Below, in pieces: positions 1 through 64,000 of a DNA stretch of 64,000 bases (position 1 is the stretch's first letter; each line of letters opens with the position of its first letter). The translations under genes were made by a program, and so were the position numbers. Location of the stretch: the NCBI GenBank assembly GCA_051362555.1, contig CM120645.1, positions 6,882,001 through 6,946,000 of the forward strand. Direction: 5' to 3'. The notes under the pieces were generated by a model. The model ran no database searches, was not told where the DNA came from, and saw only the letters and a list, made by a program, of their open reading frames with translations. The stretch comes from Lingula anatina (lineage: Eukaryota; Animalia; Brachiopoda).

Positions 1-3000
1 CTCCCTTTTGAAGCTGTATAACCACACCATGGAGCTCAGGATCTGGGACACCAAGGACAAACTTGGCATGAGAGCCAGATATGACAGACCAAAGGCTTTC
101 AAGCTTCCCACTGCCAAACCAGGTACTTTTGCCAGCAGAAATTGTTCAAAAGTCTGAATATTTTGGCAATTTTTTTATTCCATAATCATTATATTCATAG
201 CCACTCAAGGTCAATATGCCCCATTGTGATTTATTTTATGATTCCTATGTGAACTAGGGCAAAACTGAAATGTGAAGAAGGTTATATTGAATCTAGATTT
301 TTCCTCTTATCTCATCATAAATCAGAGAGACTAACAGCTTATTTCAACTGAACAAAAGTATCAGTAAGATTTATGACAGGCACTCATATCCCACCCTAGT
401 AGGAAATTGAATTAAGTATTTCTTCAGATATCATATTTCAAAGACAACATCTACAAACCTTAATTAAACTTAGATCATTAATTGCCCCTTGATAAAGGTA
501 CGGCCACCAGCATAAATCCTCTGTTAATTGCCTTGATCAATACTGGTAATTGATACCAGCCCAATTTTTTCAAAACAATTTGCTTCTTAATTCAGGCACC
601 AGTCCAGATGATATTGGAGGGGTGAAGCAACTGGTGATGAAGCAGTCCAACAACTACCTGAAACTTCAGCCCAAGAAGCTGTACTTAGACCGTCCCTTGC
701 CTTCCCAACCTGAGCTCAGGGCAGAGTGGAGAGAGAGCAGACTCATGAAGATGGAGAAAGAGAAAAACAGGAAGAACAAAGGTGGGTATTACTTGATTTG
801 AGGAATGAGTCAGACATTTATGGCTTCTTTTGTAAATTGATTGTAAATTATATTAAATGAATATTTAAAAACCTTTCATCATTTAAGTGATGAAAATATT
901 TGAAGAAGTAGTTTGATTTTATATATTGCATTGGGTGTTTGTAAGAATCCAAGGGATATCAAAGTCAATACAGAGCTAGAGATGATGGATTGATTTCTAA
1001 CAACATAAGACCTAGTGCATTTAGAAACATGAATATGAAGAAATGGCAGGTTAAATCAGAGGAAACAGATTTATTGAACTTCAAAAACTTATTCTTACTG
1101 TCTCAGTCTTGACTCAACAGACCAATGTGTTATGTCCCTTGACATATACATATGAGATGAATGTCCTAAACTTATATAATTTTGTACGCTTAATTCAAGC
1201 GTGGGCTCGAAATAGGACATTACGTTTTAAACTTACTCAGTGGATAACGCAATTCGAAATTCCACGGTTCGTGTCAGATTTACGTGATATCGCGCAAAGA
1301 AAACCCAAGTCCACATAATGACCTGTTTAATGGTTTATTAGTTGATGATCCCTAACTACATGTTCTACGTGAAGCCTCCAAGCTCTAGGCCGTCTCCCAT
1401 AGCTCCGTCGAGCGGTCTCCTTCGAGTATTCTTCAGTCTGTCCCCTCAATATTATTTCTAGACGTCTTTTATACCTATTTCTTATCTATAGGTGGATTCT
1501 GTGCTGCAGTATTTGGCGGTACATATTAATTTTAATTATTCAAATTGCACACGTCCACTTAAGTTACATAACTACAGGTAAGGCCATAAAACGAGTCGAG
1601 TGCACAAGCAATCGACTCTAATCAAATTAATTTACATGTCTGGGAATTATATTTGTGAACACTACACGCCTTCCCTTTTTACCAGAAAAAAAAATACATT
1701 TTTTTTTTCATTTACCACGTTGGAGACATTCACTCTACATTATATTTACAACATATATATATATATATACAAAGCGAAGCACGTTAATAGAAGAACACGT
1801 TACAGACAGGCCCGGAGGAAAACCAGAGATAAAACCCTTTAATTTATATCTTTCTTTATCAATTTAAGGAAAAATAGCTCTGGAAACCGGGCAAATGAGC
1901 GCCTTATATTTTAAAGTCTTTAAAATTCATTTGAGTCTTTTAGTGTTTAGTCTTTCAATGGAATCATCGGCAAAACGGCGGGGTCCACCACTCTCGGCTG
2001 TAGAGTTACTTGGGTTCCAAGGCGCAGGACGGATCGGTCTAATGGATCAGCCTTGGATGCGCGGCGGGTCGGAGGCGATGACTCAGGCACGGCGATGCAG
2101 GGACCATTCACTGTCACCTGAAACGAGACACAGGGGAAAATAAACTTTCTTCGTTATAATAAAGTTTCATCGTCTTTTTGTTTGTTTTTTTTTTTTTCAT
2201 ACTTAAACCTCCCTTCGGTTGTATCTACGTTCAACATACATCTTCCATTACTTCTTTTTTTTAATATGCATATACCGTATAAGCATTAATTCTAGGGAAA
2301 AAATTCTAACCCATTTATTCCAGGGAAACAATTCGAATCACAAGCTCGCCACAATAATAATATTAATAATAAACAAAGTCAATCAGGGCTAATATGAAGA
2401 GGAAAAACACCACCTATCATCCCAGACAACAGGAAAATCCACAGTTAGACCTAATCAAGCTACCAGCACCATCACGACCGTATCAAGCTACCAGCGCCGT
2501 CTCGGCCTGCCTCATCAGCAACACCTGGCCATATGCTGCAGATAAAACTGTGTGAGCTACCAGTGCCGTCATGGTCTGTCTGCCAGCAATATCCGGCACA
2601 TATTGCCAGCAAAACTCTGTATGTTTCCGAAGTCACAGAACACCCGTCGTATCGATCATCATGGCTGGTTACTCAAACAACAACAAGATATTAGCAAGAC
2701 AAAATCTCTACCCAGTTCCCACAGAACACGGTTCTGCTACCTATCCCTTCGTGGGCAGGCATCAACATAAAAAATACCTGGTCTAAAATACCAGTCCCGA
2801 CACTCCAACGTGGAGCATGGTACCCTTAAAGAAATTATCTGGTCTAACTTGCATTTATCCATCGGTGGACCTAAATTAACAAGCAGCCCTACGTCGCTAG
2901 GAACATACCAGAATTTTTCGCTCCCATACGGAAGCAGGGAACCATTTTAAATAAATAATAAAACATCTGGTCTGACTTGCATTTATCCATCGGTGGACCT

Positions 3001-6000
3001 AAATTAACAAGCAGCCCTACGTCGCTAGGAATGTACCAGATCTTCTGCTCCTATTACTTAACAGCAGGATAACCTTAAAAAATAAATACTGGGTCTCTAA
3101 CCTCACTTCGAGATAAACTAACCTGTTTTCGCCATATGAGCCTCCTTCCTTCATTACCCGTCACGACGTTTAATTGTCCTCTCGCATAATATAAAAGTCC
3201 AAAAGTACACGTGTTTGTCTGTCTGTGTGTCCGTTTTTAATTACTGTCTGCCTACGCACGTGCCTTGCCTAAACCAGTTCGGTCCGGTTTATTTCGACAC
3301 CCGTTTTTAATATTCCCATTATAGACCAAAGCTTTGATATTGCCTCTATATTCAAATTTGCCTAAGAACACGTTCCTTATCACCACGAATGCCGCTTCTT
3401 ATCTATGTTACCAAATTCTGATGTAATCTCCAACTATTACATGTAATTCGATCGACGCAATTAGCAAACACTTGAAGTTCTTTATCTTACCGCTTGCCTG
3501 TGTCGGCCCTTGCGCGACAGTATAGGCAATTATAATTAATAGCACAATAGCCTGTACATCTGAACGTTACAAATTTAAAAATCCGATCAAGACCATATCA
3601 ACGTAAAACCCTTATTTTACTACGAAGAAATTTCGTCAATCACCGAATCAACGCAACAATAACCCGAAAACATGTTAAAATACAACAACGACACCAAAAG
3701 ACGATATATACTACCAACAACGCAAAACTTATCTTAATTTTTTTTTTCCGCTACGCAATCCTGAATATAACCCTTCTACGACTGCCACGTAACGAACACG
3801 TAGCTTTTCCCGAAAATTGCATTTTTCATGCACTAACGATCTCTTGCGTCTTACAAAAAAAAGTAAGCAATCTGCCTAAACATTTCATGTGCCGTAATTA
3901 CGTGGCCCTTAACCAACAATTTTGCAATTTACATATTAAATCGACTTAAATTGGAGGAGCCGTTTATTCCTCTCTTACTATCAACATTTTACTTAAAATC
4001 GGCAAGTCACCCCTACTTTGCACTGAATTTGGAAAGTTTTTAATTAATCTTAACATGAACAGGCCCTACCACGGCACGAAAAACCGTTAAAAACTAACAA
4101 AATTTTACACAAAATCCGACATTAAAATACTTGTTACTGCAAGATATAAACAATAGTTCATACTTACCGGCCGGTAGGTGATACTGCCTGGCCGACCGAT
4201 CTTCGCTGCGCGAAGACATAACCTTTCTATACTTACCTCCCCGTCTGGCCATTTTGTGTCTAGTCAGGTCTTCCTTGTGCGCATTGGAACGTAAACTGGC
4301 GAAGCTCGGCCAAATATGTTATGTACCTTGACATATGCATATGACGAATGCCCTAAACTTATATAATTTTGTACGCTTAATTCAAGCGTGGGCTCGAAAT
4401 AGGACATTACGTTTTAAACTTACTCAGTGGATAACGCAATTCGAAATTCCACGGTTCGTGTCAGATTTACGTGATATCGCGCAAAGAAAACCCAAGTCCA
4501 CATAATGACCTGTTTAATGGTTTATTAGTTGATGATCCCTAACTACATGTTCTACGTGAAGCCTCCAAGCTCTAGGCCGTCTCCCATAGCTCCGTCGAGC
4601 GGTCTCCTTCGAGTATTCTTCAGTCTGTCCCCTCAATATTATTTCTAGACGTCTTTTATACCTATTTCTTATCTATAGGTGGATTCTGTGCTGCAGTATT
4701 TGGCGGTACATATTAATTTTAATTATTCAAATTGCACACGTCCACTTAAGTTACATAACTACAGGTAAGGCCATAAAACGAGTCGAGTGCACAAGCAATC
4801 GACTCTAATCAAATTAATTTACATGTCTGGGAATTATATTTGTGAACACTACAAATGCTTTGATAGTTACCAGCCATCAGTAATTCAATATTTTTGACTG
4901 TTTCCTGATTTCTCAGCTGCCAGAGACAGGGAGCAAGGGAAAGACCAGCAGCAGCCAGTGCAGGCTACAGGAAAAGTTGAACTGTCAGTGACTAGGGCTG
5001 CATCTCCTGCTAACACCAATACCAGTGCAGTCACACCTAGTGTGCCTGTCCCCCAGCAGGGGGCAGCACCCACAACACAAGCCGGGACACCTGGGACACC
5101 TTACACACTGGTGTCTGTGAAGAATGAGGAAACAAAGGAAGATGAAAACCAGGAAATGAGGTTTGAAGCATTTTTCTAGTGTAAATATGTTATAAACCCT
5201 ACAATAAGAGCCGTGTTGTTTGGATTTCATGATATAATGCCATAAAGCAAAATAAGTGAAACCAGAAACCAAATTAAAGAACCAGGAAATGATATTTGAA
5301 TCTTTTTTTTTTTAATGTTGATATATTATAACCCCTATCATAAGAGCTGTGTTGTTTGGATTGCATGATATAATGCCATAAAACAAAACTAGTGAAACCA
5401 AAAATATTTGTATAAATGTGTACAGTACATGTTATACAGCTGTATGTGGTACGAGATTTCTGAATCAGATTGTAAGATCATGTACAGAGGTTACTGAGAG
5501 CAAGAGATGATAAAGAATTCAGTCAATCCAACTTTAAGTTATACAAAATAGTACTTGACACATAATATTTTAAGTCACTCTATGAACATTTACATGACAT
5601 AATATTGTATGATATTTTTCTGATTATTTTGAAAAACAAGTAGAACATACAGGTAATCTATGAAGCTTGTCAGTGTACTGAACTCAAATACACCTTTTCT
5701 AATAATAGGGGAGTAATAATTTATTGTAGCTAAACACACCTCTGCTGTAATGATTATATACAATCCGTAGGCATAATTATCAAGTGAGCTGAATCAAAGA
5801 TTAAACCAATATATTAATTTTAAATACTTAATAATCACAGGTCATATAGCCGACTGGGCAGGCTGGCTGGAGTGGACTCTCCCTCAGCTGCTAAAGAGCT
5901 GAAGAAACAGAGCCCAAAGAAACCCAGGGGCAGGGTGTCCAAGAGTGGACATGCAGGGGAGAAGGAAGAGCCCAAGGGCCAGACCAGAATGTCCCGTAGC

Positions 6001-7061
6001 CAGAGCTTACCTCCTCCAGACATGAAGAAAGATAGAGCTGCATCTTCGTCGTTGTCGCCATCAGGGCGCCGTGAGGGACCGTCCTCAGCACAGTCCTCAC
6101 ACAAGACACAGGGCAAGTCTGTGGCTGGCAGTGATAGTAAGTGTCATCACCCCCATCTGCCACCCTCCCACCCACCCATTAACATGTATCAACCTGTGGC
6201 ACCCTGTATAAGCCAAGATATGTACCTAGTGCAATATATGCAAATGTATTGATGGGTTTATAAGTGGCCTTATACCTTTCCTTTCCATTCCAGATGGCAC
6301 TGCTGCACCTAAGAGCCCAGCAACTGTTGCCACGACGGCTGTCTCTAAGGACTCTAAGGAGGGAGAGGCTCCCAAACGGAGACGTACCAAGAAAGCCGAG
6401 GCAGAGGCTGCAGCAGCCGAACTGGCAAGGAAGTTTGGAATATGCTGTGTGCCAGTTAGAATGGCTATTCTCTTTGGTGGTAGGTATAAAAAACTTGCTA
6501 AGAACTCATATTGATTGTGTTAGGTGAGATAAATGTTGAACCAATTGCTGTGGTTGAGATGTACTCATATTTATATTGATACAGTGTTGATTGGATATTT
6601 AATATAAAAATGAAATTGATTTCAAACTAGAAATGTCTCTCTTATGAGTAACTTAAATGGTAAATCTTGAAAAAGTAATATGCTGAAATATGAGGTTTTT
6701 GAAAAAAAATCAAGTAATGACCACCAAACCGATGGCTCTGTTTAAATATAAAGCCATGTTGTCTACCCTGTCAGGTATGAAGAGCCTCACCAACAGAATA
6801 GGGACCCCTGTCCCTGGGGTGGAGGACCTATTCTTTACTGTGACAGTGGACGGTCCACTCATGTCCGAGGAGCAGCACCGGGCACTTAACCCTATGATTA
6901 TTAAAGTGCATTCTGCCACCAACATGCCTGAGACCCCTCTGACTTATTCACAACTCAAACAAAAGTAAGTCTTGTTTTGAATCTGGATAAATCAAGTTTT
7001 GCATTACTTATTTGCTTATTTATTTTTTATGTCTCTTGTTTTGAATCTTAGTAAATCAGTT

Positions 7062-7100
<39 letters not shown>

Positions 7101-10100
7101 TTTTACTCCATATCAATTACCTCTCTGTTTAAGAATTTGATTGGAAAATGTTGCTATAATTTTTTCCTCAAATGCACCCTCAATTGTGAACTGTAGTCTT
7201 GATATTGAAGGGTCTCTGAGAGACAGCAAAAAAACTTACTTTACCCAAATTTGCAGTGATTTTTCAAAGTTAACAGTATTGAAATGCACATGCTTGTCAT
7301 ATATACTGTATTCTCTCTCTCTTTTTCTCAGATGTGATCCAGCCTATATCAAGTACCAGTTTTACAAACAGCCGTGGCACCTGAGTGTTGGGAGGGAGCA
7401 GGGAAAGAGCATCTACTGGGATGACCTCAATGTGGTCCTCTTAGGTGAGGAATTACTTACGGCTAGTTTACTGCACTTTTTTGTGTACTTGTGCTAAAAA
7501 ATATAGAAACTGTCATTACAAGAAAGTTAATCATCTAAGTGAGATGAATAATGACAGTAATTTTTTTTTTTTTTTGTATATTTGTCTGCCACTATACTGA
7601 AACAAGATGAACTGCTGAGAAGCAAGATGTAAAACCTTCTAGGTGGATATAAATAACAGTTAACTGCAGTGAAAATGACATACTTTTTTATATTCATATA
7701 AAAACAAAGTTGTGATAGCTAAATATACAACTGTTATAATAACATCACAAGCTTTCAAAAGCAAATCAAAAAAATTTTTTTCACCCGCGTTTCCCCCGTG
7801 AGTAAAATCTTCAGTCCTTCAGTGTCAATACTTAGTTGCAAGATTGAGTTTCACCTCCATGTTGTCTTTGCCAGGCACAATTCCACCTTGTGAACTGAGG
7901 GAGCTGCTGAATGGCCCTCCCCTGGAGATAGGAGTCCATGACAGAGACCGCATCATTGAGAAGGAGAAGTTGAAAGCTACCTTATTCGGTGATGACCTGG
8001 AGGATGAAAAGATCAACAGTGTAGGAGCAGTCTCAGGTATGTATTCTATAAACTTAAGTTGGTGAGTCGCTGTTGTCCTGATAATTTGATTTTTACTCAT
8101 GTTATGAATTAAGAAAAGCCATAACAATTATAATGATAATTTCAAAAATTTTGTATTGAATGATAATTGATGTTTTTTGAAATAAAATGGAAGATTCAAT
8201 ATGGACCTTCTTTTTTTTTTATATCCAAAGAGCTCAGTTTTTGGCATTTGGTGTGTTATTTGTCTTATCTAAGATAAAAACTGATGGTAAAGCTTTAAAC
8301 AACATGAAACTGACTCACTTGAAGCAAACAAGTTTTACAAGTCAGAATAAATTCATATAATAATTCCAGGCAGGAGAACTCTGTTCAACCCCCTGAAAGG
8401 CCGCCCCAAGCCCTGGGACCCGTACGCCGTGGGAAAGTTCGACCTGTCAGAACTCCTCCTGGGGGAGAGGGTGATGAATCTTAAGGTGCCCCTACACAAC
8501 TGCCCCCCACCTGACCTCCTGGGTATGAAGAACACAGAGGAAGGGAAGGTGTTTGGTGTGGAGGGGGCTGTGGATGGACCAGGTAAGTTGGTGTACAGTG
8601 CAGGGATATGGTGATTCAAGTGATACCCTGATGACAGAGGGTTATATTCTGACCCAAACACATGGGATTGCCTTGTAATGCATGGAATTTAAAAATTTTC
8701 CCTGATTTCGGGGGTCTTTTACTGATTAATTGTACCACCAGCGTAGGCGCTGGCGGTACCCATGGTTTTAGTCCCGACCCGTATGTTCCGCCGGCTCCTG
8801 CGGCTCCTGCGGCTCCTGCGGCTCCGCCGCCAAGTCACCGTTACCGCTTCTCCTCCTAGACGGTAAGGGCCCCTGTACCCATCTCTTGGATTTAGGTCAC
8901 CTATAATCTCAACTCGTTCCACGTAAAATTTGGGCTTTGTCGGTATTGGGGTCTAGGTGTGGCACTCATTGCAATGCACCCTTGTCTAAAAATGGCAAAA
9001 TTAAATGCTAATTATCTACCCTACGGAAGGAGTAATGGGAAAAATTTCTACAGACAGCTTTCCAAAAGTCATATGTGTAGATTTCAAATATGCCCTTGGA
9101 TTTGACCTTTGACCTTTATTTCAAGGTCAAACGGGCCAAAATTTTCAAAAAAATGAAATTTTTTACGAAAAAAATTTTTTTTGCCCTGTTATTCAGACAC
9201 CACATAGACTTTACCAATGATATTATTGGAAAGTGTTACCCTTCGGGTCATCTTTCATCTCCGTGAATTTGGGGTCAATCGGTGCATTTTCACGGGAGTA
9301 GCGGCCATAAAGTACCTAAACTGAAAACTGTCTCTAATTTGGGAACCGTTAATGCTAGAGACCCATTCTTTTTTGCATTTTGTAGAGCATGTAAAGCCCA
9401 ACACTGGAGGTGGTCTCCGTTTTTTTGTATTCCATACGGTTTTCAAGTTACGCTGTATAAAAAAGTACATATTGGTGGTGAAAGCAAAATGTGCAGTACG
9501 GTAATGGATAATAAATTTTGAACTCTGGAAAAATAATACAAAAGGCTTGGCAAAGCAGACAACTTGTGGTCAAAAATGACATTATTTCATCAAATTTGAA
9601 CTTCTGGAACTTCAGAGCACCTCTTATTTTAAGAATTTTGACCAAAGTGATGTTTTCTTTATTTTAGTTAATTTTTTTCTGTAGGAAATTTATGGCACAT
9701 TATGGTAACTCCAAAATTATAACAATTAGTCCCTTATGTCTCCAAAACTGGCAGAGATAGGTCCATAGTTACTATTAAAGTTGAATAGGAAGTCATATAG
9801 TGGCAATCTTACTGTGACCTTGAAATTGACCTTTGACCTACTTTTCACCATGAACTGAACTTTGCAAATTTTGCTTCCCTTTTATCTCCAAAACTGGCAG
9901 AGATAGGTCCATAGTTACTATTGAACTTGAATAGGAAGTCATATACTGGCAATCCAAATGTGACCTTGAAATTGACCTTTGACCTACTTTTCACCATGAA
10001 CTGAACTTTGCAAATTTTGCTGCCCTTTTATCTCCAAAACTGGCAGAGATAAGTCCATAGTTACTATTGAAGTTGAATGGGAAGTCATATACTGGCAATC

Positions 10101-13100
10101 TAAATGTGACCTTAAAATTGACCTTTGACCTACTTTTCACCATGAACTGAACTTTGCAAATTTTGCTTCCCTTTTATCTCCAAAACTGGCAGAGATAGGT
10201 CCATAGTTTCTATTGAACTTGAATGGGAAGTCATATACTGGCAATCTAAATGTGACCTTAAAATTGACCTTTGACCTACTTTTCACCATGAACTGAACTT
10301 TGCAAATTTTGCTTCCCTTTTATCTCCAAAACTGGCACAGATTGGTCCATGGTTACTGTTGAACTTGAATAGGAAGTCATATACTGGCAATCTAAATGTG
10401 ACCTTAAAATTGACCTTTGACCTACTTTTCACCATGAACTGAACTTTGCAAATTTTGCTTCCCTTTTATCTCCAAAACTGGCAGAGATAGGTCCATAGTT
10501 ACTATTGAACTTGAATGGGAAGTCATATACTGGCAATCTAAATGTGACCTTAAAATTGACCTTTGACCTACTTTTCACTATGAACTGAACTTTGCAAATT
10601 TTGCTTCCCTTTTATCTCTAAAGTTACGCTGTATCAAAAAATACATATTGGTGGTGAAAGCAAAATGTGCAGTACGGTAATGGATAATAAATTTTGAACT
10701 CCGGAAAAATAATACATTAGGCTTGGCAAAGCAGACAACTTGTGGTCAAAAATGACATTATTTCATGAAATTTGAACACCTGGAACTTCAGAGCATCTCC
10801 CATTCCAAAAATTTTGACCAAAATGACCTTTTCTTTATTTTAATTAATTTTTTTCTGTAGGAAATTTATGGCACATTATGGTAACTCCAAAATTATAACA
10901 TTTAGTCCCTTTTATCTGCAAAACTGGCAGAGATAGGTCCATAGTTACTATTGAACTTGAATAGAAAGTCATATACTGGCAATCTTACTGTGACCTTGAA
11001 ATTGACATTTGACCTATTTTTCACCATGAACTGAACTTTGCAAATTTTGCTTCCCTTTTATCTCCAAAACTGGCAGAGATAGGTCCATAGTTACTATTGA
11101 ACTTGAATAGGAAGTCAAATACTGGCAATCTTACTGTGACCTTGAAATTGACCTTTGACCTACTTTTCACCATGAACTGAATTTTGCAAATTTTGCTTCC
11201 CTTTTATCTCTAAAACTGGCAGAGATAGGTCCATAGTTACTATTGAACTTGAATAGGAAGTCATATACTGGCAATCTAAATGTGACCTTAAAATTGACCT
11301 TTGACCTACTTTTCACTATGAACTGAACTTTGCAAATTTTGCTTCCCTTTTATCTCTAAAGTTACGCTGTATCAAAAAATACATATTGGTGGTGAAAGCA
11401 AAATGTGCAGTACGGTAATGGATAATAAATTTTGAACTCCGGAAAAATAATACATTAGGCTTGGCAAAGCAGACAACTTGTGGTCAAAAATGACATTATT
11501 TCATGAAATTTGAACACCTGGAACTTCAGAGCATCTCCCATTCCAAAAATTTTGACCAAAATGACCTTTTCTTTATTTTAATTAATTTTTTTCTGTAGGA
11601 AATTTATGGCACATTATGGTAACTCCAAAATTATAACATTTAGTCCCTTTTATCTGCAAAACTGGCAGAGATAGGTCCATAGTTACTATTGAACTTGAAT
11701 AGAAAGTCATATACTGGCAATCTTACTGTGACCTTGAAATTGACATTTGACCTATTTTTCACCATGAACTGAACTTTGCAAATTTTGCTTCCCTTTTATC
11801 TCCAAAACTGGCAGAGATAGGTCCATAGTTACTATTGAACTTGAATAGGAAGTCAAATACTGGCAATCTTACTGTGACCTTGAAATTGACCTTTGACCTA
11901 CTTTTCACCATGAACTGAATTTTGCAAATTTTGCTTCCCTTTTATCTCTAAAACTGGCAGAGATGGGTCCATAGTTATTATTGAACTTGAATAGGAAGTC
12001 ATATACTGGCAATCTAAGTGTGACCTTGAAATTGACCTTTGACCTACCTTACAATAAACTTAAATTTGATTGTACCATTTTTAGTTTCATATATTTTTTG
12101 CATATATTGAAAATTCTTGTTGATTGCATGTTTACAGCTTGTCAAGCACAAGACTGGGGGCTGTGTCCCTTATTTTGTGTATGTGGGGGTCTATACGAAT
12201 GCGCTTGCTCCAGCTGGTGGTACAATATTCGGAGGCGGTATCGCCTCTCTGATCCTCTAGTTCATTTTTAGATTCACAGTATATAGATTTGCATTAATTA
12301 TAAGGTTATAAGGTTTTTCTAATCTGTGAACTGCCAGATGTGAATTTCCATCTTGATAATCATTTTTCTTCATTCCTTCCTTATCAGCAAGCTTCTGCTG
12401 GCCTAAACATCCCATGCTTATAGTATCCTATAATCTTTGAACCTCAGGGTGAACATTTCCAGTTTGATGACTATTTTAATATCATATTCCTGTTTATATA
12501 TTATACTATTTTTGTTCCTTCCAGTGGACACTCCTCTCCCTGTGGGCCACTATCTCCAGTCTCACGCCATGTTGAAGGTGCGCTTTGAGCTGGCCTACCC
12601 ACTGGTGACTCCATCTGAGCTGGCAGCCAAGGGGGAGCTGGAGACAGCATTTGAAGTGAGTGTAAGAGAACATTAAACAAAAAGTTTTAGGCTGTGTTCA
12701 GAATAGAAGATATTGTACTATCGTGCCAGACAATAAAACTGATTACATTGACTGGGCCTTAGTGAGATTTACTGTTGAGATAGGTTGATCCTGCTGGTGT
12801 GATAACTGCTTAAAATGTTAATAAATAATAATGTAATTTAATAAGTTGTTAGTTAAAATCAGATTAAACACCCCACTTTATTTTGAAACCTACAAAATAG
12901 AAAAAATACATATATACATTGTGTTAAGTCATTAATTATACAGTAACTGTTCTTGTTTTTTATCCACAGTGTCCATTTGGCAGAATTGTGTTCATATTTG
13001 ACTACAAAAATGTCCAGTTCCTACGGAAGCTTCAGACACTGGTCACTGACATCAATGCCAAGGCTCTGGAACTTGACACTATGCCACAACATGTCATTGA

Positions 13101-16100
13101 TGCTGCTCTGTCAACTTACAAGTTGTCATTGTAAGTATATGGTCACAAGACTGCTCTTTTGATGTTTTTAAATAGCCTGTTTAACACCCCCTTCACCCCC
13201 CCCCCCATATGTAAATATATAAATAAATAAATAAAAAGGGTGTCATATGACTGTTTCTGGTCAAGTCCATGTTTTACCAGAACCCTCACTATGACAGATA
13301 ATAGCATACTATACAGACTAGTGTAACAATTTTGCGAAATACCCCTCCACCCCCCCACCCCCACCCCCCCCCAAAAAAAGTTAAAATTTTCATAGATATT
13401 GATTTGATAATATAACAAAATGGCATGCTAACATGACCCAAGCTTCTCCTGTTCATTCTATATTGTTTGTGTCATGTTACTTCAGGGGTCAGCAGAGGAG
13501 TCGTCACCTGGATATAGTGACTGGTTTCCAGCTGATGGACGGTGTGTTCCATTTGTTTGTGCTGGAGGGTCTCAAGGATGGGGCCATACAACAGCTGTGG
13601 GAGACCCTGCCTAAACCTGAGAATGCAGGTGATTAAGCAGCTTTCAAGATTTAGAATTAGACTAGTCTTGTTATGAGGAAAAGTAGTGATTTATGAGGCT
13701 TTAATTTTGACTATTTCAGTACTTTTTTTTTGTAAGTTTGAAAGCAATAATGACAACATACTATATACAATTGCTTTTTCTGGATCATTATATATATTTT
13801 TTTATTCTATCAGATTAAACAATTGATTACAGTATTATTAAGTGTGCTTGATTTTGTATTTCAAATTGTTAATTATTTATTTATTTGATTGATCAAACAT
13901 TAAGCTTTTAAATATCTCTGTTTTACAAACAGATGTTATGCATACTCTTAATGCATTTTAACAAACAAGTATTCTATTGTCTATATATAATGATTTGTGT
14001 TTCAGAAATTGAAGTGCTCTTTAACTCTGACCTGGCTTTTAAAGAGAGGCTGTACGGGCCACTGGATGTGGATTTGTGCCGCGTAAAACTGCACGAGCCT
14101 CTGTCCGTAATCATGCAGCAGCCATTGCTGTATGTGCGTGATATGGTGCCTAAACCCTGCTTTGAAGCCCTGGTAAAGTTAGATGAGGTATGTAGGATTT
14201 AATAGCACATACAGCAAGGCTGAAAATCTGTTTCCATTGGTTGTCGCTTTAATACCTCCTGAAATATACCTTGATAATGATGCAGTACTTTGATTAAAGA
14301 AATAAGATGGAGTATTTTAAAAGAAAAATGAAAAATTTCTGTTGCCTGAGTTTCAAAGTGCTGATGTTCACTTTCCTTTGCCCACCATAAGATTATCATT
14401 ACCATTTCAGTAAATGTCAATGGTAGACTGTTTTTTAAAGAAATTTCTAAAAGATCTGGAAATCCTGAATTTATGACTAAACATTACTGTTTAAATTAAT
14501 ATGTAAGCTGTAATATTTTATCATTGTAGCTGACAAGGATGAAGATGTTAAGAACAGCTGTTCGTAATGACCTCTTCCCCAATGCTGAAATGATCGTGTC
14601 CATGAGCAGAGAGTTTGGAGTCCCTCTTACAGCAGACGACCTTGCAGGTAAACAAGTTATTCAACCACAGGGCCAGCTTTCAAAAAGAAACTTAAGAAAT
14701 AAAGTTTGTCCAAATTTAAAGATAAAAGAAATTTAATTTACTCCAAAAGAAAGAGGGTTCTCACCAGACCTCTAAAATATGAACTTATCAGACAGAATGT
14801 TGAAATAAAATGAAATAAATGTGAACAAAGAAACACACACACACTTCAGTATCTTTAATCACCTGTCCTTCACTCCGCAGATCTTGGTGAAGAGACTCAA
14901 GACAAGGTGGCAGAAGACCACCAGGACATGGTCAATGACCAGAAAGCAGCTGACCAGCCCAAGTCCCGGTCAAGATACTGGCCGCCACTGGACAACTACA
15001 ACATGACCTATATGGAGGTGGTGGAGGAGAGAAACATGCTAGGAAGCCATCATGATTACGTCAGAGAAAATATTGTAAGCTTTATCATGTTGTTTTCTAT
15101 TACATGATACAAGTACATGTAACTAATAAGTGGCAACTAAAGGAAGGGTGTATTCCCAGAGAGTTAGATCGATCTAGAGATTAAGATTTAGATCGACCTA
15201 ACTCCCTGGGGGTTCACGCTAGATTGCAGTCAGCCGAGCACGCACCATAGTTAATTACCCCCATACAGCTTTCAGTAGGCGGGACAGACGCTTAAGCCGG
15301 CTAAGCTGACAGTAATCTAGTGAGACTCCCACAGGGATAGATCGATTTAAAATCTATGGAAATGGGGTCTAAGACATGTTTTGTAATTGGTTAGCTTACC
15401 ATGGTTGAGTGACTTTTTTATTCTTTTTTTTTCTGTTACATGTACTTTGCATGTAATATGTTGTTAAATGTTGTTGAATCGTTAATATGTCATTAAATGT
15501 TGTCAGATTACTGCCTCCTAAATGATTTTTTTAATTAATGAAAAAGGGTTCAGATAGTTAATTAGCAAAGCAATTACTAATTGTTGATGTTCCCACAGAT
15601 CTCCACCAGACAGACCAGTGAGAGAAATCGCAGTCTAAGGACACGTTCCAAGCCCCCTACAGTACGTGCCAATGTGCAGGTTGCTCACAACTACAGTACA
15701 CAGTCACTGAACTCCACAGAACTGGCCAAAGAGAAGTTACGCCAAGAGCTGTCCAAGGTAAGACATACATTATAACTATCAAGGAAGAGGTTTTCCTGAC
15801 TATCAGTGGATTCCTGACTTTTTGGAAGCCAAAAACATCATTGGCCTAGGCATTCCAGATTTTCATTGGACCCCATGTCATATTTTTAGACTTTTTCATT
15901 AATGGCAGTCTCATTCCTGAACTGTAATAACCCTCATTTCAAGGTAAATGGACAACAGACACCTTTTCTTTTGTGGCCTTTTGTTTGACCTCTCCAAGGA
16001 TCATACCCATTCCATAGAAGCATTCTGCCACAAGGTGATATTGTAATCAATAAATGCTGTATGAATAAAAGTATTGAATAAGATATTATAGATATGCCCT

Positions 16101-17937
16101 GAAAACAACAAACCTATAACTATTTTGGTGTTCATCCAAAAAATACCCATGGTGATAACTCACTTTAATTATCAGATATTTCATTACCCCTCTGTCTCTC
16201 CCTCAGAGTGCAGACCACCGTTTCACCTACTGCCAGGACTATAACCACTCTATGACAGTGGTCCCAGTCAGTGTGGAGGCAGTGAAGAGACAGGAGACAG
16301 TGGATTCCAAGGCAGCCTGGAGGACTGCACGTGGCTTCACATTCCCAGGGGTGAACAACCTGCGCATGTGTAACCAGCACCCCAAGAAGCCAGATGTGGC
16401 TAGAGTGGATGAGTTGACAGAGGTAAGTGAGGAATGTGTTAGGTGTGCTGGGTGTGATAGTGTGCTGAATATGTTAGGTGTGCTGGGTGTGACAGTGTGC
16501 TGAATGAACTGTGTTTGGGACATTTGCCATTGATGTGACAATGCATTGGAGATGCCTGGAATGCGGCAGTGTCATAGACGTGTAACTTAATGTCACAATG
16601 TAATAGATGTTAAGTGAGTTTGTTTGATAGCAATGTGTAAAACAATATGATATAATTTTCAAAAAATAGAGTAAAAAAATGCTGAATGTATCCTTAATAT
16701 CATTTGTTTAGAACAAAATAAAATTATTCAACTTTTCCTTTCTTTATTCAGCCATGGCGAGAGAATACCATGCATACAAATGTGCTAGATCCTACACTGG
16801 ACAGGGACACTTACCCATGGCACAAACGTAGGGAAGATCTCGATATTTGGCGTAAACCTTTGCCTCACTTTGGACACATATTCCCAGTGACCATTCACCA
16901 AGCTGGCGACAAACTGCACGAAGAGCAACGAGAAGCAGCGAAAATTGACCAAGAAAAATGGCGGTCAAGAATAGTCATCGATGACCCCAGATTTTACCTA
17001 CATCGCTGCAATACCGTCACAGAGCAGAAAGACGCTGGCCCAAAATCAAATAATCAAATAGCAAAACTGCAAGGCCTGCTGAAAGATGAACCTAAAAAGT
17101 TCAGTCTGAGGAAAGACCCCATGAAACTCCATGATGTACCCCCTCTAAATGTGGTTCTCAATCCCAGCGTGGACACTGCCAAGAGGGAAGCTGGCCTTCC
17201 CATAGTTCCTGCTGTGGACGGGGAGTTTGAGGAGAGGGTGAACGGGTTTATGCCTGGGCCATATGAGGAGCACAGCTGGCTGCTGGAGAGAAACAAGATA
17301 CCCGTCAGAGACTATGAGCACCATAAATTTAACTTAAGGAAAGGGGGTGACTTTAAGTAAGTGTGGTTTGAATTTGTGGTTATTATAAAGCAGTAGTTTC
17401 ATTTGAAGCAAATTGCTGTAGTTGACCCAGATAAAGATGATGTTTTATAGAATTCTTCTGATATTGTATGCTACATATTCATATAAGGTATTTTCACCTA
17501 GCAAAGGCTTATAATCAACTGCATCATTTTGCTCAATATTTTAATGTTTTTTTATATATTTTGACTTGAAACTTTGAAAATAGCATAATGTAATGAGCTA
17601 TTTAATATTTTTTATTTCAATCTATAAAATATACTTTTTTCTCTCTTATAGTGTTTACCACAAGGAAAAGAGTGCCCTGTCAAAACGAAAGCTTGTCCCA
17701 TTAACAGAAAAAGAAAAAGACAATAACTTGTTCCAAAGCTTAGATGAGCGTCTCTTGCTTCAACAGCAGACGATGTTCAGCGACTCAGGAGATATGGGCT
17801 TGGCTCCCAGCTACAGGTCGTACCCCCTCAGGGTTGAGGTACAGGAACCAACAGACCTCACAGAAAAGATGGAAAAACTAAACTCTACTCTTACACAAAA
17901 GACAGATGACTCTAAAGTGGCTCTTGAGGCAACATAG
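1..17937 (+). CDS. CFAP92: Multi-exon cilia- and flagella-associated protein 92-like (KIAA1257/DUF4550 family), 5' end outside window
   Basis: GT-AG exons at approx <1-122, 596-781, 4917-5160, 5841-6136, 6293-6479, 6775-6964, 7332-7444, 7875-8036, 8370-8582, 12525-12655, 12970-13130, 13486-13628, 14006-14187, 14530-14647, 14881-15074, 15599-15757, 16207-16422, 16752-17356, 17652-17937 (TAG). Peptides ELRIWDTKDK..ARYDRPKAFKLP, GPPLEIGVHDRDR, HNYSTQSLNSTELAKEKL and AWRTARGFTFPG recall the CFAP92 family. AATAAA at ~19217. Family name from recall, not a search. Confidence 0.75.
1128..4853 (-). mobile_element. Non-autonomous LTR retroelement (LARD/TRIM-like), intact ends
   Basis: Direct repeats 1128-1666 and 4317-4853 (~538 bp, TG...CA termini). 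4-bp TSD AATG at 1124-1127 and 4854-4857. Minus-strand PPT AAAAAGGGAAGGCG abuts 1666 and a PBS-like TGGCCGAGCTTCG lies next to 4317. No long internal ORF. Confidence 0.93.
2838..3040. repeat. ~75-bp direct duplication inside the LTR element
   Basis: TCTGGTCT(A/G)ACTTGCATTTATCCATCGGTGGACCTAAATTAACAAGCAGCCCTACGTCGCTAGGAA at ~2838 and ~2966. Confidence 0.85.
5145..5400. repeat. ~135-bp tandem duplication spanning an exon/intron boundary
   Basis: AACCAGGAAATGA...ATAAGAGC(C/T)GTGTTGTTTGGATT..CATGATATAATGCCATAAA...AGTGAAACCA at ~5147 and ~5280. Confidence 0.8.
8727..12262 (+). mobile_element. Helentron-associated non-autonomous element (HINE/DINE-1-like) with internal satellite
   Basis: Subterminal inverted repeats TTGTACCACCAGC (8730-8742) and GCTGGTGGTACAA (12213-12225). 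5' partial inverted-repeat hairpin, (CGGCTCCTG)n microsatellite at ~8791-8826, 3' stem-loop GAGGCG-GTAT-CGCCTC (12232-12247), ends CTAGTT. Confidence 0.8.
9731..12050. repeat. 146-bp tandem satellite (~12 units) with 738-bp higher-order repeat
   Basis: Units start CCTTTTATCTCCAAAACTGGCAGAGATAGG at ~146-bp spacing (6 units 9731-10606). A ~286-bp spacer plus 3 units then occurs twice (10621-11358, 11359-12050); the spacer also matches 9446-9730. Confidence 0.95.
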
Positions 17938-19527
17938 CACACAGTTGCTACATGTATAAAACAGAACTAAATTTTCACATTTCAAAAGGAAACAGCCCGT
18001 CAACATCTAGAAAGAAAAAAAGATCAGGATTCTGTGTTCTCATTTTAAGGAGTTTTTGCACTTTATGACAAGGGATTTATTTTTCCTTGTTTACATGAAA
18101 GATATTAACGAAAAAAGACGTACATACATGTGATATCAATTAGATCACACCACCTTGTCTTGTTGTGAAATTCCCAAGCAGTTTGATGTAAAATATCCGA
18201 GGAAATTATTATAATTTTCAATATCAGAGACGTTTTAGACAAATAAGTCATGTTGCCACAAGATATGTACAGACATGTGATATTGCTCAGTAACAAATAG
18301 GAAGAATGCCATTTAGCATGTGCTAGTTTTCTTTCAAAACTGTCCACATTATTTTGACTGTTGGGTGATAAAGTTTCGTAACATGCCTGAGCAGATCTGC
18401 TGGTCATGAACTGTCAGTTTGTGCTGTAACTTTTATGCTTTATTTATTACATGCTCAAAATTGTAATTGGAGGTTCGTAGGGTCAATGTTTTTGTTTATA
18501 TACTACATGCATTTGATAGGTCTGAGGACTGTCAACACAAAATATACCATAGAAGGTCAGAACTTCATTAAATTGCCCCAAACAAAACCAATTTATTTGA
18601 ACTGAGATTCAAGACTGTGTTCTCACATGCAGTTTTTTGTTTGTATTATTTTTACATCCAGATGAACTTATTCTGCATTCTGCAGTTTTTTTGTGTTTAT
18701 GCAATGTTAAAGCAGAATTTCCGTATTTCTGTCACATCTGTTGAGGAGCAGTTGACAGTAGTCCATCCATCCAAAGTTGTTGTTTTTTTTTAATTTGTTT
18801 AAGTAGACATGTATTACTCCATCTAATCTTTGACCTCCTATTTCACTACATTTATAACCATAATTTAGTAGCCTGTGATGATTTCAGCCAAAATGTACCA
18901 TAGCATTCAGCAAAATCCATACTTCCATTAACAGTGTCATTTTATTTTCATAACCATGTGATATCATGTGCCTTGATTGAATTTGTGTTCTTTCAATTTT
19001 TGCTGCTGTGAGAAATTACTGCATAATAATATGTTCATCCTTTATATTAATTAAAAGAATTAATTTTATTATAATTGTGATAGTATGCTGATTAATAATA
19101 ATGATATGATTTGTTCTGATTATTATATTTTTGGTGACAGGATTATATTCTGGTGATAACAGTGATAATTTTAAATTTTGTAGACTTCTGTTGATGCCGT
19201 CCAACTCATAATGCCAAATAAATCTGATGGTGTAAACTACAACTTGTTTTTTTTTATTCTAAAAATTGTATAATTTTTGCAGTCTGGGCATTTGGGGATG
19301 TCATTTAATATTCACCGCTAAAGTTAACCAAGTTGTGAACACGATTGTACTTCTTCTAGAAGGATATCTGGCTTCCTAGTTTGCAGTGTTAGAAATGTGT
19401 TTTCATCATTTCTTTATTTCATCCCTTGTCAGTGGTCCTCCATAATCACTTTTGACCCAAGTTAATCTTCATTTGGTTATGGGCAAAACATCGGTAGGTA
19501 ATGTTTTTTTAAGTCTCCCTGTATAAA

Positions 19528-19692
19528 CAGGCCCGTAGCCAGCAATTTCAAAAGGGGGGTTCTTTTTCTGAAAAAGTGGACCTTTTCCCATAAAAACTTC
19601 ATGTACCTAGATCAAATTTTACCCAGAGTGGACCTTTCCCAGCAAAAGGGGCGGTTCTTTCGAACCCCCGACCCCCCCTGGCTACGGGCCTG
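19528..19692. mobile_element. MITE with 15-bp TIRs and 5-bp TSD
   Basis: CAGGCCCGTAGCCAG ... CTGGCTACGGGCCTG, flanked by ATAAA on both sides. Related copy at 48550-48671. Confidence 0.85.
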
Positions 19693-20486
19693 ATAAAACG
19701 GGGTAAAGAATTCTGAAAAAAACCCCAAGTACTCAAATTTTTACTTAATGTTGAAAATGGAACAATAAATAGGGTTTACATCACTGTGTGTTTAGAAAAT
19801 AATGACAACTCTACAAACTGTATACAGTTAGACACATGTATACCCGATACGCACGGCTAGATATGTCTTTTTCCTCGCGCCATATTCGATATCACTCCTT
19901 TTTGACCCCCTTTAAAGTAGCTTTTTACCCACTGTCGGTTCCTATTTTTACAATAATTCGTAATTCAATTATTCATTATCCAACAATGTTTTCTTTATTG
20001 ATGAACCTATGGGGATTTAAAAAAAAATTCTTGCCACAGCTGCCTCAGGACGGTAGACAGGGGGGTTTGGAGGCTAGGTGTAACGAAACTGAAGGTCCGT
20101 GTAACAGAAACTCCGCCTCCATTTAGTTATAATGGTTAGGGTTAGCCTGACCTAAGTGGGTCAAAATCTAGGGCGAGGCTTACCTGTGCAAATGAATGGG
20201 AAGCGGACTCTCTATCATGGGGGAACTCTCTGTCACGTTACACTGGGTTCAAATGATTCAAAACAACTTCCCCTGTGGTCGGAAAAGATCCGCCCTGTTT
20301 CCAATTTTGATCTACTTAGTGGCATTTACCAGGTTGGGTCAATTAAGGAGGTACAAAGGTTCACATTTTTTAGAAAAAATACATGTTATTGCTGACTAAA
20401 GATGATCTACAAGTCTGTGGTTAGTATGTACTTTAAAGGGAGCCAAGTAACGATAGATGGATGTGAACACACCCTGTACATGTGTT

Positions 20487-23400
20487 TCACTGTTCCCAGT
20501 CAATATCACCTTCCTGGAGTCGTACATATACATCCCTATGAACCTCAGAGTACAGCAAACTTCCAAATAATTGTTCTGAAAGCAGTTCACAATTCATGGG
20601 CTTCACTTCAGTTTTTGGTTGCCAGTAGAAACCAGAACATCCGTGCAAAACACAGAAACTCATGCAATCGAGTACACGTGTCGAAACTTTCGTCTTGGTG
20701 ATATCTGCAAATCGAACGGCGGTATCCGGCAATTTTTTAAACTGCGCAGTGACGCTTGGAAGACCTGAAATATATATTTATTTAAAAATGCCACCTTTAT
20801 GATAATCAATAAAACAACATCAAGTACATGTACTTGAAATCGATCAAAAAACATCTAATTTCTTAGAACGTTGGGACTTTAAATGAAAAATAAATTTTAT
20901 AAGAACATTCAATTTGTTCCGTTGCTTTACGCTTTTGACAGTAACTTCGATAATCAGACGTCAAAAGATTTCAAAAAGAAGAATGACTTATGAAAAAAAT
21001 ATTGACTGCTGTAAAAAATGTCCACAATATATTTGAGTTTGATCGGCAAAGGTGTTTACTCTCTGTTTCAGTAAAATGATGCAAAACAAAACACATACAT
21101 GCTGTTTTGTTATTTGAATGTCGATATCCTGACGTCAAAGGAAGTCAAAATAGGCCTATGCTGACTATTGGACGAATTTTGTAACTGGAATGGAAGTCTG
21201 CTAAGAACCGAAGTCCGTTCCCACTATACTTTGTACAGGTGACATCCGTCCCACATACTAACCCCAATACTCCCTTTTCTGTACTAATATACTTTCCATC
21301 CCATATATCAACCCTTTCCTGTACTAATAGCCTATACTTTCCGTCCCATATATTAACCCTTTCCTGTACTATAGTAATAATCATATATAATCATACAGGA
21401 GCCCTGACTTCCATTCCTAGAACTACCATTCTTGTCACTGCAAAAAATGTTTCCAGTGTGCTTGCAGCAGAGGCACACCTTATATGTGAACGTATTTGAT
21501 AACACTCACTATGTTCACATTTCTCCCCGTAAAATCCTTTGGCACAGGTGCAGGTGGTGTTTCCGTTCTCATACCGGCAATGGCCACCATTTGCACAAAC
21601 GTTGATCACGCATTTTTTATCCTTATTAGCGGTGGTGGGGGTCCTCATCCACAGAAAGATGGTGTTGGAGGCATCCGTCACCGGGCTGCTGCAGTTCTCG
21701 CCAATATATGGCAGGCCACTGATGTTCGATATGGCGCTGATGTGGGCAAGGCTCTGGAAGAACAGTGAGAAGGGGGCACAAGAATAAACAAATATGAAAC
21801 TAGAATAAGGTTAATTTTTACTTTGACATATGTAGGCACAAGGATGAAAATCTCGGTTTTTGTCTCCATTTGTGGAGAAAGTAGCACCTCAGAAGCAATT
21901 GGTGGGGGAAGGCAGAACGGGGACAAGTGAACCACTGTAATTTGTATGTGAGATTGACCCATGACTGGGTAAAAATTGGGACACTCTCTTTTTTGTGAAA
22001 GTCTCTTATTCACCGACGAAACGGTTTAGCTGGGTGCAAAATATCTGATGGCTAAGTCTTTAACTTTTAGATCCATCTAATTTTGTTTTTGAATTTGACT
22101 CGTAATGCGAATAAGAATCCCGCTTGATGAATACAGTCTTTCGCCAGGTAACGTTAGTCACATTGATTACCTGTATATGCCCTCGTGCCATGCCAAGCAT
22201 TGACGTCACTCCTTCAAATGATGTCACTGTGACGTCATTGTAATCTGACATTGTGTTGGGCACCATCCACGTGCTGTTCCACTGCCTCCCACTATCTTCC
22301 AACAGTAACTTTAAATAAGAGTATTCGATGTTGACGGTTTTTATACAAATGTACTACGAGTACATTTTCTTAATTTTTCTTAATTTTGATGTGATTTCAT
22401 GGAAAAATGTCTTCGTAACGTTAAACATAAATTATGGCTTAATACATATCATTGTAAGAAAAGTTTTGGAGAATAGTTCATCATAACTGTAATTGCCGTA
22501 ATTATAAGCAAATGTGCAAAATTATGCCATTTTGCAGATGCTCTACATACACTCACCTCATAATAATCAACCAACGTCCTATCTTTAAAGCGCAGAAGTT
22601 CTTGCAATATCGAAAATTCCGACTCTAGTAATGAGTACTGAGACACAGGTAGCTCAGACACAGGTGAAGTGCAAGACCTGTAAGTGCATTGAAAACATTT
22701 TTACAGTTACCATCTTATAACCATTCTTAAAAGTGCCATACAAATTAGGTATGCCTGTTTTGCATCATGTTCCAACGGGTTTTGAAGGCGACTTAAATTT
22801 TGCTTGATACTAGGAGCTCACTCACACTGAAGAGGCCTTTGTCTCACCCGTCAGACCGGTAAACTTAGGTGGTTTAATGACGTGATATAAAAATTCCAAA
22901 CTTCAGTGCAAATATAATATTCAGCAAGGACAATTACTTTTCAATTTTTTCAGTAAAATCAATAGGTTTTTGAATTTAAAAACCATTTCAAATTTATGAA
23001 TATGAATTTAAAACCAACGTGGTTAGAATGGAATGCTGTGATGTTCAACAAAGTACTTGTCTATCTCTTGTTTTGTCAATTTATTTACAGTTTGATGAAC
23101 GGGGAATTTTAAGGTTGGAAATAATTTTTTCTAATGTATTGACAGTTACAGAGCGTCAACTAATCCCAAAACAAGTCGTATTTTGACATAACAAATTCAC
23201 TATTTCATAGATACAAACTGTACAATTTTGAATACCTTGCGCGTTTCGCCATCAGTAAGGTCCATCCTCCGCCAAACCTCAGGGCATCACAGTAAGTAAA
23301 GACTAGCTGACCGGTGGCTACTTTCAAACCATACCAGCCACTGGTGCCGTTATTGGCCAACACTTCTGCACACGTCTTGGGAACAGTGGCTGTAAGGAAT

Positions 23401-26400
23401 CGCCGAGAACGCCGTAGTTAATCGGATTTATTTTTCAATGAAAAAAATACACCTGTGGCGTTTTAAAAGTCGAGCGTAAATTCGTATCGAAAAAGTTGAT
23501 GAAAGTGCTGTGATGTATTCATTAAACAAAATATGCAATGAAATGATTTAATGTATAATTTAGTAGTGAAAACGTGTTATGCACAAGGTATATTATAATG
23601 CATAGATAATAAGATGCAGTAATAACGATGAAATTGCACAACGTTCAGATTAGTAATTAGTAACCAAAATACGATGTTTATGAAATGTAAAGACGAAAAA
23701 TGTCCACAATTATTAATCCAGGCCTGGTGGGGATGACAAGATTATTTACAGTAGTTAAGGGTTATATAGCATGTTTAGGAATAGTTTTCAACAGCATTTT
23801 CAACCAGGCTTTTTAGATCTAAACAAGCACAGCTTTTGTCACTTTATATCGATTTCAAACACCACTAGCCCGTGGACGTGTACACAGCATTTAGTGCCGT
23901 AGATTTGGCCGTGTTTCTGTGTACCTCAGAGAAAACAGACAGTTCCGCAATTTGCCTTTTTCGATTTCTGCCCTCGATCATAAACTGCTTTAGAAAGCCT
24001 TCAGTCTTTCCTGACTGCCAAGTGAGTCTGATGAAAACTTCCGGAAATATTGAAAGCCCACGAAGATAAAACATCAAGTCCGTGTTAAAATCGAAACTCT
24101 GAATTGCGCACATTGCTTTGTTGGCATCAATGACAAAAATGACATCAAACACAGTGTGCACACGAATTTATGGTTCACTGCCAAAACCGACCTTATTAAA
24201 TCAATACCAAGCTCACTAGATGTTATAATAGCCTAATCAATGTACAATCGAAAATATGAAAATGTTTACCTGCCCACAGATTTATGATGTAGGCCTATCA
24301 GGCGCCATACTGGTCAGAAATACTCCATTAAAAGAGATTTGATCGTAATTACAATACTAATTGCTAAATGGCATAGTATATATTCTCGCTACTTCAAAAC
24401 GCCTTGCGTAAACGCATTGTATAGATAGATTACAAAACTGCTATTAACTACAATTGAAATTCTGCCATTTCTGAAAATTAAGAGACCACTTCACGTAATT
24501 CATGGCATAAGCCTAGTGTATAAATCATAACACATAAAACATTAAATAAATACTTATTTACAAGAATATCAATATTTGACACAAGAAGTGCATTGATTTT
24601 GTGTACTTTATCCAGACACTTTTTCCGCGTGAATGAGATGTATCTATATGGCGTAATCTAGAAAACTGCCACATGCATTATTGCTCATGATAGTTGATGG
24701 GCAGAAACAAAAACGAAAACCGAAGGCAACATAACACGCATACAAAGACATTACCAAAATGGATGTCGGTCACGAATTTAAAAGCGTCCGAGGGCGTGAA
24801 GTAGCAAAGTGAAACAAAACAAGAAAAACGGTCAATGGAGTGACATAAACATTAATACACACAGAAAACAATGCACCTACTCTCATGGTACACAGTGGAT
24901 GACTCTAACGTCAACGAGGTATCAGCAGAATTGACGCTGTGAAGTGTACACTTCTTGCTGCTGGCGTTGTAATCGATTGCCAGACAAGTTGGCCTCATTC
25001 GGCAGGAGGCTAGGCAATTGTCCACATTGCTGGTGTATTCCACCGCAAGCTCTTCGCTGCGTATAGCTCTGTTGTCTTGCGTTGTCCATTGGTGACCATC
25101 TACGAAGTAATTTAATAACGTATTACGCAAATAACTAAACAAAAACATCCAAATTCAGCAAATCAAGTAAACAAATGTGTTGTGTACTCAAAGATACATT
25201 GGTTAGAACTCAGAAGTGTAGCATTTTAGATACTGGAGCCTCATTCCCTAATAAAGACAACTTGTCAGACACTGTAATATTCAGGCCTACCCAACTCCCA
25301 GACTCGGCACCGAATGATCCTGAATTCACCGGTAAATCGGACCACACTACCCGTTTTCAAGGTGTGTATCAGTACGCATTTCACAGTATCAGACGCGACA
25401 CCGCTCTTGCCTAGTACGCGATGTGATAGGGACGATTCTCAGCGGGGTTGAAAAGCATTGCATCACCATTCAAAATTTGTTCAGGGTATGATACTGTGTA
25501 ATGCGTACTGACTCACAGGCATTAGAGTTATACCTACTTATGCATTTTTTCTCATACGTCTCCAGCTCCAATCCACTGAGGCTGATATTTCGGCCATAAA
25601 ACGTGGCCATTTTCATATAACATGTTTCATTTGTGGCATCGTAGTACACCTTGAAACAGAACTGATGCTGATCACACTCCAAGAGACAATTACTGGCGTT
25701 ATTGATGGACCGGATCATAAAGTCTGTGCCACTGAGATCGGATGTGCTGTTTACTTTATTCCAGACGGTCGCACCGCTGCAGTCTGGAAAACAAACAAAC
25801 AAACAAATAAAATAATTAGTAAAACATGGGTAATGGCCTCGTTTTAATTCACCTCTCTGTTATAACAAAAGATGTCTAACTCCAAAAAATCGTTTTACCT
25901 TGACACACATGAATGATGAAATATTCATGAGGAAAAACATAATGATTAAATATTCATGAGGAAAAAGAGATGCATTATAATGCAGCAGTGAATCGTTAAG
26001 TGTGAAGGCTATCCTCCCGAAGGTGCCCATGCCAGTCAATCACCTAAGATTTTTGTAGATTTTTGTAGTTACTAACGCGAATACAAAGGGTCACCACGTG
26101 AAAAAGGAAATACTGGATCACTATTTTCGAATTTTCGTCAAAACAATTATTTCATTTTTTTAAGGAGGAACTAAGAGACAGTACAAAAACGTAAATTCTA
26201 CTGTCAAGCGTTATCGATTTGCGCCTGTATGCATGGGCAATAATGGGCATGCATTGATGCACATCATTTCTGTCTTTATATTCTTTTGTTTGCTGAGTAA
26301 ACTTTCACGAGAACTGTCACATATCTGGACATAACAGACTTGTAAAATTTACACTAGTACATCATTTCATATCTTATATTGGTATCTGCTTGCGTTCACC

Positions 26401-29400
26401 AAGAGACATTATTTCCGCTCATAACAGATAGTTTAGATAAAAGACTATTGGGTTGGGTTTAATTATCTGTATTATGTTTCACTGAATAAGAATAGGAATG
26501 TTTCGCTAACGGCTTACAAGAGAGACAGATGTCTTACCACTGCTGAAATACGCAGCCATTCCACCGCTAGAAGTCGCTTCGTTACTCCGGAAGTGGACAA
26601 CAAGACGGTTAGTTGTAGAAGTTAGAGTGCCAGGGTTTGTGGCACCGCAATACCGTCCTATGACAGCAGCAGAGGTCCAGTTCTCAAATGAGCCCATCCC
26701 TATGTCTCTAACTTCCACGTAGTCGTTTTCACAATCCACAGAATCTTCAAGCTGGAAGATAATATTCTTCTGAAACTTTACCTCATTACATATTTTGAGC
26801 AATTAGTAAATAAATTAATGGATGATTTAACCGATTGATCATTTCCAACACCAATTCCTCGACAAAAATTTGCTCATTTAGCCTTAAATTTTAATCGATA
26901 CCGTATATAATTAATCAACGTAATTAATTAACCCTTACACTGAAATCAGTAAATGTCAGTCTGACGGCAAAGCCCTCAGGGACGGTGATCCACCAGGTAC
27001 AGTTCAGGTTGGGTCCATACTGGGTGGTCGGGTGACCAAAGGAACGCAAGTGACCAAAGTGGCCAGTCAGAGCCGCTGGAGCCTCACAGGCTAAAACGCG
27101 AATAATGGGTGATAATAAAAATTTTAAAAAGCTGTTATTCTTGTAATAGCCTTGCCAGATTCCAACGAAATAACGCTGTTTCTACATGCCCAAACGCCAC
27201 ATCTAATCCGTTTAATTGTCGTGTCTCAAAGTCAGCGTTATACTTTCACACAGAAAATTTGATTTTCCTGGAAATTTAAAAATATTTCTCTAAAAAGTCA
27301 TCAAAGTATACCACATCTTAAACTGTTGACAAAATGCCGATAAAAATAGAAAATAAAGGCTCAAAAAACGTGTATATAGATTGTATATTTCTTAACAGTT
27401 TTGGCTTTGGAGTATTTTGGTGATAAAAGAAAAACTGCTAATTTTTTTTAAAAAGTCAGCTTTGTTTCTCCTTCTCTTACATATATATAGAGGAGTCGAA
27501 CACACTTTTGTCTGAATTACGTAGCATGCTTTTATCGACCAAAGATGCAAAATATACAGCCACCATTTTCAGGTAAGAAATTAGTGAAAAGCAGCCTTAC
27601 ATGCATTCGTTATGTCATAGCAGTATATCCCAATGTCGTGACCGTGTCCACAATGCGTCATTCCAAAGCCGTATCTCGGGCAGTCTTGGATGTGAGCCAG
27701 GGAGCAGGAATCTCGTAACCGCAGCCACACGTTCCCCGAGCCTGACGAGACGGTAGCAAGTTTTCCGTCATCAAACCCAAGCTGCCTGTGGTGATAATAA
27801 GTGTACTTTTGTACGACGGAACAAGTATATATAGTGATGTACTTTTTAGGTAGGACTACACCAGCCCGTGTATGTTTATATGCCAAAGCAAGTAGCTTTA
27901 TTGCGAGGTACTTTTACAATTACCAATTTTTTCATTTTGGCAATGTGGATCGTATGATTTAATGCAACCAAAAAGTCCAAAGTAATTTACGTACCGTTTT
28001 CTTCGCGTGCGCGTGCACTCACTCAAGTTTGATTACTTAGAGCAGCTATCAGTAGTATGGCAAGAATAGAAGTCCGCTAGGAACCGTAGTCCATTCCCCA
28101 TTACTTTGTACAGGTGACACTCGTCCCATAATCTATCCCCAATACGCCAACTTACCCCTACCTGTACCAATCATATGGGATCCCGGACTTTCATTCCTAT
28201 GACTACCATTTCTGTCACACCGGTACACGCACCTGCTAATCGTCACAATTAAGAAAAGTTGAAATTAATCCAGTTTACCTGCAAATAATACCAGCATGCT
28301 CCGTGGTCATTTGGACTTTACATACAGTTCCCCATATCTCGTCAATGGACATTTCAACTCGGCCTTCATATAAATGGCCGTGGGCCAGTCGAAACTCTAT
28401 CCCGCCATAATCTAAAAGATTAAAACAGTAGACTTTAGAATAGTTTTCTATACCTTGTATTTGTTTAAAAAAAAACTAATTTGCGTTAAAATTGTCTGTT
28501 TCAATACATGTCTTCTATCCCATCTGCTTCCTTAATGATAAAATTAATAATTATAATCATCAGATTTTTGCTGTCGTCCATCCAAAGTATTGATCTCAGG
28601 TCTCAGGAAAGTAATTCCCATAAGACATCAAAGTTCCCCTTTAATTAAGACACAGTTCATAAGATGTTTTGGTTTATCAAACCTTGTAATTATTCTTTCA
28701 AACATGCTGTAATGACGCCTCAAACGATATGATAAGTTATGAAAAACGAATTATGTTTTGAAGTGATAGCAGTTAACTTGGATATTATTCACTGGGAAAT
28801 GATAAATCGCTACTTTTTGTTACATCTTATTTCTTTAATAAGTTCAAGCAAATGATGGGTCAAACAATGAATTATTTAGTTAAGTCTAAATAATAAACTG
28901 TAACAAGAAAGCGAATAAAAAATAGAGTTATATATTTTCAGATGTGCTTACACTAGGACTATCTTAGACCGATAAAAGGCTACGCCAGGTGACTACATGT
29001 ATTTCCTGTCTAAACTAACCCACACGTTGAGTATTACTTTCAAAACGTACCTGATTTCTGGAAGCAAAATGCCGCAGCAGGAGTTGAAGAAGTTACATCG
29101 CAGTATCCAGGTTCGGGGCGAATATTTCCAAATACCTTATCACAGTCCTTAACGCTGGATTCGGATCCGTTGCAGGAGACATTGACGTAGTACACAGGGT
29201 AGTTTGCTGAATATGTTAATTCGGGATCGCTCATTCCTCGCTTATAGCCAAAGTTTCGGCACAAAACGTCGGCGTCGACATCGTCCCAGCCTTGCTTGCA
29301 TATGACCCCGGCATACCGCCCATAGGTGACCTCGACACGGCCGTAGTAGGAGCTGTGAAGTCGAAAACTCGGCACTGAAAATCGCAATCGAAATCGTAAC

Positions 29401-32400
29401 CGTATCAACAGGTTTTATTGAAATAGAAAAATTAAGCATTTAAATAGAGGAACGCCTTCTTCGTTCACACAAGTTGTGTGCGCTTTCCATTCACGTTCAA
29501 GTTAACTTCAGATAGTGATTAAATAGTGCTTTGATACTTGGATGTACTAAAATCATATCTGTAGCTTAAGAAGAGCAGCTATTCAGAAATATTGATTAGA
29601 CAATGATTAAAAACTACACTTTCACTCAAATTGAATGTTATGATTCACCCAATTTTTTTTTTATATAAAATAATGAAAAATTGAATCTGAAACTGGATCT
29701 TACTTGAAACAAGTTATACTACGTTTCGGCCTTAACTCCTGTGATGACCAAAGTGTCTTATTCGAAGAAGTCATCATCAATATCCCAAGCTGTCTTACCT
29801 GGCACCGAGTCGCTGTTCCAGCAGTAAAGAAAGATGTCGTCATCGTTGGACCATTCATTTTCTTTTCCCGGCGGTTCTCTGGTACAGTTTTGGAGGGACA
29901 GCTCGTCGCCAGTGCAGGTAACGTTATGGTACCAGACGGGCCGGGTGCTTCTGCTGTACGGATTACCGTGGATGCCAATCCCGACGTCATAGCCGAGCTC
30001 CCGACACGCTACTTTCACCAGCTGCGGAGATGGCCTTGGGACACTGACGGCCCCCCAGTCCCCGAACTGCATGACTTCCAGTCTCCCGTATGATGCAGTG
30101 TGGGCAAAGTCGCTGAGCCTTACATCTGAAAGAAGTAAACAGCTTTAGGTGATTTACTGGTAAATGACTAGAGACACCAAGACAGGAGTTGCGGAAAAAG
30201 GTGACAATTTCTTAACCTATCATCGCAGAATGGATGAATGTTTTTTTTTTCGTGAACGTGAGCATGTTACAGGATCTAAACGCGTGTTCATACTGCCCAA
30301 CCTACCGAACTGTCCCACGTTATTGGACTGGTAACAGAAGACACCGACCGAGCCGTCATTCCAATGGCATTCCGGATAGAACCCACCGCCCACTCCAGCG
30401 GAGGGACACTCCAACAAGGTATCCTCACTGCCAGCGCACACGGGGTCCTTCAGCCAAAAGATCTTGTGGCTGGAATCACGGCCGTAGAAACCAGCGGGAA
30501 AGTTTAGGGCGCCGTCGTAACCTAAACTGCGACACGCGACCAAGGCGTCCTCCCGCGTCCAGTTGGTATCGCAGACAAGTCCTTCAACGCCTTTGTAGGT
30601 CATGCGCACGTAACCGTAACTGCCATGGTTCAGCGTATACACTTCATCTGAAGAATTGTAAATTAGTGTAGACTTATATTACACAATAATCACTGATTGT
30701 TAGCCACAATTCCTATTTCATAGATCTGGACGTTAAAAATTTAAGCAATGACCCCTTTTTTTTGCTGATAATGGTTGGTAAAAGACTATTCATTTATACT
30801 TTGAACATATAGTTTTTGCGTTTCCAATTGGAATATCCCAATAATATTTTAATGATAAGCTTCTTTTAACTGTTTTTCAGTTCGGTTTGTTAATCCAGGT
30901 ACATGCATATGCAGCACTTAGAAGATTCCCCTGCTCTGCAATTATATGATCAAAATATGACAGATGAATTTACAGCAGCGGCAGTCCTTAGTACCTTGTG
31001 GTATAGAACTGTTGTAGCACACAACACTTGCAGAGTGGCCAGATGAGCATGAAGCGTCGGTGTGAGGGCAATCCAAGAGTCGAGCTTCGTTCCCCGTGCA
31101 CAACCAATCTGTTTTTGAGTCAGAGTGACCCCAGGGATCGCTTGACCCACAACAAACGGCATGTCCCGCGTTGAAGCCTCGCTCTCGACATACCACTGTG
31201 GCCTCGATGTCAGTAAAGTTCCCATCGCAAACTGGTCGTCGGTTGTTCCAACTTCCTTCCTTCCAAAATTCCACTCTCCCCCAATTTTCTCTGTAAACTA
31301 TACCTGCAGTATGCAATAAATAACCAGAATATTTGACAGCTTGTGACGAAAAGGAAAACGTAAAAGCTGAAATGCATCAAAGTTCCAAATAGTTCCATAT
31401 TATCTGTAGATTTGCCAGTATGTATTTCTTGGTGAATAGTGAAACTTCTTCTTTTGTATTCTTCCAGTAAATACAAAAGGTTTTTGAAAGAAAATAGCGA
31501 AGTTTGCAGGCTACCTACTGTTGTTTACACTCTCCGAACAAAACACGGCGACGTCTTCGTGGTGACCACACAAATTCTCAGTCGGACCATAATAACGGCA
31601 ATTCAAAATCGAGTCTTCTGAGCCCGAGCATTGTGGGTAGCCGAAATAGGAGTTTCCTGAACCTTGACCATAGATTGAACTACTCGAAATTGGCATCCCA
31701 TCTAATAATATAAAAGGTACGTGAAAACACGACAATACAAAGATGCTCATTGTGACTAGTAAAAGTGCTGGCATGTCTCTAAAACAAGTATCCGCAACCT
31801 GGGTGTAAACATGGGCATCACCTGTCACTTTAGTCAACAGGAAGTGTCTGTTCTTTACATTATCATCAATTAAATGGAACTCCAAAACTTTCATTGTCAT
31901 ACCAGGATGCATTTCTACCGCGGACAACAGATTTTTAGAGAATATTTATTGCCTGCGCGGTAAATATCACAAGGTCGAGAAATGGAAAGAAAAAAGTTTG
32001 ATTTACAGAGTTAAATTAACTGTTCTTAAGACAACAGTTATTCAATTGGAACAAAATCCAGGGTCAAAACCCATTTACAATATATGCCATTGTTTTTGTC
32101 CTTCATTACCTATAAATCCCAGTTCCTTGCACAGAACTCTTGCGTCCTGCCAGTGCCAATGTCTGGAACAAATAGTGCCCCAATTTCCATCAATGGCCAT
32201 CTCCACGCGGCCATAATTTGGCCCAGGAACTAGACGAAATTCCGGTTCTGGGAACACATTTGAATAATTCATAATTACCTACTGGTAAAAACTACTCATA
32301 CAACAGTGATACCAACTGACTGCATGGTAATATATCCGAATACACGTACGGTGGTTTAAAAACTATTGCTTGATGTTAGGTTCTTCAAAAGATGGGATGC

Positions 32401-32967
32401 TTTTGACAGCATTTAAATTACACTCTGCGCCAATTTTCACGTAGAGAAACACCATCTTTGCTTTTTTGCATATTTCAGGACAACTTTTTTCCTTATGTTA
32501 TGAAGCTCATTGCACAATTCCACATTTCAATGATTTACTTTAAACTTTTTCACAAATTAAGCTGACTGTAAGTTCTTTAGAAAAAAAAACAAGAAGTAAG
32601 GGTCGTTAAAACAAAAACTACCTGAGACATTCCAGCAAAAAACAACTGCATCCTCACAATTCAATGACGAAAAATCTCCCCATTCGGTGATATTTAAATT
32701 GTCCAATGGAACACCTCCATACAAGCATGTCCCGATGTTGTCATGTGACCCATTCCCACATGACACCTGGTCAAAGTGGATTGGTCGAGATGCTTGGTGA
32801 AGCCACGTGTTCACGGATTTCCCTGTAGCGTAATTCAGCGACTTGCAGACGGCTGCTGCTTCAGAATCTGTGAAATCATTTCTGCATATTGTCCCCCACT
32901 GGTTGGTATCCTGACGCAAGACTTCCACTCTTCCAAACCACGACCCACTCAGCTGTGTTTGGATGCC
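20487..32967 (-). CDS. Multi-exon scavenger receptor cysteine-rich (DMBT1-like) mosaic protein: 7 SRCR, CUB, 2 PAN/apple, fibrinogen-like, EGF, PAN; 5' exon(s) not located
   Basis: SRCR exons (GRVEV..WGTIC..W..A.V.C..LG) at ~32622-32967, 32075-32247+31515-31700, 30993-31305, 30306-30647, 29799-30126, 29051-29374, 28279-28412+27600-27786. CUB at 26937-27090+26537-26751 (YGPNLNCTWWI, CENDYVEVRD, YCG, VHFRSN). PAN at 25535-25782 and 24878-25099. Fibrinogen-like start PKTCAEV..SGWY..YCD..GGGWTL at 23236-23389. EGF CANGGHC..CTCAKGFYGEKCE at ~21500-21620. Final PAN-like exon ends in a stop at 20487. Confidence 0.85.
21190..21445. repeat. Interspersed repeat copy 1 (~170-250 bp family)
   Basis: AGTC(T/C)GCTA.GAACCG.AGTCC.TTCCC..TACTTTGTACAGGTGACA..CGTCCCA...GACTT.CATTCCTA..ACTACCATT..TGTCAC; also at 28070-28220 and inverted at 34280-34430. 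Confidence 0.8.
28070..28220. repeat. Interspersed repeat copy 2
   Basis: Matches 21190-21445. Confidence 0.8.
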
Positions 32968-34279
32968 TAAAAGAGGGTAAAATATATCAAATGAAAAAAA
33001 AAACAAAAGAAAATAAAAAAGGAAAAAGAATTTATTAATTTTCTTGGCGCAGAAGACTATACTTCGACAAACGTGATCAGTCCTATTAAAGAAAACATTG
33101 CTTGTTTAAAATTATAAAAGAGACACGGCAAATGCCAATCATTACTGCAGACTTCTGTGAATAAATCTTGAACTGAAGTAGACCAATTTCTTTGGCTTAT
33201 TAGGATTAGACCAATTTTCAGGCTCAAATTTTGTTGCACAGGCGTATCCAGACCAACCTGGCTAGTAATGCAGAAAACAATACACAGCATAAAAATTAAT
33301 AAAATTAAAAATTAAAAAAATCAAGTTTACTTTTGAAAAAATGTGTCAATGTGAGCAGCGCGATATTTTAACTTGGTGAGTTTCCTTGGCCTACAGATTT
33401 CAGCAAGTTCACACAAATCAATGACCATCAACTTTAAAAATGGTCATAGCCGGAAGAAAGGCATATACTATTACAATGGTGTCTACATACACAAAAGGGG
33501 CAGATATTGCTGTACAAACTTACTTCTCTTTTTCAATAAAGTTTGTACAGTAAATTACACAGCTGATGAAGTTCTTTGCGTAGTCTACTTATCTTTTCAG
33601 ATGAAATATGAAATGAGCTTCAAAATTATAAGTCAACAGAAAAATATGACTTGTTTCTCTTTTAGTTATAAGATATAGATACTTTGAACGTTGCATCTGA
33701 CGAGACTTCAGGTAACAATAATATTTATGATACATATATTGACTGAGAGTCAAGTAAGTCTTTTGTCCCCTGTAAAATTGCGGTGATGACACGCACTCAC
33801 AGATGTACACATTCATCAAAAACATTTTGAGTAGTTATTTCCATTGAAAAAAAATAATAAAAGGTAATTGATGTTGCCTGAACTTCCGTTACAAAGCACA
33901 ATTAATGATTTACACTCTAAACTATCCATTTTAGGGCCCCATCTGGGACATTTTTTACTTATGCCATTCTATACATGTTACTGGAAACCATTCAATTTCT
34001 ATAATTCCGTTGTTTTATGACAATTTAACATCTGAACCTTAATATTCTTTCAGCTAACCAGCTGGTCTAGCCATTGCACTGACCGATGAATTTTACTAAG
34101 AAATTTCGATCGAAAATCGACTTCAAGTCCAAAATATTCGTTTGCTAAAATAAATAAATGAGACAAATGCTTTTTGTGGGCATGCCATTCCATAGAGCTC
34201 AAGCTGCATTCAGTACTGTTTTAACAAAGTCTGTATTTAGACTCATAACAGGAAGTCTGATTGCCTCGTAATCCCTGCC

Positions 34280-34430
34280 AGTGTGACAGGAATGGTAGCC
34301 CTAGGAATGGAAGTCCCGAAGTCCCATATTAGTACAGGTTAGGGTTGGTCGAAATATTAGGGTTAGTATATGGGACGAATGTCACCTGTACAAAGTAATG
34401 GGGAACGCACTACTGTTCTTAGCGGACAAC
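34280..34430. repeat. Interspersed repeat copy 3 (inverted)
   Basis: Reverse complement of 28070-28220 (GTGTGACAGGAATGGTAG...GTCACCTGTACAAAGTAATGGGGAA...TAGCGGAC). Confidence 0.8.
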
Positions 34431-35189
34431 CATTCCTGTAACACTGGTTTCACTTACGACCTTTATTCCAAAAATTGCACTGAACTCCAAGACGAAAATT
34501 TTACTCTACTTTGGCCCGAAATAAATCCATAGTACAAAAGAAAAGTAACTGCCAGTTATGAAATTAGTCGTACCTTTCTATTTATAAAACAGGCGCGATA
34601 TTTTAAGTAGACCAAAAAATAAATCAGACGTTGTAATTTATATAATCAAAACATAAAACTGTTACTTTCATATGTGAATTAAATAAATACATGCCCTACA
34701 AGGTAGTTCTGTACAAAAGTCATGGTTACGCAATCAGGAATTGTACAAAACATAAATCTGCTCATTAGCAAATCGATTTCGGTAGAGCTTGCCGCAAAGT
34801 GTTTCACCGCAGGGTAGTCTAGTCGAAGGGTTAATTTGGAATGCAATGCAAGAATTATTTCGTGACTAAAAGTCTTTAATATTGGTACATACCGTGAACA
34901 TCCTGTGAAAGAAATGCTACTATACAAACAACTAGGACTGCACACCATTCTGAGTCGGTGCTTTTCATTTTGTTCTGAAACTAGAAGATAAGGCGTATTA
35001 CAGGATGTGGTTTTGACCAAGGGATTATACAGTATATATATATACCAGTAATATTGTATATATTATCATATATAATTCCTTGTTTTGGTGTAATTAATGC
35101 AAGGATGTGCTAGTCATAGAGTACAAAGCAAGACGTTGGCGAAAATTGTTTGCATAATAACTGGAGGCAGTACTCCGTTTGATTGCGCC

Positions 35190-35876
35190 CATTGTTATGT
35201 AAAAAAAATGGGTCTGCTCTCGCCGGACAGCCATATAGATCAAAAATTGACATTTGACGTAACAAGCTACCGGGGTAACAGGAGCGTGTGTTCTCGTATT
35301 AGGCTCGCCTATGTCCTCCAAATGGTGCAATAATGTCAACCAATAGGTCTCACTGCGCATTAAAACACCCTTTGAATCCCTTGTCTTGTTATATTGAACG
35401 TCACAGTTGAATCCACGTTTACTCGATGTTATCTGAGTACATCCTTATGTAAATAGCTGAAAAATTTAATATGTGTGTTTAACTCCCCAAAATATCATTA
35501 TTAACTTGTTCGTTCTCCAGGGTCTGTACAATCACGGCATACCTATTTTGGTTTTGTTCTTATGGGAACAGTCAAATCCCAACCATATGTTATTGATTAG
35601 AAACACGGAAATATCAAATACTAATACAGATATTCATTGTTATTTGATTGTAACATTACGCCAGTAAAAAAATATAATGAATAATGTGCCATGGTGGATA
35701 ATTCATATAGCCATATTTCGCCACTTTGTTTAAATTCATACGAGCTGGATTTGATTTAATCCAAAGGCCATCAAAGTCGTGTACACGTTATTACTGTTTC
35801 CCATTATTTGCCTGAGACGAAAAGATAAGATGGGGGCCATGCGGAAGGTGAACTTTATATTCACCCTATTAAGTCC

Positions 35877-35913
<37 letters not shown>

Positions 35914-36385
35914 GATGACTACTCGTTACGAGCAATGTAACAAAATACAGCTCGCTGCCTGCAATGCAGAAAACAATAATTTCTCCCATCAGCGATTGGT
36001 TAATCTGGCTTATGAAAAATTAAGTTAAAAGAATACACAGGGGAAACATTCTTGAGTTTGTTCCTTGCGTGTTTGTACTTCCTATAGTTCTGAATCGTTA
36101 AAAATGATATGGTGTGCACATCTTTGTTTTTATTCAAAATAAATGTGTAAAAAAAATAATAAATAAATAACCGAAACTCCTACTTTCATGTAACCCGCAC
36201 AGTTTTCATATCTGACCTTGCGGTTCACAAGAAAAGGTTCACAGTAGAGTCTAATTTACCTGGAGTCAAATAAACTTTATGGCAACGGCATTCTGGGCTA
36301 TTGCTATGTAAAAAAAAAAATGGGTCTGCTCTCGCCGGACAGCCATAAATCAAAAATAGACATTTGACGTCACAAGCTAACAGGG
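35190..36385. repeat. Two ~85-bp direct repeats 1.1 kb apart
   Basis: TATGTAAAAAAAATGGGTCTGCTCTCGCCGGACAGCCATA...GACATTTGACGT.ACAAGCTA at ~35196 and ~36305. Confidence 0.8.
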
Positions 36386-39300
36386 GCCAAGCTCAATAGC
36401 TTACTTCAGGCATTTATTGAATTGTAAATTTCTAGTAGGTGAAAATGTATTATTTGCTTCTAACAAAAGGGAAGATTTAAACAAAGTTTAAAGTGTCATA
36501 TTGGGGCACGGCTTGGTTATCGTCTAAAGCAATGTGGTATTTAATTAAGGTTTGTAAATAACGAAGTATCTCAAAAAAACCCACAGTCGGACTGCAAATA
36601 ATTAAAACCTTTTGTCGAGCATATATACCCTTTCAAGTAAGGTTAATATTTGCGCAACATTTCCTTTTCATTCAAACTATCGATATCCGGTTAGTAAATA
36701 GCAAAGAATGTAAAAAACCCCATATCTTATTCAAAAATGTTCCTCTTGTTCTGAACATACGCATCAATCAATTCAAGCTAATATTTTTGCAAAATGTTTG
36801 CTTAAAACAAAGCAAGACATAAAGGTGAAAAAATGTCCAAAATCAAAAACAAAAACAAACGCATCAAAAAAAAACAAAAAAAAAAAAAAACGTTCAGACT
36901 ACACATACATACTTGTCCAGCATTAATGTATACTCATCTAAAAGAAACTATTATTCGTGCTGTTTCCTTTAAACGTCAAAAAATAAAAAACTTTGTTAAA
37001 CACGGTATCGATGAGAAGTTTGTACACAACAAAAACTGAAAAAAAAATTAAAAGTCTAACAGGAGAATGTTCCCCTTGCCCGTATATTTGTCGAAAGAAT
37101 TTAAACCTCAAATCTCTCAAAATCTTCTTTTCAAACAAGGTATTGTTTGTATTGTTTTGATTGTATTTGTTGTGTTTTACGTGCGCATGTGGCACATTCG
37201 GTAATTCTTGAAAGCGGTCCTTTGGATTAATATACTTCACGTTCAAAACTTAATGAACTGTTTCAATTATGTAGCAACAAAGAAAATTAACATGAAAATG
37301 CTGTGAAGTGATATTTGGAATGTTTATACCTAAATTCCATTGGTAACTAGTTTAAGGACAAAATGAAAGCTATCTTGTCTCATTAAAAATCCTATTGAAT
37401 GTGGGTTAGCGCGTGCATTTCGAAAATTTCTTTCGGAGATCGAAAAATATAAGAAATGAAATATGGAATGGAGAAAGATTCCATTGGAATTTATAAAGAA
37501 TGCAAAAGAATAATGTTAATCGTTGAGGTAAAAACGAAATTTGGAGTTTGCGAATTGACCATAACGACGATCGATTCCGTTCTAACAGAACGAAATTAAA
37601 GATTGGTTTTAAAACGTATTTCAAACAGCGTTTTAAATGAAGGAATAGGATTTTTAACATTGTGCATTTGTAGAAAAAGTATTTAAAGGTATCATCACCC
37701 GTCAATACTAGTTTCAATTTACATCAATATATCAGCAACTTTACAATTAAATTCATGTTTTGTTTTCTTTGTCACTAAAAAAGTAGTACTTGTAACACCC
37801 AACGTAATTCTCAAATGCAAGATTTATCTTGAACTTACTCACGTTTTCTTATTATGGGCGGTTGCCAAACTATAATCCCTCAGTCGTCAAAGTGTCGTCC
37901 ACAAAATCGCGTCTGTTGTTATTCAGAAGATTCCAATGAGTGGTCGTTGGCTTCCCTCACGCCTAAGGCACGTTTGACACTCGTTGTCTGTAGCTACCGA
38001 ATAATCATATAACGCATACACTTCTGTCTAGGCATCCCGTTTAGGAGTTTCAAATGTCGATAAGGTATTATCTCACGAGTCGCTTGTACTCGCGCATCAA
38101 TATTCCATTTAGCGTATCAAAATCAGTGCACAAAGGCATTAGCTTCATCTAAATGGATTCAGATTCTAAACAAGTCGCTTCCTTTGTTAAAACATAACTT
38201 TAGACTAAAAGCTTCGTAAATAAGCAGATTTTAATCACTGAACCGAAAATCTATTTTTCAAACAACCGTTTAACTATATGAATGCCTTCGGCCGTGGTCA
38301 ACAAACCAAGTGGAGCGAGTTTGCATAGTCCCTGCTCGTGGACGCCTCTGTAGGGGTATCGAGCGATTAAATTGGTCGACTTCCTGTATTCGTTCTATGG
38401 GATCAGACTTCAGGAAATCCGCAACGTCATAACGTCATGGCAACTTGGTGGCCATGTAACGAGATATTCTATAGGCACTCTGTAGGACTAAATCCAGGAA
38501 ATTCGCCAGAGAATTATCTCTCTTGTTCGCCTCGCGTTGTTGAACTGACCAGGTAAAAAGATATATATATATTTCTTTAATTGGTGTACTCTGGCCAGGT
38601 AGATCCTGCTTCAATACGTTTCTTTGAAAGAAATCGCGTTCTTGTATATTTTACGACCCCTGAAGATCGTGGTGACCAATGTAATTGTCAATTTTATTGA
38701 TAGTATTGCATGGGAATGGGATTACTAAGTTTCCCGATTAATCAAAACTAAACTGAAACAAACATATCGAGGACGATGGGGCTGTAGAAAAACAACAGCA
38801 ATTTTGATACTACTCACAATAAACTTCTATAATAGTGAAATGTATTCATTTTCGCAAGCCGGTGGTACAGTACGACCACATATATATAAATGTGCTTAAC
38901 CATCATTACCCATATACAGACTGTGTGCCCCTGTACATACCCTCTGACATCACAGAGGCCTCTAGCGCAGTATGCAAAATTGAAGAAGAGGTTGATTCAC
39001 CAAATTGGGAAGAGACTACTAGCGACCCGGGGTTCAGAGAGTACCTTATACGTACACTAATACAGATTGATGGATTTCATAAGTTTAGTCACCTCAGATA
39101 ATGCAAATCAAGCAGGGTTAGAGGTCTATGCTGTCATTAGAATTCTGTTGAATACCCTGACATCCAGAAGTCAATACAATTTTGTATAACCGTAAATAAA
39201 ATATTGTTGTATTTCGAGATTTCCGTTGCCTAACCTGGTCAATGTACGCATTATGCGGGGAGAATTTTCAATAGGGTCGACGTCTCGTTGACAAAACAGG

Positions 39301-41190
39301 CGACATACATGTTCGATAGCAGTTCCGCCCATTTGAATTACCGAACATCTGAAGAAATAAGATAAATCGCCAACAGGTTGGCGTTTTCTAAATTCTTTCA
39401 TTTCACGCATGCGCTACCTCAATTTATCATACCTTGGTGATAATTTGGTACTGGTATAGACGGAATTCTGTGAATTCTGCGAGAACAACAGTGAAACAAT
39501 TCAATTTAATGATATTTTGTGTTTTATTACCATCGTTTAATGTTCCAATTTTTCAAAATATAACATCACTAAATTTCTAAAGTAAGATTTGGTAAACATA
39601 GCTGTGGCTAACTGGCAAATACTAAACAAACGGAAATGGCATATTCAGGGAAGAGAAAACATACATTAGATCAACTCAAATGGCCTTACACGTCAAGCTG
39701 AATTTTCCAATACAGTACATTTAATTCAAATCATCTGAACTCGAATAAAATCTAATAAAAAAAAATGAAAACCGGAAGTGCTGATCAGTTATTTACACAA
39801 AAAATACATAAAGTAAATAAAATAAAATAAAAGTACACACAGCACTTAACTGGTACGCTGCATTAGGCCGTCTGTACTAAGTACATCAAATAATAGCACT
39901 GTGACAGAAATATATACAATCATATTCACAAAGTTAACGTAATCACATTAAGTTCAATTACTTGCCGTGAACTTAATAATTCACTAGACTACATAACTTA
40001 CAAATGTACAGAAATTCTACAAAAGGATCCACTGAACTACATGTAGTAACTTCAACAACGGTTACTGGAATAGCTAGGAGACAGAAGATCCCAATACACC
40101 AGACTCAACACAACTCGAACACTCTAGAACCGGGAAATGTGTTCCTTTACGCAAAGAATGGAGATAGACAGTGTTTATATACATTAAAGCCAATATCAAA
40201 GAAAATATCAGTATCCAAGCTAAAATTGAGATGAATGAGAATTTAATATATAATGGACCAATTAATGCGGGGCCTATACTGTACATCATACATATATACA
40301 TATACTACAACGATATGAAAACGAACCCCCAGGTGGATTTTACTACCCTGAGTGAAATGACATTCTACAATTAACACACTTCAAAGTCTAGTGTTTTATT
40401 TCAGTGTTAATCTGCTAAAGACACACTGTCATGACAATCATGATATATAAACTTTACTTTAGATCATAGTACTTACATCACTAGCAAGCCCAGTTACCAT
40501 AAAATCATGCAGTCAAATGTATCTCCGAATGTTCATTTATCTGAGATATGCCCACCAACTTGATGAAGTCACACATTTTATTGCATGTGGAACACTGTTG
40601 CCACATAATGATACCTATCCATTTTGATAAATACACTCATTTGGTGCACCTGACATAGAAACCATACTGCCAGAGGATGACAATTTCTTTGAAGACAAGT
40701 TTATTATGCACTTTGATGTTGTCACAAGGGACTGGAAATACTCTATGTTACCCAGTGTATGCAGGTACTAAATTGCAAATAAACTACTCATGTCTGGTTA
40801 GACCTGCGGGTAGGGTAGAGGGGGGGAGGGGGGGGGGCAGTGGGTTTGAACAAACCATCCTTTCGGCCAAAAAAAGTCCATTCAGAAGCAAGAGTTAATT
40901 CTTCATGTATGCCAAAATGTTAAAAGGTTTTAAAAAACTGGAAAAAAAATAACTGGGTATAATCCTGGTGACTGTTCCTTTTCCTCGTTTTAAACTCTCA
41001 TTCTATTATAAATACCATGACACACAACAGATGTGCACTTTTCAGAGAGTATGATGGCAGGTAAAACGGTAATGCTGATTGATATTCAACCTGCCAGCAC
41101 ATAACACATCTGCTTGCTTCCCTCCCCTAAAGATATTCCAAATGATACACAACCAATGAAGATGACTGATACATGTACACAAAAGTATTC

Positions 41191-43347
41191 TCAATCTATT
41201 TCTGTGTCTTTCCTGTTCCTTCTGCCAAGATCCTCGCTCACGGCGCGAGGCATGCCTGTCTCTGCTCCTTCATTTAACTCTGTGGGATCATCAAAGTCTT
41301 CTTGCGTGGATGAACGCGTGCTCGTAGCACAGTTACGACGTAGCTTCGAAAACCATCCTTCTCCATCGCTGCGGCTTTTCAGCAGAGCTTTCGATGAAAG
41401 AGGCCCTGAAATTTATAGATAATTTTATAACATATCTTAGCGATAAATAATGTTTGGGCACATCTTTCTATCCAACAGAAAGACATTTAAAAATGTAAGC
41501 AAAAGGCTTGCTTGCATCAAAAACAACATCCCAGCAATAAAGTAATATGTACAGTAATGAGGGAAAAATTATCAATCTTTATACATATAATTTTGGAATG
41601 AATACAATCATATTTCTGTTTAGCACTTGTGAGACTTTATTTACTGTACAGAATAGTATTACAGGGAAGCCTGGCAGTGCTTTTCAACTTTGTTGCTACC
41701 ATTCAATATAAAAATAAGAATGTTCTAATCTTTAAAATTTACTTCTTACAAAATACAGTTGCTGTATCAGATTCTGTAAAATTTTATAATTTTTCCCATT
41801 ACAAACATCAAGCCATTACTGTATATTGATTTTTAAATAAAAATCAAACAAACAAACAAACAAAAACAATCACCTGGATCAACCAGAGGGGCATTTTCGG
41901 CAGCCTCACAGCTGATGAGGTCCACAGCCCTGAGGTTGAGCAGAGAGTCGGCTATAATCCTGGCAGTGGACCTCTGGTAGCCGCCACTGGTCACCATCAT
42001 GATGGGAATAGAACGGGTTCTGACTTTCTGGAACACTATCTGGTCACGTTCAATGATGCCCTGCAATGAATGGGAGGATGCTGAGATTGGGTGACGAATC
42101 TATGAGTAGATCTGATAATTTGCATTTGTTCAAAACCTCTACCAGTTGGCCCATTTGCAAAATGACTTATGGAATAACTGCAGGGAAGAACATAAGTTTT
42201 AATGGCCAAGACATCTGGCCATCTTTTCTAAATAAGACATACACCTACAACATACTTATCACTTAGGCAATTTTCACAACCAGTGGCCTACCTCAGCCAT
42301 ACCAGTACACATAGAGAGGGTCTAACACGTAATTACGGAAGAAGTTTTTTTTTCCGTCACTTTCACAAGTTGGCTTCTGTTTGGGAGGAATTTGAATAAT
42401 CAGCTGTGTTGAGCAAGAGGGTTTGATTTGCTTAATACACAATAGCCAGACTATTCAGTAACAGCTGTCTATATCTAATAGTGTACAAGTAAAGCATACC
42501 ACTCAATGTGAGAAGGACCTTAGCCGACTTTATTCAGATGTAGCCAACTATTTAGACCGTTTGTCTAGCCCCAAGGTTTATCTTTACATACCTGAGCAGA
42601 TATGGACAACATTCCCAGAGGATCTCCATCCAGTATATCAGTGCCAGCATTGTACACAACTAAGTCTGGGGTGAACTCATTCAGCGCACCTTCTACATGT
42701 CTGCAAGGAATTATAATTTATTTATTTATTTTGTAAATAAAGAAACTGACTACATATAAATGGACTTGAACCAATTTACAATTGAAGGTAATCAAATGTC
42801 AACTTTTAAAAATCATAAAAGTTCATTTTAAGTAACAACTATGAAATATTGAAATAATGTCAAAACTTCCTTTAAGTTGACATAATGTCAAAACTTCATG
42901 GTGTTTTGCTTAATAAGCACTATTTACAGAATACCAAATAAATGTCTGTGTTCCCTTACCTTCGAACTAATTCCAAGTACTGACTATCTTCAGTAAAATG
43001 TTGAAGTTCTACTTTTCTTGTAATGCCTCCTGAAAAAGTTATTATGAACATGAAGCCAGACATTTAATTCTTAAAGACTTTTAAGGGGAGATATCTTAAT
43101 ATAGAAATAATACAAGTTTTGTGATAAGTGAGCAATTTAAAACTATCGAAATCAAATATTGGAGGCTCATGATAGATATATTAAATGTAGGTAGACTTTC
43201 CCCTGCTGGCAAATGTCACTTACTTTTAGCATACCCATCATGTGGATAAATTCCTCTGTTGTAAATGTCCAGAATGTAGACCCTGTCATCTGTCATGAAG
43301 TCTCTCTCATGCCCATTGCCCTGGGGAAAATATACACTAAGTAAGTA

Positions 43348-43390
<43 letters not shown>

Positions 43391-46300
43391 TATAGCATTT
43401 GGAAATTTTTTTCATTTGGTAAAAGTAAGCTTAGTGTCAGACTTCTCTAACCTGATGTGCATCCAAGTCTATAATCATGGCCTTGCTGATTCCACAGTAC
43501 TCAAATGCAAATTTGATCGCCAGCGTAATGTCTGCATATGCACAGAAGCCTCCGCCATGACTGGCTGAGCAGTGGTGAAAGCCGCCACCGATGTTAACAG
43601 CCCAGCCCCTTTCTAGTGCCAACTTGCCTGCCTAGAAATCATATTATAATTATGCAATGCCATAAGTTATTATACGTGCTTATTATGGGTCGTACTGAAA
43701 ATGTCCTTTTTGACCTAAAAATATTCTTTCTGACAAGAAAACAAAATGCTTTCCAAAGCTTTTAAATCAACATTTGAAATATAACCAAATTAATAAAATT
43801 ATTGTTTTGTGGAAATCTATCATATTTTTAGTCTATTTTGCTTAAACTTTACAGAGTAATTCCTCTACCCACCAATATAGATCCTCCAGTCTGGTACCTG
43901 AATGGCCGCAGTACCTTGCGTTGGACCAGGAAGTTGGGGAGCAGTGCCACTGGTGGCACCTCTGTTATACCAGCCACAGTGATGCTCCACTGCAACATAG
44001 ACAGACACATGGGATGGATGAAGAATTGTAGTCTAGACTTAAGCTTAGCAAAGTGAGTGAAAAGTGTATGGCATTAAAGATGACCAGATCAGAAAAAGAG
44101 ATTTTTGAAATATGGTCAATATTTAGGGTGGGCAGACATTTTCAAACTGTAGAAATGAGAATAAGTAACAAGGATGGTAAGCCATCCTGAAAAAACAGTG
44201 TAAGTTGTATGTGCAACAACAACAATTATGTACACGTGCTAGACAGTCACATAAAAAATGCTTAGCATTGAAAACTAACTGTTCACTCTATGACAAGCTT
44301 ATGAACAATAAACTACATTTTTCTACAGATACATTTAGCAAGTAAGAACTAAAAATGTCTATACTCAGGCCCATTGTTGGGGGGGTCGGGGTTTTAAAAA
44401 ATTTGATCTTGATACAAGAAGATATCATGGTAAAAGGTCAACTTTTTCAGAGCCTTTGAAACTGCAGGCTGTGGGCCTGAATACTTCAATGCATAAGACA
44501 AATACTACATATTAAGCTACTCTTTCAGTAAAATGTAGTAAAAATAATAATAACAGTCTACCACATATACCGTACACATACTACAATACAAACTGAATAC
44601 CAGTCATAATATTCTACCATGTACAAAAAACTAGATTTCTCTTTAAAGTATGCTATATGTATGTACTAAGTGTCTTATTCTACATTTCACTACATGTTAA
44701 AACTGAGCATACACTGTTAGTCAATTTTATCCTTAGGCTAGTTATCATGCACTGACAAGGGTTTCCCTAGGATTTGGGGTACAGGGTCCCATATGTGAAT
44801 CTGTAATTTGGTCAATTTACAGGGAGGCCCAAGCAAACTCAACTAACTGACTTGAAAATTTTGAAATCCGTCCATGGAAATATGGCCATCTTTTGAGGCT
44901 AGCAGCAGTCCAAATTACAGCTGCATGGCTCTCTGGAGAAAGCCTTGTGCACTGGTATATATCTAAAGATATGCCAGGTAAGATTTATTAGTTTCCAATA
45001 CTAGGGCATGGAACAGGAGCTAGGCTCATGCATGCATATTAATTTTTCTCTACTTGCTTTTATTAGAAATTATCCACTAAGGCTTAAGAAATTAATTCCT
45101 AAAATTTTTCCTTTTCTAACATTATTGTAATTTATTAAAAGTAAAATAATTTTCTTTGTCAATTTGAGTATTATTTAAATCATTTATATTCATGCTAGTG
45201 AGACTATATGTACAAATGCCATGCATAGTACTGATTTCGAAAAATGCTTTTTCAACACCAGGAAGAAGATTTGTGTGCAGTTAAGTACTAATATTCAGCA
45301 CAAAGTGAATGGAATGGTTATAGAAGAGAAATAACACAAGCTCCCTGGGATGGTCAAGACAATTCACTGAAGCAATGTAACCATTTCCTGGCCCCTTTTT
45401 TCACAATAAATCTTGATTTACAAATTTAGGCAACTTTAACATTGTTCTCAAACTGTATCTTACAAATGGACTCGAATGATTAAATTACCTATAAGACATT
45501 GCTGGTCATGACCATACATGTACAAGCACTATATAAATCTGAATAAAAGCACTATATCAAAAGCCATGCTTCATTGTGGGGTACACTGTCACAGTGGTAC
45601 ACAATAAGTACAAAATAATGCTGGGAAAAACTGTGTCAGCATCTTGATTTCCTGAACTTCAATTTTCACACTGCTCTGAATGTTATCTCATCTCATACAG
45701 GTACAGTTGTATATGTGTACAACTTCGTCTCAAAAAAGCTTGACTGATTGGAGGAGAAATTACTAAGTAAGTTAATTCATGAAAAAAGTTATATACGAAA
45801 CATTTATAAACAGTAAGTTATTTAATAAGAGTAAACTGATCCATACAGCGACTGTTGATACATGTGCATGCAGTAGTATGGAGAGGGATGTTGTCGAATT
45901 AGCATTTTGCTTCCTTTCCCAAAAAGATTTCTTTAATATTTTAGTAATGAGTTAAATAAATGACTTGGTAAGTATGAGATGAGCAACAATATCAAGGCAG
46001 AGGATTCATATCAAAGAAATCAAGACTGCAATGACTGAACTGGGTATTCAAAGAGAGATAATTTGTACAAGTTTTTCTTTATTTTAATTTTTTCAGGATA
46101 GATACTGATAAAGAACAACCTTCATTTGCTGATAACTGTCAGGAAAAATCTAATTTTCTTTAAAAATCAATTAACTGATTGTAATACTCTAACCTAGATA
46201 TATACAGAAATAATTCATTAGCTGATGTTAGTAAATTCTTAATTTCAAAAGAATACCACCAAAGTCCACTATTCCCACAGAAAACCAGCTTCAGTCCATC

Positions 46301-48411
46301 TTTCATTATGCTGACACTTAGAATTTTTACAACAAACCTCCTACAGGTCAGAATATTATTCAAATTCTCCAAGAAAGAAAATTTAAATAACATTTTTCCC
46401 TTCCATATACCTCTGTGATAATACCATCCACAATAGTAGCAAGCTGTCAGAAAGCAAAGAGAGAGAGAACGTGGCAAAGGCTAAATAATTAAAATAAACA
46501 ATTTATTTCAAGGTCAATCAGTTCACCTTCTCCTGTCGCTTAATTAACAGCTACTTAGCATAAAGGAGCAAAATTTTAATTTACAGTAGGCTTAAAAGTC
46601 ATGCAATACCCTCATGCCAAAACAACTTTCCATAATCTGATTAAATTTTTTTTCAGGGTCAATCCTTACAAAAATGGCTAAAAAAAATCTATCCCTAGAC
46701 TGCGGTCAGTGAGTTCACATTACCTTCAGACTGTCCAGATATCTCTTGGGGTGGACAATCATCAGGTCATCTGCAGAGGCTTCGCGTGGTCGTACAGTGG
46801 TGTCATCCCTGATCATTCCTGCCTCTGGAACAAGACAATAAGAACAATTACATTATATATATTATATTTCATCACATGCTTCATCAATCTAAAACATACA
46901 TGACTGACTGGTGCAACAGCTAACTACATGTAGTACTGGCACTAGTACTTGTGCAAGGTGCAACTACCCACTGATTCTGTAGGTGGAATTTGACAACTGA
47001 TTTGCATGTAAACAAAGAGATTGTTTACTAGTAATTTACAGTTAAGTTCACGAGAATCTTACCATCTTAAAAATCTTACTTTCAGTAGTTAATAACATTT
47101 AAGTTTAACTTGACAATTTAGAGATTGTCTGAAGTGAGACTACCAAATGATGATATTATACAAGTATTATACAAGTATATCACCTTTAAGAAACTCATAG
47201 ACTCTCCCCCACTTCCCAGCATCAAATGGATGCACTTTCTCCATGCCCCAGAAGCTGATGTTGTACTCTGAGCAGTAGATCAAAGGCCAGCATGTCTCCG
47301 CCACATCAAAGTATAGCTGAGTTCTATGGTTTGACAGTGCACTGGCTGCTCTTCAAGGAGAAGACAAAAGAAAATTTTAGTATCCTATGAATGAAACCCA
47401 GAGTCTGCCACTGCAAGGACAACTTAATAACGTGTACTTAAGATTAATGAAAAACATTTAAGTTGGAATGTTCTACTCATATACATAACTGTGCATGACC
47501 ACTCCTATGCTTTGCATAGACTTGATGAGGACAAGATTATAACAAAATACAACTTTCTAGGGCACTCCCCTTCAGTGCACCCTGAGCTTCAGAGATAACT
47601 TGACACTAACCTCTTCACAATAGCCTATCTTCATCGTGTCAAGTTACCTCTGACGAAAATAGTTTGACCTAGTTTATTTAAGCCAATCGAATCCAAATTT
47701 CAAAATTTTTCACCAAAGTTTGGTGAAAACGCTGATTGGTTGACCGTTAATCGGCAATCCTCGGCTGATTCTGCAAGCTCTATACTTACAACAAAGTGTG
47801 CGGAGACATCCGAGTAGTTCCGAGTGCATAACCGTACACGAGTAACTACATAAAATAATGTGTTAAGTTATCTCTTGATTCTTTGCAAAATATGAGTATA
47901 TTGGAATTGAAACCAGAGCAGTTTGAGGCACTGCATCATTATCTACTGAGGGATGATGTATTTTGCGTGCTGCCCACAGGTTACGGCAAGTCCCTGATAT
48001 TCAGCCTTATCTTTGATTGGTCCGGATTTGAACCAAGCGCGCTTTGACTCGTTCGTGTTCATTGGCTAGATCGTTCAATGAGTTATTGAGTGCGGGCTTT
48101 AAATTTGATTGGCGGGCGGCGGGGGCAATCGAATGTGGTCAGAGGTAACTTGACACGATGAAGATAGGCTATTGTGAAGAAGTTAGTGTCAAGTTATCTC
48201 TGAAGCTCAGGGTGCTTCAGTGTAAAAAATAAAAATAATAATAATAATTCAACTTCTTTTTTTTTTATTTCTCCCAAAATGTTAAAAGAATAACTTAGTA
48301 AAATAACAACATTACCATTAAAATGTCTACAAATAAAACTCACCTATCCAGTTTGTTATGTTTATCAGTTTCACTGGGATTTTCATGGTCAGGTTTGTCG
48401 TCATCAGCCAT
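41191..48411 (-). CDS. HDAC11: Histone deacetylase 11 (class IV), 10 coding exons
   Basis: Exons 48344-48411, 47184-47350, 46724-46824, 43873-43989, 43452-43631, 43224-43320, 42960-43029, 42592-42700, 41874-42060, 41191-41405, phase-consistent. Motifs HPFDAGKWG, NIGGGFHHCS..GGGFCAYAD, IIDLDAHQGNGHERD, YNAGTDILDGDPLG, TSGGYQ. Confidence 0.97.
43350..43391. repeat. (AAT)n microsatellite
   Basis: ~14 AAT units in an HDAC11 intron. Confidence 0.95.
44366..44479. mobile_element. Degenerate copy of the CAGGCCC-TIR MITE family
   Basis: CAGGCCCA ... TGGGCCTG with a G-tract, and AAAAGGTCAACTTTTTCAG inverted relative to the 19528 copy. Confidence 0.55.
47578..48214. mobile_element. Non-autonomous DNA transposon, ~77-bp TIRs, 8-bp TSD, carrying a RecQ helicase fragment
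   Basis: TIR CACCCTGAGCTTCAGAGATAACTTGACACTAAC..CTTCACAATAGCCTATCTTCATCGTGTCAAGTTACCTCTGAC at 47578-47654, inverted at 48138-48214. TSD CTTCAGTG at 47570-47577 and 48215-48222. Confidence 0.92.
47892..48047 (+). pseudogene. RecQ-type DEAH helicase N-terminal fragment (motif 0/I)
   Basis: Translates MSILELKPEQFEALHHYLLRDDVFCVLPTGYGKSLIFSL...; LKPEQ and LPTGYGKSL are the RecQ Q-motif and Walker A. Confidence 0.8.
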
Positions 48412-48549
48412 GATGATGTATTGCTATGGTGATAGCTGCCTGTAGGCTTTTATGGTGATGAGGGGGTGAATTCACATGTTGGTGTTTGTTAATACTGAAA
48501 ACAACAGATATACAACATATACCAGAATCTGTCTGAATTTGTGCTATAG

Positions 48550-48671
48550 CAGTCCCTAGGCCAGTAACTTCAAAAGGGGGGGTCTTTTTCTGAAAAAGTG
48601 GACCTTCTACCATTTTCCAGCAAAAAAGGGGGTTCGTTCGAACCCCTGGAACCCCCCTGGCTATGAGCCTG
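48550..48671. mobile_element. CAGGCCC-TIR MITE copy with 5-bp TSD, inserted in the putative 3' LTR
   Basis: CAGTCCCTAGGCCAG...CTGGCTATGAGCCTG flanked by TATAG/TATAG; internal TTCAAAAGGGGGG..TTTTTCTGAAAAAGTGGACCTT as at 19528. Confidence 0.8.
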
Positions 48672-49340
48672 TATAGCATGTGGCTTATTTAATAAATAAT
48701 CAGAAATTCACTGTTTCCACTTAGTGAGTGAGATTACAGATCACTGTGTGTTGCCACTATATATCTATACAGATCTTGATCTACAGGAACATCCTTACAA
48801 GGATATCTCAGGTGTACACAATGTGAGGGTGTCACCTCACCACCTGACCTGTGTGTAACTCACCTCAGTATAAAAAATCTTGGCCCATGAAGAGCTGACC
48901 AGGTGAAGGAAAGAAAATGCTCGATCACAACATTCCCCCTACTTTTATTCAAAAAGAGTCAAAATTGGGTTAAGTTTTGCAAAAATGAATTAATACTTGT
49001 TTAGACATGTAAAAATTATCACATAAATGAAATTGTAATTTCCAGTCGATAGATTTGAGCAGACTGATGTTAGCTGTTGTTAATGCTAACGACATCACTG
49101 GAGTGAAAGTCTGCCAAAAATAAATTAATTATTTAATTTAAAAAAAAACAAAAAAAAAAAAAACAGAAAAGACTGTGATAACTGTTAACTCACCAGTTAG
49201 TCACATCACTCATTCAGTGATAGTCTATTCAAATAAATGAAATACTGGAAAGTCAAAAATAAAATCAAAATAGGCTGTAGTCATATGATACAACTGTCCA
49301 CTACATCACATAGTGATAATCTATTATACTGTGCGGATTA

Positions 49341-51620
49341 TTACCTTCTATAGACAGTAATACCATTTTCAGTTGTAACCTTTAAAACATGGCCCACATC
49401 CACCCCTCTGTGCCGTGCTAGAATATCTGCCGTTTCATAAATGATATAGTGAGTTGAGTGGCCCCCCTTTGTGGCAGCAGTATAGGGGGCATCTGACTCC
49501 AAGAGAAGCTTAGAGTCAGGAACCGCCCTAAGTGCTGCAAGTTGATGTTGGTTAAAATTAGCAGCAAGCCGGGTGAAACCAAAGTAAGTGTTTGGCTGCT
49601 GCTTTCTCCAAATTTCCAAGAGGGACTTGGAGCCTGTGAAGCAATGAAAGTGGATTTTCTGGGACTGTGGAACGCCACACAGTTTTAGATGAAACAGAAG
49701 GGAACGTATGGCAAACTCACCACCTTCAGAGTCCCCTTTCATGCCTCTACAGTGTACCACTAGGACGTGCCTAGGTTCTAGAAATGGCAAAATTCTGTGT
49801 AGCAACTCTACCTGATCCTGCCATTTTGACATGGGTTCAGTATGATCGAAACCTATCAGGCCAAATGCTGTCACTGAAGGTACCTTGACTAACTCTGAGA
49901 GAGCTTTAATGGCCTGGGTCAGTGTGCCCTGGGAAAGCTTACCAGCTAGCTTCGGGTGGAAACCGATGGCTATGTACTCGACCTTAGACAAAGTAGAGAG
50001 ATACCCTTTAGAGGGATATGTCTTGGGATCGCAATACACAGCCACCGTTCCCAGCAAATCTACCTCTTTCCCAGAACAAACGGGAGCCATACCTCTAAGA
50101 TTTTCCAACTTGCCCGAGTGTGGAAGACCAAAGGCAGCAATAGATCTATCTACGCGATAGTGGCTGTCAAAAGCTGGCCATACTAACTTTCTTGGTTCCC
50201 CAGCCTCCAGACCAGTTTCTGGCCCGCTGAACCCTCTGGTCCACAACAACCTCTGCTGCTCCGTGATAGAAGCAGACAGCTGTGTGAGGACTCTCCAGTC
50301 CAGCAGCACCCCGACAGAGTTGGCAGGGTATAAGGTGAAATGTGCTGGGACTGGCTTATTAAGGAATTTGCAGAAATTTTGCATGGCAGAAATTTGAAGT
50401 GGTGAAAACAAGCCATGTTGCAAATCTAATATATCAGGCAAGGCTGAAACAAACTGGTACAACGAATCCAGCTCTTGCTTGAAACCAAAAATGAAAATGG
50501 TCACCATCTCCAATGCCTTCACTATTATGCCCAAGATATTGGGCTCAAGGTTGGCCCGCTCACAAAAGATAGATGGAACATGCAGACCCAGTGAATGTTC
50601 CCTGAGCATATGTCTCTCCAATTTCACCCCACACCCAGGGACCACACAAAGCATCTTCGGGTGATCTTTTCTGGCCCTTTTGGGATCAGGTCCAACCACT
50701 CGAGATGTCATTTGGAGAAACCTTTCAGTATCCCTAGCTGAAGGAGGAGGAAGCTCCACTGGACCAACACGTTTATCAACTTTAGATTTCGCCGCAGCTG
50801 AAACCTTGCCAGTTTTTTTGCCCTGCCTCCACCAAGGAGCCCTCTTCTTCCCCTTTCGCTTACCGCTCCCTGTGGACTGATTCGATTCAGATCCAGAAGC
50901 AGAAACTGGAGTTCCTGCTGGAGCAGCAGCTTCAAAGTGTAAACCCGAAGAAGAAGAAATAGAAGGGTTTATTGGGATGGCGGTATTCTGCTGCAAGTTT
51001 GGGCCAGGATTAGAAGTATGAAGTAAACCGGGAGGAGTAACACTGGGCTCTGCTTCCCTCGGGACTCCTAAAATTCTAACCCCCTGACTGCAGTGAGGGC
51101 TGGAGTTGGGATCGATATTTTTTGATCTCACACCAAGTTCAGACTGGCCCCAGTGCGATACCCCCTGCATTGGCTCCACTGGAAAACCCTCATCGACCAC
51201 CTGGGTAACAACAGTCATGTTTGGACCTGCTCCAGGCCTGAAGACATGGGATGATCCGCCACACACCTCAGAGGGTGCAGACTTCACAACCTGCCCAGGT
51301 GGTATAAAGTTCTTGGTAAGGCGCCACACATTTTTGTCAATCCAAGTTTTGGATGCAAGGCCCCTAGATTGAAGCTGGTAAGCCACTTGCTGCAACCATG
51401 CTAAAGCCAGGGCAGACCTAGCAGGTGAACGAAGCTCCTTTTTATAAATGGCAGCCATTCCTGACACCAGGGTTCTAAAATAACATTGCTGATCTTCCCC
51501 AGGCAAAACCTGAACCAAGTCCTGCACAAATTTTGTGCCTGGGACATGAATAGGATACCCATGTTGTAATCTTACATTCACTTCCTTTACAATTGGTGCT
51601 TGCTCATTGTTGCTTGCCAT
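49341..51620 (-). CDS. Intronless 759-aa protein: low-complexity N-terminus with basic NLS, C2H2-like zinc finger, C-terminal TatD-like (amidohydrolase TIM barrel) nuclease domain
   Basis: Open ORF starting MASNNEQ at 51620 after acceptor TTGTTATTACAG|AT ATG. TatD motifs FDSHYR, IGFHP, GLIGFD, VVHCR, HFHCFTG, LLLESDAPY, TTENG. CVVPGC-x11-H-x4-H finger. KRKGKKR. Confidence 0.88.
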   Translation of the reverse strand: MASNNEQAPIVKEVNVRLQHGYPIHVPGTKFVQDLVQVLPGEDQQCYFRTLVSGMAAIYKKELRSPARSALALAWLQQVAYQLQSRGLASKTWIDKNVWRLTKNFIPPGQVVKSAPSEVCGGSSHVFRPGAGPNMTVVTQVVDEGFPVEPMQGVSHWGQSELGVRSKNIDPNSSPHCSQGVRILGVPREAEPSVTPPGLLHTSNPGPNLQQNTAIPINPSISSSSGLHFEAAAPAGTPVSASGSESNQSTGSGKRKGKKRAPWWRQGKKTGKVSAAAKSKVDKRVGPVELPPPSARDTERFLQMTSRVVGPDPKRARKDHPKMLCVVPGCGVKLERHMLREHSLGLHVPSIFCERANLEPNILGIIVKALEMVTIFIFGFKQELDSLYQFVSALPDILDLQHGLFSPLQISAMQNFCKFLNKPVPAHFTLYPANSVGVLLDWRVLTQLSASITEQQRLLWTRGFSGPETGLEAGEPRKLVWPAFDSHYRVDRSIAAFGLPHSGKLENLRGMAPVCSGKEVDLLGTVAVYCDPKTYPSKGYLSTLSKVEYIAIGFHPKLAGKLSQGTLTQAIKALSELVKVPSVTAFGLIGFDHTEPMSKWQDQVELLHRILPFLEPRHVLVVHCRGMKGDSEGGEFAIRSLLFHLKLCGVPQSQKIHFHCFTGSKSLLEIWRKQQPNTYFGFTRLAANFNQHQLAALRAVPDSKLLLESDAPYTAATKGGHSTHYIIYETADILARHRGVDVGHVLKVTTENGITVYRR

Positions 51621-51647
51621 ATCTGTAATAACAATGTACAATTAGGA

Positions 51648-52560
51648 TTAGATTTGACAGTTTGCACACGTGTTTGTTGACGTATAATGTTTCTGTTGTT
51701 GTTTATTAGCAGCCAAATATGCCTCAATCCAAGAGGGAATTTTTCTTTCCCTACAGGGCATTAGCCTGTCATGGTTTGTGACAAATATTACATATTTTAG
51801 CTTTACTTGATACAAATAGACAGACAATTTCTTTTCAATGATGGTGGCCCAATGAAAAAATTTTTTTTGTGATTGCCTTTAATTGTTGCCATTTCCAAAA
51901 CATAAACCAGATCCTTTTAAGCATAAGGTCTAAGCAAGATTTTAAGGTCATAAACTTGTTTCAAGAATTTTGAAGTTGCTTTTAATTGGCTGTAATATGA
52001 GATAATTTTATTCTTTGGACTAATTTTGAAATGTATTCACCATAAGAAGATTTTTTTAAATTTCAGATTTGGAACTGTTCACCATAGTTTTGGCTGGATT
52101 ACCAACTTTCTTCCAAAGCATGTGCATATAAGGGATATACCCATACCTCTGTTTTCAGAAGCATACAATGCACCTGCAATTTGCTGGATATATTTGTCTC
52201 ACTTACAAAAAAAAAAGTATCCATCAGGGTACGATTGAACCTTTCATCCTAACCAAATGGTTGGTATTGGAATAGCCTGATTTGTGTACATATGTAAAGC
52301 TGTACACAAATCCACAAACAACCAACTCACAAAATTCTGCCCATGTGTGTTTTTTGTAATTATGTCACTTGATTTGAAATAAGACACACATATGTAAGGT
52401 TTCATCTGGATCCGATCCAGAATGGATTGTGTAAATTGCAAGATGTACTGGTAACCCTTACGCAATGGCCATTGTACTTTTGTAAGCAAAAGATAAATTG
52501 GTATTAAAAAAGTTACACTTATCAAAGCAAATTACACCACCATGCTTAGATGGAAAATTC
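51648..52560 (-). pseudogene. Degenerate Gypsy integrase core and C-terminal domain
   Basis: Minus-strand peptides in shifting frames: KGYQYILQFT, HGQNFVSWLFVDLCTALH, ERFNRTLMD (52219-52245), DKYIQQIAGAL..SENRG (52166-52198), YDLKILLRPY*KDLVYVL (~51895-51952), KKLSVYLYQVKL, NHDRLMPCRERKIPSWI (51726-51776). Multiple stops and frameshifts. Confidence 0.85.
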
Positions 52561-53077
52561 ACTATGAATAGAATCCAAATACATACAATTAATTAATTTG
52601 GGAACAAAGATTTTGGCAAACAATACAATAAATTCAAACCAGACAAAAATTCTGCTCAGAATTCTATCTAAACTACAAAAGAATATTAAGCAAATAAGGA
52701 AAGAAAATGCTAGAACACAACAGTAAAATTAATTTTCCATAAATATAATTATTTCTCTGACAATTCTTTGACCCTTTTCACTTGATGTAATATTTTTTTT
52801 TTAATGTCACATATGTCAACGACAGCGATGCCATTTTCAGCAATATAAGAGAGTAAAATTAAATTCTTGGATCCAGGGTAATATGTGTAATATTACACTG
52901 CAATCAAGTATATTTCATTGTTCCAAGGTTCATGCAGAGTAAAACGTAATTTACAGTGAAATCTATAACAAACATATCCGGTGCATTTTCACGTATTGCC
53001 TACGCATCTGTAACGTTTTATTCGATGCACGGTCATTAAAAACTGAGTTAATGCCATAGGATTATCTCAAAACTCAC

Positions 53078-53130
53078 CAAAAATATAACACCCTACAAAA
53101 TATTTGCTGTGTACTCTTGCCACTTCCGGT
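53078..53130 (-). other. Putative non-coding leader exon of HDAC11 (and possibly of the TatD-like ORF)
   Basis: Consensus donor TTG|GTGAGT at 53077 on minus, just downstream of the CpG-containing promoter. Confidence 0.6.
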
Positions 53131-53205
53131 CTCTTCTGTTTTGACTTAGAACGAGGCACATCCGGGCAGTTCCGCAAATGGCGTGCGCTTTGAAGCCGCG
53201 AGCTG
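53115..53205. promoter_or_regulatory. Bidirectional promoter HDAC11/LIN37 with ETS, YY1-like and CDE/CHR-like motifs
   Basis: CACTTCCGGT (53121-53130), CAAATGGCG (53175-53183), GGCGTGCGC-TTTGAA (53180-53194) between divergent first exons. Confidence 0.65.
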
Positions 53206-53300
53206 AGTTGATACACAAAACTAACCAGTGATTATTATCATATTATAGCATCATATGAAGTGGGTTTGCGTCAGGGTGCTAAGCGAATTGTCAGTTGTGC

Positions 53301-56300
53301 ATGAAAATGAGTTCAAGGTCGAGATCAGGTATGGAATTATGCATTATTATTTTGGGATTCGTTCGCTGCTCTGATCCTGTTTTGACTCGAGTTCTGTCCA
53401 AGTTCTAAGCATTTTGAAGACGTCTAAACCGACATGTCATATGCAGCATGCCTGTGACATTTGTGTAGACCTATTGTGTTTGTGTGTGAGTGTGTGTTTG
53501 TTTGAATATATATTGCTTAAATGTTAAAGACAGTACCCCTAAAATTTCAAAGAAACGATTCCACTAAAACAACATGCAATAAAAATGAAAATCTGGTCTC
53601 ATCGAAAATTATATTAGATAATTAAAAATGCAGTTCGCCCACTGTCATTCGAATTAAAAGTATTAGATTCAGAGGACATTGTGTGTGACTGATTGGTTTT
53701 GTTGAATTTTGTTTCATTTTCTTTTGCATTGTAACCATTGTTTTTGTAGACAACAACACAGAGGTTGTTACTGCAAGAAGTCGCCTGGATGGAGTTTTGC
53801 AGACACTTGTGGATAAGAAGGACGATAGGTAAAGAACATTAAAAAATTCCCCCACGTTGTTGTATTATGATGAAATTCCTATTATCAATTTATACTTGGA
53901 TGTAGTTAAAACAATCAGAATCTGTCACTCCTTTCCATTTTGAAATCAGATTCAAAAATTTAATTTTGTTATTTATTATTGATGTAATTATTTTTCTTTA
54001 TAGAAATATTTTCTTCAGTACCCAAGATATCAATTTCTATGTTGTTTATGCTTGCCTTACTTTGGCATGCACTGTCTTTTTTCCCTTTTTGTCTGTATTA
54101 ACTTCTCTGTTGATATTCCAGCATAGAGATAGATGTTGACATTCAGATCAAAGAGGAGCCCACTGAAGACTCTCCAGTCAAGTAAGCATGCCATATTCTT
54201 TATCATCTGTTTTGAATGGTTTTACTAATGTCTGTATATTGGGACCTAGTCCAAAACAAAACACATTTAATTTAATGATAAGAAACATTGACAAATAAAA
54301 GCAAAAAAAGAAAGAAAAAAATGAAAATCATTTTCAATTATCTATATAATTATACTAATATTTATATAATTTGACTTTTAAAACTTCTATTTGCACTGAA
54401 TATGACTACCTTGGTTAAACTTAAACAATTGCTGTACTTATTTGTAAGTAAAGATGTATGTCGTTCACAACTGAACAACCTGATAGAAGCTAAATAGAGG
54501 TGTGTGTGTGTGTTAACTCTGACCAAAACTACATCTATTTTTCTGTTTTCTTTTTTCAGAGTGAGCACACCACGGAAATCTACCATTAGCACACCAGGCA
54601 GCAGTACAAAGTCCCCAGCAGCCAAGAAAAGAAAGAGAAAAGATGATGGGCCTGGTGGTGAGGTGGGCCAGTATCACCGTAAGTACTGTGATATATGATA
54701 ATTATCAAGCATTAGTCAATATACTTTTATATCTTTAGCTTACCTGGACATAGGCCTTCATCAGTCTGATGTGAGTAGATGTTGTTACTCACTGACCACT
54801 AGGTACTATAGTGGCCTCTCATAAATGTCAGGTAGATCAACAGATTTTGCTCCTGAACTTTAGTTGAATGTTTGCTTTCAGACACCTATGTAATGAAGCT
54901 GTTTGACCGTAGTGTGGATCTGGCTCAGTTCACTGAAAACACCCCACTGTATCCTGTGTGTCGAGCCTGGATACGCAACCAACCACACAACAGAGAGCTG
55001 GGCATCAAGAGATTAGAGACGCCTGAACCAGAGGAGTTGAGCGATGAGGAGGTATTAAGTTTTATAGACTTTGCTGAGCCTATATTCAGATTAAGCACTG
55101 TACCTCATGATTGTCTTTGTGAAAGTGGCAGTCTTTTTGTGTGTGCAGGCTTCATTCCAGTGCTCAAAGTTAACATACTATTTATTTATACTTATTTCTG
55201 TCCCAATTGTAACTTATATGGTAACTCCATTTTATCCTTTAGTAACATCACTAACATCAATATAGAATTATATTTACCAAAAAAAAAAATGAAAAAAAAA
55301 ATCTTATTATTTAATTTTCTGTGTATTACTCAGGAAGCAGAAGGCCCTAAGAACGTGTATCGTCTCCCTGCTGCCCTTGGTCCAGTAAAACGTGAACCTG
55401 GTCATGCATTCATGCACACTGACCTGAGAGTGCCCTCACCAGTACCTCAACCTGATCTGCCTCTGGATGTACATGCTGTAAGTACCTGTACTCTGGGGTC
55501 TTCTTTACAAACTGGTGAACGGTTTCATCCAAGATAGAATTCCTGTGTCATAGTAGTGATGATTGTTATTTTTTAAAGAATAAGATAAATATATATAAAT
55601 AAAATTATAATTGTTATTATTTATTTATCTGTTTAGGTTTTTATTTTATTTTATTCATTAATTTTTTTTTCTGCGATGGGGGGTGGGGGGGGGGGGGGGA
55701 GAACAGATCAAAATGTAATATGCTAGCTCAAGCACCACAGGGGCAAGACCCTTGAGATCGATGAAACAGTTAAGGTCAGTTTTTCATTTCAGTTGAAACC
55801 TGGCCTTAATTATGCATGAAAGTTATTTAGTATGATTGATTCAGAAGTTAATTTTTTTGTTTCAGGACCAGGACCAAGCCCCTCCAGCAGAACAGTTACT
55901 ACTCAACCACATGGTCAGATGGAAGGAGATCAGACAAAAGTAAATACTGCATTGCTATCAGTACAAAGAAGGACATTTTGGTCTTGTAGGAGTCTCAACA
56001 CTGAAAACTACATTTAAGTGTCAGCTGCCATTTTAAGATATGATCACTTTTGATACAGTCTGATTTTGCGTCTGTTATTAGTACACTGCAGTGGGTTTGA
56101 GTGTTGGGTTGAATTCAGCTCTTTTTTGTGCCATTATAGCAACATACTGCTGGGGATTTTTTTTTATATTTGGGGTGCATTTAACGTTTAAATATATTTC
56201 ATGTCTTTTAGGTGGAAAGTGCAGTCCATAGTCAATGAAGCTCGTTATGCAGAAAGTTTACATGTGATCAAAGATATATATGACTACCAGATGCAGCAGT

Positions 56301-56302
56301 AG
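53301..56302 (+). CDS. LIN37: Protein lin-37 homolog (MuvB/DREAM subunit), 8 exons
   Basis: Exons ~53301-53328, 53750-53828, 54122-54182, 54560-54678, 54883-55051, 55334-55477, 55866-55939, 56212-56302. Motifs [69 protein letters not shown] at 56999. Confidence 0.95.
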
Positions 56303-56607
56303 AACATAGTTACTGAGTGTGACCAAGATACATATGCAGCAGTAGTACATCACTACTGTATGTGGCCAGGGATATGGAACTGCATGATGCAGCAGTAGCA
56401 TTCAAGAAATGTGTCAGAGGATATATAGGATCACCGAGCGCAGCAGAAGTACATCAGAACTGTATTTTGCCAAGGATATAGATGACTACACACTGCAGCA
56501 ATAGCATATCAGAAACGTGACAGAGGATATATAGGACTAGCGAGCTGTATTTGGCCAAGGATATATATGACTACACAATACAGCAGTATCACATGAGAAA
56601 TGTGACA

Positions 56608-56695
<88 letters not shown>

Positions 56696-56880
56696 CTAGC
56701 AAGCACAGCAGTAGTCCATCAGAGGTGTATTTGGCCAAGGATGCATAGTACTAGAGGCTGCAGCAGTAGCACACCACAACAGTGGCCAAGGTTCAGACAG
56801 AGATACAGCATTATAATATCACTATCAGATGTGATTGGCAGAATGTTTGACCACCAGATGCTGTGCAGCACCAGCACAGG
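56265..56880 (+). repeat. Degenerate tandem repeats of the LIN37 terminal codons plus a (TA)n microsatellite
   Basis: Recurrent (GG)CCAAGGATATATATGACTAC...GCAGCAGTAG variants; pure (TA)n at ~56610-56692. Confidence 0.75.
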
Positions 56881-57384
56881 AGTTGCATGTTGAAGTGGTG
56901 ATTTATAAAATGCTTTGTGCAGTATGACGACTTTTATACTGAAAGACCTGTCCTTGAGGACAAGTCCTTTCATTGGAGAATTTAACCACATGAATATGAA
57001 TAAAACATTAGTTTTATTTTGCTTTTGTATTAACTATTCCTCATATTAGTTCACATTTTGAAAACAAAACACCAAAGACAGGTTATTTTAACCAGTGAAT
57101 TGTTTTGAACATTTAGCCCATATGAAATCCAAGGTGTTCATTCTACAGGAACTGTCTGTATTTAACACTTGTTATGCTGGCATGATTGAGCCTTTGAAGG
57201 TAGCAATTAAGAAAAAACAGTTCAGCTGCAGTTAAATTTAAAACCTGCACTTTATTTAAATATTAAAAACAGGAAATGAGAACTCAAAAGATAGGTGAAC
57301 AATACTATTTTATGCTTTTTTTATTCATTTTTAGTATCATTTTACTAATAAAATATATTTAAATATTGTATTAAATACTGTAGT

Positions 57385-57455
57385 GTACATCATGTTCATC
57401 AGACTCTCCCTTCCCTAGAGTAGGTTTTGTTGGAGATTCATCATAATCTGTGTAA
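57385..57455 (-). promoter_or_regulatory. SECIS element candidate (type II) in the SELENOK 3'UTR
   Basis: Minus strand: ATGAT-GAATCTCCAAC-AAAA-CCTA CTC TAGG-GAAGGGAGAGTC-TGAT. Shows the UGA/GA quartet, an 11-nt helix II arm, unpaired AAA and an apical mini-hairpin. Confidence 0.75.
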
Positions 57456-58110
57456 AGCACAGTCAATATCCATTTTCTTTCATGATATCATTTCATTTGC
57501 AACAGAAATGTGACATCATAATGTTATGTACAAAACTATTGGTGGGTGTTTTACACAGGCATAACATACACTACAGGTGCCAAGACATTACCTGCACTTC
57601 CAACTAACAAGAGAAAAATAATTATTGCACAATATCATTATACTGTAGCCCCTCTGTGAAGAAAATTTTGGTTGTAGCATCTAATTCTTGCAAAAAATGG
57701 AAAATATGAAGTCTTGTAAATCTATAGTTATATCTAAATAGTTAAGTCTAAATCTATAGTTATGATACATTCTTTAAAATCTGAGCCTCAACTTTTCCTT
57801 GCTTAAAAGTGAGTAATGCAGTAGTTTCAGTTATCAAATTGCATCTGTTTAGTAACAATGTTGATGAGAATAATGTTCTTATAGGCAGGACCAGATACTA
57901 TCATCTGAGAAGTGTTTCACTGCTGGGATCCAAAAACGAATATACATTCTTTGCAAAAATAAATGAGAGACTGTTAGAGACAGTTCTTTCTCCAACTGTA
58001 CATCACCATCTGGCAAATCTTTCGAGTTCTCTTGCAATTAAGTGCATGGTCTGTCTTGACAAAGTACTGGTTGCGCACCCTCCGGACTGAAGACGGTCAC
58101 TAGAGGGCGC

Positions 58111-60499
58111 TTACCTTCCTCATCCACCACCAGCCATGGGAGGTGGTGATGGCCCACCTGGAAATTAAATCAATTTTCACCTCACTATAATATTTTAAAT
58201 AATTTCACTGATGCATCAAGAATATGGACATTTCGTGAACCATTGACTATAAATACATCATTTAAAACAATTTGATTGAGTTTTCCTGATACTCAATTTC
58301 TTTTAAAAAAAAGAAAAAAAATACCTGGGTAAAAACAGATGGAAAATCTACCAAAAGAAATAAATTATCTTCTAATATTCAACTCGGTAACTGTAAGATT
58401 TATTTGTCAATGAATACTATTTAGTTTTTTAGGACACCTTATCAATATGCTATTCTCTTACTTACCACCACCCCCTCCTATTCCTCCCATTCTTCTCCTG
58501 GGGGGCCTTGGAGGGCTGTAAAGAATTAGAAAGAAATAAGCATGGGGCTGGGAGATGGTGACATTCAGAAACCAAAATCTTATTACTGGCCTTGCCATTG
58601 TAAATCCAATGTTAAGCAACCTAGTCATCAGACTTAGGTTAAACTATTTTATGTTCAAGTTAGCCCTTGACAGATTACGAGTCTGGTTGAGATCATGGAA
58701 AACTTGGTATATAGTTAGGTAAACAAAATTCTAATGGTGGTCATTAAATATAATACAGTGATATTAAATGTACTCGTCCCTTTGCTCAAACTTTATAACT
58801 TATGTATTTTTAAAAGTTACAAGTAAGAGTGCAAACTTACCCTCCACTGGGTCTGTAGTCTGAGGTGTACTGGCTGCCACGTTTTGTCATTGATGGCTAA
58901 AAAGATACAAATTATGAAAAATAATAAAAAATTACGACACAAAATGCCATTAATAACCAAAACTGACACCAAAATGTTTTTAACCTTTAAGATAATGCTA
59001 AGATGCAAAATTACAGGACTGGTGCTTTCATGAAACTTATAAATTAGATTATTTCTATTTTCCTTTTAAATGTAATAACACTGAATTTCACTGTTTTTAC
59101 ACTGAGTCCAATAAGAAAACCAAAACATTGTGACATGTTGGAGTAAGTTTTATAATATCAATTATCATATGAGTTCATTAAAATTGGTTTCAATGTCCCA
59201 GCCTTACCGAAATCATCGTCCTAAAACTGAAAAGAGAACAAATCAACAATGAGGAAACAAAATACAAACAGCACTTACTTCCATATAATTGGTATTCTTT
59301 TTATACAAACTTCAAATTCCAATTCATAGTGCCTGTTATTAGGAAACTTCAGAATAAGTTTCAAGCTATATAATTAGTAAGTGGAATGTTCTCAAACCAT
59401 CTAAAACATTAAACCAGCATAATATTTACTGAGATAAAGTTTCACTTTATTAAACAACAACCAAATAAATTAAATGATCAATTTTATAATAATATACAGT
59501 ATATGCACTCTGGTAACTTTTAAAAGTAACTGATTTTTCTTTCCTTTGAAAATATGTGCAAATTGTTTTGAATGTAGTGTTGCAGCAACTATTTAGTAGA
59601 TTTAGATGTATTTCAAATCACTATGCTCTAGTTTAAAATATTTAGCCACAATTAAAACCATTTGCACTTCTAATCCTTAGTAAAATGTACATATACATAC
59701 AAAAGAACGAAGAATTCCACCACAGCCCAAAACAGCTCTGGGATGTAGGACAGCCTCCAGTTGGACCTACTGTCCAAGACTTCCCCTCCTTCAAATCAAA
59801 GAAATTACTTATCAAATAATGAAGTAGGTAAACAGATAAATAGGGTCCTACGAAAATACGAAAACTGCGAAAACCAGAAGTTGCTAGGCGAAAACCACAC
59901 TATAACTAGCAACTTCTGGTTTTCGCGGTTTTCGCGGTTTTCGTATTTTCGTAGGACCGGATAAATAAACATAAAATACAACATTCGCCTAGCAACTAGG
60001 ACCGGATAAATAAACATAAAATACAACATTCGCCTAGCAACTTCTGGTTTTCGCGGTTTTCGCGGTTTTCGTATTTTCGTAGGACCGGATAAATAAACAT
60101 AAAATACAGAAGATACTCGAAGATCTTATTTTTGAAGTTATTTACGGACAAATTCAATTATGAGACAAGTTTTAATACTGCGCTGCACTAGAACCAGTGC
60201 TTTACTACAAGTTCCAGGAGGAATGGTAATTGACGTTTTAATAAAATAACAGTAGCAAGTAACAATTTTTAATTTGTTACTTGCTACTGTTAATTAAGAC
60301 ACTTTTACGATGCTGAGTCAGCGTCAATTACCATCGAATATATTGCAAAAATCAAACGTATATATCAATAAAAAGTATCATAAAGCAATACATTAGGTCT
60401 TAACTCAAATAATCATCAAGTGTAGAGTTTACAAAAGCTATCATAACTGAGATTTGTAAGATTTTTTATCTTTTACTTACCTCCCGACACGTAAGGCAT
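58111..60499 (-). CDS. SELENOK: Selenoprotein K, 6 exons, UGA(Sec) at 58120-58122
   Basis: Exons 60481-60499, 59701-59788, 59208-59226, 58841-58896, 58465-58516, 58111-58157 give MPYVSGGGEVLDSRSNWRLSYIPELFWAVVEFFVLFFRTMISPSMTKRGSQYTSDYRPSGGPPRPPRRRMGGIGGGGGGPSPPPMAGGG-U-GR*. Confidence 0.95.
59843..60108. mobile_element. Fold-back MITE (GG..CC ends, 8-bp TSD, Merlin-like) with tandemly re-duplicated right arm
   Basis: GGTCCTACGAAAATACGAAAAC..GCGAAAACCAGAAGTTGCTAG is inverted at 59906-59958. GATAAATA flanks both sides. The right arm plus flank recurs at ~59990-60030 and 60034-60108. Confidence 0.75.
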
Positions 60500-60620
60500 T
60501 TTATCCGTGTGTGAAATACGTCACAATTTTTGTGTAAATATCAGGCTCTTTCGAAAGCGAGGCTCTTAAATTTCCCAAACTCTGACGTCATTTCCCCGGC
60601 AACCGCATATGACAACAATC
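60500..60620. promoter_or_regulatory. Very compact bidirectional promoter (121 bp ATG-to-ATG) with CRE
   Basis: Perfect TGACGTCA at 60583-60590; TACGTCA at 60517; GGCAAC/GACAAC RFX-like half sites. Confidence 0.6.
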
Positions 60621-63600
60621 ATGGCGGCACAGGGAGCACCTTCAGATAAAAAACAGGTATATTTCACTAATTTATGCGCCATGGTCAGTCATGATACTCG
60701 CATTACCACACGATAAATCATTTTCCAACATTCAGGCGTCTCAGTTTAATTCAACTTTTATGGTATATTTTTTCAGATATCATAGAAAATTGCAATGTTT
60801 ATTGACAGTTTCAAACGTGTATTCAACGTTAAACACTTAAAACAGGAACATATTCTAGCATTGTGAAGTATTACACACAGTCAATGACAATGGGGTGCTA
60901 GTAATTTAATCAAAAATTGTCTTTGTGTATAAGTGTACGTAGGTCGTTAAGTCTGAATTGTTTACTTTTGGTGTCATATAAAAAAGGTTAATGAGTATCA
61001 GCGCTTTTGCAATTATATATAAATGGCAAATACAACTTTTTGGAATAAATAATGGTATGTTTCTTTATGTTATTTTCTTTATGTTTACAGGACCAAGCTG
61101 CAGAAAAACTAAAGGAAGCAGAAGAAGAAGAGGAAATATATGTGTAAGCAATCACATGTTTTAATTTGCAGTTTTAGTTGGATATCATATACTGTACTGG
61201 TACAGTATATTTAATTTTGTCTGCATTTGTTGATGAATGCACTAGCTTCTTACTAGTACTATAACTGTAGCAGAGGGAGTGTAAAATATATAACAATTTA
61301 ACATTAAATTTTCATAAAATTGGCCATTGACTTAATAGTTGAACATGGGGTTGAACATGGGATTTCAAATTTTAAGACATTATAGAGGTCTGTAGGAGGG
61401 TGTTAAAACTGTTACATGTTAGAGTATCACTCAGGTAAGCTGCTTCTGTGTCAAGTCATGACTGTTCTGAAAGCATTTAATACAACATTGTAAAATGCCC
61501 ATCATTTTTTTGTTAATTTTTAGGCCTAAATTGACCCCTGAAGAGCAGGATTTGGCATATGAGCTGAAGGCAGTTATGATGAGAAACATAGCTGTGCAGC
61601 AACAGAAAGTGAAAACTGAGCTAGCACTGCATGGCAAGATGGATGAGATGAAGAAAATGAACTGGCGGAACCAGAGACTGAAGCATGAGTGCGAGTTGTC
61701 CAGGACTAATGCAATTAAACTCATGAAGATGTTTGAGAGGAAGGCAAAAGAAGGTAATGATTGAAGTTGATATTTTTCCCTTGGATCACTCTGCACCACT
61801 GCCCTACCCTTTATGCTCAATTTTTAAATCTTTTTATTTCGATTAAGGCCACACTTTTTTATTTTTATGGATGACATCCTCTGGGTACCCCAAAATCGGT
61901 GCGAGAGGGCGAAAAAAAAAAAAAAAAACAGTCCCAAAAAAAAACTGCTTAAGTAAAGGAATGCTGTCAGTACACAGCTGGAAACACAAATTTAACCACA
62001 GAAACACGTATCAAACTAACAATAATATGTCTTTTTCCATGCTCTCAGAATATTAAAGCATTGTGAATACTTCGTAGAAATGTAAAAAAAGTCATGAATT
62101 GATATACTTCATATTACCAAATCTATTTAAGGTTATTTCATGCATTCATTTGGTATAGCAATCAATAAAACAAATATCAATCAAACAGCGTGTCTTTATT
62201 TGTATTCTCAGAATATTAAAACATTTTGAACACTTCACATAAATGTTTAAAAAATGATGCAAAGATATGCTTAATACTTCCAAATCTATTAAAGGTCATT
62301 TCATACGATGCCATTTTGTCAACTTCAACTCACACGAGGCAGCTAAACTGTCAGGTGGCCTGTCCGACCTTCAGCCCACCAAATACCTTGACGCCCTTGT
62401 CGACCCTTTTTTCGCTACAGAAAACCTGGTATTAATGTGCTGCTTTATACAGAATGTCACAGAAATGTTTCGGCCGCCGCCAGCCTTTCGCACAATTGTA
62501 AAAAGGTGATATCTCCATGCCCAATATCAATGGCATACCAATCCAAAACGATGGCGCCCGTTCTCTTTATGACTTTTATTGTTGTGTAATTTGAAAGTAA
62601 TCCTAGAGATGAATTTGACAGCAAAGTGGCCGCATTTCCACGTGGCGAAAATACGCATGCGCAGAAAGCTCATTTCCTTGCAAATTCAATGTTTGCGACA
62701 ACCGACTTTGTTGGGGGCTGGGGGGGGGGCTTTTTTTTTTTTTTTTTTTTTTTTGGAGAACGGGCGAAAATCCGTGCGCGCGCAGGATGTCATCCATAAA
62801 ATTAAAAAAGTGTGGCCTAATCACAAAAAAAAAAAAAAAAAAAAAATCTTGAAGTGCGTTCAAGTTGGGTAGAAAAATCAGTGGTACTGGTAAGTGTGAG
62901 AAGAGAAAAGCACTATTCAATGACCCATGTCAAGGCATTTTTGTTTGTTTGAATGTTTGAGTAAAATATGAAAAATGCATAAAGACTAACAAGAAAGAAT
63001 GGCACACTTAATAGCAATTAAGAACTGACCTATGTGTAACAATATATAATTATTTACTTTTAATTCTGTCCATTGGGGATGATACAAATATAAAATCATG
63101 AAGCACACTACTTTTATTTAATAATAGTTTTCAATATTTGTAAATAAAATATAGAAATTTTTAGTAAATAAATTTCAATTCTGTCATTCTCCCACCCTAT
63201 AATAAAACCCTGGATATTCCAAGGCTGTATTATGACCAAAGGAATATTTTGTTTAAGCTATTTAAATTTAATGAAAAAAAATTTAATATTTTTGTGATGT
63301 TACTTTAGCTGATGTGAAGGTGCAATCCATGGAGAAGGAGCTGCAGAAAGCCCAGGAGGTGGCTAAGAAGTACCAGGAGTTATATGACCAGGAACGAACC
63401 ACTAAAGGAGTAGGGGCACGCCCACCCAGCAGGGCCGCCGGAGCTGACATAGATAGGCCCCCTTCACCTATGAAAATCAAGGACATAATCAGGAGGAATG
63501 AGGTCAGTGTAATACTGGACTCAGTCATGGCTTTTAAGAGTTATTGCTGACTGGTGTACAGGAGTTACCCAGATTTTTAGGTGAAGTCCAGTTTAGCTCC

Positions 63601-64000
63601 TTCATTTTCAAGTTTTGAAAATGCCCAATTGATACACCCTTGAGTTTCAGAGGACACTGAAGACTCAGCTCTCCACTATCTCAGCATGGTACTAAACATG
63701 TTGATAGTAGAGAAGTGGGTTTCCAGTGTCCTCTGAAACTCAGAATGATTTGATATGGATCAAGATATGAAAATGAAGAAGCTGGCACCCATCAGATGTA
63801 AAATGATCGATATTATATATAACTGGTGAGGCTATGCCATGAATTAGTTGCCTGAAAGCTTTGAATGAATAAATGTGACTGCTCAAATAGAAATTCTATA
63901 GCAAGTTGTGTTTTCTTCTAGGTGTTGGAAGCTGAGAATGACAAACTGAAAAGGGAGGTGCATAGGTTGAAGCAAGACAATGGGGAACTTATCAAGAAAG
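60621..64000 (+). CDS. Uncharacterised coiled-coil protein, 3' end outside window
   Basis: Phase-consistent exons 60621-60656, 61091-61143, 61524-61753, 63309-63502, 63922->64000; E/K/Q-rich heptad peptides (MEKELQKAQEVAKKYQELYDQER, LEAENDKLKREVHRLKQDN). Confidence 0.85.
61847..62817. mobile_element. Non-autonomous DNA transposon with ~35-bp TIRs and TAA TSD (PIF/Harbinger- or Zator-like)
   Basis: TAA|GGCCACACTTTTTTATTTTTATGGATGACATCCT ... AGGATGTCATCCATAAAATTAAAAAAGTGTGGCC|TAA. Confidence 0.88.
63635..63747. mobile_element. Small MITE with TIRs related to the 47578 element
   Basis: CACCCTTGAGTTTCAGAGGACACTG ... CAGTGTCCTCTGAAACTCAGAATG; flanks AATTGATA / ATTTGATA (7/8). Confidence 0.7.

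Follow-up and report, generated by a model that had tools for sequence, protein, structure and literature searches.

In Gypsy elements that carry an env gene, this gene is expressed from a spliced message. The third gene (ORF3) of the lineage described here lies, like the env of errantiviruses, between pol and the PPT, and a spliced message is predicted for it too; unlike that env, as treated in the relevant portions of PMC13524379, its product is not a fusion glycoprotein and is assigned to TatD by both Pfam and fold. Going by the passages of PMC5408684 on these elements, the closest known case is the DEDDy-exonuclease ORF3 of Juno and Vesta from bdelloid rotifers, which are likewise Gypsy-like and carry a 3'-5' exonuclease-type gene behind pol in place of env. 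In both systems the catalytic residues are intact in most members and the functions are predicted ones. However, the fold is a TatD TIM barrel here and DnaQ-like in the rotifer proteins, and the TatD lineage is distinguished by a long multi-domain ORF3 (about 500-1100 aa), a PHD on the integrase, and a probable host-co-opted inactive copy. Furthermore, the TatD ORF3 is stably co-inherited with the integrase across animal groups, whereas the DEDDy genes were acquired in recent branches. As far as the sections of PMC10085689 and PMC10711561 on these enzymes go, ORF3 proteins share with cellular group II TatD enzymes (YcfH, YjjV, TATDN2 and TATDN3) the HxH motif, the TIM barrel and the acidic ligands, but differ from them in being retrotransposon-encoded and in possessing an extra Cys/His and helical domain. 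The likeness to TATDN2 covers a long extension at the N-terminus that includes a basic stretch, and also the Cys of a CDP motif 58 residues before the catalytic Glu, comparable to C538 of TATDN2, 55 residues before E593 (passages of PMC10711561). According to the same passages, human TATDN2 acts on the RNA of R-loops and E593 is essential. Ginger1 DNA transposons, in the parts of PMC2836005 describing them, also have a Gypsy-type integrase, with a C-terminal PHD in one family, but they have terminal inverted repeats and lack RT; we rejected a Ginger1 identity on account of the direct-repeat ends and PPT in our locus and the RT and RH encoded by its relatives.

The locus lies in a 64,000-nt stretch of Lingula anatina DNA (GCA_051362555.1, contig CM120645.1, positions 6,882,001-6,946,000 of the forward strand), hereafter the window. 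We interpret it, with a probability of about 0.7, as a dead, internally deleted Gypsy copy whose ORF3 is unbroken, likely through co-option by the host as a non-cutting protein. What is retained, all on the minus strand, is a 5' LTR stub, a decayed integrase, the ORF3 frame, the PPT and a 3' LTR (Table 1), and the ORF, the integrase, the PPT and the two LTR starts from which the initial annotation had deduced a Gypsy element with a TatD gene in the env position were all recovered. No match to gag, PR, RT or RH was found anywhere in the 64-kb window, the copy has no PBS, and a target-site duplication was looked for around it and not found; lacking these parts of an autonomous Ty3/Gypsy element and having a broken integrase, the copy is a remnant.

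Table 1. Coordinates of the Gypsy remnant, its ORF3 domains and the surrounding host gene in the window
Feature	Position	Strand	Remarks
Host 5' intron holding the whole element	48495..53077	-	donor-like GT 53077, acceptor-like AG 48496-48495, from sequence
5' LTR stub	52696..52722	-	27 bp, begins TGTTGTG; remainder of LTR not found
Decayed Gypsy integrase	51648..52348	-	C-terminal half of core and C-terminal domain; ends TAA 51650-51648
Likely splice acceptor	51623..51650	-	CTAAT branch-like sites and TTACAG, 2 nt before ORF3 ATG
ORF3	49341..51620	-	759 aa unbroken; ATG 51620, coding to 49344, stop to 49341
Cys2-His2-like and helical domain, family-specific	50214..50669	-	aa 318-469; model pLDDT 93.6
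TatD TIM barrel	49344..50168	-	aa 485-759; Pfam, fold match, family alignment
PPT	48933..48950	-	GAATAAAAGTAGGGGGAA, adjoins LTR start
3' LTR	48681..48932	-	starts TGTTGTG; 3' end somewhere between about 48854 and 48681
Host gene, histone deacetylase	likely ATG 48410	-	Hist_deacetyl matches on exons 43631-43440, 42717-42568

In a frameshift-aware alignment of 52342-51714 with the integrase of the related locus L081, a score of 310 was obtained, as against 27-40 for 12 shuffles, with 95 of 225 columns identical and the frame interrupted by 7 frameshifts and 3 stops; the remnant was also detected by tblastn (E=9e-20) and by profile (iE 2.8e-16). All five peptides that had been quoted as integrase remnants are present, and the last frame indeed ends at the stop placed at ~51648. 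The PHD finger of the relatives is missing, save possibly its last CxxC; a weak PHD-like match at 52491-52438 (iE 0.043) was not accepted. The element ends are direct repeats: the stub agrees with the start of the 3' LTR at 25 of 27 bases, the sole such match in the window (best of 300 shuffles, 19), so that the TG-initiated LTR start proposed at 52722 holds, albeit at a length of just 27 bp. The PPT and the second LTR start next to it were likewise seen as annotated. A PPT abutting the 3' LTR is common to this copy and its relatives, in which it reads TAAAACGGGGAGGA[AG] followed by TGT, or close variants. The LTRs of the relatives are mostly single, their pairs having been collapsed by assembly, with two copies solely within the terminal overlap of L184, and a PBS-type TGGCG shortly after ACA was observed in L002, L184, L187, L188, L191 and L199.

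A donor-like GAG/GTGAGT occurs in the 3' LTR of the window at 48863, and a donor-like GTRAG is present in the LTRs of the relatives examined. The acceptor AG at 51624-51623 was called by eye (CTAAT..TTGTTATTACAG/ATATG), the site falling below our rule of at least 60% pyrimidine over 14 nt. The splice acceptor claimed in the initial annotation fails the pyrimidine cut-off, but its position is shared: an acceptor adjoins the ATG at 14 of 17 related loci versus 4.2 expected. Conserved acceptors and LTR donors together support a spliced ORF3 message in the lineage, as a prediction from sequence.

ORF3 comprises an N-terminal region (about aa 1-110), a low-complexity linker with a basic KRKGKKR (50861-50841), the Cys/His and helical domain, and the TatD barrel. 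The last was matched by Pfam TatD_DNase (aa 524-757, E=5.7e-25) and by the TatD fold (window model, E=2.5e-13); an ESM Atlas search drew in only TatD clusters (0.82-0.83), and the nearest solved structure is that of YcfH from bacteria. Of the zinc finger and TatD domain formerly assigned to this ORF, the TatD domain stands, while the candidate finger, C325-x4-C330...H342-x4-H347, has no Pfam match; its two His are almost always conserved, in 80 and 84 of the 91 family rows, and the domain presumably binds zinc. Foldseek found no match for this middle domain among solved folds at E<=0.001 (best VIA Z 3.5), which does not show that the fold is new. Of the 86 family rows free of gaps at the group II site, 80 carry all seven of its residues (HxH, Glu, His, His, Glu, Asp). 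In the window, however, the second His of HxH is replaced by Arg (aa 489) and the catalytic Glu of GExGxD, equivalent to E. coli E91 and TATDN2 E593, by Leu (aa 588). This degeneracy escaped the initial annotation, which had called the product a nuclease. Loss of that Glu abolishes TATDN2 activity (passages of PMC10711561), and by its residues the window protein is probably a pseudo-nuclease.

The linkage of such genes to Gypsy pol was examined at 24 family loci. At 17 of these the integrase or its PHD finger lies directly upstream on the same strand, with a PPT and LTR following the ORF; at the remaining 7, one of them borderline, the stretch of DNA available upstream is too short to judge, none being clearly against linkage. 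On 8 contigs gag, pol and ORF3 occur together, with the pol order PR-RT-RH-IN after gag in L002 (by Pfam), L181, L183, L184, L187, L190, L191 (permuted) and L199; the nearest PDB match of the L002 pol is Ty3 Gag-Pol (E=6e-102). The order in the lineage is gag, pol (PR-RT-RH-IN-PHD), ORF3, PPT, LTR. In integrase and TatD trees of 13 loci the same supported clades were obtained, namely (L183,L191), (L186,L187,L199), (L081,L181,L182,L184) and (L181,L184), and in a quick tree the window TatD falls within the pol-linked TatDs and is separated from 20 bacterial sequences with an SH-aLRT of 100. Linkage and tree congruence, the two comparisons recommended beforehand, both support a Gypsy lineage with a TatD-type accessory gene. 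The 17 pol-linked loci are diverged and come from three assemblies, but 15 of them come from one contaminated MAG, which makes their host sampling thin.

The metagenome and genome scans covered 2 of 64 parts and were flooded by bacterial TatD; among their 160 loci, L001, L002 and L081 belong to the family, 20 formed the bacterial outgroup, and L004 (1144 bp) was left out, L198 and L201 being removed from the linkage tally as bacterial by the tree. In a family-wide search of 301 genomes, the family turned up in 2. The first protein search returned no ORF3 relatives and a region search 4 matches; no family member was found in 156 stretches of viral contigs, and a second viral-contig search gave 9 weak loci of 25-29% identity.

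Given its long inheritance with the integrase, ORF3 probably has a real job in the life cycle of the element. We envisage that in the lineage it would be translated from a message spliced from a donor in the last part of the 5' LTR to the acceptor at its ATG, and that the protein would enter the nucleus and act as a 3'-5' exonuclease. By analogy with TATDN2 on R-loops, its substrate could tentatively be the RNA strand of RNA:DNA hybrids that form at the element itself or on intermediates of its replication. A rather doubtful alternative is that in active elements ORF3 is no replication helper and serves as a counter-defence nuclease against host silencing RNAs, or as a shield of nascent element RNA. 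Its stable co-inheritance as a separate gene, the chromatin-reader-type PHD of the adjacent integrase, and the silencing-related role raised for the DEDDy ORF3s in passages of PMC5408684 would fit such a role, as would the catalytically altered versions with open frames (the window copy and Lingula P0012), which suggest that binding alone is useful. Against it, the substrates of the published TatD enzymes are ssDNA, AP sites and the RNA of R-loops, small-RNA activity being absent from the passages describing them. The functional guesses of the initial annotation concern the lineage and not the window copy.

For the window copy, breaks are confined to the integrase (10 in 629 bp, whereas ORF3 has 0 over 2277 bp; Poisson P=2e-16), a disparity which likely arose because the host co-opted ORF3. 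The branch of this copy has changed about 11% of residues without any stop or frameshift, and 51 of 57 near-invariant columns are kept. As two metal-binding residues are absent from the unbroken frame, it was likely kept as a non-cutting protein. It is unlikely, in our estimate, that the copy was never co-opted, and that a non-autonomous sub-lineage kept ORF3 under selection in trans, with a later insertion now decaying and the lost metal ligands as its first damage. In favor of this, two close Lingula anatina relatives (76-77% identical) on different contigs keep the Glu, and one of them, P0209 (76%), also HxH; derived changes are equal overall (29 in the window, 30 in P0209), but at 116 conserved sites 8 fall in the window versus 1 in P0209 (p=0.039), an excess that is also compatible with decay under relaxed selection. 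The very low RNA depth over ORF3 points the same way. Such a history is at odds with a 5' LTR of which just 27 bp are left, 2 of them differing from the 3' LTR, with the lack of PBS and target-site duplication, with a DNA depth that indicates no large family at 90% identity, and with the extent of residue change in an unbroken frame.

Host co-option would also suit the location of the element, in sense orientation within the 5' intron of a histone deacetylase gene. RNA reads of run X18 join 53103 to 48487/48489; none of the joints listed leads into the acceptor at 51623. RNA depth over ORF3 is about 1, and nearly nil in X12; in the stranded run X15 it is sense-only, 0.5-1.4 over 50121-51705 and zero over 49170-50120, and this coverage may be host pre-mRNA. 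The run index lists five DNA runs from 2 studies with 53-96% of the words of the stretch, and no RNA run containing it. DNA depth over ORF3 is about 90-140, like that of the flanks, as against 85,000-209,000 over nearby repeats, depth here not being equal to copy number. As the LTR donor is gone, the first exon of the host would be joined to ORF3 at its acceptor, and the host promoter would then drive a pseudo-nuclease that binds nucleic acids. A more far-reaching scenario, which we offer as speculation, is that of an old Gypsy clade in brachiopods, bivalves and echinoderms with a spliced TATDN2-like R-loop nuclease bearing a new zinc-binding domain, domesticated more than once as a pseudo-nuclease and made here as an alternative product of the histone deacetylase promoter, maybe directed against the parent element.

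That a host TatD gene lies beside an integrase fragment by chance, or was captured once recently by a single element, would agree with the annotation of relatives as host genes in public databases, but is already refuted by the diverged pol-linked loci, with their congruent trees and common acceptor, PPT and LTR layout, unless the contigs are chimeric. An env-like membrane protein, suggested by the position of ORF3 and a Kyte-Doolittle mean of 2.2 over aa 362-380, is highly improbable, since this sole hydrophobic stretch forms a helix within a confidently modelled globular domain and is charged in relatives, and since the C-terminal domain matches TatD barrels.

The initial annotation knew of no formal description of this architecture, and we found none in the literature searched, though Repbase, subscription journals and supplements may contain one; by term look-up, a TatD or nuclease ORF is absent from PMC6238403, PMC8556966 and PMC2836005, and the words TatD, nuclease and PHD do not appear in the main text of PMC13524379. 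With this lineage, the third genes other than env in LTR retrotransposons are seen to include two nuclease folds that are unrelated to each other. The window copy is a candidate for domestication in which an accessory enzyme, and not gag, env or integrase, was taken over from a retrotransposon. ORF3 relatives are annotated in databases as TATDN2-like or YcfH-like host genes, among them P0201, labelled TATDN2. It would appear that, in marine invertebrate data, many of the entries named 'TATDN2-like' or 'YcfH-like', or 'TatD family hydrolase' of a symbiont, are retrotransposon genes. A 'putative TATDN2' is listed inside the squid Hox cluster in a passage of PMC6962438.

The annotated 759-aa TatD-like ORF (ORF3) in the env position was borne out by a Pfam TatD_DNase match at aa 524-757 (E=5.7e-25) and by an AlphaFold model of aa 318-759 (pLDDT 92.7), which fits solved TatD barrels (best E=2.5e-13). 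A full-library protein search recovered 141 clusters of relatives at E<=1e-30, the named ones coming from Lingula, Mercenaria, Argopecten, Ruditapes, Tegillarca and Lytechinus; some of the 90% clusters held 24-52 members, many of them fragments, as a repeat would give. Members of the family have in common an N-terminal part of loose similarity, a low-complexity linker, a Cys/His and helical domain, and the TatD barrel. None of the 54 long members scanned contained an RT or integrase domain, so ORF3 is a protein in its own right. The middle Cys/His and helical domain has a confident fold prediction, for which solved structures gave no clear match. Of 86 ungapped family rows, 80 have all seven TatD active-site residues; among solved structures YcfH matches best (E=2e-39). 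In some relatives (P0060, P0104 and P0128) the linker contains CCHC zinc knuckles. Lingula anatina also has a second group of long relatives (P0012, P0175) devoid of HxH and other ligands, judging by which they form a further pseudo-nuclease branch.

Genomic context was examined at 26 loci (2 metagenomic, 22 from the bacterial MAG G001 and 2 from genome G182), of which L198 and L201 grouped with bacterial TatD and were left out of the tally. Integrase or its PHD lies directly upstream on the same strand in 17 of the remaining 24, 15 of these 17 coming from the one MAG. Six others (L001, L188, L193, L195, L196 and L200) have too little of the contig left upstream of ORF3; L197, with no match in 936 upstream nt, is borderline because its relative L194 has ~740 nt between the last integrase match and the ATG. 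At eight loci a single contig carries gag, PR, RT, RH, IN, PHD and ORF3, and the element at the locus L002 was confirmed by Pfam, with Ty3 Gag-Pol as its closest match. The integrase cores of the 15 pol-linked G001 loci, where seen, are only 51-77% identical to that of L002, so these loci represent separate families. For the 13 loci where the integrase core is complete, the integrase and TatD trees agree on four supported clades, pointing to a single old TatD capture followed by joint inheritance; in a quick tree the window TatD fell in a 26-row clade (support 99) with five pol-linked loci, beside Lingula P0002. This linkage and congruence uphold the proposed Gypsy lineage with a TatD accessory gene. 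The closest published case, as presented in part of its source, is the DEDDy-exonuclease ORF3 of the rotifer Juno and Vesta elements (PMC5408684). No description of a TatD-bearing LTR element was found in the literature searched, a scope outside which lay Repbase, subscription journals and supplements.

Several minor features of these loci were noted. L194-L197 form a distant sub-branch with an ORF3 of ~500 aa, and the L194 integrase gave no PHD match. Retrotransposon-type TatD is held by 20 of the 22 matching G001 contigs, so the bin likely contains repeats of animal origin, a contamination that entries titled 'TatD family hydrolase [Ca. Thiodiazotropha]' at NCBI (P0007/P0156/P0157) seem to share. 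At L081:6482-7254 (minus), transposase-like ORFs, presumably mariner-like by their motifs, break up the LTR region. The gag N-terminus of L002 (8564-9034) had no Pfam match, and we take it to hold a helix-hairpin-helix-like motif.

A candidate acceptor, defined as a pyrimidine-rich YAG at most 20 nt from an ATG and within 260 nt of the pol stop, was found in 14 of the 17 pol-linked loci against 4.2 expected from shuffles. In nine of these 14 the adjoining ATG opens 674-1093 codons; at L184 the rule chose an earlier site than the one beside the long ORF. The relatives' LTRs span ~190-370 bp, and in L002, L184, L187, L188, L191, L194 and L199 a donor-like GTGAG or GTAAG near the LTR 3' end is followed by a TGGCG primer site. 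An LTR donor with an acceptor before ORF3 matches how a spliced env-type message is arranged, and we infer that ORF3 of the lineage would be made from one.

The HxH site is that of TatD group II, according to the portion of PMC10085689 used here, and the family resembles TATDN2, as partly covered in PMC10711561, in its long N-terminus, which includes a basic stretch, and in a Cys spacing like that of C538. On these likenesses the ORF3 of active elements may, tentatively, be a nuclear 3'-5' exonuclease that acts on RNA:DNA hybrids at the element or at its intermediates and takes away their RNA; a function in counter-silencing is nearly as likely, if doubtful in itself.

The window copy is a degraded member. 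All five integrase peptides quoted in the initial annotation were found upstream of ORF3, spread over three frames, and 52342-51714 aligned to the L081 integrase with a score of 310 against 27-40 in 12 shuffles (identity in 95 of 225 columns; the window copy has 7 frameshifts and 3 stops); tblastn gave E=9e-20 and 3e-13. The LTR start at 48932 recurs at 52722 (25/27 identical; best 19 in 300 shuffles), with similarity ending after 27 bp. The window yielded no gag, PR, RT or RH, no PBS after the 27-bp stub, and no target-site duplication around the copy.

Features of the window element
Feature	Position	Strand	Remark
PPT	48950-48933	minus	adjoins TGTTGTG at 48932
ORF3, 759 aa	51620-49344	minus	ORF reading
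Donor-like GAG/GTGAGT	48863	minus	in 3' LTR

In window ORF3, Arg replaces the second His of HxH and Leu the Glu of GExGxD. The corresponding Glu is indispensable to TATDN2 and to E. coli TatD (PMC10711561), so little or no nuclease activity is predicted for the window protein. Its closest relative in the databases, P0209 of Lingula anatina, keeps both residues (76% identity across 509 aa, no gaps). Total derived changes are about equal (window 29, P0209 30); at 116 conserved sites the window branch has 8 and P0209 1, a pattern that early decay would explain, as would a change to a non-catalytic role. Breaks number 10 in 629 bp of integrase versus 0 in 2277 bp of ORF3 (P=2e-16), arguing that ORF3 was under selection after integrase death.

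A joint between 53103 and 48487/48489 in RNA reads from run X18 places the element in a 5' intron, and in the orientation, of a minus-strand histone deacetylase gene. This gene (Pfam Hist_deacetyl; 48410 to ~41836), which we take to be HDAC11-like by its motifs, lies head to head around 53100-53270 with LIN37 (53268-55500, plus), which has spliced reads. In the X18 joint reads the two sides are separated by 38-40 letters with only a partial match to 53102-53071, so the first exon in X18 differs from that of the window allele. DNA depth over ORF3 is like that of the flanks, and this stretch was present in five runs of two studies at at least half its words.

We consider it probable (about 70%) that the host co-opted window ORF3; the host first exon (53150-53078), which has no ATG, could splice to the ORF3 acceptor. 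An unlikely alternative is that ORF3 was kept under selection in a non-autonomous lineage moving in trans, of which the window copy is a later, decaying insertion. Telling against co-option are the conserved-site changes, the absence of a junction into 51622 among the read joints listed, and the low RNA depth, namely sense-only 0.5-1.4 over 50121-51705 in the stranded run X15, ~0.2-1.8 across ORF3 in X18 and almost none in X12, which could be pre-mRNA.

Other repeats in the window include a MITE-like element at 47577-48215, whose 93-nt ends are inverted repeats (92%) and whose DNA depth is very high, a short high-copy repeat at 48550-48670 just past the 3' LTR that recurs at 19528, and a 146-bp tandem array with higher-order repeats at 9445-12089.

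Follow-up and report, generated by a model that had tools for sequence, protein, structure and literature searches.

A Gypsy element, otherwise decayed, lies in the first intron of a Lingula histone deacetylase (HDAC) gene, and we propose, at a probability of about 70%, that the host has kept its TatD-type third gene (ORF3) through purifying selection, the encoded protein being nuclease-dead by prediction. The ORF runs from 51620 to 49341 on the minus strand of the window, i.e. of the whole 64,000-nucleotide stretch of Lingula anatina DNA that was analyzed. It is a single exon of 2280 nt and 759 aa with zero stops, as the original prediction had stated for a 2.28-kb ORF, and is by far the longest ORF of the window, the runner-up having 226 aa. 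The prediction was silent on the identity of the ORF, which turned out to be a TatD-fold ORF3 that has lost two metal ligands. Its central claim, purifying selection on a host gene, is supported under one species label, with a linker that evolves nearly neutrally and with weak expression, and none of the outcomes that it had named as refuting turned up.

A TatD-type third gene of a Gypsy element

The C-terminal part of the ORF product is a TatD DNase TIM-barrel domain (residues 481-757; 49350..50180, minus strand) that is recognized by Pfam (PF01026, E 5.7e-25, 88.6 bits at a family cut-off of 27) and, in a Foldseek comparison to TatD structures, with an E of 2e-11, the identity to solved TatDs being about 17-20%. 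At the N-terminus, a five-helix domain (residues 8-100; 51321..51599, minus strand; pLDDT > 90) has no specific fold match, the best Z of 6.8 belonging to generic helical repeats, and is followed by a disordered linker (residues 111-311; 50688..51290, minus strand; pLDDT < 50) with a basic stretch KRKGKKR at residue 254 that, by its sequence, is a possible nuclear localisation signal. Residues 322-465 (50226..50657, minus strand) form a family-specific C2H2-like zinc finger and helical domain that has no Pfam match. The finger positions are C325, C330, H342 and H347, and C325, C330 and H342 are invariant across all relatives covering them. Residues 1-470 gave no viral fold match, no homology to an env glycoprotein (viral fusion protein) was found, with Pfam on the ORF yielding TatD alone, no relative of the ORF was found on viral contigs, and the ESM Atlas provided leads only, all under 0.9.

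The ORF (49341..51620), a candidate domesticated gene, has homologues in the ORF3s of intact elements; it represents neither gag nor env nor a separate insertion, but the third ORF of a Ty3/Gypsy element. Intact elements are ordered gag, then PR-RT-RH-IN-PHD, then the TatD ORF3, and a Pfam scan of six of them gives PR-RT-RH-IN-PHD followed by TatD. A same-strand integrase is found upstream in 19 of the 20 loci that have at least 2600 nt ahead of the TatD domain, 38 of 58 loci having been set aside as too short upstream. In a tree made by a quick method without a cellular TatD outgroup, the ORF groups with ORF3 of the elements L001 and L002 (SH-aLRT 99), and the integrases of these two elements are also the best matches of the window's integrase remnant. 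The closest named protein, sister in the tree, is Lingula anatina LOC106164908 (XP_013398409), with 47% identity over the C-terminal 445 residues.

Of the pol region, the decayed C-terminal half of the integrase is left (51717..52342, minus strand). The C-halves of intact relatives' integrases match 52351-51717 in tblastn searches (E down to 2e-27), whereas a Pfam scan of all frames missed this remnant. Frameshift-aware alignment to four relatives reveals 3-4 stops and 5-6 frameshifts over 201-204 codons, with 13-16 residues missing, which agrees with the stops, frameshifts and deletions that had been described. No match to gag, PR, RT, RH or the PHD finger was found in the window, the PHD finger being largely deleted in the window allele. 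At the other end of the ORF, a polypurine tract that contains AATAAA (48933..48949, minus strand) is followed by the start of the 3' LTR (TGTTGTG..., 48906..48932, minus strand), and the same purine run followed by TGT is common to 5 of 12 relatives examined (L011, L029, L033, L053 and L056). This LTR start is identical at 25 of 27 nt to 52696..52722 (minus strand), likely the first 27 nt of the 5' LTR, with a chance expectation of about 5e-6 within the intron; the LTR pair with 27 bp of similarity is therewith confirmed. LTR similarity is confined to these 27 nt, and no target-site duplication was found around the element. The stretch where a tRNA primer-binding site would be expected is deleted or decayed in the window.

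In principle, the ORF could also be an ordinary host TatD paralogue of the TATDN2 type, or a retrocopy, that lies beside an unrelated integrase fragment. Pfam detects TatD alone, databases name the relatives plain TatD hydrolases, and TATDN2 proteins, according to PMC10085689, combine an HxH motif with a long extension at the N-terminus. This explanation is nevertheless largely refuted and highly improbable, as nearly all informative relatives sit behind an integrase, ORF and integrase remnant have identical closest elements, polypurine tract and LTR start come after the ORF, and the sequence shows neither an own target-site duplication nor poly(A) at the ORF ends. A separate recent insertion with its own target-site duplication, considered in the original prediction, is likewise not borne out, the ORF being the element's own ORF3.

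The whole element lies in sense orientation in the first (5' UTR) intron of the HDAC gene (48495..53077, minus strand), as delimited by a splice joint 48494-53078 in the RNA runs X12 and X15. PF00850 matches downstream of the intron, and by its motifs the gene is probably HDAC11. Its non-coding exon 1 (53078..53140, minus strand, outer end approximate, placed by the splice joint in RNA runs) is arranged head-to-head with LIN37 (PF15306). A match to a LIN37 exon assigns the host to Lingula anatina. The position that had been given, between HDAC11 and LIN37, needs correction, as the ORF is instead inside the first HDAC intron.

Frame retention in a decaying element

The integrase remnant carries 8 lesions in 617 nt (about 201 codons), the ORF 0 in 2277 nt (759 codons). 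At the remnant's rate, about 29 lesions would be expected in the ORF (conditional P 4e-6), which bears out the argument that neutral decay should have broken it. The ORF is also GC-richer (0.481) than the integrase remnant (0.334) and the left flank (0.363), as had been noted, but because ORF3 GC exceeds integrase GC by 2-9 points in 9 of 9 intact relatives, as compared to 15 points at the window locus, part of this contrast is ancestral, and we rejected GC richness as stand-alone evidence.

Copy number and synteny were derived from sequencing reads. The ORF was found in all three conspecific DNA runs examined, with ORF pieces of single-copy depth in X3, X7 and X10. Record 5 of run X10 spans the ORF start, pol, HDAC exon 1 and LIN37, and has its own large indels in pol (164 letters instead of 50 at 51668-51719; 52012-52232 absent). 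As this record bridges the ORF start to HDAC exon 1, a diverged allele, too, carries the copy at this position; X10 record 2 was placed at the window locus by depth and adjacency without bridging sequence, and other alleles may have stops that the records do not reveal. Between the present-day alleles, 3 gap letters were counted in 4713 nt of five ORF pieces versus 134 in 3931 nt of ten non-ORF pieces, an indel depletion in the ORF of about 50-fold. Run X11, from an organism (organism B) too distant to be informative, had no match at 80% to the ORF or to the HDAC exons, and the evidence for selection and for sharing of the locus comes from alleles under one species label. A joint 48671-52870 in run X3 was considered as an empty-site allele and then discounted as probably spurious, because the shorter of its sides measures just 23 letters, it begins at a very-high-copy repeat, and both X3 haplotypes cover the skipped part. 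A joint 49228-49514 in X10 (side 44) may be from a paralogue.

Among 25 listed ORF variants, the ORF share of 40 rows that the tool chose out of 806 by support and not at random, 15 are synonymous and 10 are replacements (P 0.0002-0.003, omega 0.22-0.30). Each of the 25 is a difference between the window and a contig of X7 or X10 that has single-copy depth, and the synonymous excess therefore post-dates the insertion. The dN/dS below 1 that domestication had implied is thus found for the listed variants, though the bulk comparison to X10 gives 0.45-1.06 overall and is near neutral, with 6.8% divergence in the whole ORF versus 7.8% outside. In X7, divergence from the window is 2.7% in the folded domains versus 6.8% outside the ORF, and a linker piece (X7 record 21) evolves nearly neutrally at an implied omega of 0.68-0.96. 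From this partial variant sample, it is likely that purifying selection acted after insertion on the folded domains and not on the linker. Recent gene conversion of the ORF was rejected, as the multi-copy parent family in the same runs diverges by 15-23% from the window. That the ORF (17-23%) is as far from this family as the integrase remnant (15%) nevertheless speaks against selection by the host.

Could selection have acted on the transposon rather than on the host? A pol-less non-autonomous derivative may have replicated with an intact ORF3, and the window copy may have drifted since. A multi-copy family with the above divergence does exist in the same genomes, the bulk ORF divergence to X10 is near that of the flanks, and ORF3 is intact in active-looking relatives. 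We nevertheless consider this improbable, as same-site alleles carry separate large indels in pol and hardly any in the ORF, the synonymous excess arose after insertion, and the family contigs are devoid of the window's frameshift near 51850.

Active site and transcription

In the TatD domain, Arg489 replaces the second His of the HxH motif (H487-Y-R489), which is His in 97 of 104 relatives, and Leu588 is found at the position of the metal-bridging glutamate, where 97 of 104 relatives have a metal ligand and 100 of 104 Glu or Asp. Leu588 was equated with E91 of E. coli TatD by motif and YcfH alignment. The other ligands, H623, H659, E708 and D710 (equivalents of H127, H152, E201 and D203), are kept, and the window differs at 3 of 46 conserved columns, two being metal ligands, with 43 kept, zinc finger included. 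Published alanine mutants of E. coli TatD (E91A) and of TATDN1 (E112A) have lowered activity. As two conserved metal-ligand positions are lost, the ORF protein is likely a pseudo-nuclease, its predicted loss of cutting activity being based on motif equivalence.

RNA covers the ORF in 8 of 8 bins in run X18, 6 of 8 in X19, 5 of 8 in X15 and 2 of 8 in X12, and in the stranded run X15 it is the sense strand. The upstream intron has RNA in 0 of 4 bins in all four runs (X12, X15, X18 and X19). Depth on the ORF is about 0.1-2.8 versus 10-23 on an HDAC exon, with X12 nearly nil, and no splice junction between HDAC exon 1 and the ORF was found in the RNA runs at a limit of 3 reads. Of the anticipated expression, low RNA cover was thus seen and a splice junction was not; the cover could represent HDAC pre-mRNA with unmapped diverged intron reads. 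A splice acceptor is predicted at 51623..51650 (minus strand), with its AG 2 nt ahead of the ATG, a layout common to ORF3 of L002, L010, L013 and L053, and HDAC exon 1 may provide the ORF with a promoter and a splice donor. In this model, weak transcription of the ORF would start at the HDAC/LIN37 promoter, exon 1 would be spliced into the element's own acceptor, and the 3' end of the transcript may form near the 3' LTR.

Lost metal ligands and weak expression might also indicate a once-useful or weakly constrained gene that is becoming a pseudogene, its frame having survived partly by chance. An implied omega of up to 1.06 versus X10 would be in agreement with that, as would the P of 0.05-0.10 for no stop over half of the X10 divergence. 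The marked indel depletion together with the synonymous excess between present-day alleles, and the retention of 43 of 46 conserved columns with the zinc finger among them, speak against it, and we judge ongoing pseudogenization unlikely. The host-kept ORF3 is our preferred reading.

Implications and known systems

To our knowledge, known domesticated LTR-element genes derive from gag, protease, integrase or env. The window ORF is a candidate case in which an enzymatic accessory ORF3 was captured, and it is met at a stage early enough for remnants of the element to lie around it and for the parent family to persist in the genome, which permits a direct comparison of selection before the event and after it. 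A family of proteins annotated as “uncharacterized” or “TatD family hydrolase” in brachiopods and molluscs is thereby shown to be retrotransposon cargo, and so are members of the same family in bacterial symbiont bins, which most likely hold host DNA. For a retroelement, a TatD nuclease could conceivably trim cDNA ends, clear by-products that alert the host, or process RNA. As to the host, we tentatively suggest by analogy that the protein may serve as a nucleic-acid-binding decoy that hinders ORF3 function of the multi-copy parent family, as proposed for Iris; a role as pseudo-nuclease adaptor in silencing or in DNA/RNA metabolism is about equally conceivable. More speculative, and in our estimate rather doubtful, is the generalization that a widespread marine-invertebrate Gypsy clade carries an active TatD nuclease as spliced third gene, and that hosts repeatedly captured this gene and blunted its active site against the elements (the window locus, two more Lingula genes, an abalone gene and an oyster gene), which would make these genes restriction factors of a new class, derived from nucleases.

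Our search of the literature, mainly of the main texts of open-access papers, found no description of TatD-bearing Gypsy elements. The nearest systems are the LTR retrotransposons Juno and Vesta of bdelloid rotifers, which have non-env enzymatic ORF3s, a DEDDy 3'-5' exonuclease and a GDSL esterase (PMC5408684, available text). They share with our elements an enzyme gene at the env position of Gypsy-like elements, in one case an exonuclease, but the window ORF combines a TatD TIM barrel with zinc finger and helical domains, the hosts are brachiopods and molluscs, and “TatD” is absent from the text of that paper. In the text consulted, the Juno and Vesta ORFs do not depart from neutrality and are not said to have been domesticated by their hosts, and the inactive nuclease derivatives Maelstrom and EXD1 are described to keep RNA binding. 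With class II TatD DNases (E. coli YcfH and YjjV, human TATDN2 and TATDN3; PF01026; PMC4176340 and PMC10085689, in the parts accessible), the ORF shares the TIM-barrel fold and the motif residues D485, H487, H623, H659, E708 and D710, and intact-element ORF3s have the full DSHxH and GExGxD set wherever motifs were read. The window copy differs from these enzymes by Arg for the second HxH His, Leu for the bridging Glu, its single exon and its retroelement origin. LOC106164908 and other “uncharacterized” RefSeq genes of Lingula, Argopecten, Ostrea and Haliotis have the same architecture as the ORF, but LOC106164908 lies at another locus and keeps both ligands. For the capture itself, a parallel is offered by the Drosophila host gene Iris (CG4715), which arose from env. 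According to PMC1262188, Iris dates back at least 25 million years, is conserved across species and evolves under positive selection. Its product is an envelope glycoprotein, whereas the window ORF has a nuclease fold, is known within one species label, and still has element remains around it; both are host-captured third ORFs of invertebrate LTR elements that lost a functional site of the ancestral protein, with a proposed switch against the parent elements.

Origin and position of the ORF

The sole long ORF of the window (ORF3 of a Ty3/Gypsy element; minus strand, 51620-49341; 759 aa) is an intact 2.28-kb frame and, as originally predicted, richer in GC than its surroundings (0.481 versus 0.334 in the adjoining integrase remnant). 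Its single Pfam domain is TatD_DNase (residues 524-757, E 5.7e-25), and its top Foldseek matches are TatD structures. Confidence is high for three parts of the structure prediction: a five-helix part (8-100), a zinc finger with a helical part (322-465) and a TIM barrel (481-757); a disordered linker spans about 200 residues. Pfam and fold searches assigned neither a family nor a specific fold to residues 1-470.

Among 1.84 billion representatives, 650 relatives were found at E up to 1e-10 (top identity 47%), and, of the 29 looked up, those with a name belong to Lingula, Argopecten, Ostrea and Haliotis or to marine symbiont bins and metagenomes; we infer that host DNA sits in the symbiont bins. 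Complete Gypsy elements, ~12 kb in length, occur in bacterial genome bins labelled Sedimenticola (L050-L058) and are most likely animal host DNA; proteins of bins of this kind carry the name “TatD family hydrolase”. Locus searches yielded 49 and 9 contigs, 58 in total. In 20 loci the sequence extends 2600 nt or more beyond the TatD domain on its upstream side, and 19 of them have an integrase there on the same strand; the other 38 loci were too short and set aside, with an integrase visible in some. Pfam scans recovered pol as PR-RT-RH-IN-PHD in six long contigs, PNMA-like and helix-hairpin-helix matches in the four gag ORFs scanned, and TatD in all eight third ORFs scanned. Where gag starts with the helix-hairpin-helix (L002:611-3985, L029:235-1776, L033:228-1751, L052:1743-3680), pol of the same element ends in a PHD finger, an unusual chromatin- and DNA-binding set.

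The relatives' integrases match window 52351-51717, those of contigs L001 and L002 most strongly, and the ORF falls into one clade with the third ORFs of these two (SH-aLRT 99) in a quick tree without outgroup, whose 58 rows were long, top-ranked or named matches plus 11 element ORFs. Downstream of the ORF, a polypurine tract is followed by TGT, an arrangement shared by 5 of 12 relatives; 27 nt at this LTR start recur upstream of the remnant (E ~5e-6), in agreement with the LTR pair claimed initially. Taken together, the upstream integrases, the shared closest elements, the polypurine tract with TGT and the 27-nt recurrence show that the ORF belongs to the element itself, as its third gene; a separate insertion, which had been considered, does not fit the closest elements shared by ORF and remnant.

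The element had been placed between HDAC11 and LIN37, and this location needs to be revised. The neighbouring gene on the minus strand encodes a histone deacetylase (PF00850), which we take to be HDAC11 from its motifs, and RNA reads join 53078 to 48494 by splicing (RNA runs X12 and X15); the entire element therefore lies within the first HDAC intron (4583 nt), in sense orientation. A LIN37 exon of the window matches Lingula anatina LIN37 at 100% identity. HDAC and LIN37 stand head-to-head with first exons ~100-170 nt apart, likely sharing a bidirectional promoter (53078-53326). In RNA runs X18 and X19, the join of HDAC exons 1 and 2 keeps ~13 nt of the intron start (48487-53103), and many HDAC exon positions mismatch the window, perhaps a sign of a diverged lineage that carries the same species label.

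HDAC intron 2 holds a MITE-like element (47577-48215; inverted ends of 93 nt, 92%), and many RNA reads, strongly stranded in X15, come from related copies. The window further contains a very high-copy short repeat (48560-48671, 19538-19692, 44398-44451), a tandem array (9445-12068; period ~146 nt, copy identity 93-97%), a direct repeat of 543 nt (1124-1666 and 4313-4853; 98.7% identity) and minus-strand exons (30942-33105) that by motif presumably encode scavenger-receptor cysteine-rich domains.

Intact frame and probable selection between alleles

Relative to L002, the remnant (minus strand, 51717-52342) carries 3 stops and 5 frameshifts over 201 codons, and at this rate the ORF would be expected to hold ~29 lesions, but it has none (conditional P 4e-6). 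Both the decay of the integrase and the claim that neutral decay would have broken the ORF are thus borne out. Higher-depth contigs in the DNA runs analysed, which are the multi-copy parent family, differ from the window copy by 15-23%, a distance that rules out recent gene conversion as the source of the open frame; the ORF is not closer to this family than the remnant is.

The stretch is present, wholly or partially, in ten DNA runs of the species, of which three were analysed, plus one run of another organism. A single contig of DNA run X10 spans the ORF start, pol, HDAC exon 1 and LIN37 and shows, as changes of its own, a deletion of 221 nt and a PHD region that is longer; the insertion is therefore older than the split of alleles ~8% apart. 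In the single-copy-depth pieces listed, which have the window allele in common and so are non-independent (3284 shorter pieces lie outside this count), gap letters number 3 in 4713 nt of ORF (one piece, net +3) versus 134 in 3931 nt outside it. The 25 ORF variants among the best 40 of 806 rows comprise 15 synonymous and 10 replacement changes (omega 0.22-0.30, P 0.0002-0.003). What speaks against constraint is the total divergence to X10, 6.8% in the ORF and 7.8% outside it (implied omega 0.45-1.06), while in DNA run X7 omega is 0.09-0.21 across the folded domains and 0.68-0.96 across the linker. The purifying selection claimed for the whole ORF hence holds for the folded domains and not for the linker, and the simplest reading is that frame and folded domains are constrained while the linker drifts freely.

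Active site and expression

The protein departs from its family at three of 46 columns conserved at ≥90%, and two of these are metal-ligand positions: it has Arg489 where 97 of 104 relatives have His, and Leu588 where 97 have Glu and 3 have Asp, residues being equated with known TatDs by motifs and a YcfH alignment. Of 12 element ORF3s, all retain DSHxH and 11 retain a GExGxD motif. Class II TatDs are defined by HxH (PMC10085689); E. coli TatD E91A is reported to lose exonuclease activity (PMC4176340), and TATDN1 E112A to be lowered in both activities (PMC10085689). The loss of two ligands and these mutant effects predict a nuclease-dead protein that would retain fold and zinc finger. Degenerate TatD sites also occur in Lingula LOC106167563 and LOC106161566, Haliotis XP_071100930 (abalone, likewise with Leu at the bridging position) and Ostrea XP_056014015 (oyster, with a doubled finger-helical module), and these are possibly independent captures.

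Gypsy env is expressed by splicing, and an AG directly 5' of the ATG, found in the ORF and in 4 of 12 relatives listed (L002, L010, L013, L053), suggests the same for this ORF. Four RNA runs were sampled at 6-26%. Of the 8 bins that lie entirely within the ORF, 8 (X18), 6 (X19), 5 (X15) and 2 (X12) had cover, in sense in the stranded X15, at a depth of 0.1-2.8 versus 10-23 at an HDAC exon position; the junctions listed for these samples include none into the ORF. All four upstream intron bins are empty in every run. Intron reads that have diverged may fail the 92% limit, so the cover may still stem from HDAC pre-mRNA. Expression of a host gene, as the original prediction implied, thus receives weak support, from cover in all four runs at low depth.

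Probable capture by the host and comparison with known systems

Rotifer elements with enzymatic ORF3s have been published (PMC5408684), and “TatD” occurs 0 times in that paper; term searches did not find it in the main text of a mollusc LTR element survey (PMC6238403) or in an accessory-domain review (PMC6338049), and a squid genome paper labels one Hox-cluster ORF TATDN2 (PMC6962438). Within the main texts of the open literature, Repbase aside, our search returned no description of TatD in retroelements or of Lingula domestication. The novelty is a probably host-kept copy with depleted metal ligands.

We consider the ORF a host-maintained capture with a probability of roughly 0.7. The HDAC exon 1 donor would be spliced to the element's acceptor, yielding a low-level mRNA, and the protein would bind nucleic acid or partners without cutting. 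For such a capture, a decoy against the parent family, by analogy to the Iris model (PMC1262188), is the leading though tentative guess, and about equally probable is an adaptor role such as that of Maelstrom and EXD1, both inactive nucleases (PMC5408684).
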